Origin: Candidatus Saccharimonadota bacterium
Lineage (GTDB): Bacteria; Patescibacteriota; Saccharimonadia; Saccharimonadales; Saccharimonadaceae
DNA length: 32,000 nt
Assembly: GCF_025273655.1 (NCBI RefSeq)
Contig: NZ_CP045921.1
Location: forward strand, 990,001-1,022,000
Reading direction: 5' to 3'
Shown here: positions 1 to 32,000 of the stretch, one piece after another
Layout of the letters: every line of letters starts with the position of its first letter
How positions within the stretch are numbered: position 1 is the first letter of the stretch
Made by a program: the position numbers and the translations under genes
Notes under the pieces: model-generated
Told to the model about the DNA's origin: nothing
Seen by the model: the letters and a program-made list of their open reading frames with translations, nothing else
The model's database searches: none

Positions 1-256
1 CCGCTGCGAAACTCGGGAAAAAAGCCAAGGCTGCGAAGTACGCAATACCAGCAGCCAGTGTCATAGTATTGCGCTCATTCATATCACTCAGCACTTCGCC
101 AACGACAGAGCGATGACTCGCCCATGGAAGTCCAAAGGGACTATGTGCTGCAAGCTTGGCATTGCTACGCTCATGCCGAAGCCAAGAAAACGTCAGCGCC
201 GTGCCGAGCGCTCCTACAATACCGGCAGCAATACCGATGTATTTCTTGTGCTTCAT
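1..256 (-). CDS. YihY/BrkB-family membrane protein, N-terminal part (gene runs off the window edge)
   Basis: This minus-strand ORF is not in the supplied track because it is truncated. The ATG is at 256-254. The translation is MKHKKYIGIAAGIVGALGTALTFSWL...NTMTLAAGIAYFAALAFFPSFAA. A TM helix followed by an AAGxAYxxxLxxFP-type motif is typical of YihY/BrkB-family proteins. Confidence 0.5.
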   Translation of the reverse strand, partial: MKHKKYIGIAAGIVGALGTALTFSWLRHERSNAKLAAHSPFGLPWASHRSVVGEVLSDMNERNTMTLAAGIAYFAALAFFPSFAA

Positions 257-276
257 CGTAGCTTGATTGTAACACT

Positions 277-1191
277 CTAGCGCTTACGGAGGAAGTATAC
301 CCCGAGCGGCAGCGCGACAAGCGCACTCAGACCGATCACTATCCAGAACATATATGGCGCATGTTCTCCCGGAAGGTCAACATTCATGCCAAACAACCCG
401 GCAAACATGGTCGGGATGGTGCAAGTGAGAGTGATAACAGTGAGCAAGCGGATTGTTTCGTTGAGCCTGGTATCCATGACCGCGCGGTAACTGTCGCGGA
501 GATTGGTGATAGTACGCAGCAGCGATTTACAGCGAGCGATGAGCTGTTCAAAGTCGATCGAGAGATCTTCCACCAAATCACGATCGTCTTCGTAGAGTGG
601 TAAAATCTTGCCACTAAGAAGCTTTTCAAGTGCAGTGTTGGTAGGCTGAAGTGCGTCTAGGTAATCGTTGAGTTTGCGCTCATATTCGGTCATAGTGGCG
701 ATGTCGCGAGCTTTGAGTGTATGGACGCTACTAGTGGTAGCGCGCATCTGACGATTGATGGTGGCGATGCGCGTCTGGTATTGCCGTGCGATAGCATCGA
801 GCATGTGCATCAGAAGTTTTGGCTGCTGCGTAGTAGGCGCAAGCGTCCGGTCGATAAAAGGCTGCCAGAGCCGCCCTAGACTGTCGCGACTTACTGTCAC
901 CAGATATTTGTTACTGAGTGCAAACATGATCGGCGTTGTGAAATCGTTGAACTCATCGTCTGTATCCGGCAGACGCGTGATGAAGTATGTCCAACCATCC
1001 TCCAGCTCTACACGCGGCACCTCGTGCGGGTCAAGCGCATCGGCTAGGATGTCGGCATCAATACCGAGCGTCACAAGGTCTTGTTTCTCGTCGTCATTCG
1101 GTCGTTCCGAACGGATCCAGCTACCAGGCTGGAGTTCGTCGCGCTGTTTGATAGCAGGTCGATAATGTGTAGAGCGAAGATATGAGATCAT
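277..1191 (-). CDS. corA: CorA-family Mg2+/Co2+ transporter
   Basis: The C-terminus has two TM helices joined by the CorA signature loop (MFAGLFGMNVDLPG, the GMN motif), preceded by a long soluble N-terminal domain. The ATG at 1191 lies about 9 nt after GAGAGGTGG. The GTG at 1197 used by the ORF track is too close to that SD. Confidence 0.9.
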   Translation of the reverse strand: MISYLRSTHYRPAIKQRDELQPGSWIRSERPNDDEKQDLVTLGIDADILADALDPHEVPRVELEDGWTYFITRLPDTDDEFNDFTTPIMFALSNKYLVTVSRDSLGRLWQPFIDRTLAPTTQQPKLLMHMLDAIARQYQTRIATINRQMRATTSSVHTLKARDIATMTEYERKLNDYLDALQPTNTALEKLLSGKILPLYEDDRDLVEDLSIDFEQLIARCKSLLRTITNLRDSYRAVMDTRLNETIRLLTVITLTCTIPTMFAGLFGMNVDLPGEHAPYMFWIVIGLSALVALPLGVYFLRKR

Positions 1192-1299
1192 ACTCACCCA
1201 CCTCTCGTATGGTTATATTTGCTATATAGTTAGCTATATTTTAGCATATTTTTTGTTCAAATGCAAGCACTTGCATCACTGTACCCGTATGATACTGCG

Positions 1300-1878
1300 C
1301 TATATATACAAAATCCCAAGCGATGCTTCGACCGTAAATTTACGTACAGGATGCGTGCGTCGCCATTCATCAACCGCCTTTGCCGCACCTGGCAGCGCTT
1401 CGTTGGCGTAGTCGTCCACTACTACGATGGCACCTGGCGCAAGGCGCGTCCAGATCAGTCGCAAGGGATCGAGGATAGAATCATAATAGTCTCCATCGAG
1501 AAATGCAAAACTAATTTGCTGCGGCACTTGCTCTGGCGTAATTTCGGAGAACCAGCCTTTGGTGATACGCGGCATAGGCACGTTGGCTTGCTTGAGGTTA
1601 CGGACCAACTCTTTTTTCGTCGCGAGGAGTTCGCCTGCACGAAACTGCTCACCTGCAGGGCTGGCATCTTCTATGCGTTTCTCCGGCAAACCTTCGAAGG
1701 AGTCGTAAAGCCAGAGGTGTTTGCCAGCGTCACGCAGTGTGTCTGCCAAATACACACTTGTCGTGCCCACATAGCAACCAAACTCCACCACATCTCCCGA
1801 CACATCACGCGTCCGCGCCAGTTCACGTAGTACTACCTGTACCTCGCGCTCACTCACTTGGTCGGATAAAAGTTTCAT
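1300..1878 (-). CDS. Class I SAM-dependent methyltransferase, TylF/MycF (macrocin O-methyltransferase)-like
   Basis: Motifs seen are DVVEFGCYVGTTSVYLA (SAM-binding glycine loop), LYDSFEGLPE, and FAFLDGDYYDSILDPLRLIWTRLAPGAIVVVDDY. This is the TylF-family pattern. I placed the start at MKLLSDQ (1878) because the longer ORF (to 1917) would run through the upstream gene's terminator hairpin. Confidence 0.75.
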   Translation of the reverse strand: MKLLSDQVSEREVQVVLRELARTRDVSGDVVEFGCYVGTTSVYLADTLRDAGKHLWLYDSFEGLPEKRIEDASPAGEQFRAGELLATKKELVRNLKQANVPMPRITKGWFSEITPEQVPQQISFAFLDGDYYDSILDPLRLIWTRLAPGAIVVVDDYANEALPGAAKAVDEWRRTHPVRKFTVEASLGILYI

Positions 1879-1894
1879 CTTGTAGCAGTATATC

Positions 1895-1927
1895 AAAATC
1901 GCCCCGTACTTGGACACGGGGCGATTT
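1895..1927 (-). terminator. Rho-independent terminator of the surface-protein gene ending at 1943
   Basis: A perfect 10-bp stem, atcgccccgt (1898-1907) / acggggcgat (1916-1925), is extendable by A/T pairs. On the minus strand it is followed by TTTTGATAT. Confidence 0.7.
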
Positions 1928-1942
1928 ATGCATGCTAGGATA

Positions 1943-2965
1943 CTAGCGGCCGCGGCCGGTGCTGGTGCCTGGTTTGCGGTTTTTGCTCTTTCGTACGATA
2001 AACCAGATGAGCAGGCCGATCAGGATGAGCACTATTACTAACGCGACAAGCGCCAAGATGATGTAGAGCTGTGGAATCACCCAAAACGAACGCGTTTGCT
2101 CGATTGTCTGGTTTTTGGTGCCATAGGTAAACGTAGCATGAACTTCGTATTTGCCAAATGTACCGATGTTTTTGAGTGGTACATCCCAGCGGCGATTGCT
2201 GTCTGGCAGCACCATTTCGCGTGGCACTTTTTGATTGAAATCTGCCTCGTAGACTACCTTGCTACCGTTTTTCACCGATACTTTGCCAAACGGAGACAAG
2301 TGCACGTCACCGTCGTTGTGGAAGCGGAACGATGCCTGGATGTTGTCTGGCGTAGTGAAGTATGTCTTGTTGGCACCGTCTTGCTGCAAGTCGAAGTTTG
2401 TCAGCGTGAGGTTCTGCGTCACATTTCCTGGGACGGTTGCAAGTACAATACTTGCTACGCTAGCGCTCAGGTTTACCTGACCACCGCTATCTGGCGTGGT
2501 CGGTGCGAAGCGTACTGCACCGAAGTAACCGCCCGGTTTTGCGTCGCGTGGAGCGTTGAAGGTAACTTCTACTACCTGAGTCTTCTTTGCTGGAATACTA
2601 AAGTTGGCAAGTGGCGCCATAAAGCGTTTGAGACTGTGGCTTCCCGCATACTTATCTGCATCAAGGATAAGAGCTGGCGTACCACGCTCGTCACCGGATA
2701 CAAAGTCGTTCGCGAGAGGCTTGACGTCGATCTGTGCACCGGTGAGGTTGGTCACAACCATTTTGATCGTCTTGCTCTCGCCCGGCTTGAGCTCTATATC
2801 GCTGCGCACTGGCGACACCTTGAGCGTATTGGCTGTCGCCGCATGCGCATGTTGCACCTGCACACTCGCTGCTACAAATGCAGCCAGCACCACCATGGCC
2901 ACAACACTAATGATCGTACGTACGTTTGTCTGAATTTGTTGTTTTAACACACCTTTGTTTCCCAT
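1943..2965 (-). CDS. Surface-locus protein A1: signal peptide, Ig-like beta-rich ectodomain, C-terminal TM anchor with basic tail (CscA/DUF916-DUF3324-like topology)
   Basis: The N-terminal signal peptide is ...VAASVQVQHAHA. The C-terminal TM is LYIILALVALVIVLILIGLLIWFIV, followed by RKSKNRKPG. It is a clear paralogue of 5350..6393: shared blocks are L[KS][VI][ST]P after the signal peptide, PG[NE]V..NLTL..F, and N[DN]G[DN]V. The family assignment rests on motif and topology only. Confidence 0.7.
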   Translation of the reverse strand: MGNKGVLKQQIQTNVRTIISVVAMVVLAAFVAASVQVQHAHAATANTLKVSPVRSDIELKPGESKTIKMVVTNLTGAQIDVKPLANDFVSGDERGTPALILDADKYAGSHSLKRFMAPLANFSIPAKKTQVVEVTFNAPRDAKPGGYFGAVRFAPTTPDSGGQVNLSASVASIVLATVPGNVTQNLTLTNFDLQQDGANKTYFTTPDNIQASFRFHNDGDVHLSPFGKVSVKNGSKVVYEADFNQKVPREMVLPDSNRRWDVPLKNIGTFGKYEVHATFTYGTKNQTIEQTRSFWVIPQLYIILALVALVIVLILIGLLIWFIVRKSKNRKPGTSTGRGR

Positions 2966-3026
2966 TTACTAGAATTCTCTTCTAGCATACCAGATGTGCT
3001 TATGTTTGCCTATGGTAGAACATGCA

Positions 3027-3055
3027 ATAACACCCCTCGCATGGAGGGGTGTTAT
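3027..3055 (-). terminator. Hairpin terminator downstream of gene 3074..4240
   Basis: A perfect 12-bp stem, ataacacccctc / gaggggtgttat, has a 5-nt loop (gcatg). The T-tract on the minus strand is only moderate (TTGCATGTTCT). Confidence 0.55.
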
Positions 3056-3073
3056 ATCGAGACTTATCGTAGA

Positions 3074-4240
3074 CTAGAACTTACCAGTTGCAATGAGGCT
3101 TAGGGCGGCCGAGTAGCTACCAGCCGGAGTGTTGTTGGCTGCTTTCGCGCCGAATGTCAGCTCCATGTTCTTGTTGAGGGCTGGTGCGCCAGCAGTGTTC
3201 AGGAAGTCATCGCCATACACGCTTGTTACGCCAGTAGCGTTCCCGCTCAGATAATTCATGCGGTAGTTACTTGTATTGTAGTTGGCGTTTGCCGCTGCAT
3301 AGGCACCATCGGAAACCGTACCATTGGTTGCCGTTGCAAGCTTAACGCCAAACTTGGCACCCGCATCCGCATCTAGCACATCACTCAGGAGTGCAGGAGC
3401 GATGCCACAACCTGTCGTATTATCCGTAGCACCGGCACGAACAAGGCCACCACAGTCTGTCGCGCTACTCTTAAGTCGCACGACTGCACCGCTTGCCGCG
3501 TTGGTAGTGATTTGAGTATGCACACTACCGGTACTTACCTCATCTGACTGCAAGGCGACCACGCCATTGCCAAGATCTTTGCCAAGTTTCAATGTTGGTG
3601 CAGTAAGGGCTGGTGCACTAGGACCACCACCTACACACCCATCATCAATTGCTTCACCAGAGATGCAGAAGGTCAGACTTTCAAGCACATCACCCGATAC
3701 TGCGATGCCATCAGTGATAGCAAGTGCCACAGAGCCTGTATCGCGAGGAGAGCCAATAGTGTCACCGTCAGTATAAGCTGTATCACCAGTACCATATGTC
3801 AAGATACGAGCATACAATGCATCTTCAGATGTAGATGGGTTTGTGATACCTGTAATTGTAAAGTTCAATGTTTGACCAGCAGTAGATGCCACGGTCTTCG
3901 TCACCACCACTTTACTTGCTGTAGCGCTACCGAGTGAGTAGCCTGATGTCGAGACGCCTGCACCACTAGCGCTAAAACCGGTTGGGGCATCACACGTCTG
4001 ACCAATCAATGGGCTATTTTTACAAAAATCGAGCACAATTGTCTCCGCACCTGCGGTTGGAGCTGTAAACTCAACGCCATAAGAGACACTTGTAGCGCTC
4101 TTTGTCGAGCTACTCAACTGAATCGAGCGATCCTCTAGCTGCGCAGCATTAGCCATAACTGGCACGAAGACCGAAAAAGCCACCAGCAGCGCTGCCACGA
4201 CGTATCGTGATTTATCACTAATAATTCTCAAGGTATTCAT
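3074..4240 (-). CDS. Secreted beta-rich surface/fibre-family protein, paralogue 1
   Basis: The signal peptide ends ...VPVMANA|AQLEDRSIQLSSS. It is Thr/Ser/Gly/Ala-rich with paired Cys loops (LDFCKNSPLIGQTCDAP; LTFCISGEAIDDGCVGG). The C-terminus is NTPAGSYSAALSLIATGKF. The ATG at 4240 follows GAGGAAGAG; the track's first codon is GTG at 4246. Confidence 0.8.
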   Translation of the reverse strand: MNTLRIISDKSRYVVAALLVAFSVFVPVMANAAQLEDRSIQLSSSTKSATSVSYGVEFTAPTAGAETIVLDFCKNSPLIGQTCDAPTGFSASGAGVSTSGYSLGSATASKVVVTKTVASTAGQTLNFTITGITNPSTSEDALYARILTYGTGDTAYTDGDTIGSPRDTGSVALAITDGIAVSGDVLESLTFCISGEAIDDGCVGGGPSAPALTAPTLKLGKDLGNGVVALQSDEVSTGSVHTQITTNAASGAVVRLKSSATDCGGLVRAGATDNTTGCGIAPALLSDVLDADAGAKFGVKLATATNGTVSDGAYAAANANYNTSNYRMNYLSGNATGVTSVYGDDFLNTAGAPALNKNMELTFGAKAANNTPAGSYSAALSLIATGKF

Positions 4241-4299
4241 ACCCACTCTTCCTCATTCCCCTCATTTTTAAGTTATTTGTTTTGTTTAGGAACGTCCTC

Positions 4300-4330
4300 A
4301 TTGTAACATGCTTATACTTATATCTGTCAA
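4300..4330 (-). promoter_or_regulatory. Putative sigma70-type promoter for gene 3074..4240
   Basis: The minus strand reads TTGACA (4330-4325), a 19-nt spacer, then TGtTACAAT, which is an extended -10 (hexamer 4305-4300). The spacer is slightly long. Confidence 0.4.
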
Positions 4331-4361
4331 CATGTTTTTTACGAACTAGATTTTCCGCAAA

Positions 4362-5297
4362 TTATTTCTTCGGCTTCACATCGTCGCGCTCACGCATCAT
4401 CTTGTGGCGGATAGAAACCATCTGGCTGCGGCGCCCAAGCCAATACGATGGGATGAGCAGTGCAATGCCGATGGCCGTAGGCACCCACATGATCGTCGGC
4501 TTCTCCACTACCTGTGTCTTCACCTCTTCTTTTGGCTGCTCCTGCGTGCCGTCTACCTGCCCGCTCGCTACCGCGACCAGCTGGAGAAACGCCGAGACAC
4601 CGTTGACATCTGTGACGGTGATATTGACGGTATAAATACCTGCTTTCTTGTACGTATGTGAAATATTCACGACACCTGCAAGCGCTTGACTCTTGAGCTC
4701 TGGTTTACCGCCATCGCCCCAGTCGATACTAAACGCGTACGGACCGGTACCACCCGTGAGCTGAAGTGGCCAAGTGAGCACATCGCCAGCAGCTGCCGAG
4801 CGCCGACCATACGAACTTGTGAGAGTAATGAGAGTGCCAAACGCGGTGAAATTGGTGGCGTTATACGTAATCGTGACGATGTTTGACACTGGACCCGCCT
4901 GCCCTAGATCGTCGTAAACGATAGCACTCAGCTCGTTGGTGCCAGAAAAGAGGCTCACTTGCAAACTAAAGCTCCCGCCGGCACACATCACTGCGCCCAC
5001 CATGACACCGTTGTTGTATACCTGCACCAGCAGACCCGTGGGGCAAATACCACTCACTGTCACCGGAGAGGTGGAGGTAGCGCCCCCGCCAGGTGTCGTA
5101 ATCGTGGCGCCCTGTGTAGGTGGCGCCTGCGTCTTGGTGGCTTGCAGGCCATATGAGCCCGGCTTAGGATTCGGCGTCGGAAGCGGATTGAGAGCGCTCA
5201 CCTGCCCCCCGTACACAAACACATTCAGCGCCAGCAGACACACGCCGACTAGAATCGACCGTGCCCACTGGTTGCTGAGTGTGAAGTACCGTATCAT
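4362..5297 (-). CDS. Membrane-anchored surface protein with Ig-like and PKD domains
   Basis: There is an N-terminal signal/TM segment (ILVGVCLLALNVFVYGG). The Ig-like segment is VTVSGICPTGLLVQVYNNG...GTNELSAIVYDDLGQAGP. The PKD signature is YAFSIDWGDGG...ISHTYKKAGIYTVNITVTDVNGVS. The C-terminal TM is MWVPTAIGIALLIPSYWLG, followed by a basic tail. Confidence 0.8.
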   Translation of the reverse strand: MIRYFTLSNQWARSILVGVCLLALNVFVYGGQVSALNPLPTPNPKPGSYGLQATKTQAPPTQGATITTPGGGATSTSPVTVSGICPTGLLVQVYNNGVMVGAVMCAGGSFSLQVSLFSGTNELSAIVYDDLGQAGPVSNIVTITYNATNFTAFGTLITLTSSYGRRSAAAGDVLTWPLQLTGGTGPYAFSIDWGDGGKPELKSQALAGVVNISHTYKKAGIYTVNITVTDVNGVSAFLQLVAVASGQVDGTQEQPKEEVKTQVVEKPTIMWVPTAIGIALLIPSYWLGRRSQMVSIRHKMMRERDDVKPKK

Positions 5298-5349
5298 GTT
5301 TGTGCTTATATCTTAGCGTGTTGATGCGCTAGTGTTCAAACGTTTTCTG

Positions 5350-6393
5350 TTATTTTTTGCGACTAGATTTCTTGCCGACTTTGCCGCGAACTGAGCTGTA
5401 GGCGCGATAGCCGAAGTAGGCGATCACAAGTAGCGCGAGGATGAAAACGATAATTGACCAGATAGGTGCATAGATGAACCAGCTACTTCCCAACAGATCT
5501 TGCGTACGGTTACCGTTTTGACCGTAGTACATGTCAAGGCTAAGGCGATAAAAGCCAGGCCAAAGACCAGAATTTGTACATTCCGTTGACTCTGCACTGC
5601 CACCCTCAAACTGTCTTTGATCATATTTGAGCGCCACACATGTAGTGTAGGTGCGCGTTTGACCTATGAGAGCAAGTGACTTATTGGGGTTAATTTCTGT
5701 AATTGTCTTGTCGTTGCCAAATAATGGCTTCACGGTGATACTTCCCGCTGGTGCCTCGGTTACGTTGCCGTTATTTTTGAGCGTATAGGCAATATTCCTT
5801 GGATCGTTCGTCGTAAAAGATGTGTAATTGGCAGAATTATTTTTGCCTGGAACATACGCACCAAATTTCTCTAGTGTCAGATTTTCCTTTACTTCACCTG
5901 GTATATTAACAAAGGCAAGCGTCACGCCAGAAGCATTAAGGCCCACATTGCCGCCATCTGGAGCGGCACCAGAAGAATATACAATCGCACTATAGTAGCT
6001 ACCTGCACCATGTTTGGCTGGTACTGCGATGCCCATATCTATAGTTTTGGAGCCTTTTGCAGGCACCGTCACGGTTTTTGGTACTGTCAGAAATGGCTTT
6101 GCAGACCAGGTTGTTTGCGGTGCATCCTCGGCAAGCATTAGCTTTGGCGTACCACCCTCATCAGTATACGTAAAGTCAACCACTCGGAGTGTTAAGTCAA
6201 GTTCTCGCTCTTGATCTAGGTTGCGGATAATCAGCGTATCCTTAGCAGACTTACCGGGCTCAATTGTGTAATTTTTCTTCGGCGTAATACTCAGCGCAGC
6301 AGAAGACACGGCAGCTGCCTGGTGATATGGCACAAGTGTCGCGCCCAATATTACGGCACATGCTGTCAACACTATGCTCTTCAAGCGTTTCAT
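5350..6393 (-). CDS. Surface-locus protein A2: signal peptide, Ig-like ectodomain, C-terminal TM anchor (paralogue of 1943..2965)
   Basis: The signal peptide is MKRLKSIVLTACAVILGATLVPYHQAAA. The C-terminal TM is IWSIIVFILALLVIAYFGY, followed by RAYSSVRGKVGKKSSRKK. Blocks are colinear with 1943..2965: SAIVYSSGAAPDGGNVGLNASGVTLAFVNIPGEVKENLTLEKF matches GAVRFAPTTPDSGGQVNLSASVASIVLATVPGNVTQNLTLTNF. Confidence 0.7.
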   Translation of the reverse strand: MKRLKSIVLTACAVILGATLVPYHQAAAVSSAALSITPKKNYTIEPGKSAKDTLIIRNLDQERELDLTLRVVDFTYTDEGGTPKLMLAEDAPQTTWSAKPFLTVPKTVTVPAKGSKTIDMGIAVPAKHGAGSYYSAIVYSSGAAPDGGNVGLNASGVTLAFVNIPGEVKENLTLEKFGAYVPGKNNSANYTSFTTNDPRNIAYTLKNNGNVTEAPAGSITVKPLFGNDKTITEINPNKSLALIGQTRTYTTCVALKYDQRQFEGGSAESTECTNSGLWPGFYRLSLDMYYGQNGNRTQDLLGSSWFIYAPIWSIIVFILALLVIAYFGYRAYSSVRGKVGKKSSRKK

Positions 6394-6469
6394 GTTTCTT
6401 TTGTTTCCCTCACATTTAACTTTTTAAATATAAGCGTATTGTACCATTTTGCCTCACTAAGGGCAATCT

Positions 6470-7549
6470 TTAAAACCGTCCGCTAGCAATATAATTGACG
6501 GAAGTAGCATATGCTCCCGGCCGTAATGTCGGGCTAGAGTTGAGAATGTAGCTCACCGTGAATTTCTTCATTAGGCTGACATTTGGTGAGTATGCAATTA
6601 TATCGCCGGACACAAACTTGTACTTATCTGGTTGAGAGTAGTCGCTGCTGGCTATAGCGTTTGCCCATTCACCCTCTGGGTTCTTGCCGATCTTTGGCTG
6701 AGTGTTCTCCACTAGATTGATACCAAATTGATTTATTCCCACCTGGCTCGCCGTCGGCTGCTCCAAGCCCCGTATCACGCTTGATCCAGCTGCCGGGGCC
6801 GAACCGTTGGCCGTAATCGCAAACCCGCCCGAGGCATTGGTGCCCACCGCCATCTGCGACTGTGCAAGCAATGTTGACTGCGAACTTAGATCCCCCATGT
6901 CAGTAAAGTAATTATCATTGGTGCCTGCACAGTTGTCATTCACTTCCTCTGCCATACAAAAGATAAGCATTGGCGGCACCTGTGTCTCCAGCTCAACACC
7001 ATGCTGTATCTGACTGCGGATACTACCGAAATCTATTTGTGAGCCACTAGCGTCCGTACTCGCATGGCTTCGCAGTCGTATCGAGAGTGCAGTATCTGTC
7101 TGAGTCGGATTGTGTATGTTGCTGAATGTATACGAAGACATGCCGTCGGTGATCGGTGCCGCGAGGCGCGAGAGCACTATATGATTCGCCGACTTCTGAG
7201 TGATATTAAAGCCTGTTTCACCAGTCTGATTGGTAAGTAGCGCTTGTGACGCGTCGATACCAGCTGGCGGATCACACGGGTGGTATGGAATCGGATCGTT
7301 ACATATCAGCATGTCTACCGACCCCACCGCCTGTGGGCTCATGAAACGAAACGACACAGTATAATCTGTAGTAGCCCCCGGCTCGTTGTCGCGGATATAC
7401 AAACTGCGATCTTGAAAGCGCATATCGGCAGATGCCGGCATGACAAATACAAAAAGTGCGAGTAGGAGTGCAACTCCCTCCATCCAGTGATGCATCCACG
7501 GATACACATGCACATGAAACCTAAACAACTTATGCTGCATGCATCTCAT
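6470..7549 (-). CDS. Secreted beta-rich surface/fibre-family protein, paralogue 2 (start uncertain)
   Basis: The signal peptide ends ...GVALLLALFVFVMPASA|DMRFQDRSLYIRD. Cys loops are MLICNDPIPYHPCDPP and LIFCMAEEVNDNCAGT. The core motif is INQFGINLVENTQPKIG. The C-terminus is RPGAYATSVNYIASGRF. The track ORF extends to 7726, but that extension overlaps the upstream gene and contains its terminator. Candidate ATG starts are at 7549, 7540, 7495 and 7483. Confidence 0.7.
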   Translation of the reverse strand: MRCMQHKLFRFHVHVYPWMHHWMEGVALLLALFVFVMPASADMRFQDRSLYIRDNEPGATTDYTVSFRFMSPQAVGSVDMLICNDPIPYHPCDPPAGIDASQALLTNQTGETGFNITQKSANHIVLSRLAAPITDGMSSYTFSNIHNPTQTDTALSIRLRSHASTDASGSQIDFGSIRSQIQHGVELETQVPPMLIFCMAEEVNDNCAGTNDNYFTDMGDLSSQSTLLAQSQMAVGTNASGGFAITANGSAPAAGSSVIRGLEQPTASQVGINQFGINLVENTQPKIGKNPEGEWANAIASSDYSQPDKYKFVSGDIIAYSPNVSLMKKFTVSYILNSSPTLRPGAYATSVNYIASGRF

Positions 7550-7585
7550 TGTACTAGATAGCAACATGAAAGCGTAGCACGACAG

Positions 7586-7616
7586 AAACAACCGACCCCT
7601 TTTGAGGCCGGTTGTT
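7586..7616 (-). terminator. Terminator of gene 7659..9260
   Basis: The minus strand reads CAACCGGCC-tcaaaag-GGTCGGTTG (one G:U pair), followed by TTTCTGTCG. Confidence 0.55.
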
Positions 7617-7658
7617 GTCTCGTACACTATTTTCTTGAGTGCTGGAGTACTGCTTTCT

Positions 7659-9260
7659 CTAGTACTGTGGAGCTGCCAAGTAATTGATCTTGGTAGTGTA
7701 GACACCGGCTGGGGTATCCGCACCAATGTTACCTACGTAGCGCATCTTTGCAGTTGCACATGAGATAACTCGTTCATTTTCTTGAGCAATTGGCTCTGGG
7801 ACTGTGATGCTAGTAGGGAGGAACTTGAATTGTGCTGTTCCTGCACCACCGCTACCGTTGTCTAGTGTACCGCGTGCATCTGCATAGTCTGCGCTAACTG
7901 GCTGAGCAGCTAGTGTATCAAATGGTGCTGAGCTCGTTTGTCCAGTTAGTGTAATAAATGGATAGCTAGTTGGGCTCTTGTAGCGTGTTGGTTCATTTGT
8001 CATCGCGTCAGCATAGCTACTAGAGAGTGTGTCACCACTATCTGCTCCAGCATTTGTCGTGACGGCTGGTACAAATCCAAGTCCAAACTGTTCAGTACCT
8101 GGTTTGCTCGTACCCTTAGTCGTCATAGGCGCAATTTTGTCACCGACGGTGTTGGCAAGCGTGTTACCTGAGTAGTAGACTGTTGCGCCACCAGATGAGT
8201 TGGAGCTGAGGCGCCAGTATGAGCTAACATCCCAACCTCTACCTGTCTCAAGTGAGTTCTCTGCCGCCGGATTACCGAGGTTGAGGCGGTTGTTGTTGAG
8301 CTGAGTGATCGAATCACAGGTACCGTGGTCGTTCCATTGTGCCTTCACTACGGTGTCAGGATTCTGCGTACCTACTGAGAAAGCCATGGTTTCCAGGACC
8401 TTGGTAGTGATGTGGATCGAGTCAGTCATCACGTTCGCCACAGTCACACCACCATCGACAAGCGTGGAGTCGTCTTGAGTAGTATCGTCGTTATACGTGT
8501 TGATCTTGACGAAGAATGATCCGGCACCAGGGTTGGTGATGTAGTGACTCTCCGAAGCAGTAAACTGAATTTTCACACTAGCGTTTTGCGCAATCGACTG
8601 TCCAGTGGCGCTCGTAAGTGTAATAAAGTTGCTTTTGCCAGAGAGTCGTGAAGTCGCAGAGTTACCGTTGTTAAATGCAGTATCTTCCTTGTTTACAGCT
8701 GTCATGGTCCAGTCAGCTGCAGTAGTCTTCACACCGTTGATGCTGACCTGGAACTCACCTGCTCCCGGTGGCAGTCCTGTCGATTGAGTGAAGACATTTG
8801 CACCGTTCGTGATATCGAGGTCGCTTCGGTTATTTGGTTTTGCAGCTGCATTGGTTTCGCGATCAGTCGTCCGCTGATCACCAGTGTTGTTACCTGGTGA
8901 CTGGCAATAGCCTGCCGCCGTGGTGCAGTACTGGAATGTGAAGCCCTTGATAGTGGCCGTCGAGCTAGTTTTGAACGTAAATGTCTCGCCAGTCTTCATA
9001 CCATTTGGACCTGAACCAGCTGGTGCATATGTAGCTGGCACATTGCCGCCGGCTGCAGGGTTAGGCGCTGCTGTCGAATAGCCTGAGCCGTCAGTATCTA
9101 CGAAACCAGGGGCCGAGCTACTGAGCAACAGCGACCTGTCCGTCAGCGGGTTCAATGCGTCCGCGAAGGCAGGTACTGCCGGTACCAGCGCTGCCGCAAA
9201 AACGGCCGTAGCTGCACCAAGCATCGTCCCACGTCGAACGATCGACTTGAGTGTATACAT
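7659..9260 (-). CDS. Secreted beta-rich surface/fibre-family protein, paralogue 3 (largest, 533 aa)
   Basis: The ATG at 9260 is preceded by AAGGAG and an 8-nt spacer. The signal peptide ends ...ALVPAVPAFA|DALNPLTDRSLLLSSS. It has a Cys loop (FQYCTTAAGYCQSP) and the core motif TEQFGLGF. The C-terminus is TPAGVYTTKINYLAAPQY. The upstream 36 codons of the track ORF lack an SD and a signal peptide. Confidence 0.85.
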   Translation of the reverse strand: MYTLKSIVRRGTMLGAATAVFAAALVPAVPAFADALNPLTDRSLLLSSSAPGFVDTDGSGYSTAAPNPAAGGNVPATYAPAGSGPNGMKTGETFTFKTSSTATIKGFTFQYCTTAAGYCQSPGNNTGDQRTTDRETNAAAKPNNRSDLDITNGANVFTQSTGLPPGAGEFQVSINGVKTTAADWTMTAVNKEDTAFNNGNSATSRLSGKSNFITLTSATGQSIAQNASVKIQFTASESHYITNPGAGSFFVKINTYNDDTTQDDSTLVDGGVTVANVMTDSIHITTKVLETMAFSVGTQNPDTVVKAQWNDHGTCDSITQLNNNRLNLGNPAAENSLETGRGWDVSSYWRLSSNSSGGATVYYSGNTLANTVGDKIAPMTTKGTSKPGTEQFGLGFVPAVTTNAGADSGDTLSSSYADAMTNEPTRYKSPTSYPFITLTGQTSSAPFDTLAAQPVSADYADARGTLDNGSGGAGTAQFKFLPTSITVPEPIAQENERVISCATAKMRYVGNIGADTPAGVYTTKINYLAAPQY

Positions 9261-9415
9261 GTGTATATCTCCTTGTGTTTGTTTTATATTGTGGTGGTCC
9301 CTTTTAAGGGGGTACACGCGCATTTTACCATTAGCGTAAAGGTTTGCGCAAGTAGTTTTGTACAACATTTTTGCGGATTGCTATCTCTGAATGTGCACAA
9401 CCTGTGCATAAGTGA

Positions 9416-10186
9416 CTAGAATACCGGTATGACGACGGCCGAGAAATCGCTAGTGTAGTGGCCCGCCGGAGTACTATTGGAGACATTGATGATCATACTG
9501 ATGGTGTAGTCGGTCTGGCCTGACTCTTTGTCGCTGCGCGCCACTACGTCACCACTGTTGAACTTGAATAGGTTTGGCGTCCGGTAGGCTGGCTCTACTG
9601 TACCGAAGCTAGTCTGGTCTGACGGCACTTGTACAGGACTAGCGCCGATGTTGGGCGTGGTATTGGCGGCGAGATTGATACCGAACTGCTCTTTACCCGG
9701 CGTAGATGCGGTAGGTACTGCAGGAGATTTCATAGTGTAGTTACCAATCTTGGGCGGTGAACCAATGATCTGCAGCATGTAGCCGTTGCTGAGGTAGCTA
9801 CGAACTTTGACGGTACTGGTAGTGGTAGCCGTCTGATTGGTCTCTAGATACCCCAAGTGCGATTCGCCCGCTGCGACGATCACCTGGAGTGTAGGTTCGT
9901 CTGGTGTGACAGTACCAAAACTGGCGGTACTGGTCGGAGCCTTACTAACACCTGCTGCGGGATCACCTATAGTCGCACGGGCACAAATGTCGCCTGCACA
10001 GCTTTCTTCGGCCGTACTACTACCGAACTGGCTCTCTGTCATCTGGTAATTTGGTGAGGTGGATGTGACGGCCTGCACTGCCGGGGCGCCACCAACGGCA
10101 ACTACTCCTACGAGCAGCACAAGCAGTACACGATCCCAAAGTGTCTGTCTTTGCATAAGCGTTACAGTAGCCATTATCCCCCACAT
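9416..10186 (-). CDS. Secreted beta-rich surface/fibre-family protein, paralogue 4 (smallest; start uncertain)
   Basis: The signal peptide ends ...LLVLLVGVVAVGGAPAVQA|VTSTSPNYQMTESQFG. It has a Cys loop (EESCAGDICARA) and the core motif KEQFGINLAANTTPNIG, then LFKFNSGDVVA. The C-terminus is TPAGHYTSDFSAVVIPVF. Possible starts are TTG 10201 and ATG 10186, 10174 or 10156. None has a convincing SD. Confidence 0.7.
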   Translation of the reverse strand: MWGIMATVTLMQRQTLWDRVLLVLLVGVVAVGGAPAVQAVTSTSPNYQMTESQFGSSTAEESCAGDICARATIGDPAAGVSKAPTSTASFGTVTPDEPTLQVIVAAGESHLGYLETNQTATTTSTVKVRSYLSNGYMLQIIGSPPKIGNYTMKSPAVPTASTPGKEQFGINLAANTTPNIGASPVQVPSDQTSFGTVEPAYRTPNLFKFNSGDVVARSDKESGQTDYTISMIINVSNSTPAGHYTSDFSAVVIPVF

Positions 10187-10258
10187 ACGCCGAAAACTCA
10201 ACTGGCGCGACTAGGGTAAGTATGGTAGGCTAGACATAAGCAATTAACACCATACGCG

Positions 10259-11290
10259 ATGGAACCAGACAAAAACACCACTCCAGATACCGAGGGCAAC
10301 AAACCCAACAGCGACCAGCAGGCGCCAGCCGATGCATTGAGCCGCACACCCGAAGACCTAGAGCAAGAGGCGGCCACACAGAAGGCTGCCAGCGGCGTAG
10401 CAGACGAGCCAGCCGAGAAACCAGTCTCACCGCTCAAGCGGTTTATGCGACGTGTGAACGTCTATCTGCTGCTTTTCCTGCTGCTTGTAGTGGTGAGTGG
10501 TGTCGTGATCGCAGTGAATTACCTGAACAGCCAGAAGACATCGAATGTGACACCGGCCAGCACAGAACCAAACATCGCTAGCCAGAAGCTAACAGAAGAC
10601 GCGCTGAAGCAACTAGCCAATACTGACACCTCGGTAGGTAGCGCTTCGCAGACGCTTACGATTCAGGGCAATGCCATCATCGAGGGTCAGACGCTGATGC
10701 GCGGCAATCTGAATGTGGCGGGTAACTTCCAGAGCGGGGGACGTATCCAAGGTCCTAGCTTGACTATCTCCGGTGAGTCAAATCTGGGTACTGCGCAGAT
10801 CAATAGCTTGCAAGTAGCACAAAACGTCGCCATCCAGGGAGCCACGACCGTGCGTGACTTGAGTGTAGCGGGCGGCGCCACCTTCGCTGGAGCGGTGACG
10901 GCGTCACAAATTACTGTATCCAAACTAGTACTTAGTGGTAATTCATCGATCGAAATCCCTAATCACCTGGCTTTTACCGGACCAAATCCTGGCCGCGCAC
11001 CAAATGCTGGCGTACTCGGTGCAGGCGGCTCTGCTTCTGTCAGCGGTTCTGACTCGGCGGGTACAGTGAATATCAATACTGGTAACGGCCCAAGTGTGGG
11101 TTGCTTCGTGCGGGTTAATTTCAATCAGGCGTATGCTACATCGCCGCGCGTCATCATTAGCCCTATCGGCGCCGGGGCGGGCCTGAGCACCTACTACGTC
11201 GACCGAAACAATAGCGGCTTCAGTATCTGCGCAGCGAGCACACCACCGGCAAATTCGGCATTTGCATTTGACTACTTCGTGACAGGATAG
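10259..11290 (+). CDS. Type II membrane-anchored protein with extracellular beta-helix-like repeats and a possible H-type-lectin-like C-terminal domain
   Basis: The N-terminus (about 60 aa) is acidic and Pro-rich. A single TM (VNVYLLLFLLLVVVSGVVIAVNYL) follows. Next come short repeats of the G-x-hydrophobic type (IQGNAIIEGQTLMRGNLNVAGNFQSGGRIQGPSLTISG...). The C-terminus FVRVNFNQAYATSPRVIISP...NSGFSICAAS resembles the H-type lectin pattern. The domain calls are tentative. Confidence 0.75.
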   Translation: MEPDKNTTPDTEGNKPNSDQQAPADALSRTPEDLEQEAATQKAASGVADEPAEKPVSPLKRFMRRVNVYLLLFLLLVVVSGVVIAVNYLNSQKTSNVTPASTEPNIASQKLTEDALKQLANTDTSVGSASQTLTIQGNAIIEGQTLMRGNLNVAGNFQSGGRIQGPSLTISGESNLGTAQINSLQVAQNVAIQGATTVRDLSVAGGATFAGAVTASQITVSKLVLSGNSSIEIPNHLAFTGPNPGRAPNAGVLGAGGSASVSGSDSAGTVNINTGNGPSVGCFVRVNFNQAYATSPRVIISPIGAGAGLSTYYVDRNNSGFSICAASTPPANSAFAFDYFVTG

Positions 11291-11299
11291 GTAGCTTAG

Positions 11300-11610
11300 C
11301 TACACATCCATAAACACGACGATACGATTTGCCTTCACGTGCATGAGGGCGCGGTGGATTTTGATAATCTTTTCGCCGTCGGGCGACTCAATTTTGAGAT
11401 TGCAAGGGACAAGCATACAGAGAAAGTTATGATGCTTGGGCAAGATATCGAACGGGCCGGTCGCATTGACGGCGCTGACACTATACGCCTCTCCCTCGAA
11501 ATAGACTTTGAACGGTGCGTAAACTTTGCAGGCAACAGTAGGCTTACCACCATGAGTCTGCGCCTGCTCTGCCGGTGCTTCTGTCTCCGGAGGAGCGACA
11601 TCTTCGGCCA

Positions 11611-11611
<1 letters not shown>
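11300..11611 (-). CDS. atpC: F-type ATP synthase epsilon subunit, beta-sandwich domain only
   Basis: VYAPFKVYFEGEAYSVSAVNATGPFDILPKHHNFLCMLVPCNLKI...HRALMHVKANRIVVFMDV matches the epsilon N-terminal domain (G.fgILp.H motif). The gene lies last in the atp cluster. Its GTG start overlaps the atpD stop (TAGTG). There is no C-terminal helical hairpin. Confidence 0.8.
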
Positions 11612-13924
<2,313 letters not shown>

Positions 13925-13928
<4 letters not shown>

Positions 13929-15490
13929 GACTTCTTCTCCTCGGCTGACTTCTGCTCTGCAGCTTTTTCTGCCTTGTCGGCGGCTTCGGCCTCTTCGGTC
14001 TGACGTTGTTTCTCTGCCTCGGCTTTGGCGGCTTTCTCGATTGCCGCTTTCTTCGCTTCGTCGATCGTCATCACTTCGGCCTTGAGCTGTGCGGCCAGCT
14101 CGTCAAAATTACCATTCATGTCCTTGTCTTCGGAGAACTTGGCTGCATACTCATGGACACGCTCTTTGAGTTTGTCGACGTTGATAATCTCCTCTGGTGC
14201 GCTCTCGAGCACAATACTCATGATGAACTGCTGCTCAGCAAAACTATACGTCTCACCAATTGCTTGGTTCATAAGTTTGAATAGCACCTTACCTTTGTCG
14301 TAATCGGCCTGCGCCTGCGGGCTCAGCTCGGTACCAAAGTGGGCGTATTCTTCGGCAGTACGATAGCCAGCGAGCGTGAGATTGAGCTTGTCGGCTAGGC
14401 CTTTTTGGCGCTTGTTTTGGCCAACGCCACCCACACGCGTCACCGATAGTGCAGTCGACACAGCTGGTCGCATAGTATCTTTGAATATCTTGCCATCCAA
14501 AATCCATTGACCGTCCGTGATAGACATGATGTTGGTCGGCAAATACGCCGTGATATCACCGCCCGGCGCGTACACGATCGGGATGAGTGTTTGTGAGGCG
14601 TGATTTGATTCCGTCTTGCCGCCGCGTTCCAGCAAACTCGAGTGCGTGTAGAACATATCGCCCGGATACGAGTCGCGCCCTGGGCTCACGCCGGCGATCA
14701 GCGAGATTTCACGGTAGGCCTGCGCGTGAGCTGTAAGATCGTCGTAAATCATGAGAGTATCCATATTGCACTGATGCCAGAAATACTCACCATGTGCTGC
14801 ACCAACATACGGCACTAGGTAGGTAAGGATAAGTGATTCAAAGGAGTTGGTGACGATCACAATCGCCTTTTTGAGGGCGTCGTTTTTTTCGAGATTATTC
14901 ACGAGTTCAGCCACGTCGCGCTGACGTTTGGCGATAAGCACATAGACGACAGTGATGTCAGTGTTTTTCTGGTTGATCGCCACCGACGCCGCCAGAGCAG
15001 TCTTGCCCACTTTGCTGTCGCCGAGCATAGCCATACGCTGACCACGCGCCAACGAGTATTCTAAGTCGAGAATAGTGATGCCCGTTTCTACCGGAGTATC
15101 GAGTAGCTCTCGCTCGTAGAGCGCTGGCGCTTTATGAAACACATCCCATTCCTGGTCGGCCTCGATCGGACCCTTGCCGTCGATCGGCTCACCAAACACA
15201 TTGATGACACGACCGATGAAGTTTTTGCCCACTGGTGTCATGATATCGCGCTTTTCGATGACACAGACATTGCCGACATGCAGCGGCGATGGATCGAGCT
15301 TCATAACCATGACATGGTCTTCGAATACCTGGTGCACATAACCGCGCGTGTCGTCTTCAAAGCGTACAGTAGCATGCACGTTGGTCGGCTGCAGGCCGCG
15401 CACACTCACCATGAACGAATCGATACCGATAATTTCACCGACAGGATTGCCAGATGCCACCAGTTTTTCGAAAAACTTAGCGCCCTGCAC
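13925..15490 (-). CDS. atpA: F-type ATP synthase alpha subunit (divergent)
   Basis: The Walker A loop is GDSKVGKT. The alpha signature is YDDLTAHAQAYREISLIAGVSPGRDSYPGDMFYTHSSLLER, and ITDGQWILDG...RPAVSTALSVTRVGG is also present. The GTG start overlaps atpH by 14 nt. The C-terminal tail is Lys/Glu/Ala-rich. Confidence 0.93.
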
Positions 15491-15998
15491 GGTACGTCTC
15501 CAGCTCCTTTACAAGTACATCATGGCTGCCCGCCAGCGCTCCACGCAGACTCATGTCGAGCACTTTGTTTGGTGTACGCAAATACACACCCGCGACGAGT
15601 GCTGGCTGCAGTCCAGCAGAAATAACTGCCTGCGGATGAACCGAGGTGCGTAACCACGCAGCCAACTGACTCAAGCTATCACGATCCGCTTCGACAGCGA
15701 AAGTCATATGCATCACAGGCGCCCCATCTTTGAGTAGCTGCAGCTCCTTGATCAGCGTCGCACGCTCCTGGCTGTTCTGGGTAATACTCATGCCGTTGAG
15801 TTTGAGAAAATCTGTCAATTGTTCACTTACTACGAGATCTGGTTGCGCCACGACCCCAGCTTTTGCGCGCACAGCTGTAGCCGTAAGCTCGGCATCAATC
15901 CGCTCGACTTCACTCACAAGCCGCGATACATCAAGTTTGCTCACCACACTCGGTGGCAACACAAATGTCTGGTGATTTCTCGCTACCGCTTCCGTCAT
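15477..15998 (-). CDS. atpH: F-type ATP synthase delta (OSCP) subunit
   Basis: The 173-aa protein lies immediately upstream of atpA. Its C-terminal block QPALVAGVYLRTPNKVLDMSLRGAL matches the OSCP pattern (..liGG..v..gd.v.D.S.r..L). The ATGA junction overlaps the upstream gene. Confidence 0.75.
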   Translation of the reverse strand: MTEAVARNHQTFVLPPSVVSKLDVSRLVSEVERIDAELTATAVRAKAGVVAQPDLVVSEQLTDFLKLNGMSITQNSQERATLIKELQLLKDGAPVMHMTFAVEADRDSLSQLAAWLRTSVHPQAVISAGLQPALVAGVYLRTPNKVLDMSLRGALAGSHDVLVKELETYRAGR

Positions 15999-16807
15999 AG
16001 CTTCATGTCATCCACGATTACCTGCTTGTTCGACTCCATCTGTTTGATAATCGATGGCAGCTGCGCCTTGAGATCGTACTGATCACCAAGTGCACCGAGT
16101 AGATAGTGCTCAATAATCTGCGCCATGTTATGCTCAAATCCGTCTACCAGCATGTCTTGCTGCTTGGCGACGCTCTGCTGGAACGTTGCCGCCAGTTGCG
16201 TCTGCTGTTCTTGCAACGTCGCAAGACTCTTGTTCAACCATTCAAGCGTACTGTCCTGCGACTGCTTGAGCGCCTGCATCTGTGCCTTGCTGGCCTCGAA
16301 CTGCTCGGCGAGCTCGGCGTCCTGGCGCGCCACCGTCTTTTGCAGCGCATTGCCAAGGTTACGATGTTGTTCGGCCAGTTGCTCGGACGACTGGTTCATC
16401 GACTTCGTGGCTTCGGCTTGCGTTGCCTGGACAGCGTTTCGACTTTGCTCGAATTGCTCTTCGAGCGTCGCACTGAACGATTCGTGCTGTTTCTGGAGTG
16501 ACTCGACACTAGCATTGATCGACTCGAGTGCCGCAGCCTGCGCCACGCGGATAGACTTGGCATTGTCGGCAATTTGCTCGTCGATGCGCTTAGTGAGATA
16601 CGCCCGCAAATCCGCACTAATCTGCGACATACTCGCGTCCATGTCTTCTTGAAACTTAGCCGTCTGCTGCTGGATCAGTGCATCAAATTGGGCGCGACCT
16701 CGTTCGTTGAGCTCCTGGAAATAGCCGTCAAAATAGTGCCCGACACTTGTCGTCACTTCGTCGTCAGGGAGCTGCGAGCTCGGCTGCTTGTTCTGGAATA
16801 ATCCCAC
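15995..16807 (-). CDS. Gln/Glu/Ala-rich coiled-coil protein in the position of ATP synthase subunit b, with no TM helix
   Basis: The 270-aa protein is almost entirely heptad-like and helical (QQQTAKFQEDMDASMSQISADLRAYL...LATLQEQQTQLAATFQQSVAKQQ). No hydrophobic N-terminal segment is present. The GTG start is preceded by AAGGGTGGA. It is translationally coupled (ATGA) to atpH. Confidence 0.7.
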   Translation of the reverse strand: MGLFQNKQPSSQLPDDEVTTSVGHYFDGYFQELNERGRAQFDALIQQQTAKFQEDMDASMSQISADLRAYLTKRIDEQIADNAKSIRVAQAAALESINASVESLQKQHESFSATLEEQFEQSRNAVQATQAEATKSMNQSSEQLAEQHRNLGNALQKTVARQDAELAEQFEASKAQMQALKQSQDSTLEWLNKSLATLQEQQTQLAATFQQSVAKQQDMLVDGFEHNMAQIIEHYLLGALGDQYDLKAQLPSIIKQMESNKQVIVDDMKL

Positions 16808-16837
16808 GCGCGTCTAGTCCACCCTTTTTGGTTATGC

Positions 16838-17839
<1,002 letters not shown>

Positions 17840-17936
17840 CTACAATTACAGCAGCTTTTTGTGGCACCACACACGTATGAGCGAAAGAAACATTTTTATA
17901 TCAAAAAAACAGATATAGAAAGCCAAAATCAAATAG

Positions 17937-20111
17937 ATGTGGTGTCACCTCCCCACTGGTATTAGTCGACGTCGACTGCTGCAGTTCGTAGCAGTAGCAT
18001 CGCTTGCTATAGCGTTTTTCACAACGCTAGTATTTGCGCATGCGACGCAAGCCGCCGAGGGCGTCAATCAGACTCTCAGTTTTCAGGGGCGTCTGGCACA
18101 ATCTACCGGTGCACTCGTACCAGACGGCCACTACAACATTCAGTTCAAGATCTACCAGGACGGCGCGGGCACAAGCGCGGGCAATCCTGGCGGCAGCTTG
18201 AAATGGACCGAAACCTACATCAACAACAATGGCGACCAAGGTGTCGACGTCAAAAACGGCTACTTCTCTGTCACGCTCGGCTCGAAGAATCCGTTTGGCA
18301 ACCAAATCGACTGGAATCAAGACACGCTCTGGCTCTCAATGAACGTCGCCGGTAAAGATAATACCTGTACAACGTTTGGTAGCGGCAGCTGTACGGCAGA
18401 CGGCGAGATGCTACCCATGAAACGCATGACAGCAACACCATTCGCCATCAACTCTGCGCAGCTGGGTGGCAAAACAGCTGACAATTTCATTCAACTCGCA
18501 CAAGGAGTCCAAGAAGATGCAAGCAGTAACACTCCTAGCATCGCGATCAACAAGACAGGTAGCGGTAACTTCTTGCAACTGCAAAACAACGGAGTCAACG
18601 AGCTGAGTGTCACTGGCTCTGGCAATCTCGAATTTGGTAACGCCCAGGATCACGCAATTTATGTAGGTGGTGCTGGCGAAAACACAAATGGCAAGAATCT
18701 TACTCTATTCGCAGGCTGGGGTGGATGGGGTACATCGGGCGGCAACGGAGGTACACTGTTTCTACAGGGCGGCGGTGCGGGCGGCGACGGCAACTCTAAC
18801 GGAGGAGATGTTGTGATTACGGGTGGCTCCAAGACGGGCAATGGCTCGTCTGGAAGTATATTCCTCGGCGCAGATAGCACCAGCAATATCCAGGTGGGTA
18901 GTGCAAACCTCGGTAATGGCACACAGACTATCAATATCGGCAATAATTCTTCGGGTGGTACAACAAATATCACTATAGGTAGTGGCAGTGGTGCATCAGG
19001 TGGCTCGACAAAAATTCAATCAAAAGATACTGTCGCCGTATCTACCGATGGCGTAGACCGTGCAACATTCGATAGCAATGGCAATCTCTATCTAGGCAAT
19101 GGAGTCAGCAGTAGCAATCCGTCCGACTTCAAGATTCAAGGTACCGACAGTACAGCCAGCGGCGTGAGTGGCGGTGACCTAACAATACAAGGTGGTGGCG
19201 CCACAACCGGCAACACAAACGGTGGTAACCTGGTTCTGAACGGTGGAAGTGCAAATGGCACTGGCACAAACGGATCTGTTTCGATTGGTACTTCAAACAC
19301 GGGTGATGTCAACATTGGATCATCCTCAGGAGGCAAGGTTAATATCCAAAGTGGCACCGACGGAGTCACCGTTCAGTCCGGTGGCGTCGTAAGCGTCTCA
19401 TTCAACACTGCAAACGTTCAGGTTGGCGACGGTAGTGCATCAGGAGTACCTACTGTACTCACACTAGACAAAGCGTCTGCAGCACCAAATCTTGATCCTT
19501 CGATGGTGGGCAGTATGTATTACGATACGACCCTTGGCAAGGTGCAGTGCTACGAAGCCAATGGCTGGGGTGCTTGTGGTGCCGCGCCAGACACATTCGT
19601 ATCATTATCTCCAGAATATGCAGGCGCGATTGTCTCGGGTAGTGGTACGGGTACCATGTCGACAGATATCTGCTCAAACGACCTGGGCGTCAATACTTCT
19701 ATCTGTAATACCCACGAGACATATAATTTCTACAAATGGACCACAACGTCCTCCACATCACAGTTCAAAGTCATCTATGCCACATATCAACTACCAACTA
19801 ACTTCGATAAGTTCGTGGGCGGTTCAACTTCACTGATGGGTAAGACGGACAGCACCAACTCCCAGGTTTCTTACTACCTATACAGAGTTAAGGGTGATGG
19901 CAGTGGTACGGTTGCCTGCAACTCCACGGAATTCTTCGTATCTACTGGCGATCAGTCTACTTGGCAAAAGGGTGTTGGCACAGGCACGGCAGATCCCGCT
20001 AACTGTGGTTTTGTAGCCGGAGATCGCATCATGTTCAAGATCCCACTTGGCTCAAAGAGCAATGCAAATGCATACGCCAGCGACCTCAACTTTGCCTATA
20101 GCCTCAAGTAG
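17937..20111 (+). CDS. Large secreted Gly/Asn/Ser/Thr-rich beta-helix (tail-fibre/adhesin-like) surface protein
   Basis: After the ATG start, the signal peptide is RRRLLQFVAVASLAIAFFTTLVFAHATQA. The N-terminal module is LSFQGRLAQSTGALVPDGHYNIQFKIYQD...WTETY...VKNGYFSVTLG. The central part holds degenerate G-rich repeats (GGNGGTLFLQGGGAGGDGNSNGGDVVITGG...). The C-terminal module contains MYYDTTLGKVQCYEANGWGACG. Confidence 0.85.
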   Translation: MWCHLPTGISRRRLLQFVAVASLAIAFFTTLVFAHATQAAEGVNQTLSFQGRLAQSTGALVPDGHYNIQFKIYQDGAGTSAGNPGGSLKWTETYINNNGDQGVDVKNGYFSVTLGSKNPFGNQIDWNQDTLWLSMNVAGKDNTCTTFGSGSCTADGEMLPMKRMTATPFAINSAQLGGKTADNFIQLAQGVQEDASSNTPSIAINKTGSGNFLQLQNNGVNELSVTGSGNLEFGNAQDHAIYVGGAGENTNGKNLTLFAGWGGWGTSGGNGGTLFLQGGGAGGDGNSNGGDVVITGGSKTGNGSSGSIFLGADSTSNIQVGSANLGNGTQTINIGNNSSGGTTNITIGSGSGASGGSTKIQSKDTVAVSTDGVDRATFDSNGNLYLGNGVSSSNPSDFKIQGTDSTASGVSGGDLTIQGGGATTGNTNGGNLVLNGGSANGTGTNGSVSIGTSNTGDVNIGSSSGGKVNIQSGTDGVTVQSGGVVSVSFNTANVQVGDGSASGVPTVLTLDKASAAPNLDPSMVGSMYYDTTLGKVQCYEANGWGACGAAPDTFVSLSPEYAGAIVSGSGTGTMSTDICSNDLGVNTSICNTHETYNFYKWTTTSSTSQFKVIYATYQLPTNFDKFVGGSTSLMGKTDSTNSQVSYYLYRVKGDGSGTVACNSTEFFVSTGDQSTWQKGVGTGTADPANCGFVAGDRIMFKIPLGSKSNANAYASDLNFAYSLK

Positions 20112-20173
20112 GACTGGGTTCCCCGCGTATAGATGGTTATGCTACACTTTATAGAGAGAAGTTAAGACAGCAC

Positions 20174-20196
20174 GCGCCCAGCTATAGCACGGGCGC
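20174..20196 (+). terminator. Possible terminator hairpin after the 724-aa gene
   Basis: GCGCCC (20174-20179) pairs with GGGCGC (20191-20196) across an 11-nt loop. No U-tract follows, so this call is weak. Confidence 0.35.
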
Positions 20197-20225
20197 AAGA
20201 TGACCCCTCTATAGAGATATACCGC

Positions 20226-20894
20226 GTGGAGTTCAAACGACAAGCCAAGAAGCCGACCACAACGCCCCCTTCACCTGCGGCGCCTGTTTTGACGCAACCT
20301 CCAGCCCAGACCAAAGATACACATATTCATATTAGTATTGATCTCGGACGATTTACTAGATTTACTCGACCATCCGTGGCCGCTATACACCAACTTACGC
20401 ACGATAGGCGTGCAATTATCGCCGTTACAGCTGTTATTCTTTTAGTAGCGGGGGGCGCCTCATATTACATAGTCCACAGGTCAACCGCTCAAAAAGAAAA
20501 AGAAGTACCCGCACTCAACAAGCTTGAGTACCAGACCCTGACGCCGCACGGAAAACCAACTGAACAACTTGGCGGCTGGCATCGAGTCAGTCCACCCGAG
20601 AGTACACCAGTCTATGCTTATATTGACACAATAGATGGAGTTAGCGCGACAGTGAGCCAGCAGCCACTACCAGATCAGTTTATCGAGGGTACTGATGCGC
20701 AACTTGCGGAGCTAGCAAAAAGTTTTGGCGCTACGAACGAAATCAAAGCAGACGGGATCAAGGTATATGTCGGCACATCCGCCAAGGGTCCGCAGTCAGC
20801 CATCCTTATTAAAGATGGGCTACTGATACTGATCAAATCCCAAAGCAAAGTTAGCGACGAGGCTTGGGCGCGCTACGCAGAATCACTCAAATAA
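20226..20894 (+). CDS. Single-pass membrane protein of unknown function
   Basis: The GTG start is followed by a Pro/Thr-rich N-terminus and a TM helix (AIIAVTAVILLVAGGASYYIV). An approximately 130-aa extracytoplasmic domain ends ...LLILIKSQSKVSDEAWARYAESLK. I assign no confident family. Confidence 0.65.
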   Translation: MEFKRQAKKPTTTPPSPAAPVLTQPPAQTKDTHIHISIDLGRFTRFTRPSVAAIHQLTHDRRAIIAVTAVILLVAGGASYYIVHRSTAQKEKEVPALNKLEYQTLTPHGKPTEQLGGWHRVSPPESTPVYAYIDTIDGVSATVSQQPLPDQFIEGTDAQLAELAKSFGATNEIKADGIKVYVGTSAKGPQSAILIKDGLLILIKSQSKVSDEAWARYAESLK

Positions 20895-20920
20895 AAACCC
20901 GGCATAATTACCGGGGGTTT
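20893..20920. terminator. Bidirectional terminator between convergent genes
   Basis: aaaaaCCCGG-cataatta-CCGGGggttt has an A-tract on one side and a T-tract on the other. It lies between the stops at 20894 (+) and 20939 (-). Confidence 0.65.
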
Positions 20921-20938
20921 ATACTGGGGTAAAGCCTC

Positions 20939-21541
20939 TTATTTTGAACCTTTGTACTGATCAATCGACTGCGCGACCTTGCCATCTGGTTTGATGTTTT
21001 CGTAAAACAAGACCTGATCTTTACTGATCACCATAGCATCTTCAGGGCCGTGAATCTCGTCGCCAAGCTTGATAAGTTGCACCTTACTCTGATCTTGGTT
21101 CTGCTTGTCGGTTGTCTGTTGTGGATTACTCTGATCTTGAGTGGCTGTCTGCTGACTCTGGAGGTAATAGATATCTGTCAGTTTGAGGTATTCACCATTC
21201 AGTGTCTGGAGTTTACCAAAATACACTTGCCCATTCGTGAAGAACACCGCTTGGTACTTGTCGCTGTCGATAGCAGGTGAACCAGTACCTCCGGGCTTGA
21301 ACCAGGCAAACCAGGCAGTGACCAGGAGTGCTATCACGAGTAGCACTGTGATAATTGGCCATACGATACGCATAACACCTTTTTTTGACTCTGGTGGGCG
21401 CTGGGTAGAACCGCGATATACAGATTTGGCCTCTTCTCGTACGGGTTGTGGCTCCTCCGACTGATGATGTGTTTGCGAAGATGGCGCGGCTGCAGCTCTC
21501 CGTTCTGTCGGCCGTGACCCACGAATTGGTCCCACATCCAT
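20939..21541 (-). CDS. Single-pass membrane protein of unknown function with a Gln/Thr-rich linker
   Basis: The ATG at 21541 is preceded by GGGAG. A basic, disordered N-terminus is followed by a TM helix (IVWPIITVLLVIALLVTAWFAWF). The extracytoplasmic domain is YQAVFFTNGQVYFGKLQTLNGEYLKLTDIYYLQ...VQLIKLGDEIHGPEDAMVISKDQVLFYENI. Confidence 0.7.
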   Translation of the reverse strand: MDVGPIRGSRPTERRAAAAPSSQTHHQSEEPQPVREEAKSVYRGSTQRPPESKKGVMRIVWPIITVLLVIALLVTAWFAWFKPGGTGSPAIDSDKYQAVFFTNGQVYFGKLQTLNGEYLKLTDIYYLQSQQTATQDQSNPQQTTDKQNQDQSKVQLIKLGDEIHGPEDAMVISKDQVLFYENIKPDGKVAQSIDQYKGSK

Positions 21542-21667
21542 GTGTATTTTTTCTCCCGTAAACTTATGCCTATCTATTGTTACCTATCATACCATAAGAG
21601 GCTTTGCGAGCACAATCACTGAAAGTACTACCCGTGATACAAATACGATATCCAGGGCAGTATCTGA

Positions 21668-21691
21668 CATAGGTACACCGGTGTACCTATG
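21668..21691. repeat. Perfect 24-bp palindrome
   Basis: cataggtacaccggtgtacctatg is its own reverse complement. It lies in the non-coding gap at the compositional boundary. Confidence 0.9.
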
Positions 21692-21715
21692 AAAAAACAC
21701 CCTCTAAGGGGGTGT
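21692..21715 (-). terminator. Rho-independent terminator (minus strand)
   Basis: The minus strand reads ACACCC-ccttaga-GGGTGT followed by TTTTTTC. Confidence 0.6.
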
Positions 21716-21836
21716 CATTTCATGGCTCCCCATACAGGTCACGGAACTATTACAGGGGTCGGAGGATACAAAACGAGACAAATGAGACACGAAACGGCAT
21801 ATCTGAGCAATGTCTCATTTTATGACTTTTATTAGC

Positions 21837-21864
21837 AAAAGAGGCTCAAATTGAGCCTCTTTTT
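21837..21864. terminator. Bidirectional terminator directly after the hsp20 stop
   Basis: aaaaGAGGCTCAaatTGAGCCTCttttt has flanking A4 and T5 tracts. It lies 17 nt downstream of the stop at 21881. Confidence 0.75.
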
Positions 21865-21880
21865 AGCTAACTGCCTGGAC

Positions 21881-22306
21881 TTATTTCTTCTTCGCAGAAA
21901 TAGCAATTTTCTTTGGTTCAGGAAGTGGTGTAAGCGGTACGCTAACCTTCAATACCCCATCATCGAGATGTGCTTCGATCTTCTCAGCATCTGCTCTCTT
22001 AGGAAGGGCTATACGGCGATAAAAGCTACTCGAACTCTCACGCACAACATACTGTTTGCCTTTGTCCTCTTCTTTTTCATGCCTTTCAGCACTAATGACT
22101 AAAGCGCCATTCTCAACTTCGATATTTATATCCTTTTGTTCGAAGTTTGGCAGATGTGCTTCAACAATAAGGTTATTGTCTTTTGTGAAGACATCTGTAG
22201 TAGGGATTGTCACACCCTTTAGTTGAGAAGCCCAATCATCACCAAAGAACTGCTTTTGTAGTGCAGTTAGCTCTGCAAACGGATCCCATCTTACGAGATT
22301 ACTCAT
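21881..22306 (-). CDS. hsp20: Hsp20/alpha-crystallin family small heat-shock protein
   Basis: The N-terminus is WDPFAELTALQKQF. The alpha-crystallin domain is PTTDVFTKDNNLIVEAHLPNFEQKDINIEVENGALVISAERHEKEE...FYRRIALPKRADAEKIEAHLDDGVLKVSVP. The SD AAAGGAGA precedes the ATG. Confidence 0.93.
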   Translation of the reverse strand: MSNLVRWDPFAELTALQKQFFGDDWASQLKGVTIPTTDVFTKDNNLIVEAHLPNFEQKDINIEVENGALVISAERHEKEEDKGKQYVVRESSSSFYRRIALPKRADAEKIEAHLDDGVLKVSVPLTPLPEPKKIAISAKKK

Positions 22307-22368
22307 ATAATTCTCCTTTCATCATTAGTGTTAATGGTTTCCAGAGAAGCATAAAAGCTTCTATGTTC

Positions 22369-22397
22369 AGTATAGAAAATTAGCACTCTCATGTCAA
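22369..22397 (-). promoter_or_regulatory. Sigma70-type promoter of hsp20
   Basis: The minus strand reads TTGACA (22397-22392), a 17-nt spacer, then TATACT (22374-22369). This is near-consensus in both sequence and spacing, and lies about 60 nt upstream of the hsp20 ATG. Confidence 0.75.
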
Positions 22398-22406
22398 GAG
22401 TGCTAA
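22380..22406 (-). promoter_or_regulatory. CIRCE operator (HrcA binding site)
   Basis: TTAGCACTC-N9-GAGTGCTAA matches the CIRCE inverted-repeat consensus exactly. The -35 hexamer sits inside the 9-nt spacer. Confidence 0.9.
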
Positions 22407-22409
22407 TTA

Positions 22410-23858
22410 TTAAACTAGGCGTATTTTACGCTCACGGCTGTCTTTACGAACCTTTGCCATTTTCTTGTCTTCACCAAACTTGAAATCATAGTTTCGGATG
22501 AACTTTGGGACTGATTCATCGTTATCTCGCATAGGTATGAATACTCTAAGTAAGGGGTTCATTTCCCCAGACAATACCGGTATGCTTGTTGGCTTAACGA
22601 TACCGCTCTTGAGTGTGATCTCAGCTGGTACACTGCCCAGCATCAACTTATCGAAATATACGAGTACTGATTCACGCATATCACGGTTATAGAACTCGTC
22701 TTTTGGCTTGGTTGTTGATACTGTTGGTTCTTTAGGCTCTGCTTTAGGAATGTAGCCGTTCTTCATACGTTGTTCGACCAGTTTTCGTATTTCTTCTTCA
22801 CTTTCGTAAGCCCGCAAGCTTCCTGACAAGAATCCGAGCCTGTAACTTACACCAGCACTCATTACTCGCCAGTTAGTATCCTCCAGAGCCTTCTCTATGG
22901 CTTTATGCAGGTCTTTCTTGCTTTGGTACTCTTCACGTTCGTCTTTGGTATCAAGGCAGCTGAAATCTAGTGATACTTCACGACCAATCTGTGGATCGCC
23001 AAGCTTAAAGTCGCTATAGCCCTCTTTAGTAAAGATTGGCTCGAGTAACTCCTTGAGTTGGACTATTTTGAGCTTCTTTACCTGTTTAATACCGTCATGC
23101 ACATCAACATGCTGTACTTTATCCTCGGCTGTGGCATGAAGTTTCGCCATTCTTTCAAAGTGTCTCAGCTTCTGGTCGTATTTGAAGATCATATCTTTAT
23201 CGAAAACGAAGCGTTTACGGTCGAGTTCTAGGTAAGGATCAACGGGTTCGGGCTCTTTCTTATCAGAGGATAGATCAAGTGTATCTGTTTTAACGTGCTT
23301 ACATTTCTCGCAGGTCTCAGTCCATGTAATAACATCGAACTCTTTGGTGGTCTTTGAGGTCGTATTACCACCGCATTTCTCACATTCATGCTTTGCACCT
23401 TCCCACTGCGTACCGTCTTCCCAAAGAGCCATACGCTTATTGCATTCTACGCATTCAAACATGATTAGGATGTCATCATCTTTGCGGCTATCACGGCGCA
23501 TATAGTCTTTGCTGATAACTCGCATGTCTTTACCGCAACTACGACAGTAAGTACCGCCTGAGATATGTGCTGAGGCTAAGCGGTTGTCTTTCTTCTCATC
23601 TTCCGCCACCCATTTTGCGATAGTAGCCTCCCGATTTTCAGCTCGTTCGGCTGCTGCCGATTCAACAAACCAAAAATAGTACAGGCTATACTGCAGATAC
23701 CAACCCGGCAACTTTTCAGTCAGCTCCTTTTTGGGGAGCTTCTTTTCCATGATCTTGAACGTATCATTTACGATTCGCTCACCGGAACGGCATTTGACTA
23801 CGGTACCGTCATCATAACGATCTTCGTAATACTTTTTGTCTTTTAGGTTCGTATACAT
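22410..23858 (-). CDS. Hypothetical protein with two CxxC...CxxC zinc-ribbon modules (cassette gene 4)
   Basis: The 482-aa protein has two cysteine quartets: C105-x2-C108...C136-x2-C139 and C159-x2-C162...C183-x2-C186 (YCRSCGKDM...ECVECNKRM; ECEKCGGN...TCEKCKHV). The remainder is charged, mixed alpha/beta sequence with no motif I recognise. Confidence 0.8.
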   Translation of the reverse strand: MYTNLKDKKYYEDRYDDGTVVKCRSGERIVNDTFKIMEKKLPKKELTEKLPGWYLQYSLYYFWFVESAAAERAENREATIAKWVAEDEKKDNRLASAHISGGTYCRSCGKDMRVISKDYMRRDSRKDDDILIMFECVECNKRMALWEDGTQWEGAKHECEKCGGNTTSKTTKEFDVITWTETCEKCKHVKTDTLDLSSDKKEPEPVDPYLELDRKRFVFDKDMIFKYDQKLRHFERMAKLHATAEDKVQHVDVHDGIKQVKKLKIVQLKELLEPIFTKEGYSDFKLGDPQIGREVSLDFSCLDTKDEREEYQSKKDLHKAIEKALEDTNWRVMSAGVSYRLGFLSGSLRAYESEEEIRKLVEQRMKNGYIPKAEPKEPTVSTTKPKDEFYNRDMRESVLVYFDKLMLGSVPAEITLKSGIVKPTSIPVLSGEMNPLLRVFIPMRDNDESVPKFIRNYDFKFGEDKKMAKVRKDSRERKIRLV

Positions 23859-23876
23859 CTGTACTAAACTCCAACT

Positions 23877-24743
23877 CTAGCAAGTATTGTTAGTTCTTTG
23901 AGCAAGCTCAATTTTCTTAAAGATTAGACCATTGTGACTATTTAACCCACCACTACATTCGAGCAAATGGATCATGTCTTCCGTGTGCTTGTTAGCATTA
24001 GTAATCATATCCTCTATAGCCTCATCACCAACTTGCTCCACTCCAAGTATCCACACCGTTTCTTTCACGTAGTTCTGCGGATATATCTTCAGAACATGGT
24101 AATACTTACTAGAAACTTTTAGATACATGTGAATTACTTCTGCTAAAAGATCTAGCATTTCTTTTGCTGGTCGGAGATCATGTTTAAATTTGCGAGACAA
24201 AGTGTGCGTTACATATGTCATACCCTCCTCAGCCCTTTGACCAGTAGTAACTTTATAGTACTTACCGTCTTTTGGTTGGTGGAATGCAAAAGCCTGATAC
24301 GGTTCGACACGCTTTAAATATAGGTTAGATATTTTTGATAAGTGGTCTTTGGCCAAAGGAAATAACGGCTCAATGACTTTTTTCTCATCTTCACTAACCT
24401 TGTGTTCGTACTTGTCGTAATAATACGACTCGTAGTCTTCTATGTTTAAATCTCTAACTGATTCCAAATATGCGTTTGCAAGAGCTGGCTCCTGCCTTGA
24501 AAATAGTAAACGAAGATGTAAGAACATTGAGTCAACGCAGGAAAAGTATATTTGGAAGAATACAGCACAGGTATTACAGTTCCTGCCTTTAATATGCCCA
24601 TGACCAGCCTTAGAATTAGCCCATACTTCAACTAACACATTCGCTACAATCAGTTTCTCGACACACTCTCGGTATACATCTAAAAGATAGCGGTGAGTCT
24701 TTTCATCTCCGAAGAATTTTTCATTTATTTCTTCGACTTTCAT
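23877..24743 (-). CDS. Hypothetical helical protein (cassette gene 3)
   Basis: The ATG at 24743 lies 1 nt after the stop of the 1186-aa gene (TAA-C-ATG). The track's TTG at 24758 would overlap by 14 nt. The 288-aa protein has no signal peptide or TM helix and no recognisable catalytic motif. Confidence 0.75.
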   Translation of the reverse strand: MKVEEINEKFFGDEKTHRYLLDVYRECVEKLIVANVLVEVWANSKAGHGHIKGRNCNTCAVFFQIYFSCVDSMFLHLRLLFSRQEPALANAYLESVRDLNIEDYESYYYDKYEHKVSEDEKKVIEPLFPLAKDHLSKISNLYLKRVEPYQAFAFHQPKDGKYYKVTTGQRAEEGMTYVTHTLSRKFKHDLRPAKEMLDLLAEVIHMYLKVSSKYYHVLKIYPQNYVKETVWILGVEQVGDEAIEDMITNANKHTEDMIHLLECSGGLNSHNGLIFKKIELAQRTNNTC

Positions 24744-24744
24744 G

Positions 24745-27700
24745 TTAGTTTTCGTCAATGTCCTTCGCGTAAAGTGATGGGTAGGATGCCTTAAGTTTAT
24801 CGAGAACTGTTTTTGCTTCGCCTGTTTTAATTTGTCTTAAGATATCGTAGTGCAATTGAGGCTTGAACATCGGTTGGTAGCCTTCAGGGTATGACAAGAT
24901 GATCCTTAGCATCTCTAGGTATTTCTCATCACCAGCAAGTTCTTTGGCGGTAATAAGGAAGTCATCATTATAATGGTGGCTCCACCATGATGACCTCTCA
25001 AGCGTTTTATAATTCTCACTAATCCATGCTTGTTCGTTACGCGTTATTTTCTCCCATAATCGTAAGCTTTGTTCGGGACGTTCTTTGATTCGATCGTTTA
25101 CGAAGTAGGCAGCTCTGTTAAATGCTTCTCTAGTGTATCGGTCTGCAATCTTGTCTAGGTACTCAAAGGATAGATCAATATCCTCTTCGTAGTTACTGCC
25201 TTTCTTGGGGAGCGTCCAGAAGAACCATCCTATATGAGTCCTCGCCTCGTCGTTATCACTTTCAATTATCATGTTTAGCAGATCTTTAAATGGTTGATCG
25301 TCAAAGTTGTTAACTTTCTGGTACATATCTTCGCCAAAAAGCTTCTTAAAAGATTCATCAGTGAAAAAGTTTTTTCTAAAAAGAGCAAAAGAAATTAAAA
25401 GCGTGTATATATCATCCGTCTTCGCCTTATTGTCAATTAGCCCATATTGTTTGAAAACATGCATTGCCTGTTCTGTGGTCATGGTTCTAAAGCGGTGCAA
25501 GACTGCTTCTAAGTGGTGAAGTATGACCTTGTTATCGTATTTGTCGACTAATTCAAGTGATAGATTCTCGATATGATCGGAAAGCTCACGGGGTATGAAT
25601 CTCTTATCAGTTTTTGGCAGTACCGAGTGTCTGTTCTGCATTAGCGATGTCAATGGAATCATTCCTTGAGTAACAACGTATAGATTCTCGTCTTTGACTA
25701 GCTTCTCGGTCATTTGTGCAACTTCTTCTAGATGATCCTTACCTCGCATCGAAATTAGCGACGACAGGATCCATGCCACCCAACCCCGTACAGTTGTTAT
25801 GATTCTTGGATCCTCTTCACCGTTAAGAATCTTGAGATGATAGTTAGACTGGCCTTTTGGATCGTCAGGATCATTCTCAAGCTTGGGGTGCGAATCATTG
25901 ATAAATATACGTGCAATCTCTAGCGCTTCGTTAACAAATCCTTGCTTTGCTAAATGTTCACCAAACTGAACTGCAAGCTGTCGAGGGTAGTGCTCTGTGA
26001 GTCGTGCCTCAATACGGGAATTGTCGCCGCCCAACTCATCGTAGAGAACTGGTCGTACGAAATCCTGATATAACTTACCTATGAGCGCTTTGTTATCCTT
26101 GTCAACTTGTTCAATGCTTAGCCAGATTGCTGTTTGCTGGTTGCTGGTCAAAACATCCGATTTATTGATATCACGAAGTATCTTTAGCCCCGAATCATAA
26201 TCTCGCTCGATAACCTGTGCGATGGTTCGGCTAATATCGTACGAGTCAAACGAACCAAGTTCATGAGTGAATTCCTTGGTCTTAAGATAACTATTCAATA
26301 CTTCCACGCCTGTTTCAAATAGCTTAGTCGTCGGATCAGATGAAAGTAGTTGTATCATAATGCGGCCCACGTAGAAGCTGTGCCATACTTGTCGTTTACG
26401 GTATTCGGGGTTGTCCATCCATGAAACGATTGCTGAAAGTGCACGTTCATCGCCATCAAGAGCGAGCGAGGAGACGATCTGCTCAACAAACACGCTATAT
26501 GGTAGGGTGTATTTTTTTAGGAAAATATTTATTAATGACCATTTTTTATCATTAGATAAATCAGGATTTTTATCTCGTAGCATTTGAAAAATAAGTTCGT
26601 GCTTTGATGGAATTCCCTTTCGGGCAATGACTTGATTCTTCAGTATTTTTAACGCATCATCACTATGTTCACCGTCACTATACTCTTGCAGAACTATATG
26701 TAATGCAGCTCGATTCAAAAAATCAGGTCTATCTACTGATACATTTGAATCTTTTGAAATAAATCTTTCATTAACTAATTTCCAGGCCGATGTCTTATCG
26801 AAAGCATAATGTTCTTTCAAGGCGGGCTCGAGGACATGTTGAATATAGTGTCTGTCATTTAAGGTGAATTGATCCCCAGATTGGCTGACGCCCCCGCCCA
26901 TACCATCCCAACCATTATATGATCCACCGTAAATCTTAGCGTTTTGATACTGACCGACAATTATGTCGATTACTTCTTCAATCCTGTTGATGAAGTCGGC
27001 TGCGAGATACTTATATAAAATATTAAAAATCGGAGATGGGGTATATATATCATATTCACCGTCATCATCGATGAGATTAAAGTAAAGTGACACTAGCTCA
27101 ATAGATCTACCAATATATTCCTGATTTTTGGTTGCTTGGAAGTAATCAAATGTAAGCACTAGTAGCTTTGCTATTTCTACTTTTTCTTGTCGATCACTCC
27201 TATCATCAAGCTCGGTGTAGTCCACTCGTTTGTCCTTAAGGAATGCGTCGATGAAGTCATAAACCTGAGGCGAAAGATCAGAGTGCTCCTTTAGAATCAT
27301 TTCCATTGTTTGCATAGCGAACTCTGCCCGAAAATCATCGAATGCCGGATTAGTAAAAGCATCCGTATGACTAGCGAAGAGCCCTATTGTGTAGGCTGCA
27401 TTTTCTCGATCCTTTATATGATCTTTAAAATCGTAAACTACGCGGAACGAGTATTGTCGATCTATGATTTTTGACCATACGATATCCCAGTCAGCAAGCT
27501 TCAGTCCCTTCTGGCTAAATATCTCCTGGATAACAAAGTACATAAGGTCAGGCTGAATAGTCCACGCGCTAATATTTCGCTTAATTTGGTTCTCATCGTG
27601 GTTTTTTATATGTGTCAGAATACTTTTAAATTGTTGCGGGATGTCCGTCTGTCGTCTGTCGTATTCGACATTTTTATCTAGCTCGTTATCGTAGTAGTTA

Positions 27701-28305
27701 TCAACGTCATCACTTAATTGCTGTCTAGTGAACTTCTCGCCCTTGGTTGCTTTCCTGAAAAAGCTACTCATAACAATTGAATCAAGCCATCTCTCGACAT
27801 CTGCACGTGGGAGCCACGCACCAGCCAGCTTAGGGTGGTTATAGAAATACGCTAATGACTCCTCGTATAAGAACTCTGCCGATTCGGGCTTAAAGAATGA
27901 GACTCTAGGCAGTAATTCAATTTCTTTTGCAGAGTAACCTTTTTGTGTGAACCAAGCTTCATGATCCGTGTACCAGCGCAGGTGCTTTATCCGCTCTTCC
28001 AGATCGTTACTTACGGATGGACAAACAATAAGTATTTCATCTTTTTCACTAAGATCATCTGGGCTCTCGGTAATGTTTTTCAATATTTTAAGTAAATTAC
28101 TTGTCGTGAAGGCACGTGCATAGTACTTCGATTCACATACTATCTTTTTACCGTCTACGTAAACGAGAGTAAAGTCTTCCCAATTTTTATCCTCAAGGAT
28201 AATTGAATCAAAAGAAGCCTCTCGTGATCGCATAAGAAATAGTAAAACCGCAGACCACGTCTGGTAATCGAGCCCTTTGAAATTATTCATGCCCGCAGTA
28301 CTCAT
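24745..28305 (-). CDS. Giant (1186 aa) protein: N-terminal Cap4/DUF4297-like PD-(D/E)xK nuclease head plus about 1100 aa of helical repeats (cassette gene 2)
   Basis: The N-terminus FKGLDYQTWSAVLLFLMRS...IILEDKNWEDFTLVYVDGKKIVCESKYY fits the DUF4297 pattern (G.xYQ helix, acidic E/D cluster, then ExK/QxK). The remainder is helix-rich. I found no GxxxxGK[ST] Walker A motif. The start ATGA overlaps the upstream gene. Confidence 0.8.
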   Translation of the reverse strand: MSTAGMNNFKGLDYQTWSAVLLFLMRSREASFDSIILEDKNWEDFTLVYVDGKKIVCESKYYARAFTTSNLLKILKNITESPDDLSEKDEILIVCPSVSNDLEERIKHLRWYTDHEAWFTQKGYSAKEIELLPRVSFFKPESAEFLYEESLAYFYNHPKLAGAWLPRADVERWLDSIVMSSFFRKATKGEKFTRQQLSDDVDNYYDNELDKNVEYDRRQTDIPQQFKSILTHIKNHDENQIKRNISAWTIQPDLMYFVIQEIFSQKGLKLADWDIVWSKIIDRQYSFRVVYDFKDHIKDRENAAYTIGLFASHTDAFTNPAFDDFRAEFAMQTMEMILKEHSDLSPQVYDFIDAFLKDKRVDYTELDDRSDRQEKVEIAKLLVLTFDYFQATKNQEYIGRSIELVSLYFNLIDDDGEYDIYTPSPIFNILYKYLAADFINRIEEVIDIIVGQYQNAKIYGGSYNGWDGMGGGVSQSGDQFTLNDRHYIQHVLEPALKEHYAFDKTSAWKLVNERFISKDSNVSVDRPDFLNRAALHIVLQEYSDGEHSDDALKILKNQVIARKGIPSKHELIFQMLRDKNPDLSNDKKWSLINIFLKKYTLPYSVFVEQIVSSLALDGDERALSAIVSWMDNPEYRKRQVWHSFYVGRIMIQLLSSDPTTKLFETGVEVLNSYLKTKEFTHELGSFDSYDISRTIAQVIERDYDSGLKILRDINKSDVLTSNQQTAIWLSIEQVDKDNKALIGKLYQDFVRPVLYDELGGDNSRIEARLTEHYPRQLAVQFGEHLAKQGFVNEALEIARIFINDSHPKLENDPDDPKGQSNYHLKILNGEEDPRIITTVRGWVAWILSSLISMRGKDHLEEVAQMTEKLVKDENLYVVTQGMIPLTSLMQNRHSVLPKTDKRFIPRELSDHIENLSLELVDKYDNKVILHHLEAVLHRFRTMTTEQAMHVFKQYGLIDNKAKTDDIYTLLISFALFRKNFFTDESFKKLFGEDMYQKVNNFDDQPFKDLLNMIIESDNDEARTHIGWFFWTLPKKGSNYEEDIDLSFEYLDKIADRYTREAFNRAAYFVNDRIKERPEQSLRLWEKITRNEQAWISENYKTLERSSWWSHHYNDDFLITAKELAGDEKYLEMLRIILSYPEGYQPMFKPQLHYDILRQIKTGEAKTVLDKLKASYPSLYAKDIDEN

Positions 28306-29195
28306 GACACCTCACCACCCTCAGTTTGGGTTGTTTCAGCAGGGATGGCTACACCCTCGTACACATTCATTAATTGCTCAATATCATTACATGCAAGTTC
28401 GAGACTACCTCCTGAACCAGGAGATATACCTTCAGTTTGAAGCTTGTATCTTGCGTAATAGTTGATCATTGCACTACGAAATTCATCGATTAGACTTTCT
28501 TGGGTTCCAGCTTTTGACTGAATAATGCTTAGTAGTTCATGGATTAGCATATCTTCGGGAAATGCAATTGGATTAGGAAAGCTTATTGGCAGATTCCTAG
28601 CGACCCGTCGTACCTTTTCCCGTACGTTATCCTTTATGTCACTATCTGGGTCTCCTGCGATAACAGTAAGTGGTGAACCTTCTTCAAAAACTATAGCCCT
28701 AATAGATGTATGGAGATCGTCATCGCTGTCGTAACAGTCACTTGAAAGCTTGTCTTTAAAATACTGCAGCGCACTCTGGGCATCTTCGGTCGATAGCGTA
28801 GTGTAATGATGAAGTCTTTGTGCGTGGTCTCTGAAATTTCTGACAGCAACTGCCCTATCTTTGCTAATAATGACAGTACTTTTGTCATTAATGCTAAGCA
28901 CTGAATTCTTTCTAAGCTTTGCATAATCTGCGACCGTTTCGAATACTAGGCCTGTCTTCTCTTTAAAGTATTGACCAGTCTTGACTTCATAAACCTCTTG
29001 CGTCGGTACTCCAGAATTATCGATGAGTTCTACTAAAAGATCGTAGGATTTCTTGTTAGTTGAGTCGTACTCAAAATCAACAAAGAACTTTTCCATTTTT
29101 CTTTTTGCCTCATAGTTACTCAAGAAAACGAGAATGGCATAGAGGTCTTGGTAATAAAAGCCTATCCGAGTGCTACGTATCGCAGTGCTAGGCAT
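28302..29195 (-). CDS. 297-aa protein with Cap4/DUF4297-like PD-(D/E)xK nuclease head (cassette gene 1)
   Basis: The N-terminus is TRIGFYYQDLYAILVFLSNY...FFVDFEYDS...YDLLVELID...QEVYEVKTGQ. It shows the same G.xYQ ... acidic ... E-x-K arrangement as the first 65 aa of the 1186-aa protein. It starts 9 nt after the hsdR stop. Confidence 0.75.
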   Translation of the reverse strand: MPSTAIRSTRIGFYYQDLYAILVFLSNYEAKRKMEKFFVDFEYDSTNKKSYDLLVELIDNSGVPTQEVYEVKTGQYFKEKTGLVFETVADYAKLRKNSVLSINDKSTVIISKDRAVAVRNFRDHAQRLHHYTTLSTEDAQSALQYFKDKLSSDCYDSDDDLHTSIRAIVFEEGSPLTVIAGDPDSDIKDNVREKVRRVARNLPISFPNPIAFPEDMLIHELLSIIQSKAGTQESLIDEFRSAMINYYARYKLQTEGISPGSGGSLELACNDIEQLMNVYEGVAIPAETTQTEGGEVS

Positions 29196-29204
29196 AATTT
29201 TAGC

Positions 29205-32000
29205 CTACTCTCCCAATCTGCCGTTCGAAATGTCGAAGAACTTATTGAAGAACGATGCTAATTTATCTAACACTGTTTCTCGCTTCTTGCCACGACTTTG
29301 GTCTGGGCTGAAACGAGAGACAGGGGGCATGATTTTTGTGATAGCAGTACCGCTCGTTTGTACACCGCCGTCACGGAATGCCCTTTCAATAAACTTGTAG
29401 GTTTCTTCACGGTCAAGATTTTCCTCAGAGATAATTCGATCAAGCTCTTCTATCTTCTTGGAATTCACGAATGACTGCCAGTCGTCATCAACGGATGAGT
29501 CAACATTAATACTGCTGATGAATTGTTCGATAAGTTCCTTCTTGTTCCGAAGCTCGATGCTTGAATCAATAGCTTTGTTAATATCAACAAGCAGTTCCTT
29601 ATCCTCTTGGTTACTTGCATGATATTTGCGGATGAGTTCAAGGATGTAATCAATATTTATCTCGACTTGTTTGATGAGCTCCATTTCAAATACGATGTCA
29701 TCGTTGATATTTTCTTTGTCACTCTCATTAACTTTGCGGAACTCATCGTAAAAGTTAATGTACATGCTGTGGTAATCCTGCACATCACGCTCAGATAGGA
29801 TCTCGTTACCCGTAAAGTCATCGAATGTAGAGAGAATGTTGCGCACCTTTAGGATTGCACCATAGAGTTTAATGAAATCCTTTTTATTCTGCTCACCGAT
29901 TATAGGCTGGCCAACTGGGAATCGTTCAATCAACTCATTAACAAGCTCGGCATATCCGCGCACCTGCTTACCTTCTGCTTCATAACCGTCGTAATACTCA
30001 CGGAATGACTTGAGTAGTACGATTCCGCTAGCTTCTTTATCACCAAAGAGCGACAGAGAATCATTGGTGGCCTTCTCTAGGTTACGGAAAGTAACAATGT
30101 TGCCAAATGTCTTAATTGAATTTAGAATTCGGTTGGTTCGTGAATAGGCCTGGAGTAGCCCATGCATTCGCAAGTTCTTGTCTATCCAGAGTGTATTTAA
30201 AGTTGTGGCATCAAAGCCTGTCAGGAACATGTTCACTACAATGAGCAGATCAATCTCGCGGTTCTTCATACGCAAACTGACATCTTTGTAGTAATTCTGG
30301 AACTTATCGGATGATGTATCGTAGTTTGTACCGAACATTTGGTTGTAATCTTTTATCGCAGCTTCGAGGAAGTCGCGTGAGTTTTTGTCTAGACCATCTG
30401 TATTGTCGGAGTTTTCGTCCTCGAGCCCATCCATTTCATCATCGACTTCATTAGCACCGTAACTGAATATCGTGGCTATCTTTAATTTCTTTAACTCTGG
30501 TACATCTGCTTGTTGCTTGTTGAACTCTGTATAGTACAGCTTTGCAACATCGATAGAGCTGACGGCAAATATGGAGTTAAACCCGCTTAGTCGAATCTTT
30601 TGCTTGATTTCTTCAACGGCCGAACGGTCTTTTGCCGATGCGGCTTCATGGACGCTTGCTAAAGCGGTGAATGCGTACGGCTTACTGTTGCGCTTAGTCT
30701 TTTGATCAAAGTGATCACGAATATATTGTGTGACATTTGAGATGCGTTCCGGCGCAGCCAAGGCTTTTTCGCGGTCAATGTCACGTACCTGTGAGTCATC
30801 GACATCGTCAGCCTCTTTTATGGTTCGGATGTAGTCAATGCGAAAAGGCAGTACGTTTTTGTCAGTGATAGCATCGACTATCGTGTACGTATGTAGCTTT
30901 TCGCCAAAGGCCTGTTCGGTCGTTTTTAGATCAACACGACCACCACTAGAAGAGTTTTTAGCGAAGATAGGGGTACCCGTAAAACCAAAGAGGTGGTAGT
31001 TTTTGAAGCTGGTTGTGACTGCGTGGTGCATATCTCCGAACTGTGATCGGTGACACTCATCAAAGATGATTATGACGTGACCATCAAATACTTTGTGTCC
31101 TTCGTTCTTCTTTATGAACTTATCTAGTTTTTGAATGGTTGTGATTATGATTCTAGCATTGTCGTTTTCAAGTTGTTTGGTAAGTTTGGCAGTGCTCGTA
31201 TTGCTATTAGCCGCGCCTTTCTCAAACTTGTCATACTCCTTCATGGTTTGATAGTCGAGGTCTTTACGGTCGACAACGAATAGTACTTTATCTACGGATG
31301 ATAATTTACTGGCAAGTTGAGCTGTCTTGAAGCTAGTCAACGTTTTGCCCGATCCAGTGGTATGCCAAATGTATCCGCCAGCTTCGATGGTGCCTAGTTT
31401 TTTATAGTTCGTTGAAACTTCAACCCGATTCAATATTCGCTCAGTTGCAACGATCTGGTAGGGTCGCATTGCAAGCAGTAATCGGTCGCTGGTAAACACG
31501 CAGTATTTTGTTAGGACGTTTAAGATCGCATGTTTAGCAAAGAACGTCTGACCAAAGTCCATAAGATCAAAAATAGGCTTGTTATTTGCATCTGCCCACC
31601 AGCTCGTAAACTCAAAACTGTTGCTGGTTTTCTTTGTTCGTTTAGCACGAGTCTCACTAGCCTCTTTGATGTGCTGGAACCGTGTAGTGTTGCTGTAGTA
31701 TTTTGTGTACGTTCCGTTGCTGATAACAAATAGCTGTACATATTCGTATAGTCCACTATCCGCCCAGAAGCTATCACGCTGATAACGGTTAATCTGATTG
31801 AAGGCTTCTTGCAGAGCCACACCTCGACGCTTCAGCTCAACATGCACGAGTGGCAAGCCATTTACGAGAATCGTGACATCATAGCGGTTAGCCCGTGCAC
31901 CGTCCACTTCGTATTGGTTAATTACTTGGAGGCTATTATTGTGAATGTTTTTCTTATCTATAAGATATATATTGCGCTTGAATTGACCGTGTTCGTCGTA
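29205..32000 (-). CDS. hsdR: Type I restriction enzyme R subunit (helicase-nuclease), N-terminus beyond the window
   Basis: The nuclease region is DVTILVNGLPLVHVELKRRG. SF2 helicase motifs are HTTGSGKTLTSF (motif I), IIFDECHRSQ (motif II, DEAH-like) and FGFTGTP (motif III), with QAYSRTNR also present. The C-terminal module resembles the EcoR124-type HsdR C-terminus. The reading frame stays open to base 32000 (...YDEHGQFKRNIYLIDKKNIHNNSLQVINQYEVDGARANRYD), so the GTG at 31907 in the track is internal. Confidence 0.93.
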   Translation of the reverse strand, partial: YDEHGQFKRNIYLIDKKNIHNNSLQVINQYEVDGARANRYDVTILVNGLPLVHVELKRRGVALQEAFNQINRYQRDSFWADSGLYEYVQLFVISNGTYTKYYSNTTRFQHIKEASETRAKRTKKTSNSFEFTSWWADANNKPIFDLMDFGQTFFAKHAILNVLTKYCVFTSDRLLLAMRPYQIVATERILNRVEVSTNYKKLGTIEAGGYIWHTTGSGKTLTSFKTAQLASKLSSVDKVLFVVDRKDLDYQTMKEYDKFEKGAANSNTSTAKLTKQLENDNARIIITTIQKLDKFIKKNEGHKVFDGHVIIIFDECHRSQFGDMHHAVTTSFKNYHLFGFTGTPIFAKNSSSGGRVDLKTTEQAFGEKLHTYTIVDAITDKNVLPFRIDYIRTIKEADDVDDSQVRDIDREKALAAPERISNVTQYIRDHFDQKTKRNSKPYAFTALASVHEAASAKDRSAVEEIKQKIRLSGFNSIFAVSSIDVAKLYYTEFNKQQADVPELKKLKIATIFSYGANEVDDEMDGLEDENSDNTDGLDKNSRDFLEAAIKDYNQMFGTNYDTSSDKFQNYYKDVSLRMKNREIDLLIVVNMFLTGFDATTLNTLWIDKNLRMHGLLQAYSRTNRILNSIKTFGNIVTFRNLEKATNDSLSLFGDKEASGIVLLKSFREYYDGYEAEGKQVRGYAELVNELIERFPVGQPIIGEQNKKDFIKLYGAILKVRNILSTFDDFTGNEILSERDVQDYHSMYINFYDEFRKVNESDKENINDDIVFEMELIKQVEINIDYILELIRKYHASNQEDKELLVDINKAIDSSIELRNKKELIEQFISSINVDSSVDDDWQSFVNSKKIEELDRIISEENLDREETYKFIERAFRDGGVQTSGTAITKIMPPVSRFSPDQSRGKKRETVLDKLASFFNKFFDISNGRLGE

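Follow-up and report, generated by a model that had tools for sequence, protein, structure and literature searches.

The question raised by this locus is what surface structure is encoded by seven consecutive minus-strand genes, and whether that structure is a new one. The genes are open reading frames at positions 1943-10201 of the window, the 32,000-nucleotide stretch of DNA that was analyzed. The sequence-only reading had placed them in a CPR-like genome and had described a set of exported proteins resembling either a WxL/Csc-type or a chaperone-type surface-fibre system. The genome is indeed a Saccharibacteria genome, and there is little doubt that the locus corresponds to the pam operon of Candidatus Mycosynbacter amalyticus JR1, an ultra-small bacterial parasite. 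Five of the seven products (PamC, PamB, PamR, PamD, and PamA) match database entries exactly, as listed in Table 1, and PamE and PamT fall within the 90%-identity clusters of WP_260763285.1 and WP_260763289.1, with differing annotated starts. The entries WP_260763277, 280, 282, 284, 285, 287, and 289 are PamC, PamB, PamR, PamD, PamE, PamA, and PamT, respectively, of the Pam pilus system of CPR bacteria, which was described by Troman et al. in a preprint that is not yet peer reviewed (bioRxiv 10.64898/2026.03.03.709456). Release 20 of NCBIfam holds models for PamR (NF058578), PamT (NF058579), and Pam_pilin_C (NF058581), and all of them score above cutoff at the locus. The system of the preprint and the locus in the window were compared, and no difference was found in protein sequences, gene order, or neighbours (ATP synthase, a tail-fibre-like gene, and a nearby Mg transporter). 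Since the proteins are identical to the published Pam set and the NCBIfam Pam models match, the locus is no longer novel. It is real and important, but already known, and the credit belongs to the 2026 preprint. What goes beyond the preprint is the DUF916 link to the Firmicute WxL clusters, the conserved terminator hairpins, and the optional pamB-pamC module.

Table 1 Features of the pam locus and its surroundings, with positions in the window.
Feature	Positions	Strand	Description
Operon-end terminator hairpin	1896..1927	-	13-bp stem followed by UUUUGAU; z -4.8
pamC	1943..2965	-	Second anchored chaperone (predicted): DUF916 N-domain, second Ig domain, TM; exact match WP_260763277.1
Hairpin after pamB	3027..3055	-	12-bp stem; z -3.9; terminator or attenuator
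pamB	3074..4240	-	388 aa, thin-filament major pilin; exact match WP_260763280.1
Promoter-like element upstream of pamB	4300..4330	-	TTGACA, 19 nt, TACAAT; candidate from sequence
pamR	4362..5297	-	RbmA-like PKD/FnIII protein with C-terminal anchor; exact match WP_260763282.1
pamD	5350..6393	-	Anchored two-Ig-domain chaperone (predicted); exact match WP_260763284.1; in all locus variants seen
pamE	6470..7540	-	Minor pilin, predicted base-proximal; RefSeq 356 aa, 341-aa start at 7495 also plausible
Hairpin after pamA	7587..7616	-	13-bp GC-rich stem followed by U-rich tail; z -4.4; terminator or attenuator
pamA	7659..9260	-	533 aa, thick-filament major pilin; exact match WP_260763287.1
pamT	9416..10186	-	Single-domain pilin, predicted tip subunit; C-terminal acceptor domain only, no donor linker
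Tail-fibre-like gene	10259..11290	+	Divergent, adjoins pamT; weak bactofilin and phage-spike matches

An N-terminal hydrophobic, signal-like segment was found in all seven products. The export, paralogy, and anchoring that had been read from the letters were confirmed by the ORF coordinates, the hydrophobic segments, and BLASTP. Among the pilins, PamB and PamE were aligned with an E-value of 6e-19 over the full length of PamB, and PamE and PamT with an E-value of 3e-15. Against Pam_pilin_C (cutoff 55), PamT, PamE, and PamA reached 156, 149, and 62 bits, and PamB reached 24 bits only, which is under the cutoff; the ties of PamA to the other pilins by BLAST are weak. PamT scored 317.2 bits against its own model, CPR_pilus_PamT (cutoff 240). 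The paralogy of the four secreted proteins was thus verified by BLASTP and Pam_pilin_C, but some of the starts first assigned to them were not: the database forms are 388 aa for PamB, 356 or 341 aa for PamE, and 246 or 256 aa for PamT, rather than 261 aa. The 256-aa PamT and the 341-aa PamE read from the window are both present as exact entries in the collection, and the RefSeq form of PamT, with 246 aa, covers 9416-10156. PamA contains four Cys, consistent with the two disulfide pairs reported, and PamB contains six, consistent with three pairs. Cryo-EM structures of the PamA filament (2.8 A) and the PamB filament (3.6 A) demonstrate donor-strand exchange, and both proteins are highly abundant by mass spectrometry (Troman et al.).

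The fold of the predicted tip subunit was compared by using an AF2 model of PamT, with a pLDDT of 81 overall and above 90 in the C-terminal domain. Foldseek matched this model to CsuE, the PapG pilin domain, PapA, FimA, CfaB, Csu, TasA, and archaeal thread subunits, with probabilities of 0.8-1.0 for most pilin matches, modest E-values (1e-3 to 5e-2), and TM-scores of at most 0.5. The top match was the pond fibril TLP-1a (PDB 9ikj). Like Pam, TasA, the archaeal threads, and TLP-1a are usher-free donor-strand polymers of beta-sandwiches; however, TLP-1a uses an n+4 donor in an 8-nm tube, unlike Pam, and there is no similarity in sequence.

The two paralogues of about 340 aa with a signal peptide, a C-terminal TM segment, and a basic tail were found as described, and they are PamC and PamD (BLASTP E 3e-25). 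The C-terminus of each carries a strong TM segment followed by a K/R-rich tail. Both are FimC/PapD-like membrane-anchored chaperones in the AlphaFold predictions of Troman et al. The database name of PamC is 'DUF916 domain-containing protein'. In the Pfam scan, PF06030 was matched by PamC with an E-value of 3.2e-5 and by PamD with an E-value of 2.4e-4; the scores of 24.4 and 21.6 bits are just under the gathering cutoff of 27.3. The same model was found in most of the PamC orthologues listed, and the plasmid tblastn matches fell on genes annotated as DUF916 in 8 of 8 cases. By hhalign, the N-domain gave 96.8% and 95.7% against DUF916/WxLIP (96.8% for PamC against the E. mundtii WxLIP), and the cross-domain controls gave 0.2%. 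At the sequence level, these data place the N-domain of PamC and PamD in the DUF916 / WxL-interacting-protein (WxLIP_PGBD) lineage of the Firmicute WxL clusters.

This homology raises the possibility that the locus is a true Firmicute Csc/WxL complex, in which non-filamentous WxL proteins are held on the peptidoglycan via a WxLIP (DUF916-DUF3324-TM) scaffold. An example of such clusters is locus L001 of E. mundtii pLDW-8; the components of the family are the WxL domain (PF13731), a WxLIP built of PF06030, PF11797, and a TM segment, and a small LPXTG protein. The resemblance extends beyond the DUF916 domain. The layout of signal peptide, DUF916, second Ig domain, TM, and basic tail is the same in PamC/PamD and WxLIP, even in length (347 aa in both PamD and the E. 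mundtii WxLIP), and both clusters combine a small domain-only subunit, larger subunits with the domain at the C-terminus, and a TM-anchored two-Ig partner. For WxL clusters, AlphaFold predicts that the incomplete beta-sandwich of WxL is filled by a strand of WxLIP, much as a chaperone complements a pilin by its donor strand, and PamA is called 'WxL domain-containing protein' in UniRef. However, the WxL domain itself was not matched by Pfam in the four pilins at E<=1 or in any of 82 diverse relatives. The Pam C-terminal domain reached an hhalign probability of 0.1% against the Enterococcus WxL profile, and the pilins were not enriched for matches to a WxL HMM. DUF3324 (PF11797) could not be recognized in the second chaperone domain, with no Pfam match and an hhalign value of 0.2% for domain 2 against domain 2. 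The motif search of the seven proteins returned neither paired WxL motifs nor any LPxTG-like motif, and the absence of WxL tryptophans and of an LPXTG or sortase signal had been noticed correctly from the start. Unlike a WxL cluster, the Pam locus encodes four pilins and two chaperones, and its anchor protein is the TM-tethered PamR rather than an LPXTG (CscD-type) protein. WxL proteins are described as peptidoglycan-bound and not filamentous, whereas Pam filaments were observed by cryo-EM (Troman et al.). The proposed Csc/WxL likeness therefore holds for the DUF916 N-domain and the parallel cluster layout, but not for a WxL domain, DUF3324, or an LPXTG protein, none of which was detected, and a true Csc/WxL complex is quite improbable.

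Donor-strand exchange, together with the Pap, Fim, and Csu subunits among the pilin-fold matches, would also fit a classical Gram-negative chaperone-usher pilus operon. As in Pap/Fim and the archaic Csu/CupE systems, an incomplete, putatively Ig-like pilin domain is completed by a strand of its neighbour, and the predicted chaperones have two Ig domains. Pam further shares with these pili a predicted tip subunit that lacks a donor strand, a predicted terminator subunit dedicated to that role, and a terminator hairpin that follows the gene of the major pilin. Yet the Pfam scan found no usher among the seven genes, and Pam has no outer membrane. Its chaperones are TM-anchored rather than soluble, and the PapD_N and PapD_C models (PF00345/PF02753) gave no sequence match to PamC or PamD. 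Membership in the family is lacking at the sequence level. The Pam pilins are two-domain proteins in which the donor is the inter-domain linker rather than an N-terminal extension (Troman et al.), and the filament is extended, not coiled. A classical chaperone-usher operon has virtually no chance of being the correct explanation. A sortase-assembled pilus of the Gram-positive type, or unrelated surface adhesins that happen to sit together, would agree with the monoderm-like envelope and the beta-rich, Ig-like proteins. Against this, the seven proteins contain no LPXTG-like signal and no sortase match, a C-terminal domain is common to the pilins, and strict synteny is maintained over dozens of species; this explanation is likewise extremely unlikely. 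The Pam system is, in all probability, an usher-less, chaperone-assisted, donor-strand-exchange pilus of a monoderm CPR bacterium.

The PKD/Ig protein with a C-terminal anchor was verified as PamR, which scored 389.8 bits against NF058578 (cutoff 300) and matched PKD_4 (PF18911) with an E-value of 5.6e-8. Its C-terminus carries a basic tail and a hydrophobic stretch weaker than those of PamC and PamD. The role of PamR as pilus terminator and membrane tether is an AlphaFold-based proposal of Troman et al. For the assembly as a whole, all seven products would be exported via Sec signal peptides. PamC and PamD, held by their C-terminal helix, are predicted to cover the open groove of pilins that have just been exported, until the strands are exchanged. 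By cryo-EM, the C-terminal domain of each pilin is completed by the linker strand of an adjacent subunit, and thin, extended right-handed filaments are formed (Troman et al.). In the AlphaFold models of the preprint, PamT, with an acceptor domain only, would cap the distal tip, PamE would serve as the base-proximal adaptor, and PamR would donate its N-terminal strand, stop growth, and tether the fibre by its C-terminal anchor. The order of assembly, the action of PamC and PamD as chaperones, and the terminator role of PamR are AlphaFold predictions rather than experiments.

The co-localization of homologues across Saccharibacteria was checked and found. The exact order T-A-E-D-R-B-C is present in 43 of 57 species-level Saccharibacteria loci. 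The tail-fibre-like gene beside pamT, followed further out by ATP synthase genes, is present in 50 of 53 loci, and it is named as a central neighbour of the pam locus by Troman et al. Minimal loci without pamB-pamC keep a PamC/D-type chaperone. The pamB-pamC pair behaves as an optional pilin-plus-chaperone module on a core that consists of T, one or more pilins, E, a chaperone, and R.

Terminators had been marked at 1895-1927, 3027-3055, and 7586-7616, and GC-rich hairpins were verified at these positions, with z-scores computed against shuffles (Table 1). Among 42 syntenic loci, 41 carry a strong equivalent hairpin behind pamA, and 32 carry an equivalent hairpin behind pamB. In a generic promoter/terminator scan, the region did not exceed chance. 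Of the separate promoter proposed at 4300-4330, the TTGACA and TACAAT boxes are present, but the spacer of 19 nt is non-optimal and beyond the range of the generic scan, which stayed at chance level; the element is a plausible candidate promoter as judged from its boxes. The suggestion that subunit stoichiometry is tuned gains support from the conserved hairpins after the two major pilin genes. From their position and conservation, these intrinsic-terminator hairpins probably raise the major-pilin transcript relative to the downstream genes, and major-pilin dosage in Pam operons may be set by the conserved terminators after pamA and pamB.

The idea of a chaperone-type surface fibre implicated in host contact is supported by the cryo-EM of the PamA and PamB filaments and by the predicted FimC/PapD-like chaperones (Troman et al.). 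Pam pili probably make long-range contact with the envelope of the Gordonia host. Pam pili are a newly recognized class of bacterial filament, and recognizing the locus is biologically meaningful because they are probably the first host touch for many Saccharibacteria. The conserved terminators could account for the predominance of the major pilins, and the minimal core locus could guide genetic dissection. Through the DUF916 chaperone domain, a testable evolutionary bridge leads to the WxL clusters for adhesion in enterococci, lactobacilli, and Listeria, which are themselves poorly understood. It is conceivable, although held only tentatively, that Pam pili and WxL/Csc clusters are two branches of one ancient usher-less monoderm system, in which exported subunits have their open beta-sandwich completed by a membrane-anchored two-Ig chaperone of the DUF916 type. 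If this is true, the Pam components would not be 'exclusive to CPR', and WxL proteins would not simply bind peptidoglycan but would depend on chaperones and might form strand-exchanged oligomers or short fibres.

The proteins encoded at 1943-10201 gave above-cutoff matches in NCBIfam release 20 to CPR_pilus_PamT (317 bits), CPR_pilus_PamR (390 bits) and CPR_Pam_pilin_C. By exact-sequence look-up, five of them were WP_260763277.1, WP_260763280.1, WP_260763282.1, WP_260763284.1 and WP_260763287.1 of Candidatus Mycosynbacter amalyticus, whose 1.08-Mb genome carries all five. The remaining two fell into the 90%-identity clusters of WP_260763285.1 and WP_260763289.1, with different annotated starts. 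The seven accessions are named PamC, PamB, PamR, PamD, PamE, PamA and PamT in a preprint (bioRxiv 10.64898/2026.03.03.709456). The accession matches together with these names indicate that the window holds the type locus of the published Pam system. The preprint reports two disulfide pairs in PamA and three in PamB, in agreement with their cysteine counts of 4 and 6. The locus is real and not new, the Pam system being already described and present in annotation models. The sequence-only reading had guessed a chaperone-type host-attachment fibre, and this guess was a good one in the light of the published pilus.

A mechanical ORF listing gave seven minus-strand ORFs in a row (340, 390, 311, 347, 418, 569 and 261 aa), and an N-terminal hydrophobic segment resembling a signal peptide was present in all seven products. 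The seven exported-protein genes proposed earlier were confirmed with only minor adjustment of the start codons, which had differed slightly from the database entries. The 340-aa and 347-aa proteins carry a strong C-terminal TM segment followed by a K/R-rich tail, as had been described, and they are paralogous (BLASTP, E 3e-25 over an alignment of 325 residues). The claimed paralogy of the secreted proteins was also real: PamB-PamE and PamE-PamT were aligned by BLASTP with E 6e-19 and E 3e-15, and the largest secreted protein is a more distant paralogue (BLAST E ~0.01, plus a common NCBIfam C-terminal domain model). For the 311-aa protein, the PKD domain and a basic tail were verified, and the proposed C-terminal anchor is a hydrophobic stretch weaker than in the ~340-aa pair. 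Neither an LPXTG motif nor paired WxL motifs were found in the seven proteins, in agreement with the earlier statement. A DRS[LI]x[LI] motif follows the predicted signal-peptide cleavage sites of PamA, PamB and PamE (DRSLLLSSS, DRSIQLSSS, DRSLYIRDN) and is not present at the mature N-terminus of PamT; no role for this conserved first strand was found in the preprint text.

Features of the window
Coordinates	Strand	Feature	Remark
1943-2965	-	pamC	anchored chaperone
3074-4240	-	pamB	pilin
4362-5297	-	pamR	PKD protein
5350-6393	-	pamD	anchored chaperone
6470-7540	-	pamE	pilin
7659-9260	-	pamA	pilin
9416-10186	-	pamT	pilin
10259-11290	+	343-aa protein, divergent from pamT	N-terminal TM segment; weak bactofilin and phage-spike (beta-helix) matches
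21500-32000		low-GC block	0.39-0.44 vs ~0.51 elsewhere
22410-23858		ORF downstream of R subunit, co-directional	no Pfam matches
23877-24758		ORF downstream of R subunit, co-directional	no Pfam matches
24745-28305		ORF downstream of R subunit, co-directional	1186 aa; no Pfam matches
28302-29195		ORF downstream of R subunit, co-directional	no Pfam matches
29205-31907	-	type I restriction R subunit	reaches near window end

In the preprint, PamA and PamB are among the most abundant cell proteins, and each forms extended right-handed helical filaments (cryo-EM, 2.8 A and 3.6 A). The filaments are held by donor-strand exchange: the C-terminal Ig-like domain of a subunit is open, and it is completed by the inter-domain linker strand of the subunit before it. 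AlphaFold and Foldseek results in the same preprint point to PamC and PamD as FimC/PapD-like chaperones that remain membrane-anchored, PamT as the tip subunit, PamE as the proximal adaptor and PamR as terminator and membrane tether, with no usher or trans-envelope machine required. No Pam pilin structure was found by sequence searches of the PDB copy used. Herein, an AF2 model of PamT (pLDDT 81, C-terminal domain >90) gave clear donor-strand pilin matches in the PDB by Foldseek, the best being CsuE, the PapG pilin domain, PapA, FimA, CfaB, Csu, TasA and archaeal thread subunits, with probability 0.8-1.0 for most of the pilin matches and modest E-values. Based on this model, the comparison appears to support the donor-strand pilin picture independently. 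The top match was TLP-1a (PDB 9ikj), which is weak (E 1e-3, TM 0.33-0.36) and has no sequence similarity to PamT; this donor-strand fibril was solved by CryoSeek from a pond-water sample (PMC11494351).

The pilin C-terminal domain profile gathered 947 clusters at 50% identity, and when GTDB species genomes were scanned by motif, 371 genomes were found. Among the 80 best loci, 57 had enough flank for scoring the order, and the exact order T-A-E-D-R-B-C was found in 43 of these, the others being variants. Homologues clearly co-localise in other genomes. The divergent 10259-11290 gene adjoins pamT, with the ATP synthase genes beyond, in 50 of 53 loci from the same set; its product is called 'tail fibre-like' in the preprint, where no role is assigned. 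Minimal or variant loci (L069, L071, L078, L080, also L075 and L081) have the order T-(T or B)-E-chaperone-R and no pamB-pamC, which suggests that this pair is an add-on module of major pilin and chaperone. Duplicated pilins occur in other pam loci, and L076 has five PamB-like genes. In other CPR genomes, the N-terminal part of some Pam C-terminal-domain proteins (P0390-P0539, alignment A2) is a Laminin_G_3, CBM96 or ice-binding-like domain; such proteins are probably tip adhesins of the lectin type, comparable to FimH, PapG or 'large WxL' proteins. MAG contigs labelled Verrucomicrobiia, Sulfuriferula, Dongiaceae, Rhodoglobus, Nevskiaceae (562-kb) and Pristimantibacillus (L023, L032, L046, L049, L069, L082) also carry pam loci, either complete or partial. 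Mis-binning or mislabelling of Saccharibacteria contigs is the most likely explanation, and in the Rhodoglobus (Actinomycetota) case an epibiont could have been binned together with its host.

The locus had also been compared with Firmicute WxL/Csc loci. PamC and PamD match PF06030 (WxLIP_PGBD/DUF916) just under the Pfam gathering cutoff, and PF06030 is carried by most of the listed CPR orthologues. All eight tblastn matches of PamC in 7.3 Gb of plasmids lay on DUF916-annotated genes. In hhalign comparisons of the PamC family with the WxL-interacting protein (WxLIP) of the canonical E. mundtii WxL cluster L001, the full-length proteins gave 96.8% and domain 1 gave 95.7%, against 0.2% for cross-domain controls. 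DUF3324 was not detected in PamC when the second domains were aligned by hhalign, and the PamC profile did not reach EfmWxLIP1 (9i1y) by hmmsearch of the PDB, although the entry is present. At the level of sequence profiles, the WxLIP N-domain has a homologue in the Pam chaperone. In addition, a WxLIP strand is predicted to fill a gap in the WxL sandwich (Hassan et al. 2023), the same principle as in the Pam chaperone model, and the two systems look analogous. WxL, DUF916 and Csc are never mentioned in the preprint, and no paper was found in which Pam or CPR is connected with WxL or DUF916, or in which WxL proteins are called pili. A third genomic context for DUF916, beyond Firmicutes and CPR, was seen on a Streptomyces goshikiensis plasmid (L002, 7677-10554), where a DUF916-only protein of 317 aa (PF06030 E 5e-5) precedes two ~260-aa proteins with RTX repeats.

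Membership of the pam locus in the WxL/Csc family fails on the defining domain. By Pfam, the WxL domain was absent from the window pilins and 82 diverse relatives; hhalign of the PamT family and a diverse C-terminal-domain profile with the Enterococcus WxL profile was negative; and the WxL HMM showed no enrichment on pilins among 3101 ORFs of pam loci. Weak WxL-HMM matches were located on PamC instead, where its hydrophobic segments are the suspected cause. PDB searches found no WxL domain structure, and the AF2 model of an Enterococcus small WxL protein gave only low-probability mixed Foldseek matches there (CBM29, viral jelly rolls, FimG/CfaB at 0.4-0.5). WxL/Csc loci further differ by an LPXTG protein, which the pam locus does not have. 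The comparison holds for the DUF916 N-domain and not for the WxL domain, DUF3324 or the LPXTG protein. PamA is named 'WxL domain-containing protein' in UniRef (A0A857ML26), and the current Pfam WxL model has no match to it at E<=1; the name, perhaps a legacy one or a borderline call, may be an independent pointer to a WxL connection.

The low-GC block is a possible defence island, Lamassu-like or of another type. A 297-aa ORF within it has a weak PADLOC match to LmuA (E 4e-5).

Three terminators had been proposed in the locus, and by targeted intergenic folding the hairpins were found at those positions, far more stable than shuffles; a generic promoter/terminator scan of the region was not above shuffles and did not suffice to detect them. 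A strong hairpin lies within ~100 nt 3' of pamA in 41 and of pamB in 32 of 42 syntenic loci, compared with 1 to 15 of 42 for the other five genes. Many of the pamA and pamB hairpins have the intrinsic-terminator form of A-tract, stem and U-tract. The preprint does not discuss them. By analogy with classical pilus operons, we infer that these conserved hairpins would fit a dosage mechanism. What remains of value beyond the published system is the link through DUF916 with the WxL clusters of Firmicutes, together with the conserved terminators and pamB-pamC as an optional module.

Follow-up and report, generated by a model that had tools for sequence, protein, structure and literature searches.

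A candidate two-gene anti-phage module with a predicted nuclease-HEAT solenoid protein, and a separate gene pair, in one operon behind a type I restriction-modification locus

The window, by which we mean the whole 32,000-nucleotide stretch of DNA that was analyzed, carries four minus-strand open reading frames 3' of hsdR, here termed gA, gB, gC, and gD (297, 1186, 288, and 482 aa). The source is Candidatus Mycosynbacter amalyticus, a member of the Saccharibacteria. Direct reading of the sequence gave a TAG, 9 nt, and the gA ATG at the hsdR-gA junction, an ATGA overlap between gA and gB, the gB TAA, a single C, and the gC ATG at the next junction, and a TAG, 18 nt, and the gD ATG at the last. 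An earlier note on this DNA had reported the four reading frames with these sizes, these junctions, and this position after hsdR, all of which we reproduced. The note had also called the block compositionally foreign, and the GC content is indeed 0.38 to 0.44 across hsdR and gA to gD versus 0.513 in positions 1 to 21000 of the window. A low-GC defense or mobile-element island is the supported setting for the four genes (Table 1). A scan of all four proteins found no Walker A motif. Hydrophobicity stayed below 1.6 in every 19-residue window of the four, and thus no transmembrane helix is predicted, as the note had stated.

Table 1. Positions of the features at the locus, counted from the first letter of the window
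Feature	Position	Strand	Basis
Hsp20	21881-22306		NCBIfam Hsp18/Hsp14 matches at 1e-20
CIRCE operator, perfect, TTAGCACTC-N9-GAGTGCTAA; 3 nt past the gD stop codon	22380-22406	-	Sequence reading
gD, 482 aa, double zinc-ribbon protein	22410-23858	-	ORF reading, cysteines
gD zinc ribbons, residues 105-186	23301-23546	-	CxxC motifs
gC, 288 aa from ATG (293 aa from upstream TTG), QHN43288	23877-24743	-	ORF reading, homologues
gB, 1186 aa, whole ORF	24745-28305	-	ORF reading
gB body, residues ~221-1186, predicted HEAT/ARM-type alpha-solenoid; stop codon included	24745-27645	-	AF2, Foldseek
gB N-terminal domain, residues 1-208, predicted PD-(D/E)xK fold	27682-28305	-	Conserved residues, AF2 topology
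gA, 297 aa, predicted Cap4/DUF4297/LmuA-like PD-(D/E)xK nuclease, GenBank QHN43290	28302-29195	-	PADLOC LmuA, motif
hsdR, type I restriction subunit; ORF cut by window end	29205-31907	-	Pfam, PADLOC

The hsdR product matched the Pfam families HSDR_N, ResIII, SWI2_SNF2, T1R_D3-like, and EcoR124_C (E values of 1e-25 to 1e-69) and PADLOC REase_I at 1068 bits; its N-terminal ~140 aa lie beyond the window. As for the type I restriction-modification (R-M) components, the HsdR domains are present in the window and the positions of hsdM and hsdS fall past its edge, as seen in relatives with 93% DNA identity, where hsdM-hsdS-hsdR (hsdR of 1041 aa) precede the cassette. The hsdR gene is genuine and is the upstream neighbor in the same operon, outside the new module. 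On the other side of the cassette, the low-GC operon ends and the Hsp20 promoter begins at the CIRCE operator, with a promoter-like site (TTGACA-17-TATACT, score 11/12) at 22397..22369.

The earlier note had given gA a Cap4/DUF4297-like head. In agreement with this, gA matched the PADLOC LmuA model PDLC03848 over residues 3-226 of 297 (E value of 4.4e-5, 22 bits), leaving ~70 residues beyond the nuclease domain. The Pfam Cap4_nuclease match fell under the gathering score (E value of 0.14), and the gA profile was co-linear with the Cap4 structure 6vm6, albeit weakly (E value of 0.2). The motif residues Y15, Q16, D40, D52, and E70-V-K72 are invariant in the gA family alignment. We consider gA a candidate exchangeable second nuclease, predicted from these motifs and matches, that is translationally coupled to gB.

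For gB, the note had proposed a PD-(D/E)xK head that leads into an extended helical repeat with no P-loop, and motif, AF2 model, and Foldseek search agree on this. The head carries the motif G5, G11, Q15, E38, D44, and E58-x-K60; in an alignment of 63 sequences of the family, with identities as low as 20%, no substitution occurs at E38, D44, F45, or E58, and conservation at Q15 and K60 is at least 90%. In the AF2 model, the head has an alpha-beta-beta-beta-alpha-beta topology (H14-26, E32-37, E45-49, E54-59, H68-79, and E90-94). By core topology and motif, with the D on beta2 and (D/E)xK on beta3, the head is placed in the PD-(D/E)xK superfamily and is a predicted nuclease. Its assignment to Cap4 is a weak one, based on motifs, modeled topology, and weak profile scores: 1 of 18 family members matched Pfam Cap4_nuclease (E value of 0.004), and hhalign against the gA family gave an E value of 9e-4 with a probability of 23%.

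The gB model (mean pLDDT of 84.7) is all-helical beyond a low-confidence linker at residues 209-220, where the nuclease head runs straight into a solenoid of ~970 residues. Nuclease-less forms of the family, ~950-1020 aa long, begin at profile position ~220, which coincides with this linker and places the domain boundary there. Weak Pfam HEAT, HEAT_2, or Cnd1 matches were found in 5 of 18 family members, and none of the 18 had an NTPase match in Pfam. We are confident in the prediction that the gB body is a HEAT/ARM solenoid without a P-loop. Foldseek matches in the PDB were to CAND1, importin-beta, karyopherins, and SF3B1 (E values of ~1e-7 to 1e-5) with TM scores of only 0.2-0.3; since HEAT solenoids are generic and the scores are this low, the matches are uninformative on the ligand of gB. 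The family comprises 496 representatives at 50% identity that reach an E value of 1e-3 or lower. The members named by organism are from Saccharibacteria and Parcubacteria only, and nearly all others are from metagenome contigs.

Across relatives, gB is kept with an upstream partner. A same-strand reading frame ends -8 to +4 nt from the gB start in 40 of 45 gB-homologue loci (98% down to 23% identity), with an exact 4-nt overlap in 25 of those 40; most of these loci came from a metagenome scan with peptide patterns of the N-terminal nuclease domain, and head-less forms and their contexts lie outside this sample. The partners are 83-374 aa long, or ~190-375 aa when uncut by a contig end, and the gene downstream of gB varies. 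The partners fall into at least seven sequence families that are mutually unrelated at an E value of 1e-3 or lower: a gA-like LmuA/Cap4 family (PADLOC, 1.4e-7), a second Cap4_nuclease family (Pfam, 4e-10), a Schlafen AlbA_2 family with seven members (Pfam, 1.8e-22), an HNH CBASS-type effector that also matches PDC-M68A (1e-25), a Mrr_cat-like family (4e-4), and two without an assigned domain. Fusions also link the two genes. In P0295, a gA-like N terminus (phmmer, 1.4e-15 to gA) replaces the head of gB, and in P0276 and P0286 a partner of the L033 type is joined to the solenoid. The comparative sequence data thus indicate that gA and gB are a real two-gene module with a swappable partner. All four genes are annotated as hypothetical and none has a curated family, as would be expected of unrelated genes adjacent by chance and forming no functional system. 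Such a reading is scarcely credible, being already contradicted by the 4-nt overlap and partner-gB order kept from 98% to 23% gB identity, by the Rosetta-stone fusions, and by the invariant catalytic residues.

The remaining two genes behave differently. The note had seen no recognizable motif in gC, but H48, H50, C56, C59, C263, and H270 proved invariant in 17 homologues; in all, 20 homologue clusters at 54-85% identity were found. The two zinc ribbons that it had described in gD are borne out by its CxxC motifs, four in number (residues 105, 136, 159, and 183), whose eight cysteines show no variation across 32 homologues. The gD model (AF2 pLDDT of 81.9) had no fold match in the PDB or BFVD at an E value of 0.001 or lower. 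Homologues of gD fall into more than 180 clusters with identities of 43-92%, or 55-92% for the full-length ones.

The earlier note had proposed that the four genes are a single cassette. In favor of one four-component defense system are the tight junctions (9 nt, the ATGA overlap, 1 nt, and 18 nt), the four-gene order retained in the relatives 93% identical in DNA, and gD-like genes 3' of gB in four lineages, namely, the window type and the distant loci L001, L037, and L038 (29-34% identity). With gD-like genes after gB in four lineages, gD and gB may be functionally linked in some way. However, a gC homologue is absent from every gB locus below ~86% gB identity, and gC-gD lie adjacent behind type ISP/PIF1/DUF2779 operons from which gA and gB are missing. 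At loci without gA, gB, and gC, gD lies next to XamI R-M, in between Qat and Shedu, or on its own; it also stands behind an SMC-like ATPase and behind a UvrD/GajB-like helicase operon. The same search method returned more than 180 clusters for gD versus 18 for gB, and in L010 (98% identical) gD is split into three reading frames while gA, gB, and gC are intact. We therefore regard a four-component system as quite unlikely. The tight operon of the proposed cassette stands, but comparative contexts keep only partner and gB, and gC-gD travel separately. Likewise, of the co-occurrence of the four families, which the note had suggested checking, the partner-gB part is kept, and gC and gD are found without gA and gB. 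Given the conserved pair and the independent gC-gD, the tight junctions reflect operon packing in a defense hot spot rather than a four-part machine. From these sequence contexts, gC goes with gD and not with gA-gB, and gD appears widespread at defense hot spots and not specific to gA-gB. The gC-gD pair sits at the 3' edge of defense hot spots in these elements, and gD may act as an accessory common to several systems, act as a regulator, or be an independent gene.

Probably, then, the locus holds two independent units in one operon behind type I R-M, within a low-GC mobile island: gA and gB as a candidate two-gene anti-phage or anti-mobile-element system, and gC and gD as a separate pair. As judged from sequence, the partner-gB pair is a candidate for an undescribed and so far unnamed anti-phage system.

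We also considered how the pair relates to its neighbors, which include type I R-M, MmeI/Eco57I-type methyltransferases, PLD-SNF2, Bsp6I R-M, a KAP NTPase, NYN, Fic, and MazE, along with T4SS elements and elements that carry a terminase. PrrC is located inside a type Ic R-M locus, and by this precedent gA-gB could guard the neighboring R-M system or methyltransferase, staying latent if R-M is intact and firing when a phage anti-restriction protein disables it. In the window, gA begins just 9 nt beyond hsdR, and among the 32 loci with enough upstream sequence, ~13 have an R-M methyltransferase or type I gene adjoining, or nearly so, on the same strand: hsdR, hsdS, or large Eco57I/MmeI-type methyltransferases, often with a PLD-SNF2 helicase. 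However, ~60% of gB loci have no adjacent R-M gene by our limited detection, which implies that the link is not obligatory. No R-M neighbor was detectable at L011 (a T4SS element), L007, L003 (beside the KAP NTPase), L026-L028, L033, or L038-L041, and the mixture of R-M types (type I, MmeI-like, and methyltransferase with PLD-SNF2) speaks against a specific protein-protein guard interface. A guard role is rather unlikely on this evidence.

If the pair were instead a selfish module that serves a mobile element in maintenance or competition, acting by toxin-antitoxin-like addiction or rival exclusion and not against phage, this would explain why it always lies in regions that are mobile or variable (T4SS elements, terminase and ParB-methyltransferase flanks, and serine recombinases), and the overlap-coupled two-gene nuclease layout resembles toxin-antitoxin architecture. 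We find this highly unlikely, since known antitoxins do not resemble a conserved 1186-residue partner that has an invariant catalytic site of its own, and the swapping of Cap4, Schlafen, HNH, and Mrr is a pattern familiar from Lamassu, CBASS, Avs, and other defense systems. In practice, such a module also overlaps with defense.

If gA and gB are a defense system, the solenoid may, by analogy with DSR2, be a ligand-binding sensor or scaffold that would keep gA and its own nuclease head inactive. A phage- or mobile element-derived trigger would bind the solenoid, either a phage protein, as with the HEAT domain of DSR2, or a signal that the neighboring R-M is inhibited. Binding would release or activate the nucleases; because the pair contains no NTPase, activation would be allosteric or through oligomerization. 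The nucleases could then degrade invader DNA, host DNA, or both, and a Schlafen-like partner might target RNA instead. Extending this model, we tentatively suggest that partner-gB is a new, fairly widespread NTPase-free anti-phage family (~500 clusters at 50% identity), in which a giant HEAT solenoid directly recognizes a phage component and sets two nucleases to work, its own head and an exchangeable partner of the Cap4, Schlafen, HNH, or Mrr type. In the same tentative proposal, gD would be a promiscuous accessory at the 3' end of many unrelated defense operons across phyla, e.g., a shared regulator or counter-counter-defense factor.

The earlier note could assign the genes to no named system and had proposed a PADLOC run as a check. 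The outcome was the same: gB itself, gC, and gD had no match in PADLOC v2 (for gB, none at E < 1), Pfam, NCBIfam, or PHROGs, nor did gB among PDB models or gC in the PDB. Lamassu is similar in that a small operon sets a variable effector, which can be the Cap4/DUF4297-type LmuA, beside a large conserved partner, and the PADLOC LmuA matches of gA and its relatives range from 4.4e-5 to 1.4e-7. The SMC/Rad50-like ATPase LmuB has no counterpart among the four proteins: all of them lack a Walker A motif, PADLOC gave no match for gB, gC, or gD, and gB is modeled as a HEAT solenoid. CBASS Cap4 and HerA-DUF4297 share the PD-(D/E)xK head with its GxxYQ ... D ... ExK motif. Pfam and PADLOC found no CD-NTase or SAVED match in gA-gD, and gA has only 297 aa, arguing against CBASS; the cassette contains no P-loop protein and no PADLOC HerA match, arguing against HerA-DUF4297. 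Gene-by-gene contexts of seven distinct related loci listed no SAVED, CD-NTase, or HerA within ~10 kb. Avs/STAND was rejected on the missing Walker A motif of gB, the missing NTPase Pfam match in 18 members, and the direct joining of head and solenoid.

PrrC and RloC are likewise latent nucleases in or beside a type I R-M operon, comparable to gA 9 nt past hsdR. PrrC, which combines an anticodon nuclease with an ABC-ATPase head, is unrelated to gA-gB in sequence and in domains, and gA-gB are often, but not invariably, linked to R-M. Prokaryotic Schlafen nucleases have recently been described as antiviral effectors fused to diverse domains (PMC13056530), and that paper makes no mention of HEAT, Cap4, or operon partners. 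Seven gB partners are of this Schlafen type, whereas the partner in the window, gA, is Cap4-like.

A comparable architecture is that of DSR2, a large single protein with an N-terminal effector, a long C-terminal HEAT region, and no NTPase, the same layout as that predicted for gB. The account of DSR2 in PMC11263360 describes its HEAT domain as binding the phage tail tube protein, which switches on the effector. We found no sequence similarity between gB and DSR2, with PADLOC giving no gB match at E < 1. The effector of DSR2 is a Sir2 NADase, whereas the gB head is PD-(D/E)xK-like and gA-gD have no SIR2 match in Pfam or PADLOC; gB also differs in being almost always accompanied by a translationally coupled second nuclease gene. 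We describe the predicted gA-gB architecture as analogous to DSR2 (Sir2 plus HEAT).

The first open reading frame of the block encodes a bona fide type I HsdR and shares its strand with the four genes behind it, which we call gA, gB, gC and gD. Junctions read from the sequence were those already reported: 9 nt, an ATGA overlap, TAA-C-ATG and 18 nt. The foreign composition described in the earlier note was evident as well, with a GC content of 0.38-0.44 across the five genes versus 0.513 in the first 21 kb of the window. In GenBank, gB has 1181 residues, versus 1186 for the frame that overlaps gA at ATGA. The exact 482-aa gD sequence was found in Logan assemblies only, without an NCBI protein accession, so NCBI may list gD under another annotation or as a pseudogene. 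By exact sequence match the window belongs to Candidatus Mycosynbacter amalyticus (Saccharibacteria), whose genome is 1.08 Mb; scanning it for tRNA genes and Rfam families gave no match in the window. Because a CIRCE operator and a promoter-like site lie just upstream of the Hsp20 gene beyond gD, Hsp20 is probably under HrcA/CIRCE control; the CIRCE hairpin may, in addition, serve as terminator of the hsdR-to-gD operon.

Coordinates of features in the window and in related loci (L-numbers, sequences elsewhere with gB-, gC- or gD-like genes)
Feature	Sequence	Position	Strand	Remark
hsdR (type I HsdR)	window	29205-31907	-	partial, cut by window edge
gA, 297 aa	window	28302-29195	-	GenBank QHN43290, annotated hypothetical
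gB, 1186 aa	window	24745-28305	-	GenBank QHN43289, annotated hypothetical
gC, 288 aa	window	23877-24743	-	GenBank QHN43288, annotated hypothetical
gD, 482 aa	window	22410-23858	-	
Perfect CIRCE operator, TTAGCACTC-N9-GAGTGCTAA	window	22380-22406	-	starts 3 nt past gD stop codon
Promoter-like TTGACA-17-TATACT	window	22397..22369		-35 hexamer inside CIRCE spacer (loop), -10 just downstream of repeat
Hsp20 gene	window	21881-22306	-	
Helicase-methyltransferase pair	L001	2843-9385		
Helicase-methyltransferase pair	L006	2102-9075		
Helicase-methyltransferase pair	L036	39-5949		
Split gD	L010	14448-15895		gB 98% identical
187-aa gene	L008	15906-16469		
Flanking genes (ParB_N-N6_N4 methyltransferase, large terminase, serine recombinase)	L008	1-3178 and 16545-18116		
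ParB_N-N6_N4 methyltransferase flank	L005	3374-4705		
ParB_N-N6_N4 methyltransferase flank	L016	1-969		

Two of the proteins had been credited with Cap4/DUF4297-like heads. For gA this stands: it matched PADLOC LmuA (4.4e-5, residues 3-226) and, weakly, Pfam Cap4_nuclease, and RxGxxYQ ... D ... ExKTG is kept across its family. Against the PDB, the gA/Cap4 profile reached Cap4 (6vm6) at E 0.2 only. The gB head holds up as a PD-(D/E)xK domain, while the Cap4-like label on it is weakly supported. We found no match for gB in Pfam, PADLOC v2.0.0, NCBIfam or PHROGs, and its profiles (18 and 63 sequences) retrieved nothing meaningful among PDB sequences. An AF2 model built from 18 homologues was confident (pLDDT 84.7), with an alpha-beta-beta-beta-alpha-beta head, a disordered linker (209-220) and then an all-helical solenoid, in agreement with the long, P-loop-free helical body originally proposed. 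Neither a Walker A motif nor a TM-like segment was present in any of gA to gD; the lack of TM helices had been claimed as well. Foldseek against the PDB returned generic HEAT/ARM solenoids only, e.g., CAND1 and importin-beta (TM 0.2-0.3). Among 63 members reaching down to 20% identity, E38, D44 and E58 never vary and Q15 and K60 hardly do, so the gB head is very probably an active nuclease. Catalytic motifs are intact in both gA and the gB head, and both are predicted nucleases.

The first, k-mer-based search yielded 18 gB clusters. Close relatives (gB 98% identical; L008, L009 and L010) carry hsdM-hsdS-hsdR-gA-gB-gC-gD with terminase and ParB-methylase genes upstream and, in L008 and L010, a serine recombinase on the other side. 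At 60% identity (L005) the order is an MmeI-type methyltransferase, genes of 294 and 361 aa, gB and a 430-aa gene; at 48% (L011) a 356-aa gene and gB stand alone within a T4SS element. Farther out, gB follows a PLD-SNF2 helicase, an Eco57I-type methyltransferase and a small gene (33-36%; L001 and L006) or, in Parcubacteria (30%; L003), a Bsp6I R-M system, Vsr, a KAP NTPase and a Cap4_nuclease protein. A metagenome scan seeded on the gB nuclease head added 39 loci; for most of them, neighbors were annotated from a small set of references, by BLAST and iterated HMMs. A scan of genome contigs with a single gB protein gave one locus.

A same-strand frame ends between -8 and +4 nt from the gB start in 40 of 45 loci, and the overlap is exactly 4 nt in 25 of these. 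The gene downstream of gB varies between loci. The upstream partners belong to at least seven families, mutually unrelated at E<=1e-3: gA-like LmuA/Cap4, a second Cap4_nuclease family, Schlafen AlbA_2, a family with an N-terminal HNH on its long members (a CBASS-type effector, also matching PDC-M68A), an Mrr_cat-like family and two of unknown type. Comparing partner families by hhalign for a shared gB-docking domain gave a weak C-terminal hint between two of them, F2 and F4 (probability 53%, E 1.4e-4), on which we do not rely.

An exhaustive HMMER search with the gB profile gave 496 representatives at 50% identity. Some forms (~1,000 aa) start at the head/solenoid boundary without the nuclease head, and two proteins (P0292 and P0308) have an extra XRE-type HTH_3 ahead of it (Pfam 1e-12 to 1e-14). 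The head is replaced by a gA-like N terminus in P0295 (1.4e-15 to gA) and by N termini resembling the L033 partner in P0276 and P0286; none of these three alternative N termini matched Pfam. Searches with gB found no match in plasmids (tblastn) or in IMG/VR. A two-component defense module is typically marked by conserved coupling, exchange of effectors and Rosetta-stone fusions. We are highly confident that gA and gB form a functional pair, and we favor, with less assurance, a role for it as a defense system.

In three distant lineages (L001, L006 and L036), a recurrent gene pair lies directly upstream of partner-gB: a PLD-SNF2 helicase (~1060-1140 aa) and an Eco57I/MmeI-type methyltransferase (~1120-1190 aa), which constitute an R-M-like or DISARM/Hma-like module.

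The gC protein, with 20 clusters in its family, had been described as lacking any recognizable motif, but conserved His/Cys clusters are present; Pfam, PADLOC v2.0.0, NCBIfam, PHROGs and a PDB profile search gave no match. In gD, both of the zinc ribbons noticed from the sequence are invariant, and its only matches in the same four family collections were weak ones to zinc-ribbon models. Its AF2 model is confident (pLDDT 81.9) and had no Foldseek neighbor in PDB or BFVD at E<=0.001; its profile found nothing meaningful in the PDB, and tblastn against phages gave no match. Comprising more than 180 clusters, with 55-92% identity among full-length members, the gD family is more conserved than that of gB and much larger than the 18 gB clusters that the same search method gave. 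Clustering placed gC and gD in one 90% cluster, which looks like an artifact.

The earlier note took the four genes as one undescribed antiphage cassette appended to hsdR, a reading that their distribution does not bear out. Since gD comes after gC in every gC context observed, also downstream of type ISP-PIF1-(AAA_13-DUF2130)-DUF2779 operons without gA or gB (L016 and L017), gC-gD is a separate 3'-terminal pair of a defense hot spot. Without the other three genes, gD occurs in a T4SS element, where it follows a XamI R-M pair (L012), flanked by QatABCD and Shedu (L014) and as an orphan (L061). A machine built from all four products is thus improbable, and the tight junctions in the window are operon packing. 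Given the contexts of gD, we also reject it as a specific fourth subunit.

Short gD-like forms (~360 aa) are 3'-terminal to an SMC/Rad50-like ATPase gene (L059) and to operons of a methyltransferase, a UvrD/GajB-like helicase and a 502-aa gene (L058 and L060), and gD-like genes lie 3' of gB in L001, L037 and L038. Across several lineages, many unrelated defense-type operons thus have a gD homolog as their last gene or close to it (L012, L014, L016, L017, L058-L060, L001, L037 and L038), often coupled by 1- to 5-nt overlaps. Once gC-gD is split from the cassette, gD stands out as a recurrent companion of many defense operons. In L010, gD is broken into three frames (180, 142 and 118 aa) next to intact gA, gB and gC, a sign that the remaining operon can do without it. 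Close relatives have a 187-aa gene 3' of gD (L008) that the window lacks, with weak HEAT/Cnd1 matches as well as a PADLOC HEAT-ARM_XIII match at E 0.009.

A ParB_N-N6_N4 methyltransferase gene flanks the defense block in L008, L005 and L016, accompanied by a large terminase gene in close relatives (L008-L010) and, in some, by a serine recombinase. These flanks suggest that the element is prophage-like or integrative, with a putative cargo hot spot between the ParB-methyltransferase gene and gC-gD.

Translational coupling of partner and gB looks obligatory, the neighborhoods are defense or mobile-element ones, and the confidently predicted HEAT solenoid of gB is without an NTPase. By analogy with the defense-associated sirtuin DSR2, the solenoid would act as a sensor or scaffold with the nucleases held off, and a phage-derived ligand binding to it would release them. 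In DSR2, a HEAT domain senses the tail tube protein of the phage (PMC11263360). Guarding of the adjacent R-M system in the manner of PrrC would be a plausible sub-variant, albeit an unlikely one; partner-gB often, though not universally, comes immediately after R-M methyltransferase or type I genes (~13 of 32 loci).

If confirmed, gA-gB would be a defense family with a sensor logic unlike that of STAND or SMC systems, in which an NTPase-free HEAT solenoid bears a nuclease head and is paired with a plug-in second nuclease. Effector swapping connects Cap4, Schlafen, HNH and Mrr nucleases to one scaffold, and since different effectors are tied to it, partner swapping offers a natural system for how one repeat sensor controls them. 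All named gB-family members are from CPR/Patescibacteria. These are ultra-small episymbionts with a poorly charted immune repertoire, and they are just starting to be tractable.

That no named system fits the block was upheld when the defining partners were tested for (PADLOC v2.0.0, models dating from 2023): missing here are the SMC ATPase of Lamassu, the CD-NTase/SAVED of CBASS, the HerA of HerA-DUF4297, the STAND NTPase of Avs and the Sir2 of DSR2. We rule out gB as LmuB, as it has no ATPase, and as an Avs protein, as it has no STAND domain. Among the papers searched, none was found to describe the gA-gB pair; the Schlafen paper (PMC13056530) mentions no HEAT partner, and Hma (PMC11232893), a Snf2-nuclease, is a different system. 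Taken together, gA-gB looks closest in architecture to DSR2 or Lamassu while belonging to neither, and it would be a modular effector-plus-repeat-sensor defense system, known in kind and unnamed in this form.

Follow-up and report, generated by a model that had tools for sequence, protein, structure and literature searches.

The window, a stretch of 32,000 nucleotides from a Candidatus Saccharimonadota bacterium (NZ_CP045921.1, positions 990,001 to 1,022,000), carries on its minus strand two adjacent genes that directly follow hsdR, the gene for the restriction subunit R of a type I restriction-modification (RM) system. The first (28302..29195, minus strand) encodes a protein of 297 aa that is a stand-alone Cap4/LmuA-like PD-(D/E)xK nuclease and belongs to the partner class that we call type A; its catalytic motif region, delimited by conservation in 44 sequences, spans aa 10–74 (28974..29168, minus strand). 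The second (24745..28305, minus strand) encodes a protein of 1186 aa, referred to as the giant, which consists of a Cap4-like nuclease head with a nuclease core and a helical subdomain (aa 1–215; 27661..28305, minus strand) and an almost all-helical HEAT/ARM-like alpha-solenoid body, the constant part of the family (aa 216–1186; 24745..27660, minus strand). Both ORFs, the ATGA overlap between them and the peptide strings quoted in the initial annotation are present in the translations and at the junction, which reads ...GAG GTG TCA TGA GTA CTG..., the ATG of the giant gene overlapping the TGA of the small gene by 4 nt.

The hsdR gene (29205..32000, minus strand) was identified with Pfam and PADLOC and is truncated at its 5' end, where the window stops. 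Its product contains HSDR_N, SWI2_SNF2, ResIII, T1R_D3-like and EcoR124_C domains in Pfam and matches the PADLOC model REase_I with 1067 bits. The junction sequence places the hsdR stop 9 nt before the ATG of the small gene, and the operon continues through the ATGA overlap and the giant gene to a 288-aa gene (23877..24743, minus strand), the ATG of which lies 1 nt past the giant stop, followed by a gene for a 482-aa protein with four CxxC pairs (zinc ribbons; 22410..23858, minus strand). The same order is found in a 98%-identical locus (L025), arranged as hsdM-hsdS-hsdR(1041 aa)-297-1186-288-482. The 288-aa protein has no family match in Pfam, NCBIfam, PADLOC or PHROGs, and BLAST found no match to it among the genes downstream of other giants. 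Its place in the module is uncertain because the gene is confined to the closest relatives (L025/L026). Three further loci encode homologs of the 482-aa protein immediately after the giant; identity to the homologs in L001 (365 aa) and L005 (372 aa) is 31–34%, with E-values of 1e-46 to 1e-67. Its match to the FmdB zinc ribbon is weak, and it is possible that the gene is an accessory gene of one clade.

Nuclease domains of the small protein and the giant

An exhaustive HMMER search of a library of 1.84 billion proteins yielded 46 representatives of the small-protein family, compared with only 3–5 relatives from a word-index homologue search. In an alignment of 44 sequences, R10, G12, Q16, D52 and K72 are invariant, and Y15, D17, D40 and E70 are conserved in at least 90%. 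R10, G12 and Y15-Q16-D17 are located in helix 1, D40 in strand 1, D52 in strand 2 and E70-V-K72 in strand 3, and these motif residues align to GFGYQD ... D ... YEAK of AbCap4. The AlphaFold2 (AF2) model of the small protein (pLDDT 84.8, pTM 0.83) comprises H6–29, E33–44, E49–58, E64–72, H75–96 and E105–111, i.e., the alpha-beta-beta-beta-alpha-beta core of the PD-(D/E)xK type; the C-terminal half of the protein is helical and ends in a disordered tail. The top Foldseek matches of this model were LmuA 9hr5 (E=3.9e-6, TM 0.50) and AbCap4 6wan (E=9.9e-4), the latter superposing with an rmsd of 4.9 over 240 columns; further matches included the HerA-DUF4297 structure 9c1m and Avs3 8dgc. At the sequence level, the profile of the small family matches the AbCap4 nuclease domain 6vm6 with E=1.8e-4, covering only residues 12–135, and a PDB sequence search with the small protein alone returned nothing relevant. 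The PADLOC LmuA model matches the small protein (E=4.4e-5) and 16 of the 44 family members.

The AF2 model of the giant head shows the same type of core, composed of H14–26, E32–37, E45–49, E54–59, H68–79 and E90–94. In the homologs of the giant head, G11, Q15, E38, D44 and K60 are invariant and E58 is conserved in at least 90%. The head was tied to Cap4 nucleases by profile comparison, the Foldseek search with the full model being dominated by the solenoid; the head profile gave no direct Cap4 match among PDB sequences.

A nuclease-like head common to both proteins had been proposed from the sequence. Pairwise BLASTP of the two N-termini aligned 23 residues with E=0.53, which is not significant, although profile-profile comparison bears the proposal out. 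With hhalign, an alignment of 26 giant heads matched the small-protein alignment with a probability of 95.6% (E=1.3e-8, 92 columns), and GxxYQ, Asp and E-x-K of both heads fell in register. The head also matched an independent alignment of 44 small proteins (E=3.2e-7), and a further match to the small families was obtained at E=1.2e-6. The order of motifs typical of the Cap4/DUF4297 family, which the initial annotation had read in both proteins, agrees with the 6vm6 profile match and with matches to PF14130, which were obtained for 8 of the 11 members of the small family (best E=5.5e-7) and for 3 of the 26 heads of giants (best E=1.1e-4). The small protein of the window itself scores 12.8 bits (E=0.14), below the gathering cut-off of 26.2 bits, and the giant has no match. 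Since the scores are sub-threshold and relatives match, both proteins are divergent relatives rather than curated members of the family. These results support the assignment of both heads to the Cap4/DUF4297-like PD-(D/E)xK nuclease domains, with the predicted fold found in both models and the acidic and Lys residues (D44 and K60 in the giant, D52 and K72 in the small protein) invariant among homologs. Judged by their residues, both copies appear catalytically intact and are apparently active. The earlier suggestion that one copy might be a degenerate regulator or decoy is not supported: each family keeps the catalytic Asp and (E)-x-K without exception or almost so, and neither copy looks like a decoy.

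The solenoid body and its exchangeable upstream partner

The AF2 model of the giant (pLDDT 84.8) places about 970 residues in a HEAT-like solenoid. A Foldseek search of the whole giant against the PDB returned only generic HEAT solenoids (CAND1, importin-beta and condensin subunits) with TM about 0.2. The giant belongs to no Pfam, NCBIfam, PADLOC or PHROGs family and has no relative among PDB sequences; a weak match of the whole-giant profile to the C-terminal part of REV1 in that search was regarded as noise. The giant was also considered as a P-loop or STAND protein, and this was rejected, since the Walker A motif G/AxxxxGK[ST] is absent from all 19 giants examined and no NTPase match was found in Pfam or NCBIfam; PADLOC likewise matched none of the 19. 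A viral origin of the family was also rejected: no relatives were found in IMG/VR viral contigs with the patterns used, and Foldseek found none among viral structure predictions at E<=0.001. The giant is a member of an undescribed family of long helical-repeat proteins. The densest invariant block of the body lies at aa 465–590 and includes its only beta-hairpin. Invariance this strong is not what one would expect if the body evolved rapidly to sense phage proteins, and so counts against the defence reading proposed below; the block may instead bind a conserved ligand or have an enzymatic function.

Relatives of the giant were collected in searches that gave 18 + 20 + 36 sequences, and the locus search was run with a 9-sequence subset of the 19-sequence giant alignment. 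The related loci number ~51 distinct ones, mostly in Patescibacteria and often beside RM genes; among the handful with gene annotation, mobile elements are common neighbours as well. In about 47 of these, an upstream gene ends within about 8 nt of the giant start; the remaining four comprise one locus without a partner, two effector-body fusions and one with an unrelated membrane-protein gene 58 nt upstream. The upstream partner is Cap4-like in a minority of loci, being of type A in 9 and of type B in 6. Elsewhere it is a Schlafen AlbA_2 protein (10 loci), a CHAT protease (5–6), an Mrr/HsdR-N-like protein (6), an HNH protein (1), or a member of a membrane-like (3) or an unknown (3) family. The identifiable partner classes are all typical defence effectors. 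The exchange is most evident in two loci (L051 and L052), the giant bodies of which are 83% identical over 900 aa while their partners are of Cap4 type A and Mrr-like, respectively; the upstream ORFs of both loci retain the segment of giant aa 224–320, which forms the first repeats of the body. The two parts also occur fused, with a type A small protein joined to a headless body in P0054 (1274 aa) and L047 (1279 aa). Residues 285–1178 of P0054 match giant residues 224–1097 (E=6e-108), the similarity starting at giant residue 224, and in such fused as well as in 'headless' relatives the head segment is missing or replaced.

The origin of the pair by duplication, raised in the initial annotation, is not supported by these data. 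The head of the giant and the two types of small protein, A and B, form three branches at about equal distance from one another (E=3e-7, 1e-6 and 3e-8), and close relatives of the giant have unrelated enzymes (CHAT, Schlafen, Mrr-like or HNH) in the upstream slot. A C-terminal docking peptide common to all partner classes was considered and rejected, because the ending 'EGG(E)(I/V)x' is frequent among the Cap4-type partners and missing from the other classes. In the window, the codons for the EGG-type ending (GAGGGTGGTGAGG) form a Shine-Dalgarno-like sequence for the giant gene.

A candidate defence module and its alternatives

We consider it reasonably likely that the pair is the core of an undescribed, modular anti-phage or anti-mobile-element defence module, located directly behind the type I RM operon. 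The giant would be an effector and a sensor in a single chain, with an intact Cap4-type head on a ~970-residue, NTPase-free HEAT-like solenoid, and the translationally coupled upstream gene would supply an exchangeable second effector, here another nuclease of the Cap4/LmuA type. In favour of this reading are the fold and the conserved catalytic residues of both heads, the NTPase-free solenoid, the tight coupling of the genes, the exchange and fusion of partners, the neighbourhoods of the related loci, and the precedents of LmuA, HerA-DUF4297 and DSR2. As in DSR2, where the HEAT region has this role, the solenoid body may recognise infection by binding a cue, which would most likely be a phage protein, and binding would alter the conformation or the oligomeric state of the body. 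Nuclease domains could then meet, either those of two heads or those of a head and a small protein, and the paired domains would form an active site, degrade DNA and abort the infection. Pairing is expected to activate them because Cap4-type nucleases need it to form the active site. We thereby infer a defence function, sensing by the solenoid, an interaction between the small protein and the giant, and activation by pairing. With two intact nucleases present, the need for a second effector is not obvious, and this counts against the defence reading.

Comparison with known systems revealed similarities to several of them. Cap4 of CBASS (PF14130/DUF4297; AbCap4 6vm6, 6wan) has the same fold including the helical subdomain, the G-x-x-Y-Q helix and the Asp ... 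(E/Q)-x-K motif; unlike CBASS Cap4, the window pair is without a SAVED or CARF domain and without a neighbouring CD-NTase gene, according to Pfam and PADLOC. LmuA of Lamassu (9hr5, 9nxx, 9uxh), the best structural match of the small protein, is also a stand-alone nuclease with a helical C-terminal part, and its cleavage of DNA requires the pairing of two nuclease domains within a tetramer (bioRxiv 10.1101/2025.03.14.643221). Unlike Lamassu, the window genes include no match to LmuB (SMC-like) or LmuC, and the neighbour is an ATPase-free solenoid of ~1,200 residues. HerA-DUF4297 is likewise a two-gene system that combines a Cap4-type dsDNA nuclease with a large partner, and assembly with HerA dimerises DUF4297, on which nuclease activity depends (PMC11291478); in the window, however, no HerA ATPase takes the part of the partner, and each of the two proteins has a nuclease of its own.

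[quoted passage not shown] The giant has an N-terminal effector, a long HEAT-like region and no NTPase, and this is an analogy of architecture only: its effector is a PD-(D/E)xK nuclease and not Sir2, and sequence similarity to DSR2 was not detected. Moreover, DSR2 is a single gene, whereas the giant has a second, exchangeable effector gene coupled upstream. Avs/AVAST proteins (Avs3, 8dgc) likewise combine an N-terminal Cap4-like nuclease with a helical-repeat C-terminal region and swap N-terminal effectors (nuclease, protease and others) across the family; unlike them, the giants are without a STAND NTPase, with no Walker A motif in 19/19 and no PADLOC Avs match. 'Dallas' (DdgA) and LdgA are defences restricted to Patescibacteria, and their authors report no structural homology to known proteins (PMC12366544). 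This description argues against identity of the giant family with Dallas or LdgA.

The position of the pair raises the question of whether it is, instead of an independent system, an accessory module of the adjacent RM system that supplements or supports the type I enzyme, acting for example on DNA translocated or cut by HsdR. The 9-nt gap to hsdR would fit this, and the neighbourhoods of relatives do so in part. A type I RM system adjoins the pair in the window, L025 and L026; an MmeI-like type IIG RM gene lies directly upstream of relatives in L001, L027 and L030; and other RM genes are close by in L003, where a Bsp6I RM system with Vsr and a KAP NTPase are neighbours, and in L013. However, the RM type varies among loci (I, IIG, II), and no RM gene stands beside the pair in L028 or in L029, which adjoins a NERD gene. 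Varying or absent RM neighbours make up a pattern seen in defence islands generally, an association read here from a handful of loci with gene annotation, and we regard the accessory role as unlikely.

Quite unlikely, in our view, is an obligate heterodimeric nuclease formed by the small protein and the giant head, in which one subunit is catalytic and the other a degenerate regulator or decoy. The homologous domains, the coupled back-to-back genes and the action of Cap4-type nucleases as pairs would all fit, but a dead subunit is hard to reconcile with the conservation of catalytic residues in both families, with partners that are not Cap4-like in about two thirds of the related loci, or with the existence of giants that lack a partner (L005) or a head (L009, L018, L022, L046). 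A hetero-oligomeric nuclease as such is still plausible, given that Cap4-type nucleases become active on pairing, and it cannot be a general property of the giant family.

We likewise hold it quite improbable that the small protein is a regulator or immunity factor which, as in toxin-antitoxin systems, silences the giant nuclease until infection. An upstream position with overlapping stop and start codons is typical of antitoxin-toxin pairs, and joint action of the two parts is evident from the fusion proteins. The recognisable partners, however, are all effector-type enzymes (nucleases, CHAT protease, Schlafen) with intact catalytic motifs, and whereas co-evolution with a single conserved target is what one would expect of an inhibitor, unrelated folds are swapped on bodies that are 83% identical. 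A non-immune role, in which the pair would serve an integrated mobile element in DNA processing or maintenance (for example in addiction or exclusion) and the solenoid would be a scaffold, is very improbable: terminase, ParB-methylase and serine-recombinase genes flank L025 and L027, and L028 lies in a conjugative element flanked by type IV secretion and relaxase genes, but relatives are missing from the viral contigs and viral structure predictions searched, the window locus is chromosomal with an F-type ATP synthase operon 9 kb away, and the exchange of toxic effectors is characteristic of defence systems.

Within the reading of the pair as a defence module, we tentatively propose a more far-reaching version that we hold to be rather doubtful. 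The giants would constitute an undescribed family of NTPase-free solenoid immune receptors, concentrated in Patescibacteria (CPR), that deploy two effectors together, the built-in Cap4-type head and a plug-in effector from the upstream gene, and the nuclease of the window would be a heteromer of head and small protein, in cis/trans, assembled only upon binding of a phage cue.

If the pair is a defence system, it would represent a new chassis without a STAND, SMC, HerA or cyclic-nucleotide component, built from a solenoid, a built-in nuclease and a swappable effector. Effector exchange can be studied in this family as a natural experiment, with 83%-identical bodies joined to unrelated effectors and with fused, split and headless forms, and these swap and fusion forms could reveal how solenoid sensors pass activation to different enzymes. 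The analysis also provides an annotation handle for a family of ~1,200-residue proteins that has had no Pfam, NCBIfam, PADLOC or PHROGs assignment. Given its concentration in Patescibacteria, a group that is poorly understood, the giant family offers a concrete candidate for how these bacteria defend themselves.

The small protein and the giant share a head

The small protein (297 aa; 28302-29195) and the giant protein (1186 aa; 24745-28305) are encoded in a tightly packed minus-strand gene row, consisting of hsdR (29205 to the window edge; type I R-subunit domains, PADLOC REase_I 1067 bits), the small gene, the giant gene, a 288-aa ORF (23877-24743), an ORF for a 482-aa zinc-ribbon protein with four CxxC pairs (22410-23858) and an Hsp20 gene. 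The junctions, read directly, comprise 9 nt between the hsdR stop and the small gene ATG, an ATGA overlap between the small gene and the giant, and 1 nt between the giant TAA and the next ATG. The window is chromosomal, since it contains genes for the alpha, gamma and beta subunits of the F-type ATP synthase (11611-15490, minus strand). On the opposite strand, a 724-aa ORF (17937-20111, plus strand) had only very weak matches, to a TAT-signal-like N-terminus and a fiber protein.

The initial annotation proposed that both proteins start with the same nuclease-like head, citing peptide strings that are all present in the window. BLASTP of the two heads gave 10/23 identities (E=0.53); the likeness was not demonstrable sequence against sequence, and family alignments were therefore built. 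Giant relatives numbered 18 in the protein database (26-98% identity), with 20 giant-family loci in GTDB genomes and 36 in metagenomes. Few relatives of the small protein were found by word-index search, and exhaustive HMMER search yielded 46 representatives. Across 19 full-length giants, the head (aa 1-215) contains invariant G11, Q15, F23, E38, D44, F45, E58 and K60; among 26 non-redundant giant heads G11, Q15, E38, D44 and K60 were still invariant, and E58 was at least 90% conserved. In the small family (44 of the 46 representatives), R10, G12, Q16, S50, D52, K72 and G74 were invariant, with Y15, D17, D40 and E70 at least 90% conserved. Profile-profile comparison of the giant head with the small family gave a probability of 95.6% and E=1.3e-8 over 92 columns, and E=3.2e-7 against an independent 44-sequence alignment. 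Because of these E-values, the resemblance is real and beyond chance, and it is visible at the family level only. In the alignment, Q15, D44 and E58-x-K60 of the giant are matched to Q16, D52 and E70-x-K72 of the small protein. The acidic and lysine residues that were pointed out initially are conserved in the homologs of both proteins.

Assignment to the Cap4/DUF4297 nucleases

The proposed assignment of both heads to the DUF4297/Cap4 family was supported by their relatives, as PF14130 was matched by eight of the 11 sequences in a mixed small-protein alignment (best E=5.5e-7) and by 3 of 26 giant heads (best E=1.1e-4); however, the small protein of the window scored 12.8 bits, under the 26.2-bit cut-off, and the giant of the window likewise falls short of this curated threshold. 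The PADLOC LmuA model matched the small protein (E=4.4e-5) and 16 of 44 small-family members, and the small-family profile matched the AbCap4 nuclease domain (6vm6 residues 12-135, E=1.8e-4). The AF2 model of the small protein (pLDDT 84.8, pTM 0.83) contains an alpha-beta-beta-beta-alpha-beta core; Foldseek of this model identified Salmonella LmuA 9hr5 (E=3.9e-6, TM 0.50), LmuA 9nxx and 9uxh, AbCap4 6wan (E=9.9e-4, rmsd 4.9 over 240 columns), MspJI, HerA-DUF4297 9c1m and Avs3 8dgc. In the full giant model (pLDDT 84.8), the head is composed of a helix (14-26), three strands (32-37, 45-49 and 54-59), a helix (68-79) and a strand (90-94), followed by a helical subdomain. This order is the same as in the small protein core, and the anticipated PD-(D/E)xK fold is predicted for both. 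Since the giant-head profile had no direct Cap4 match among PDB sequences, its assignment is based on how the profile aligns with those of the small families, on the fold and on the motif, by which the head is a predicted Cap4-type nuclease domain. The window carries two intact Cap4-type nuclease domains, which belong to a known superfamily and are divergent within it.

A solenoid body with exchangeable effectors

The remainder of the giant (~216-1186) is almost wholly helical in the AF2 model. Foldseek of the giant retrieved generic HEAT/ARM solenoids only (TM ~0.2), i.e., CAND1, importin-beta, transportin and the HEAT subunits of condensin and cohesin. A Walker A motif is absent from 19/19 family members; no sequence relative of the giant was found in the PDB, no family match in Pfam, NCBIfam, PADLOC or PHROGs, and no relatives in IMG/VR or BFVD. 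The giant family occurs mainly in Patescibacteria (Saccharimonadales, WWE3, Doudnabacteria, Peribacteria, Magasanikbacteria, Parcubacteria and Paceibacterota), with a few MAGs of other phyla. The densest invariant block of the body (aa 465-590; 26536-26913) includes G465, W466, G470, S474, G477, D484, H486, W508, P527, D528, F529, R532, G564, I565, P566, K568, K588 and W589, with the motifs GW..G...S..G......D.H, PDF..R and GIP.K, and the one beta-hairpin that the body contains (aa 473-482) lies within it. Judging from its conservation, this block appears to be a functional patch, which could serve a conserved ligand or activity instead of a variable phage protein.

The partner ORF, ending at the giant start, was taken from every locus, clustered and Pfam-scanned. 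In ~47 of ~51 distinct loci it ends at most ~8 nt from the giant start, frequently with a 4- or 8-nt overlap, and its identity varies from locus to locus. Cap4-like type A, the class of the small protein in the window, occurs at nine loci; Cap4-like type B (~263 aa; Y-Q-D ... E-x4-D-F-E ... Q-V-K) at six; Schlafen AlbA_2 at ten (E down to 3e-21); CHAT protease at 5-6 (E down to 4.7e-7); Mrr/HsdR-N-like PD-(D/E)xK proteins, with weak Pfam matches only, at six; HNH_2 at one; and a predicted membrane protein family and an unknown family at three each. Two loci have lone unclassified ORFs (L018, 208 aa; L045, 73 aa), one has a DsbD-type membrane protein 58 nt upstream that is not tightly coupled (L056), and one has no coupled gene (L005); effector-body fusions and splits (P0054, L047 and L051) complete the tally of 51. 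Partner class does not track giant phylogeny, with CHAT accompanying giants 60% and 48% identical to that of the window, and type A a 41%-identical giant. An origin of the pair by duplication, raised initially for two proteins sharing one head, is disfavored in the form of a recent tandem event because the giant head, type A and type B form three branches at roughly equal distance from one another (hhalign E=3.2e-7, 1.2e-6 and 3.1e-8).

The small protein C-terminus (28302-28330) lies upstream of the giant ATG. A terminal EGG(E)(I/V)x behind a Ser/Thr/Pro-rich linker is common among Cap4-type partners, and in the window the codons of this ending, GAGGGTGGTGAGGTGTCATGA, resemble a Shine-Dalgarno sequence serving the giant gene. 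In 11 of 28 loci a strict SD-like core preceded the giant start, and the ending is probably, at least partly, the shadow of a ribosome-binding site, not a docking peptide.

The fusion protein P0054 (1274 aa; L029, 998-4822) matches the small protein at residues 3-250 and giant body 224-1097 at residues 285-1178 (E=6e-108), and its locus is without a coupled upstream gene. It is a type A small protein fused where the head would be; a second type A-body fusion has 1279 aa (L047, 3041-6880). At the split-gene loci L051 (691-4546) and L052 (1232-4823), a single ORF encodes the effector together with the first 95 residues of the body, and another the remaining 900 aa, with a stop codon and 8-nt overlap at the identical site, which could represent either programmed frameshifting or a gene split that has been conserved. 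The two body ORFs share 83% identity over 900 aa, and the final 95 residues of the upstream ORFs, which correspond to the first body repeats, share 78%; L051 has a Cap4-type A effector at the N-terminus and L052 an Mrr-like one, so that the module has been cleanly swapped. Giants without a head (L009, L018, L022 and L046) retain an upstream partner. Given the partner swaps, fusions, splits and headless giants, the solenoid body is therefore the constant element. Head and upstream protein are best read as effector modules that join it either in cis or in trans, and the fusions are the best available evidence for physical cooperation of the small protein and the giant.

Genomic settings and proposed function

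The closest relatives (98% identity) are arranged as hsdM-hsdS-hsdR-297-1186-288-482; terminase and ParB-methylase genes border this row at one end, and a serine recombinase gene borders it at the other. An MmeI-like type IIG enzyme gene lies immediately 5' of the locus in L001, L027 and L030, one locus adjoins a Bsp6I RM system, Vsr and a KAP NTPase, and one sits in a conjugative element. The genes 3' of the giant differ by clade. Homologs of the 482-aa protein (31-34% identical) directly follow it in L001 (365 aa) and L005 (372 aa) and are missing from most other loci; the gene of the 482-aa protein is possibly a clade-specific accessory. A different clade has a tiny ORF (72-75 aa) behind the giant and then a gene for a PDDEXK_1 (Cas4/AddB-like) nuclease (L003, 11803-12906; L030, 8268-9243); in L001 and L012, too, tiny ORFs (53-82 aa) come after the giant. 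Loci L025 (1-3178) and L027 (1-2705) have a common flank, comprising a 136-138-aa gene and a ParB_N-N6_N4 methyltransferase and adjoining a terminase-like gene; the cargo is a type I RM system with a Cap4-type A partner in L025 and an MmeI-like RM system with a CHAT partner in L027, which points to a hotspot carried by a related integrated element. The defense-island association of the giant family is anecdotal, not statistical.

In this family the solenoid is NTPase-free, the genes are translationally coupled, the effectors can be exchanged or fused, and the settings are rich in RM genes and mobile elements. Its closest analogue, by architecture, is DSR2, which carries an N-terminal Sir2 on a HEAT region binding a phage tail tube protein and has no NTPase (PMC11263360). 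The solenoid would sense an infection cue, and effector domains would then be brought together, passing the activation on. This pairing step is backed by two precedents: LmuA cleaves DNA only with two nuclease domains paired in a tetramer (bioRxiv 10.1101/2025.03.14.643221), and DUF4297 is dimerized by HerA assembly (PMC11291478). Pairing of the head with the small protein, as initially proposed, may be one attractive route to an active site in the window; it cannot be general, because CHAT and Schlafen partners take the same slot, and a cis/trans heteromeric nuclease of the two seems to us rather doubtful.

Literature searches returned no description of the giant family or of a two-effector, NTPase-free organization, and a functional-metagenomics paper has reported Patescibacteria-restricted defenses, Dallas/DdgA and LdgA. 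The family and its organization are unrecognized by the libraries queried, a comparison that the Dallas/DdgA and LdgA sequences stand outside. We lean towards the small protein and the giant being a defense module, in which a solenoid sensor or scaffold would be combined with nuclease effectors.
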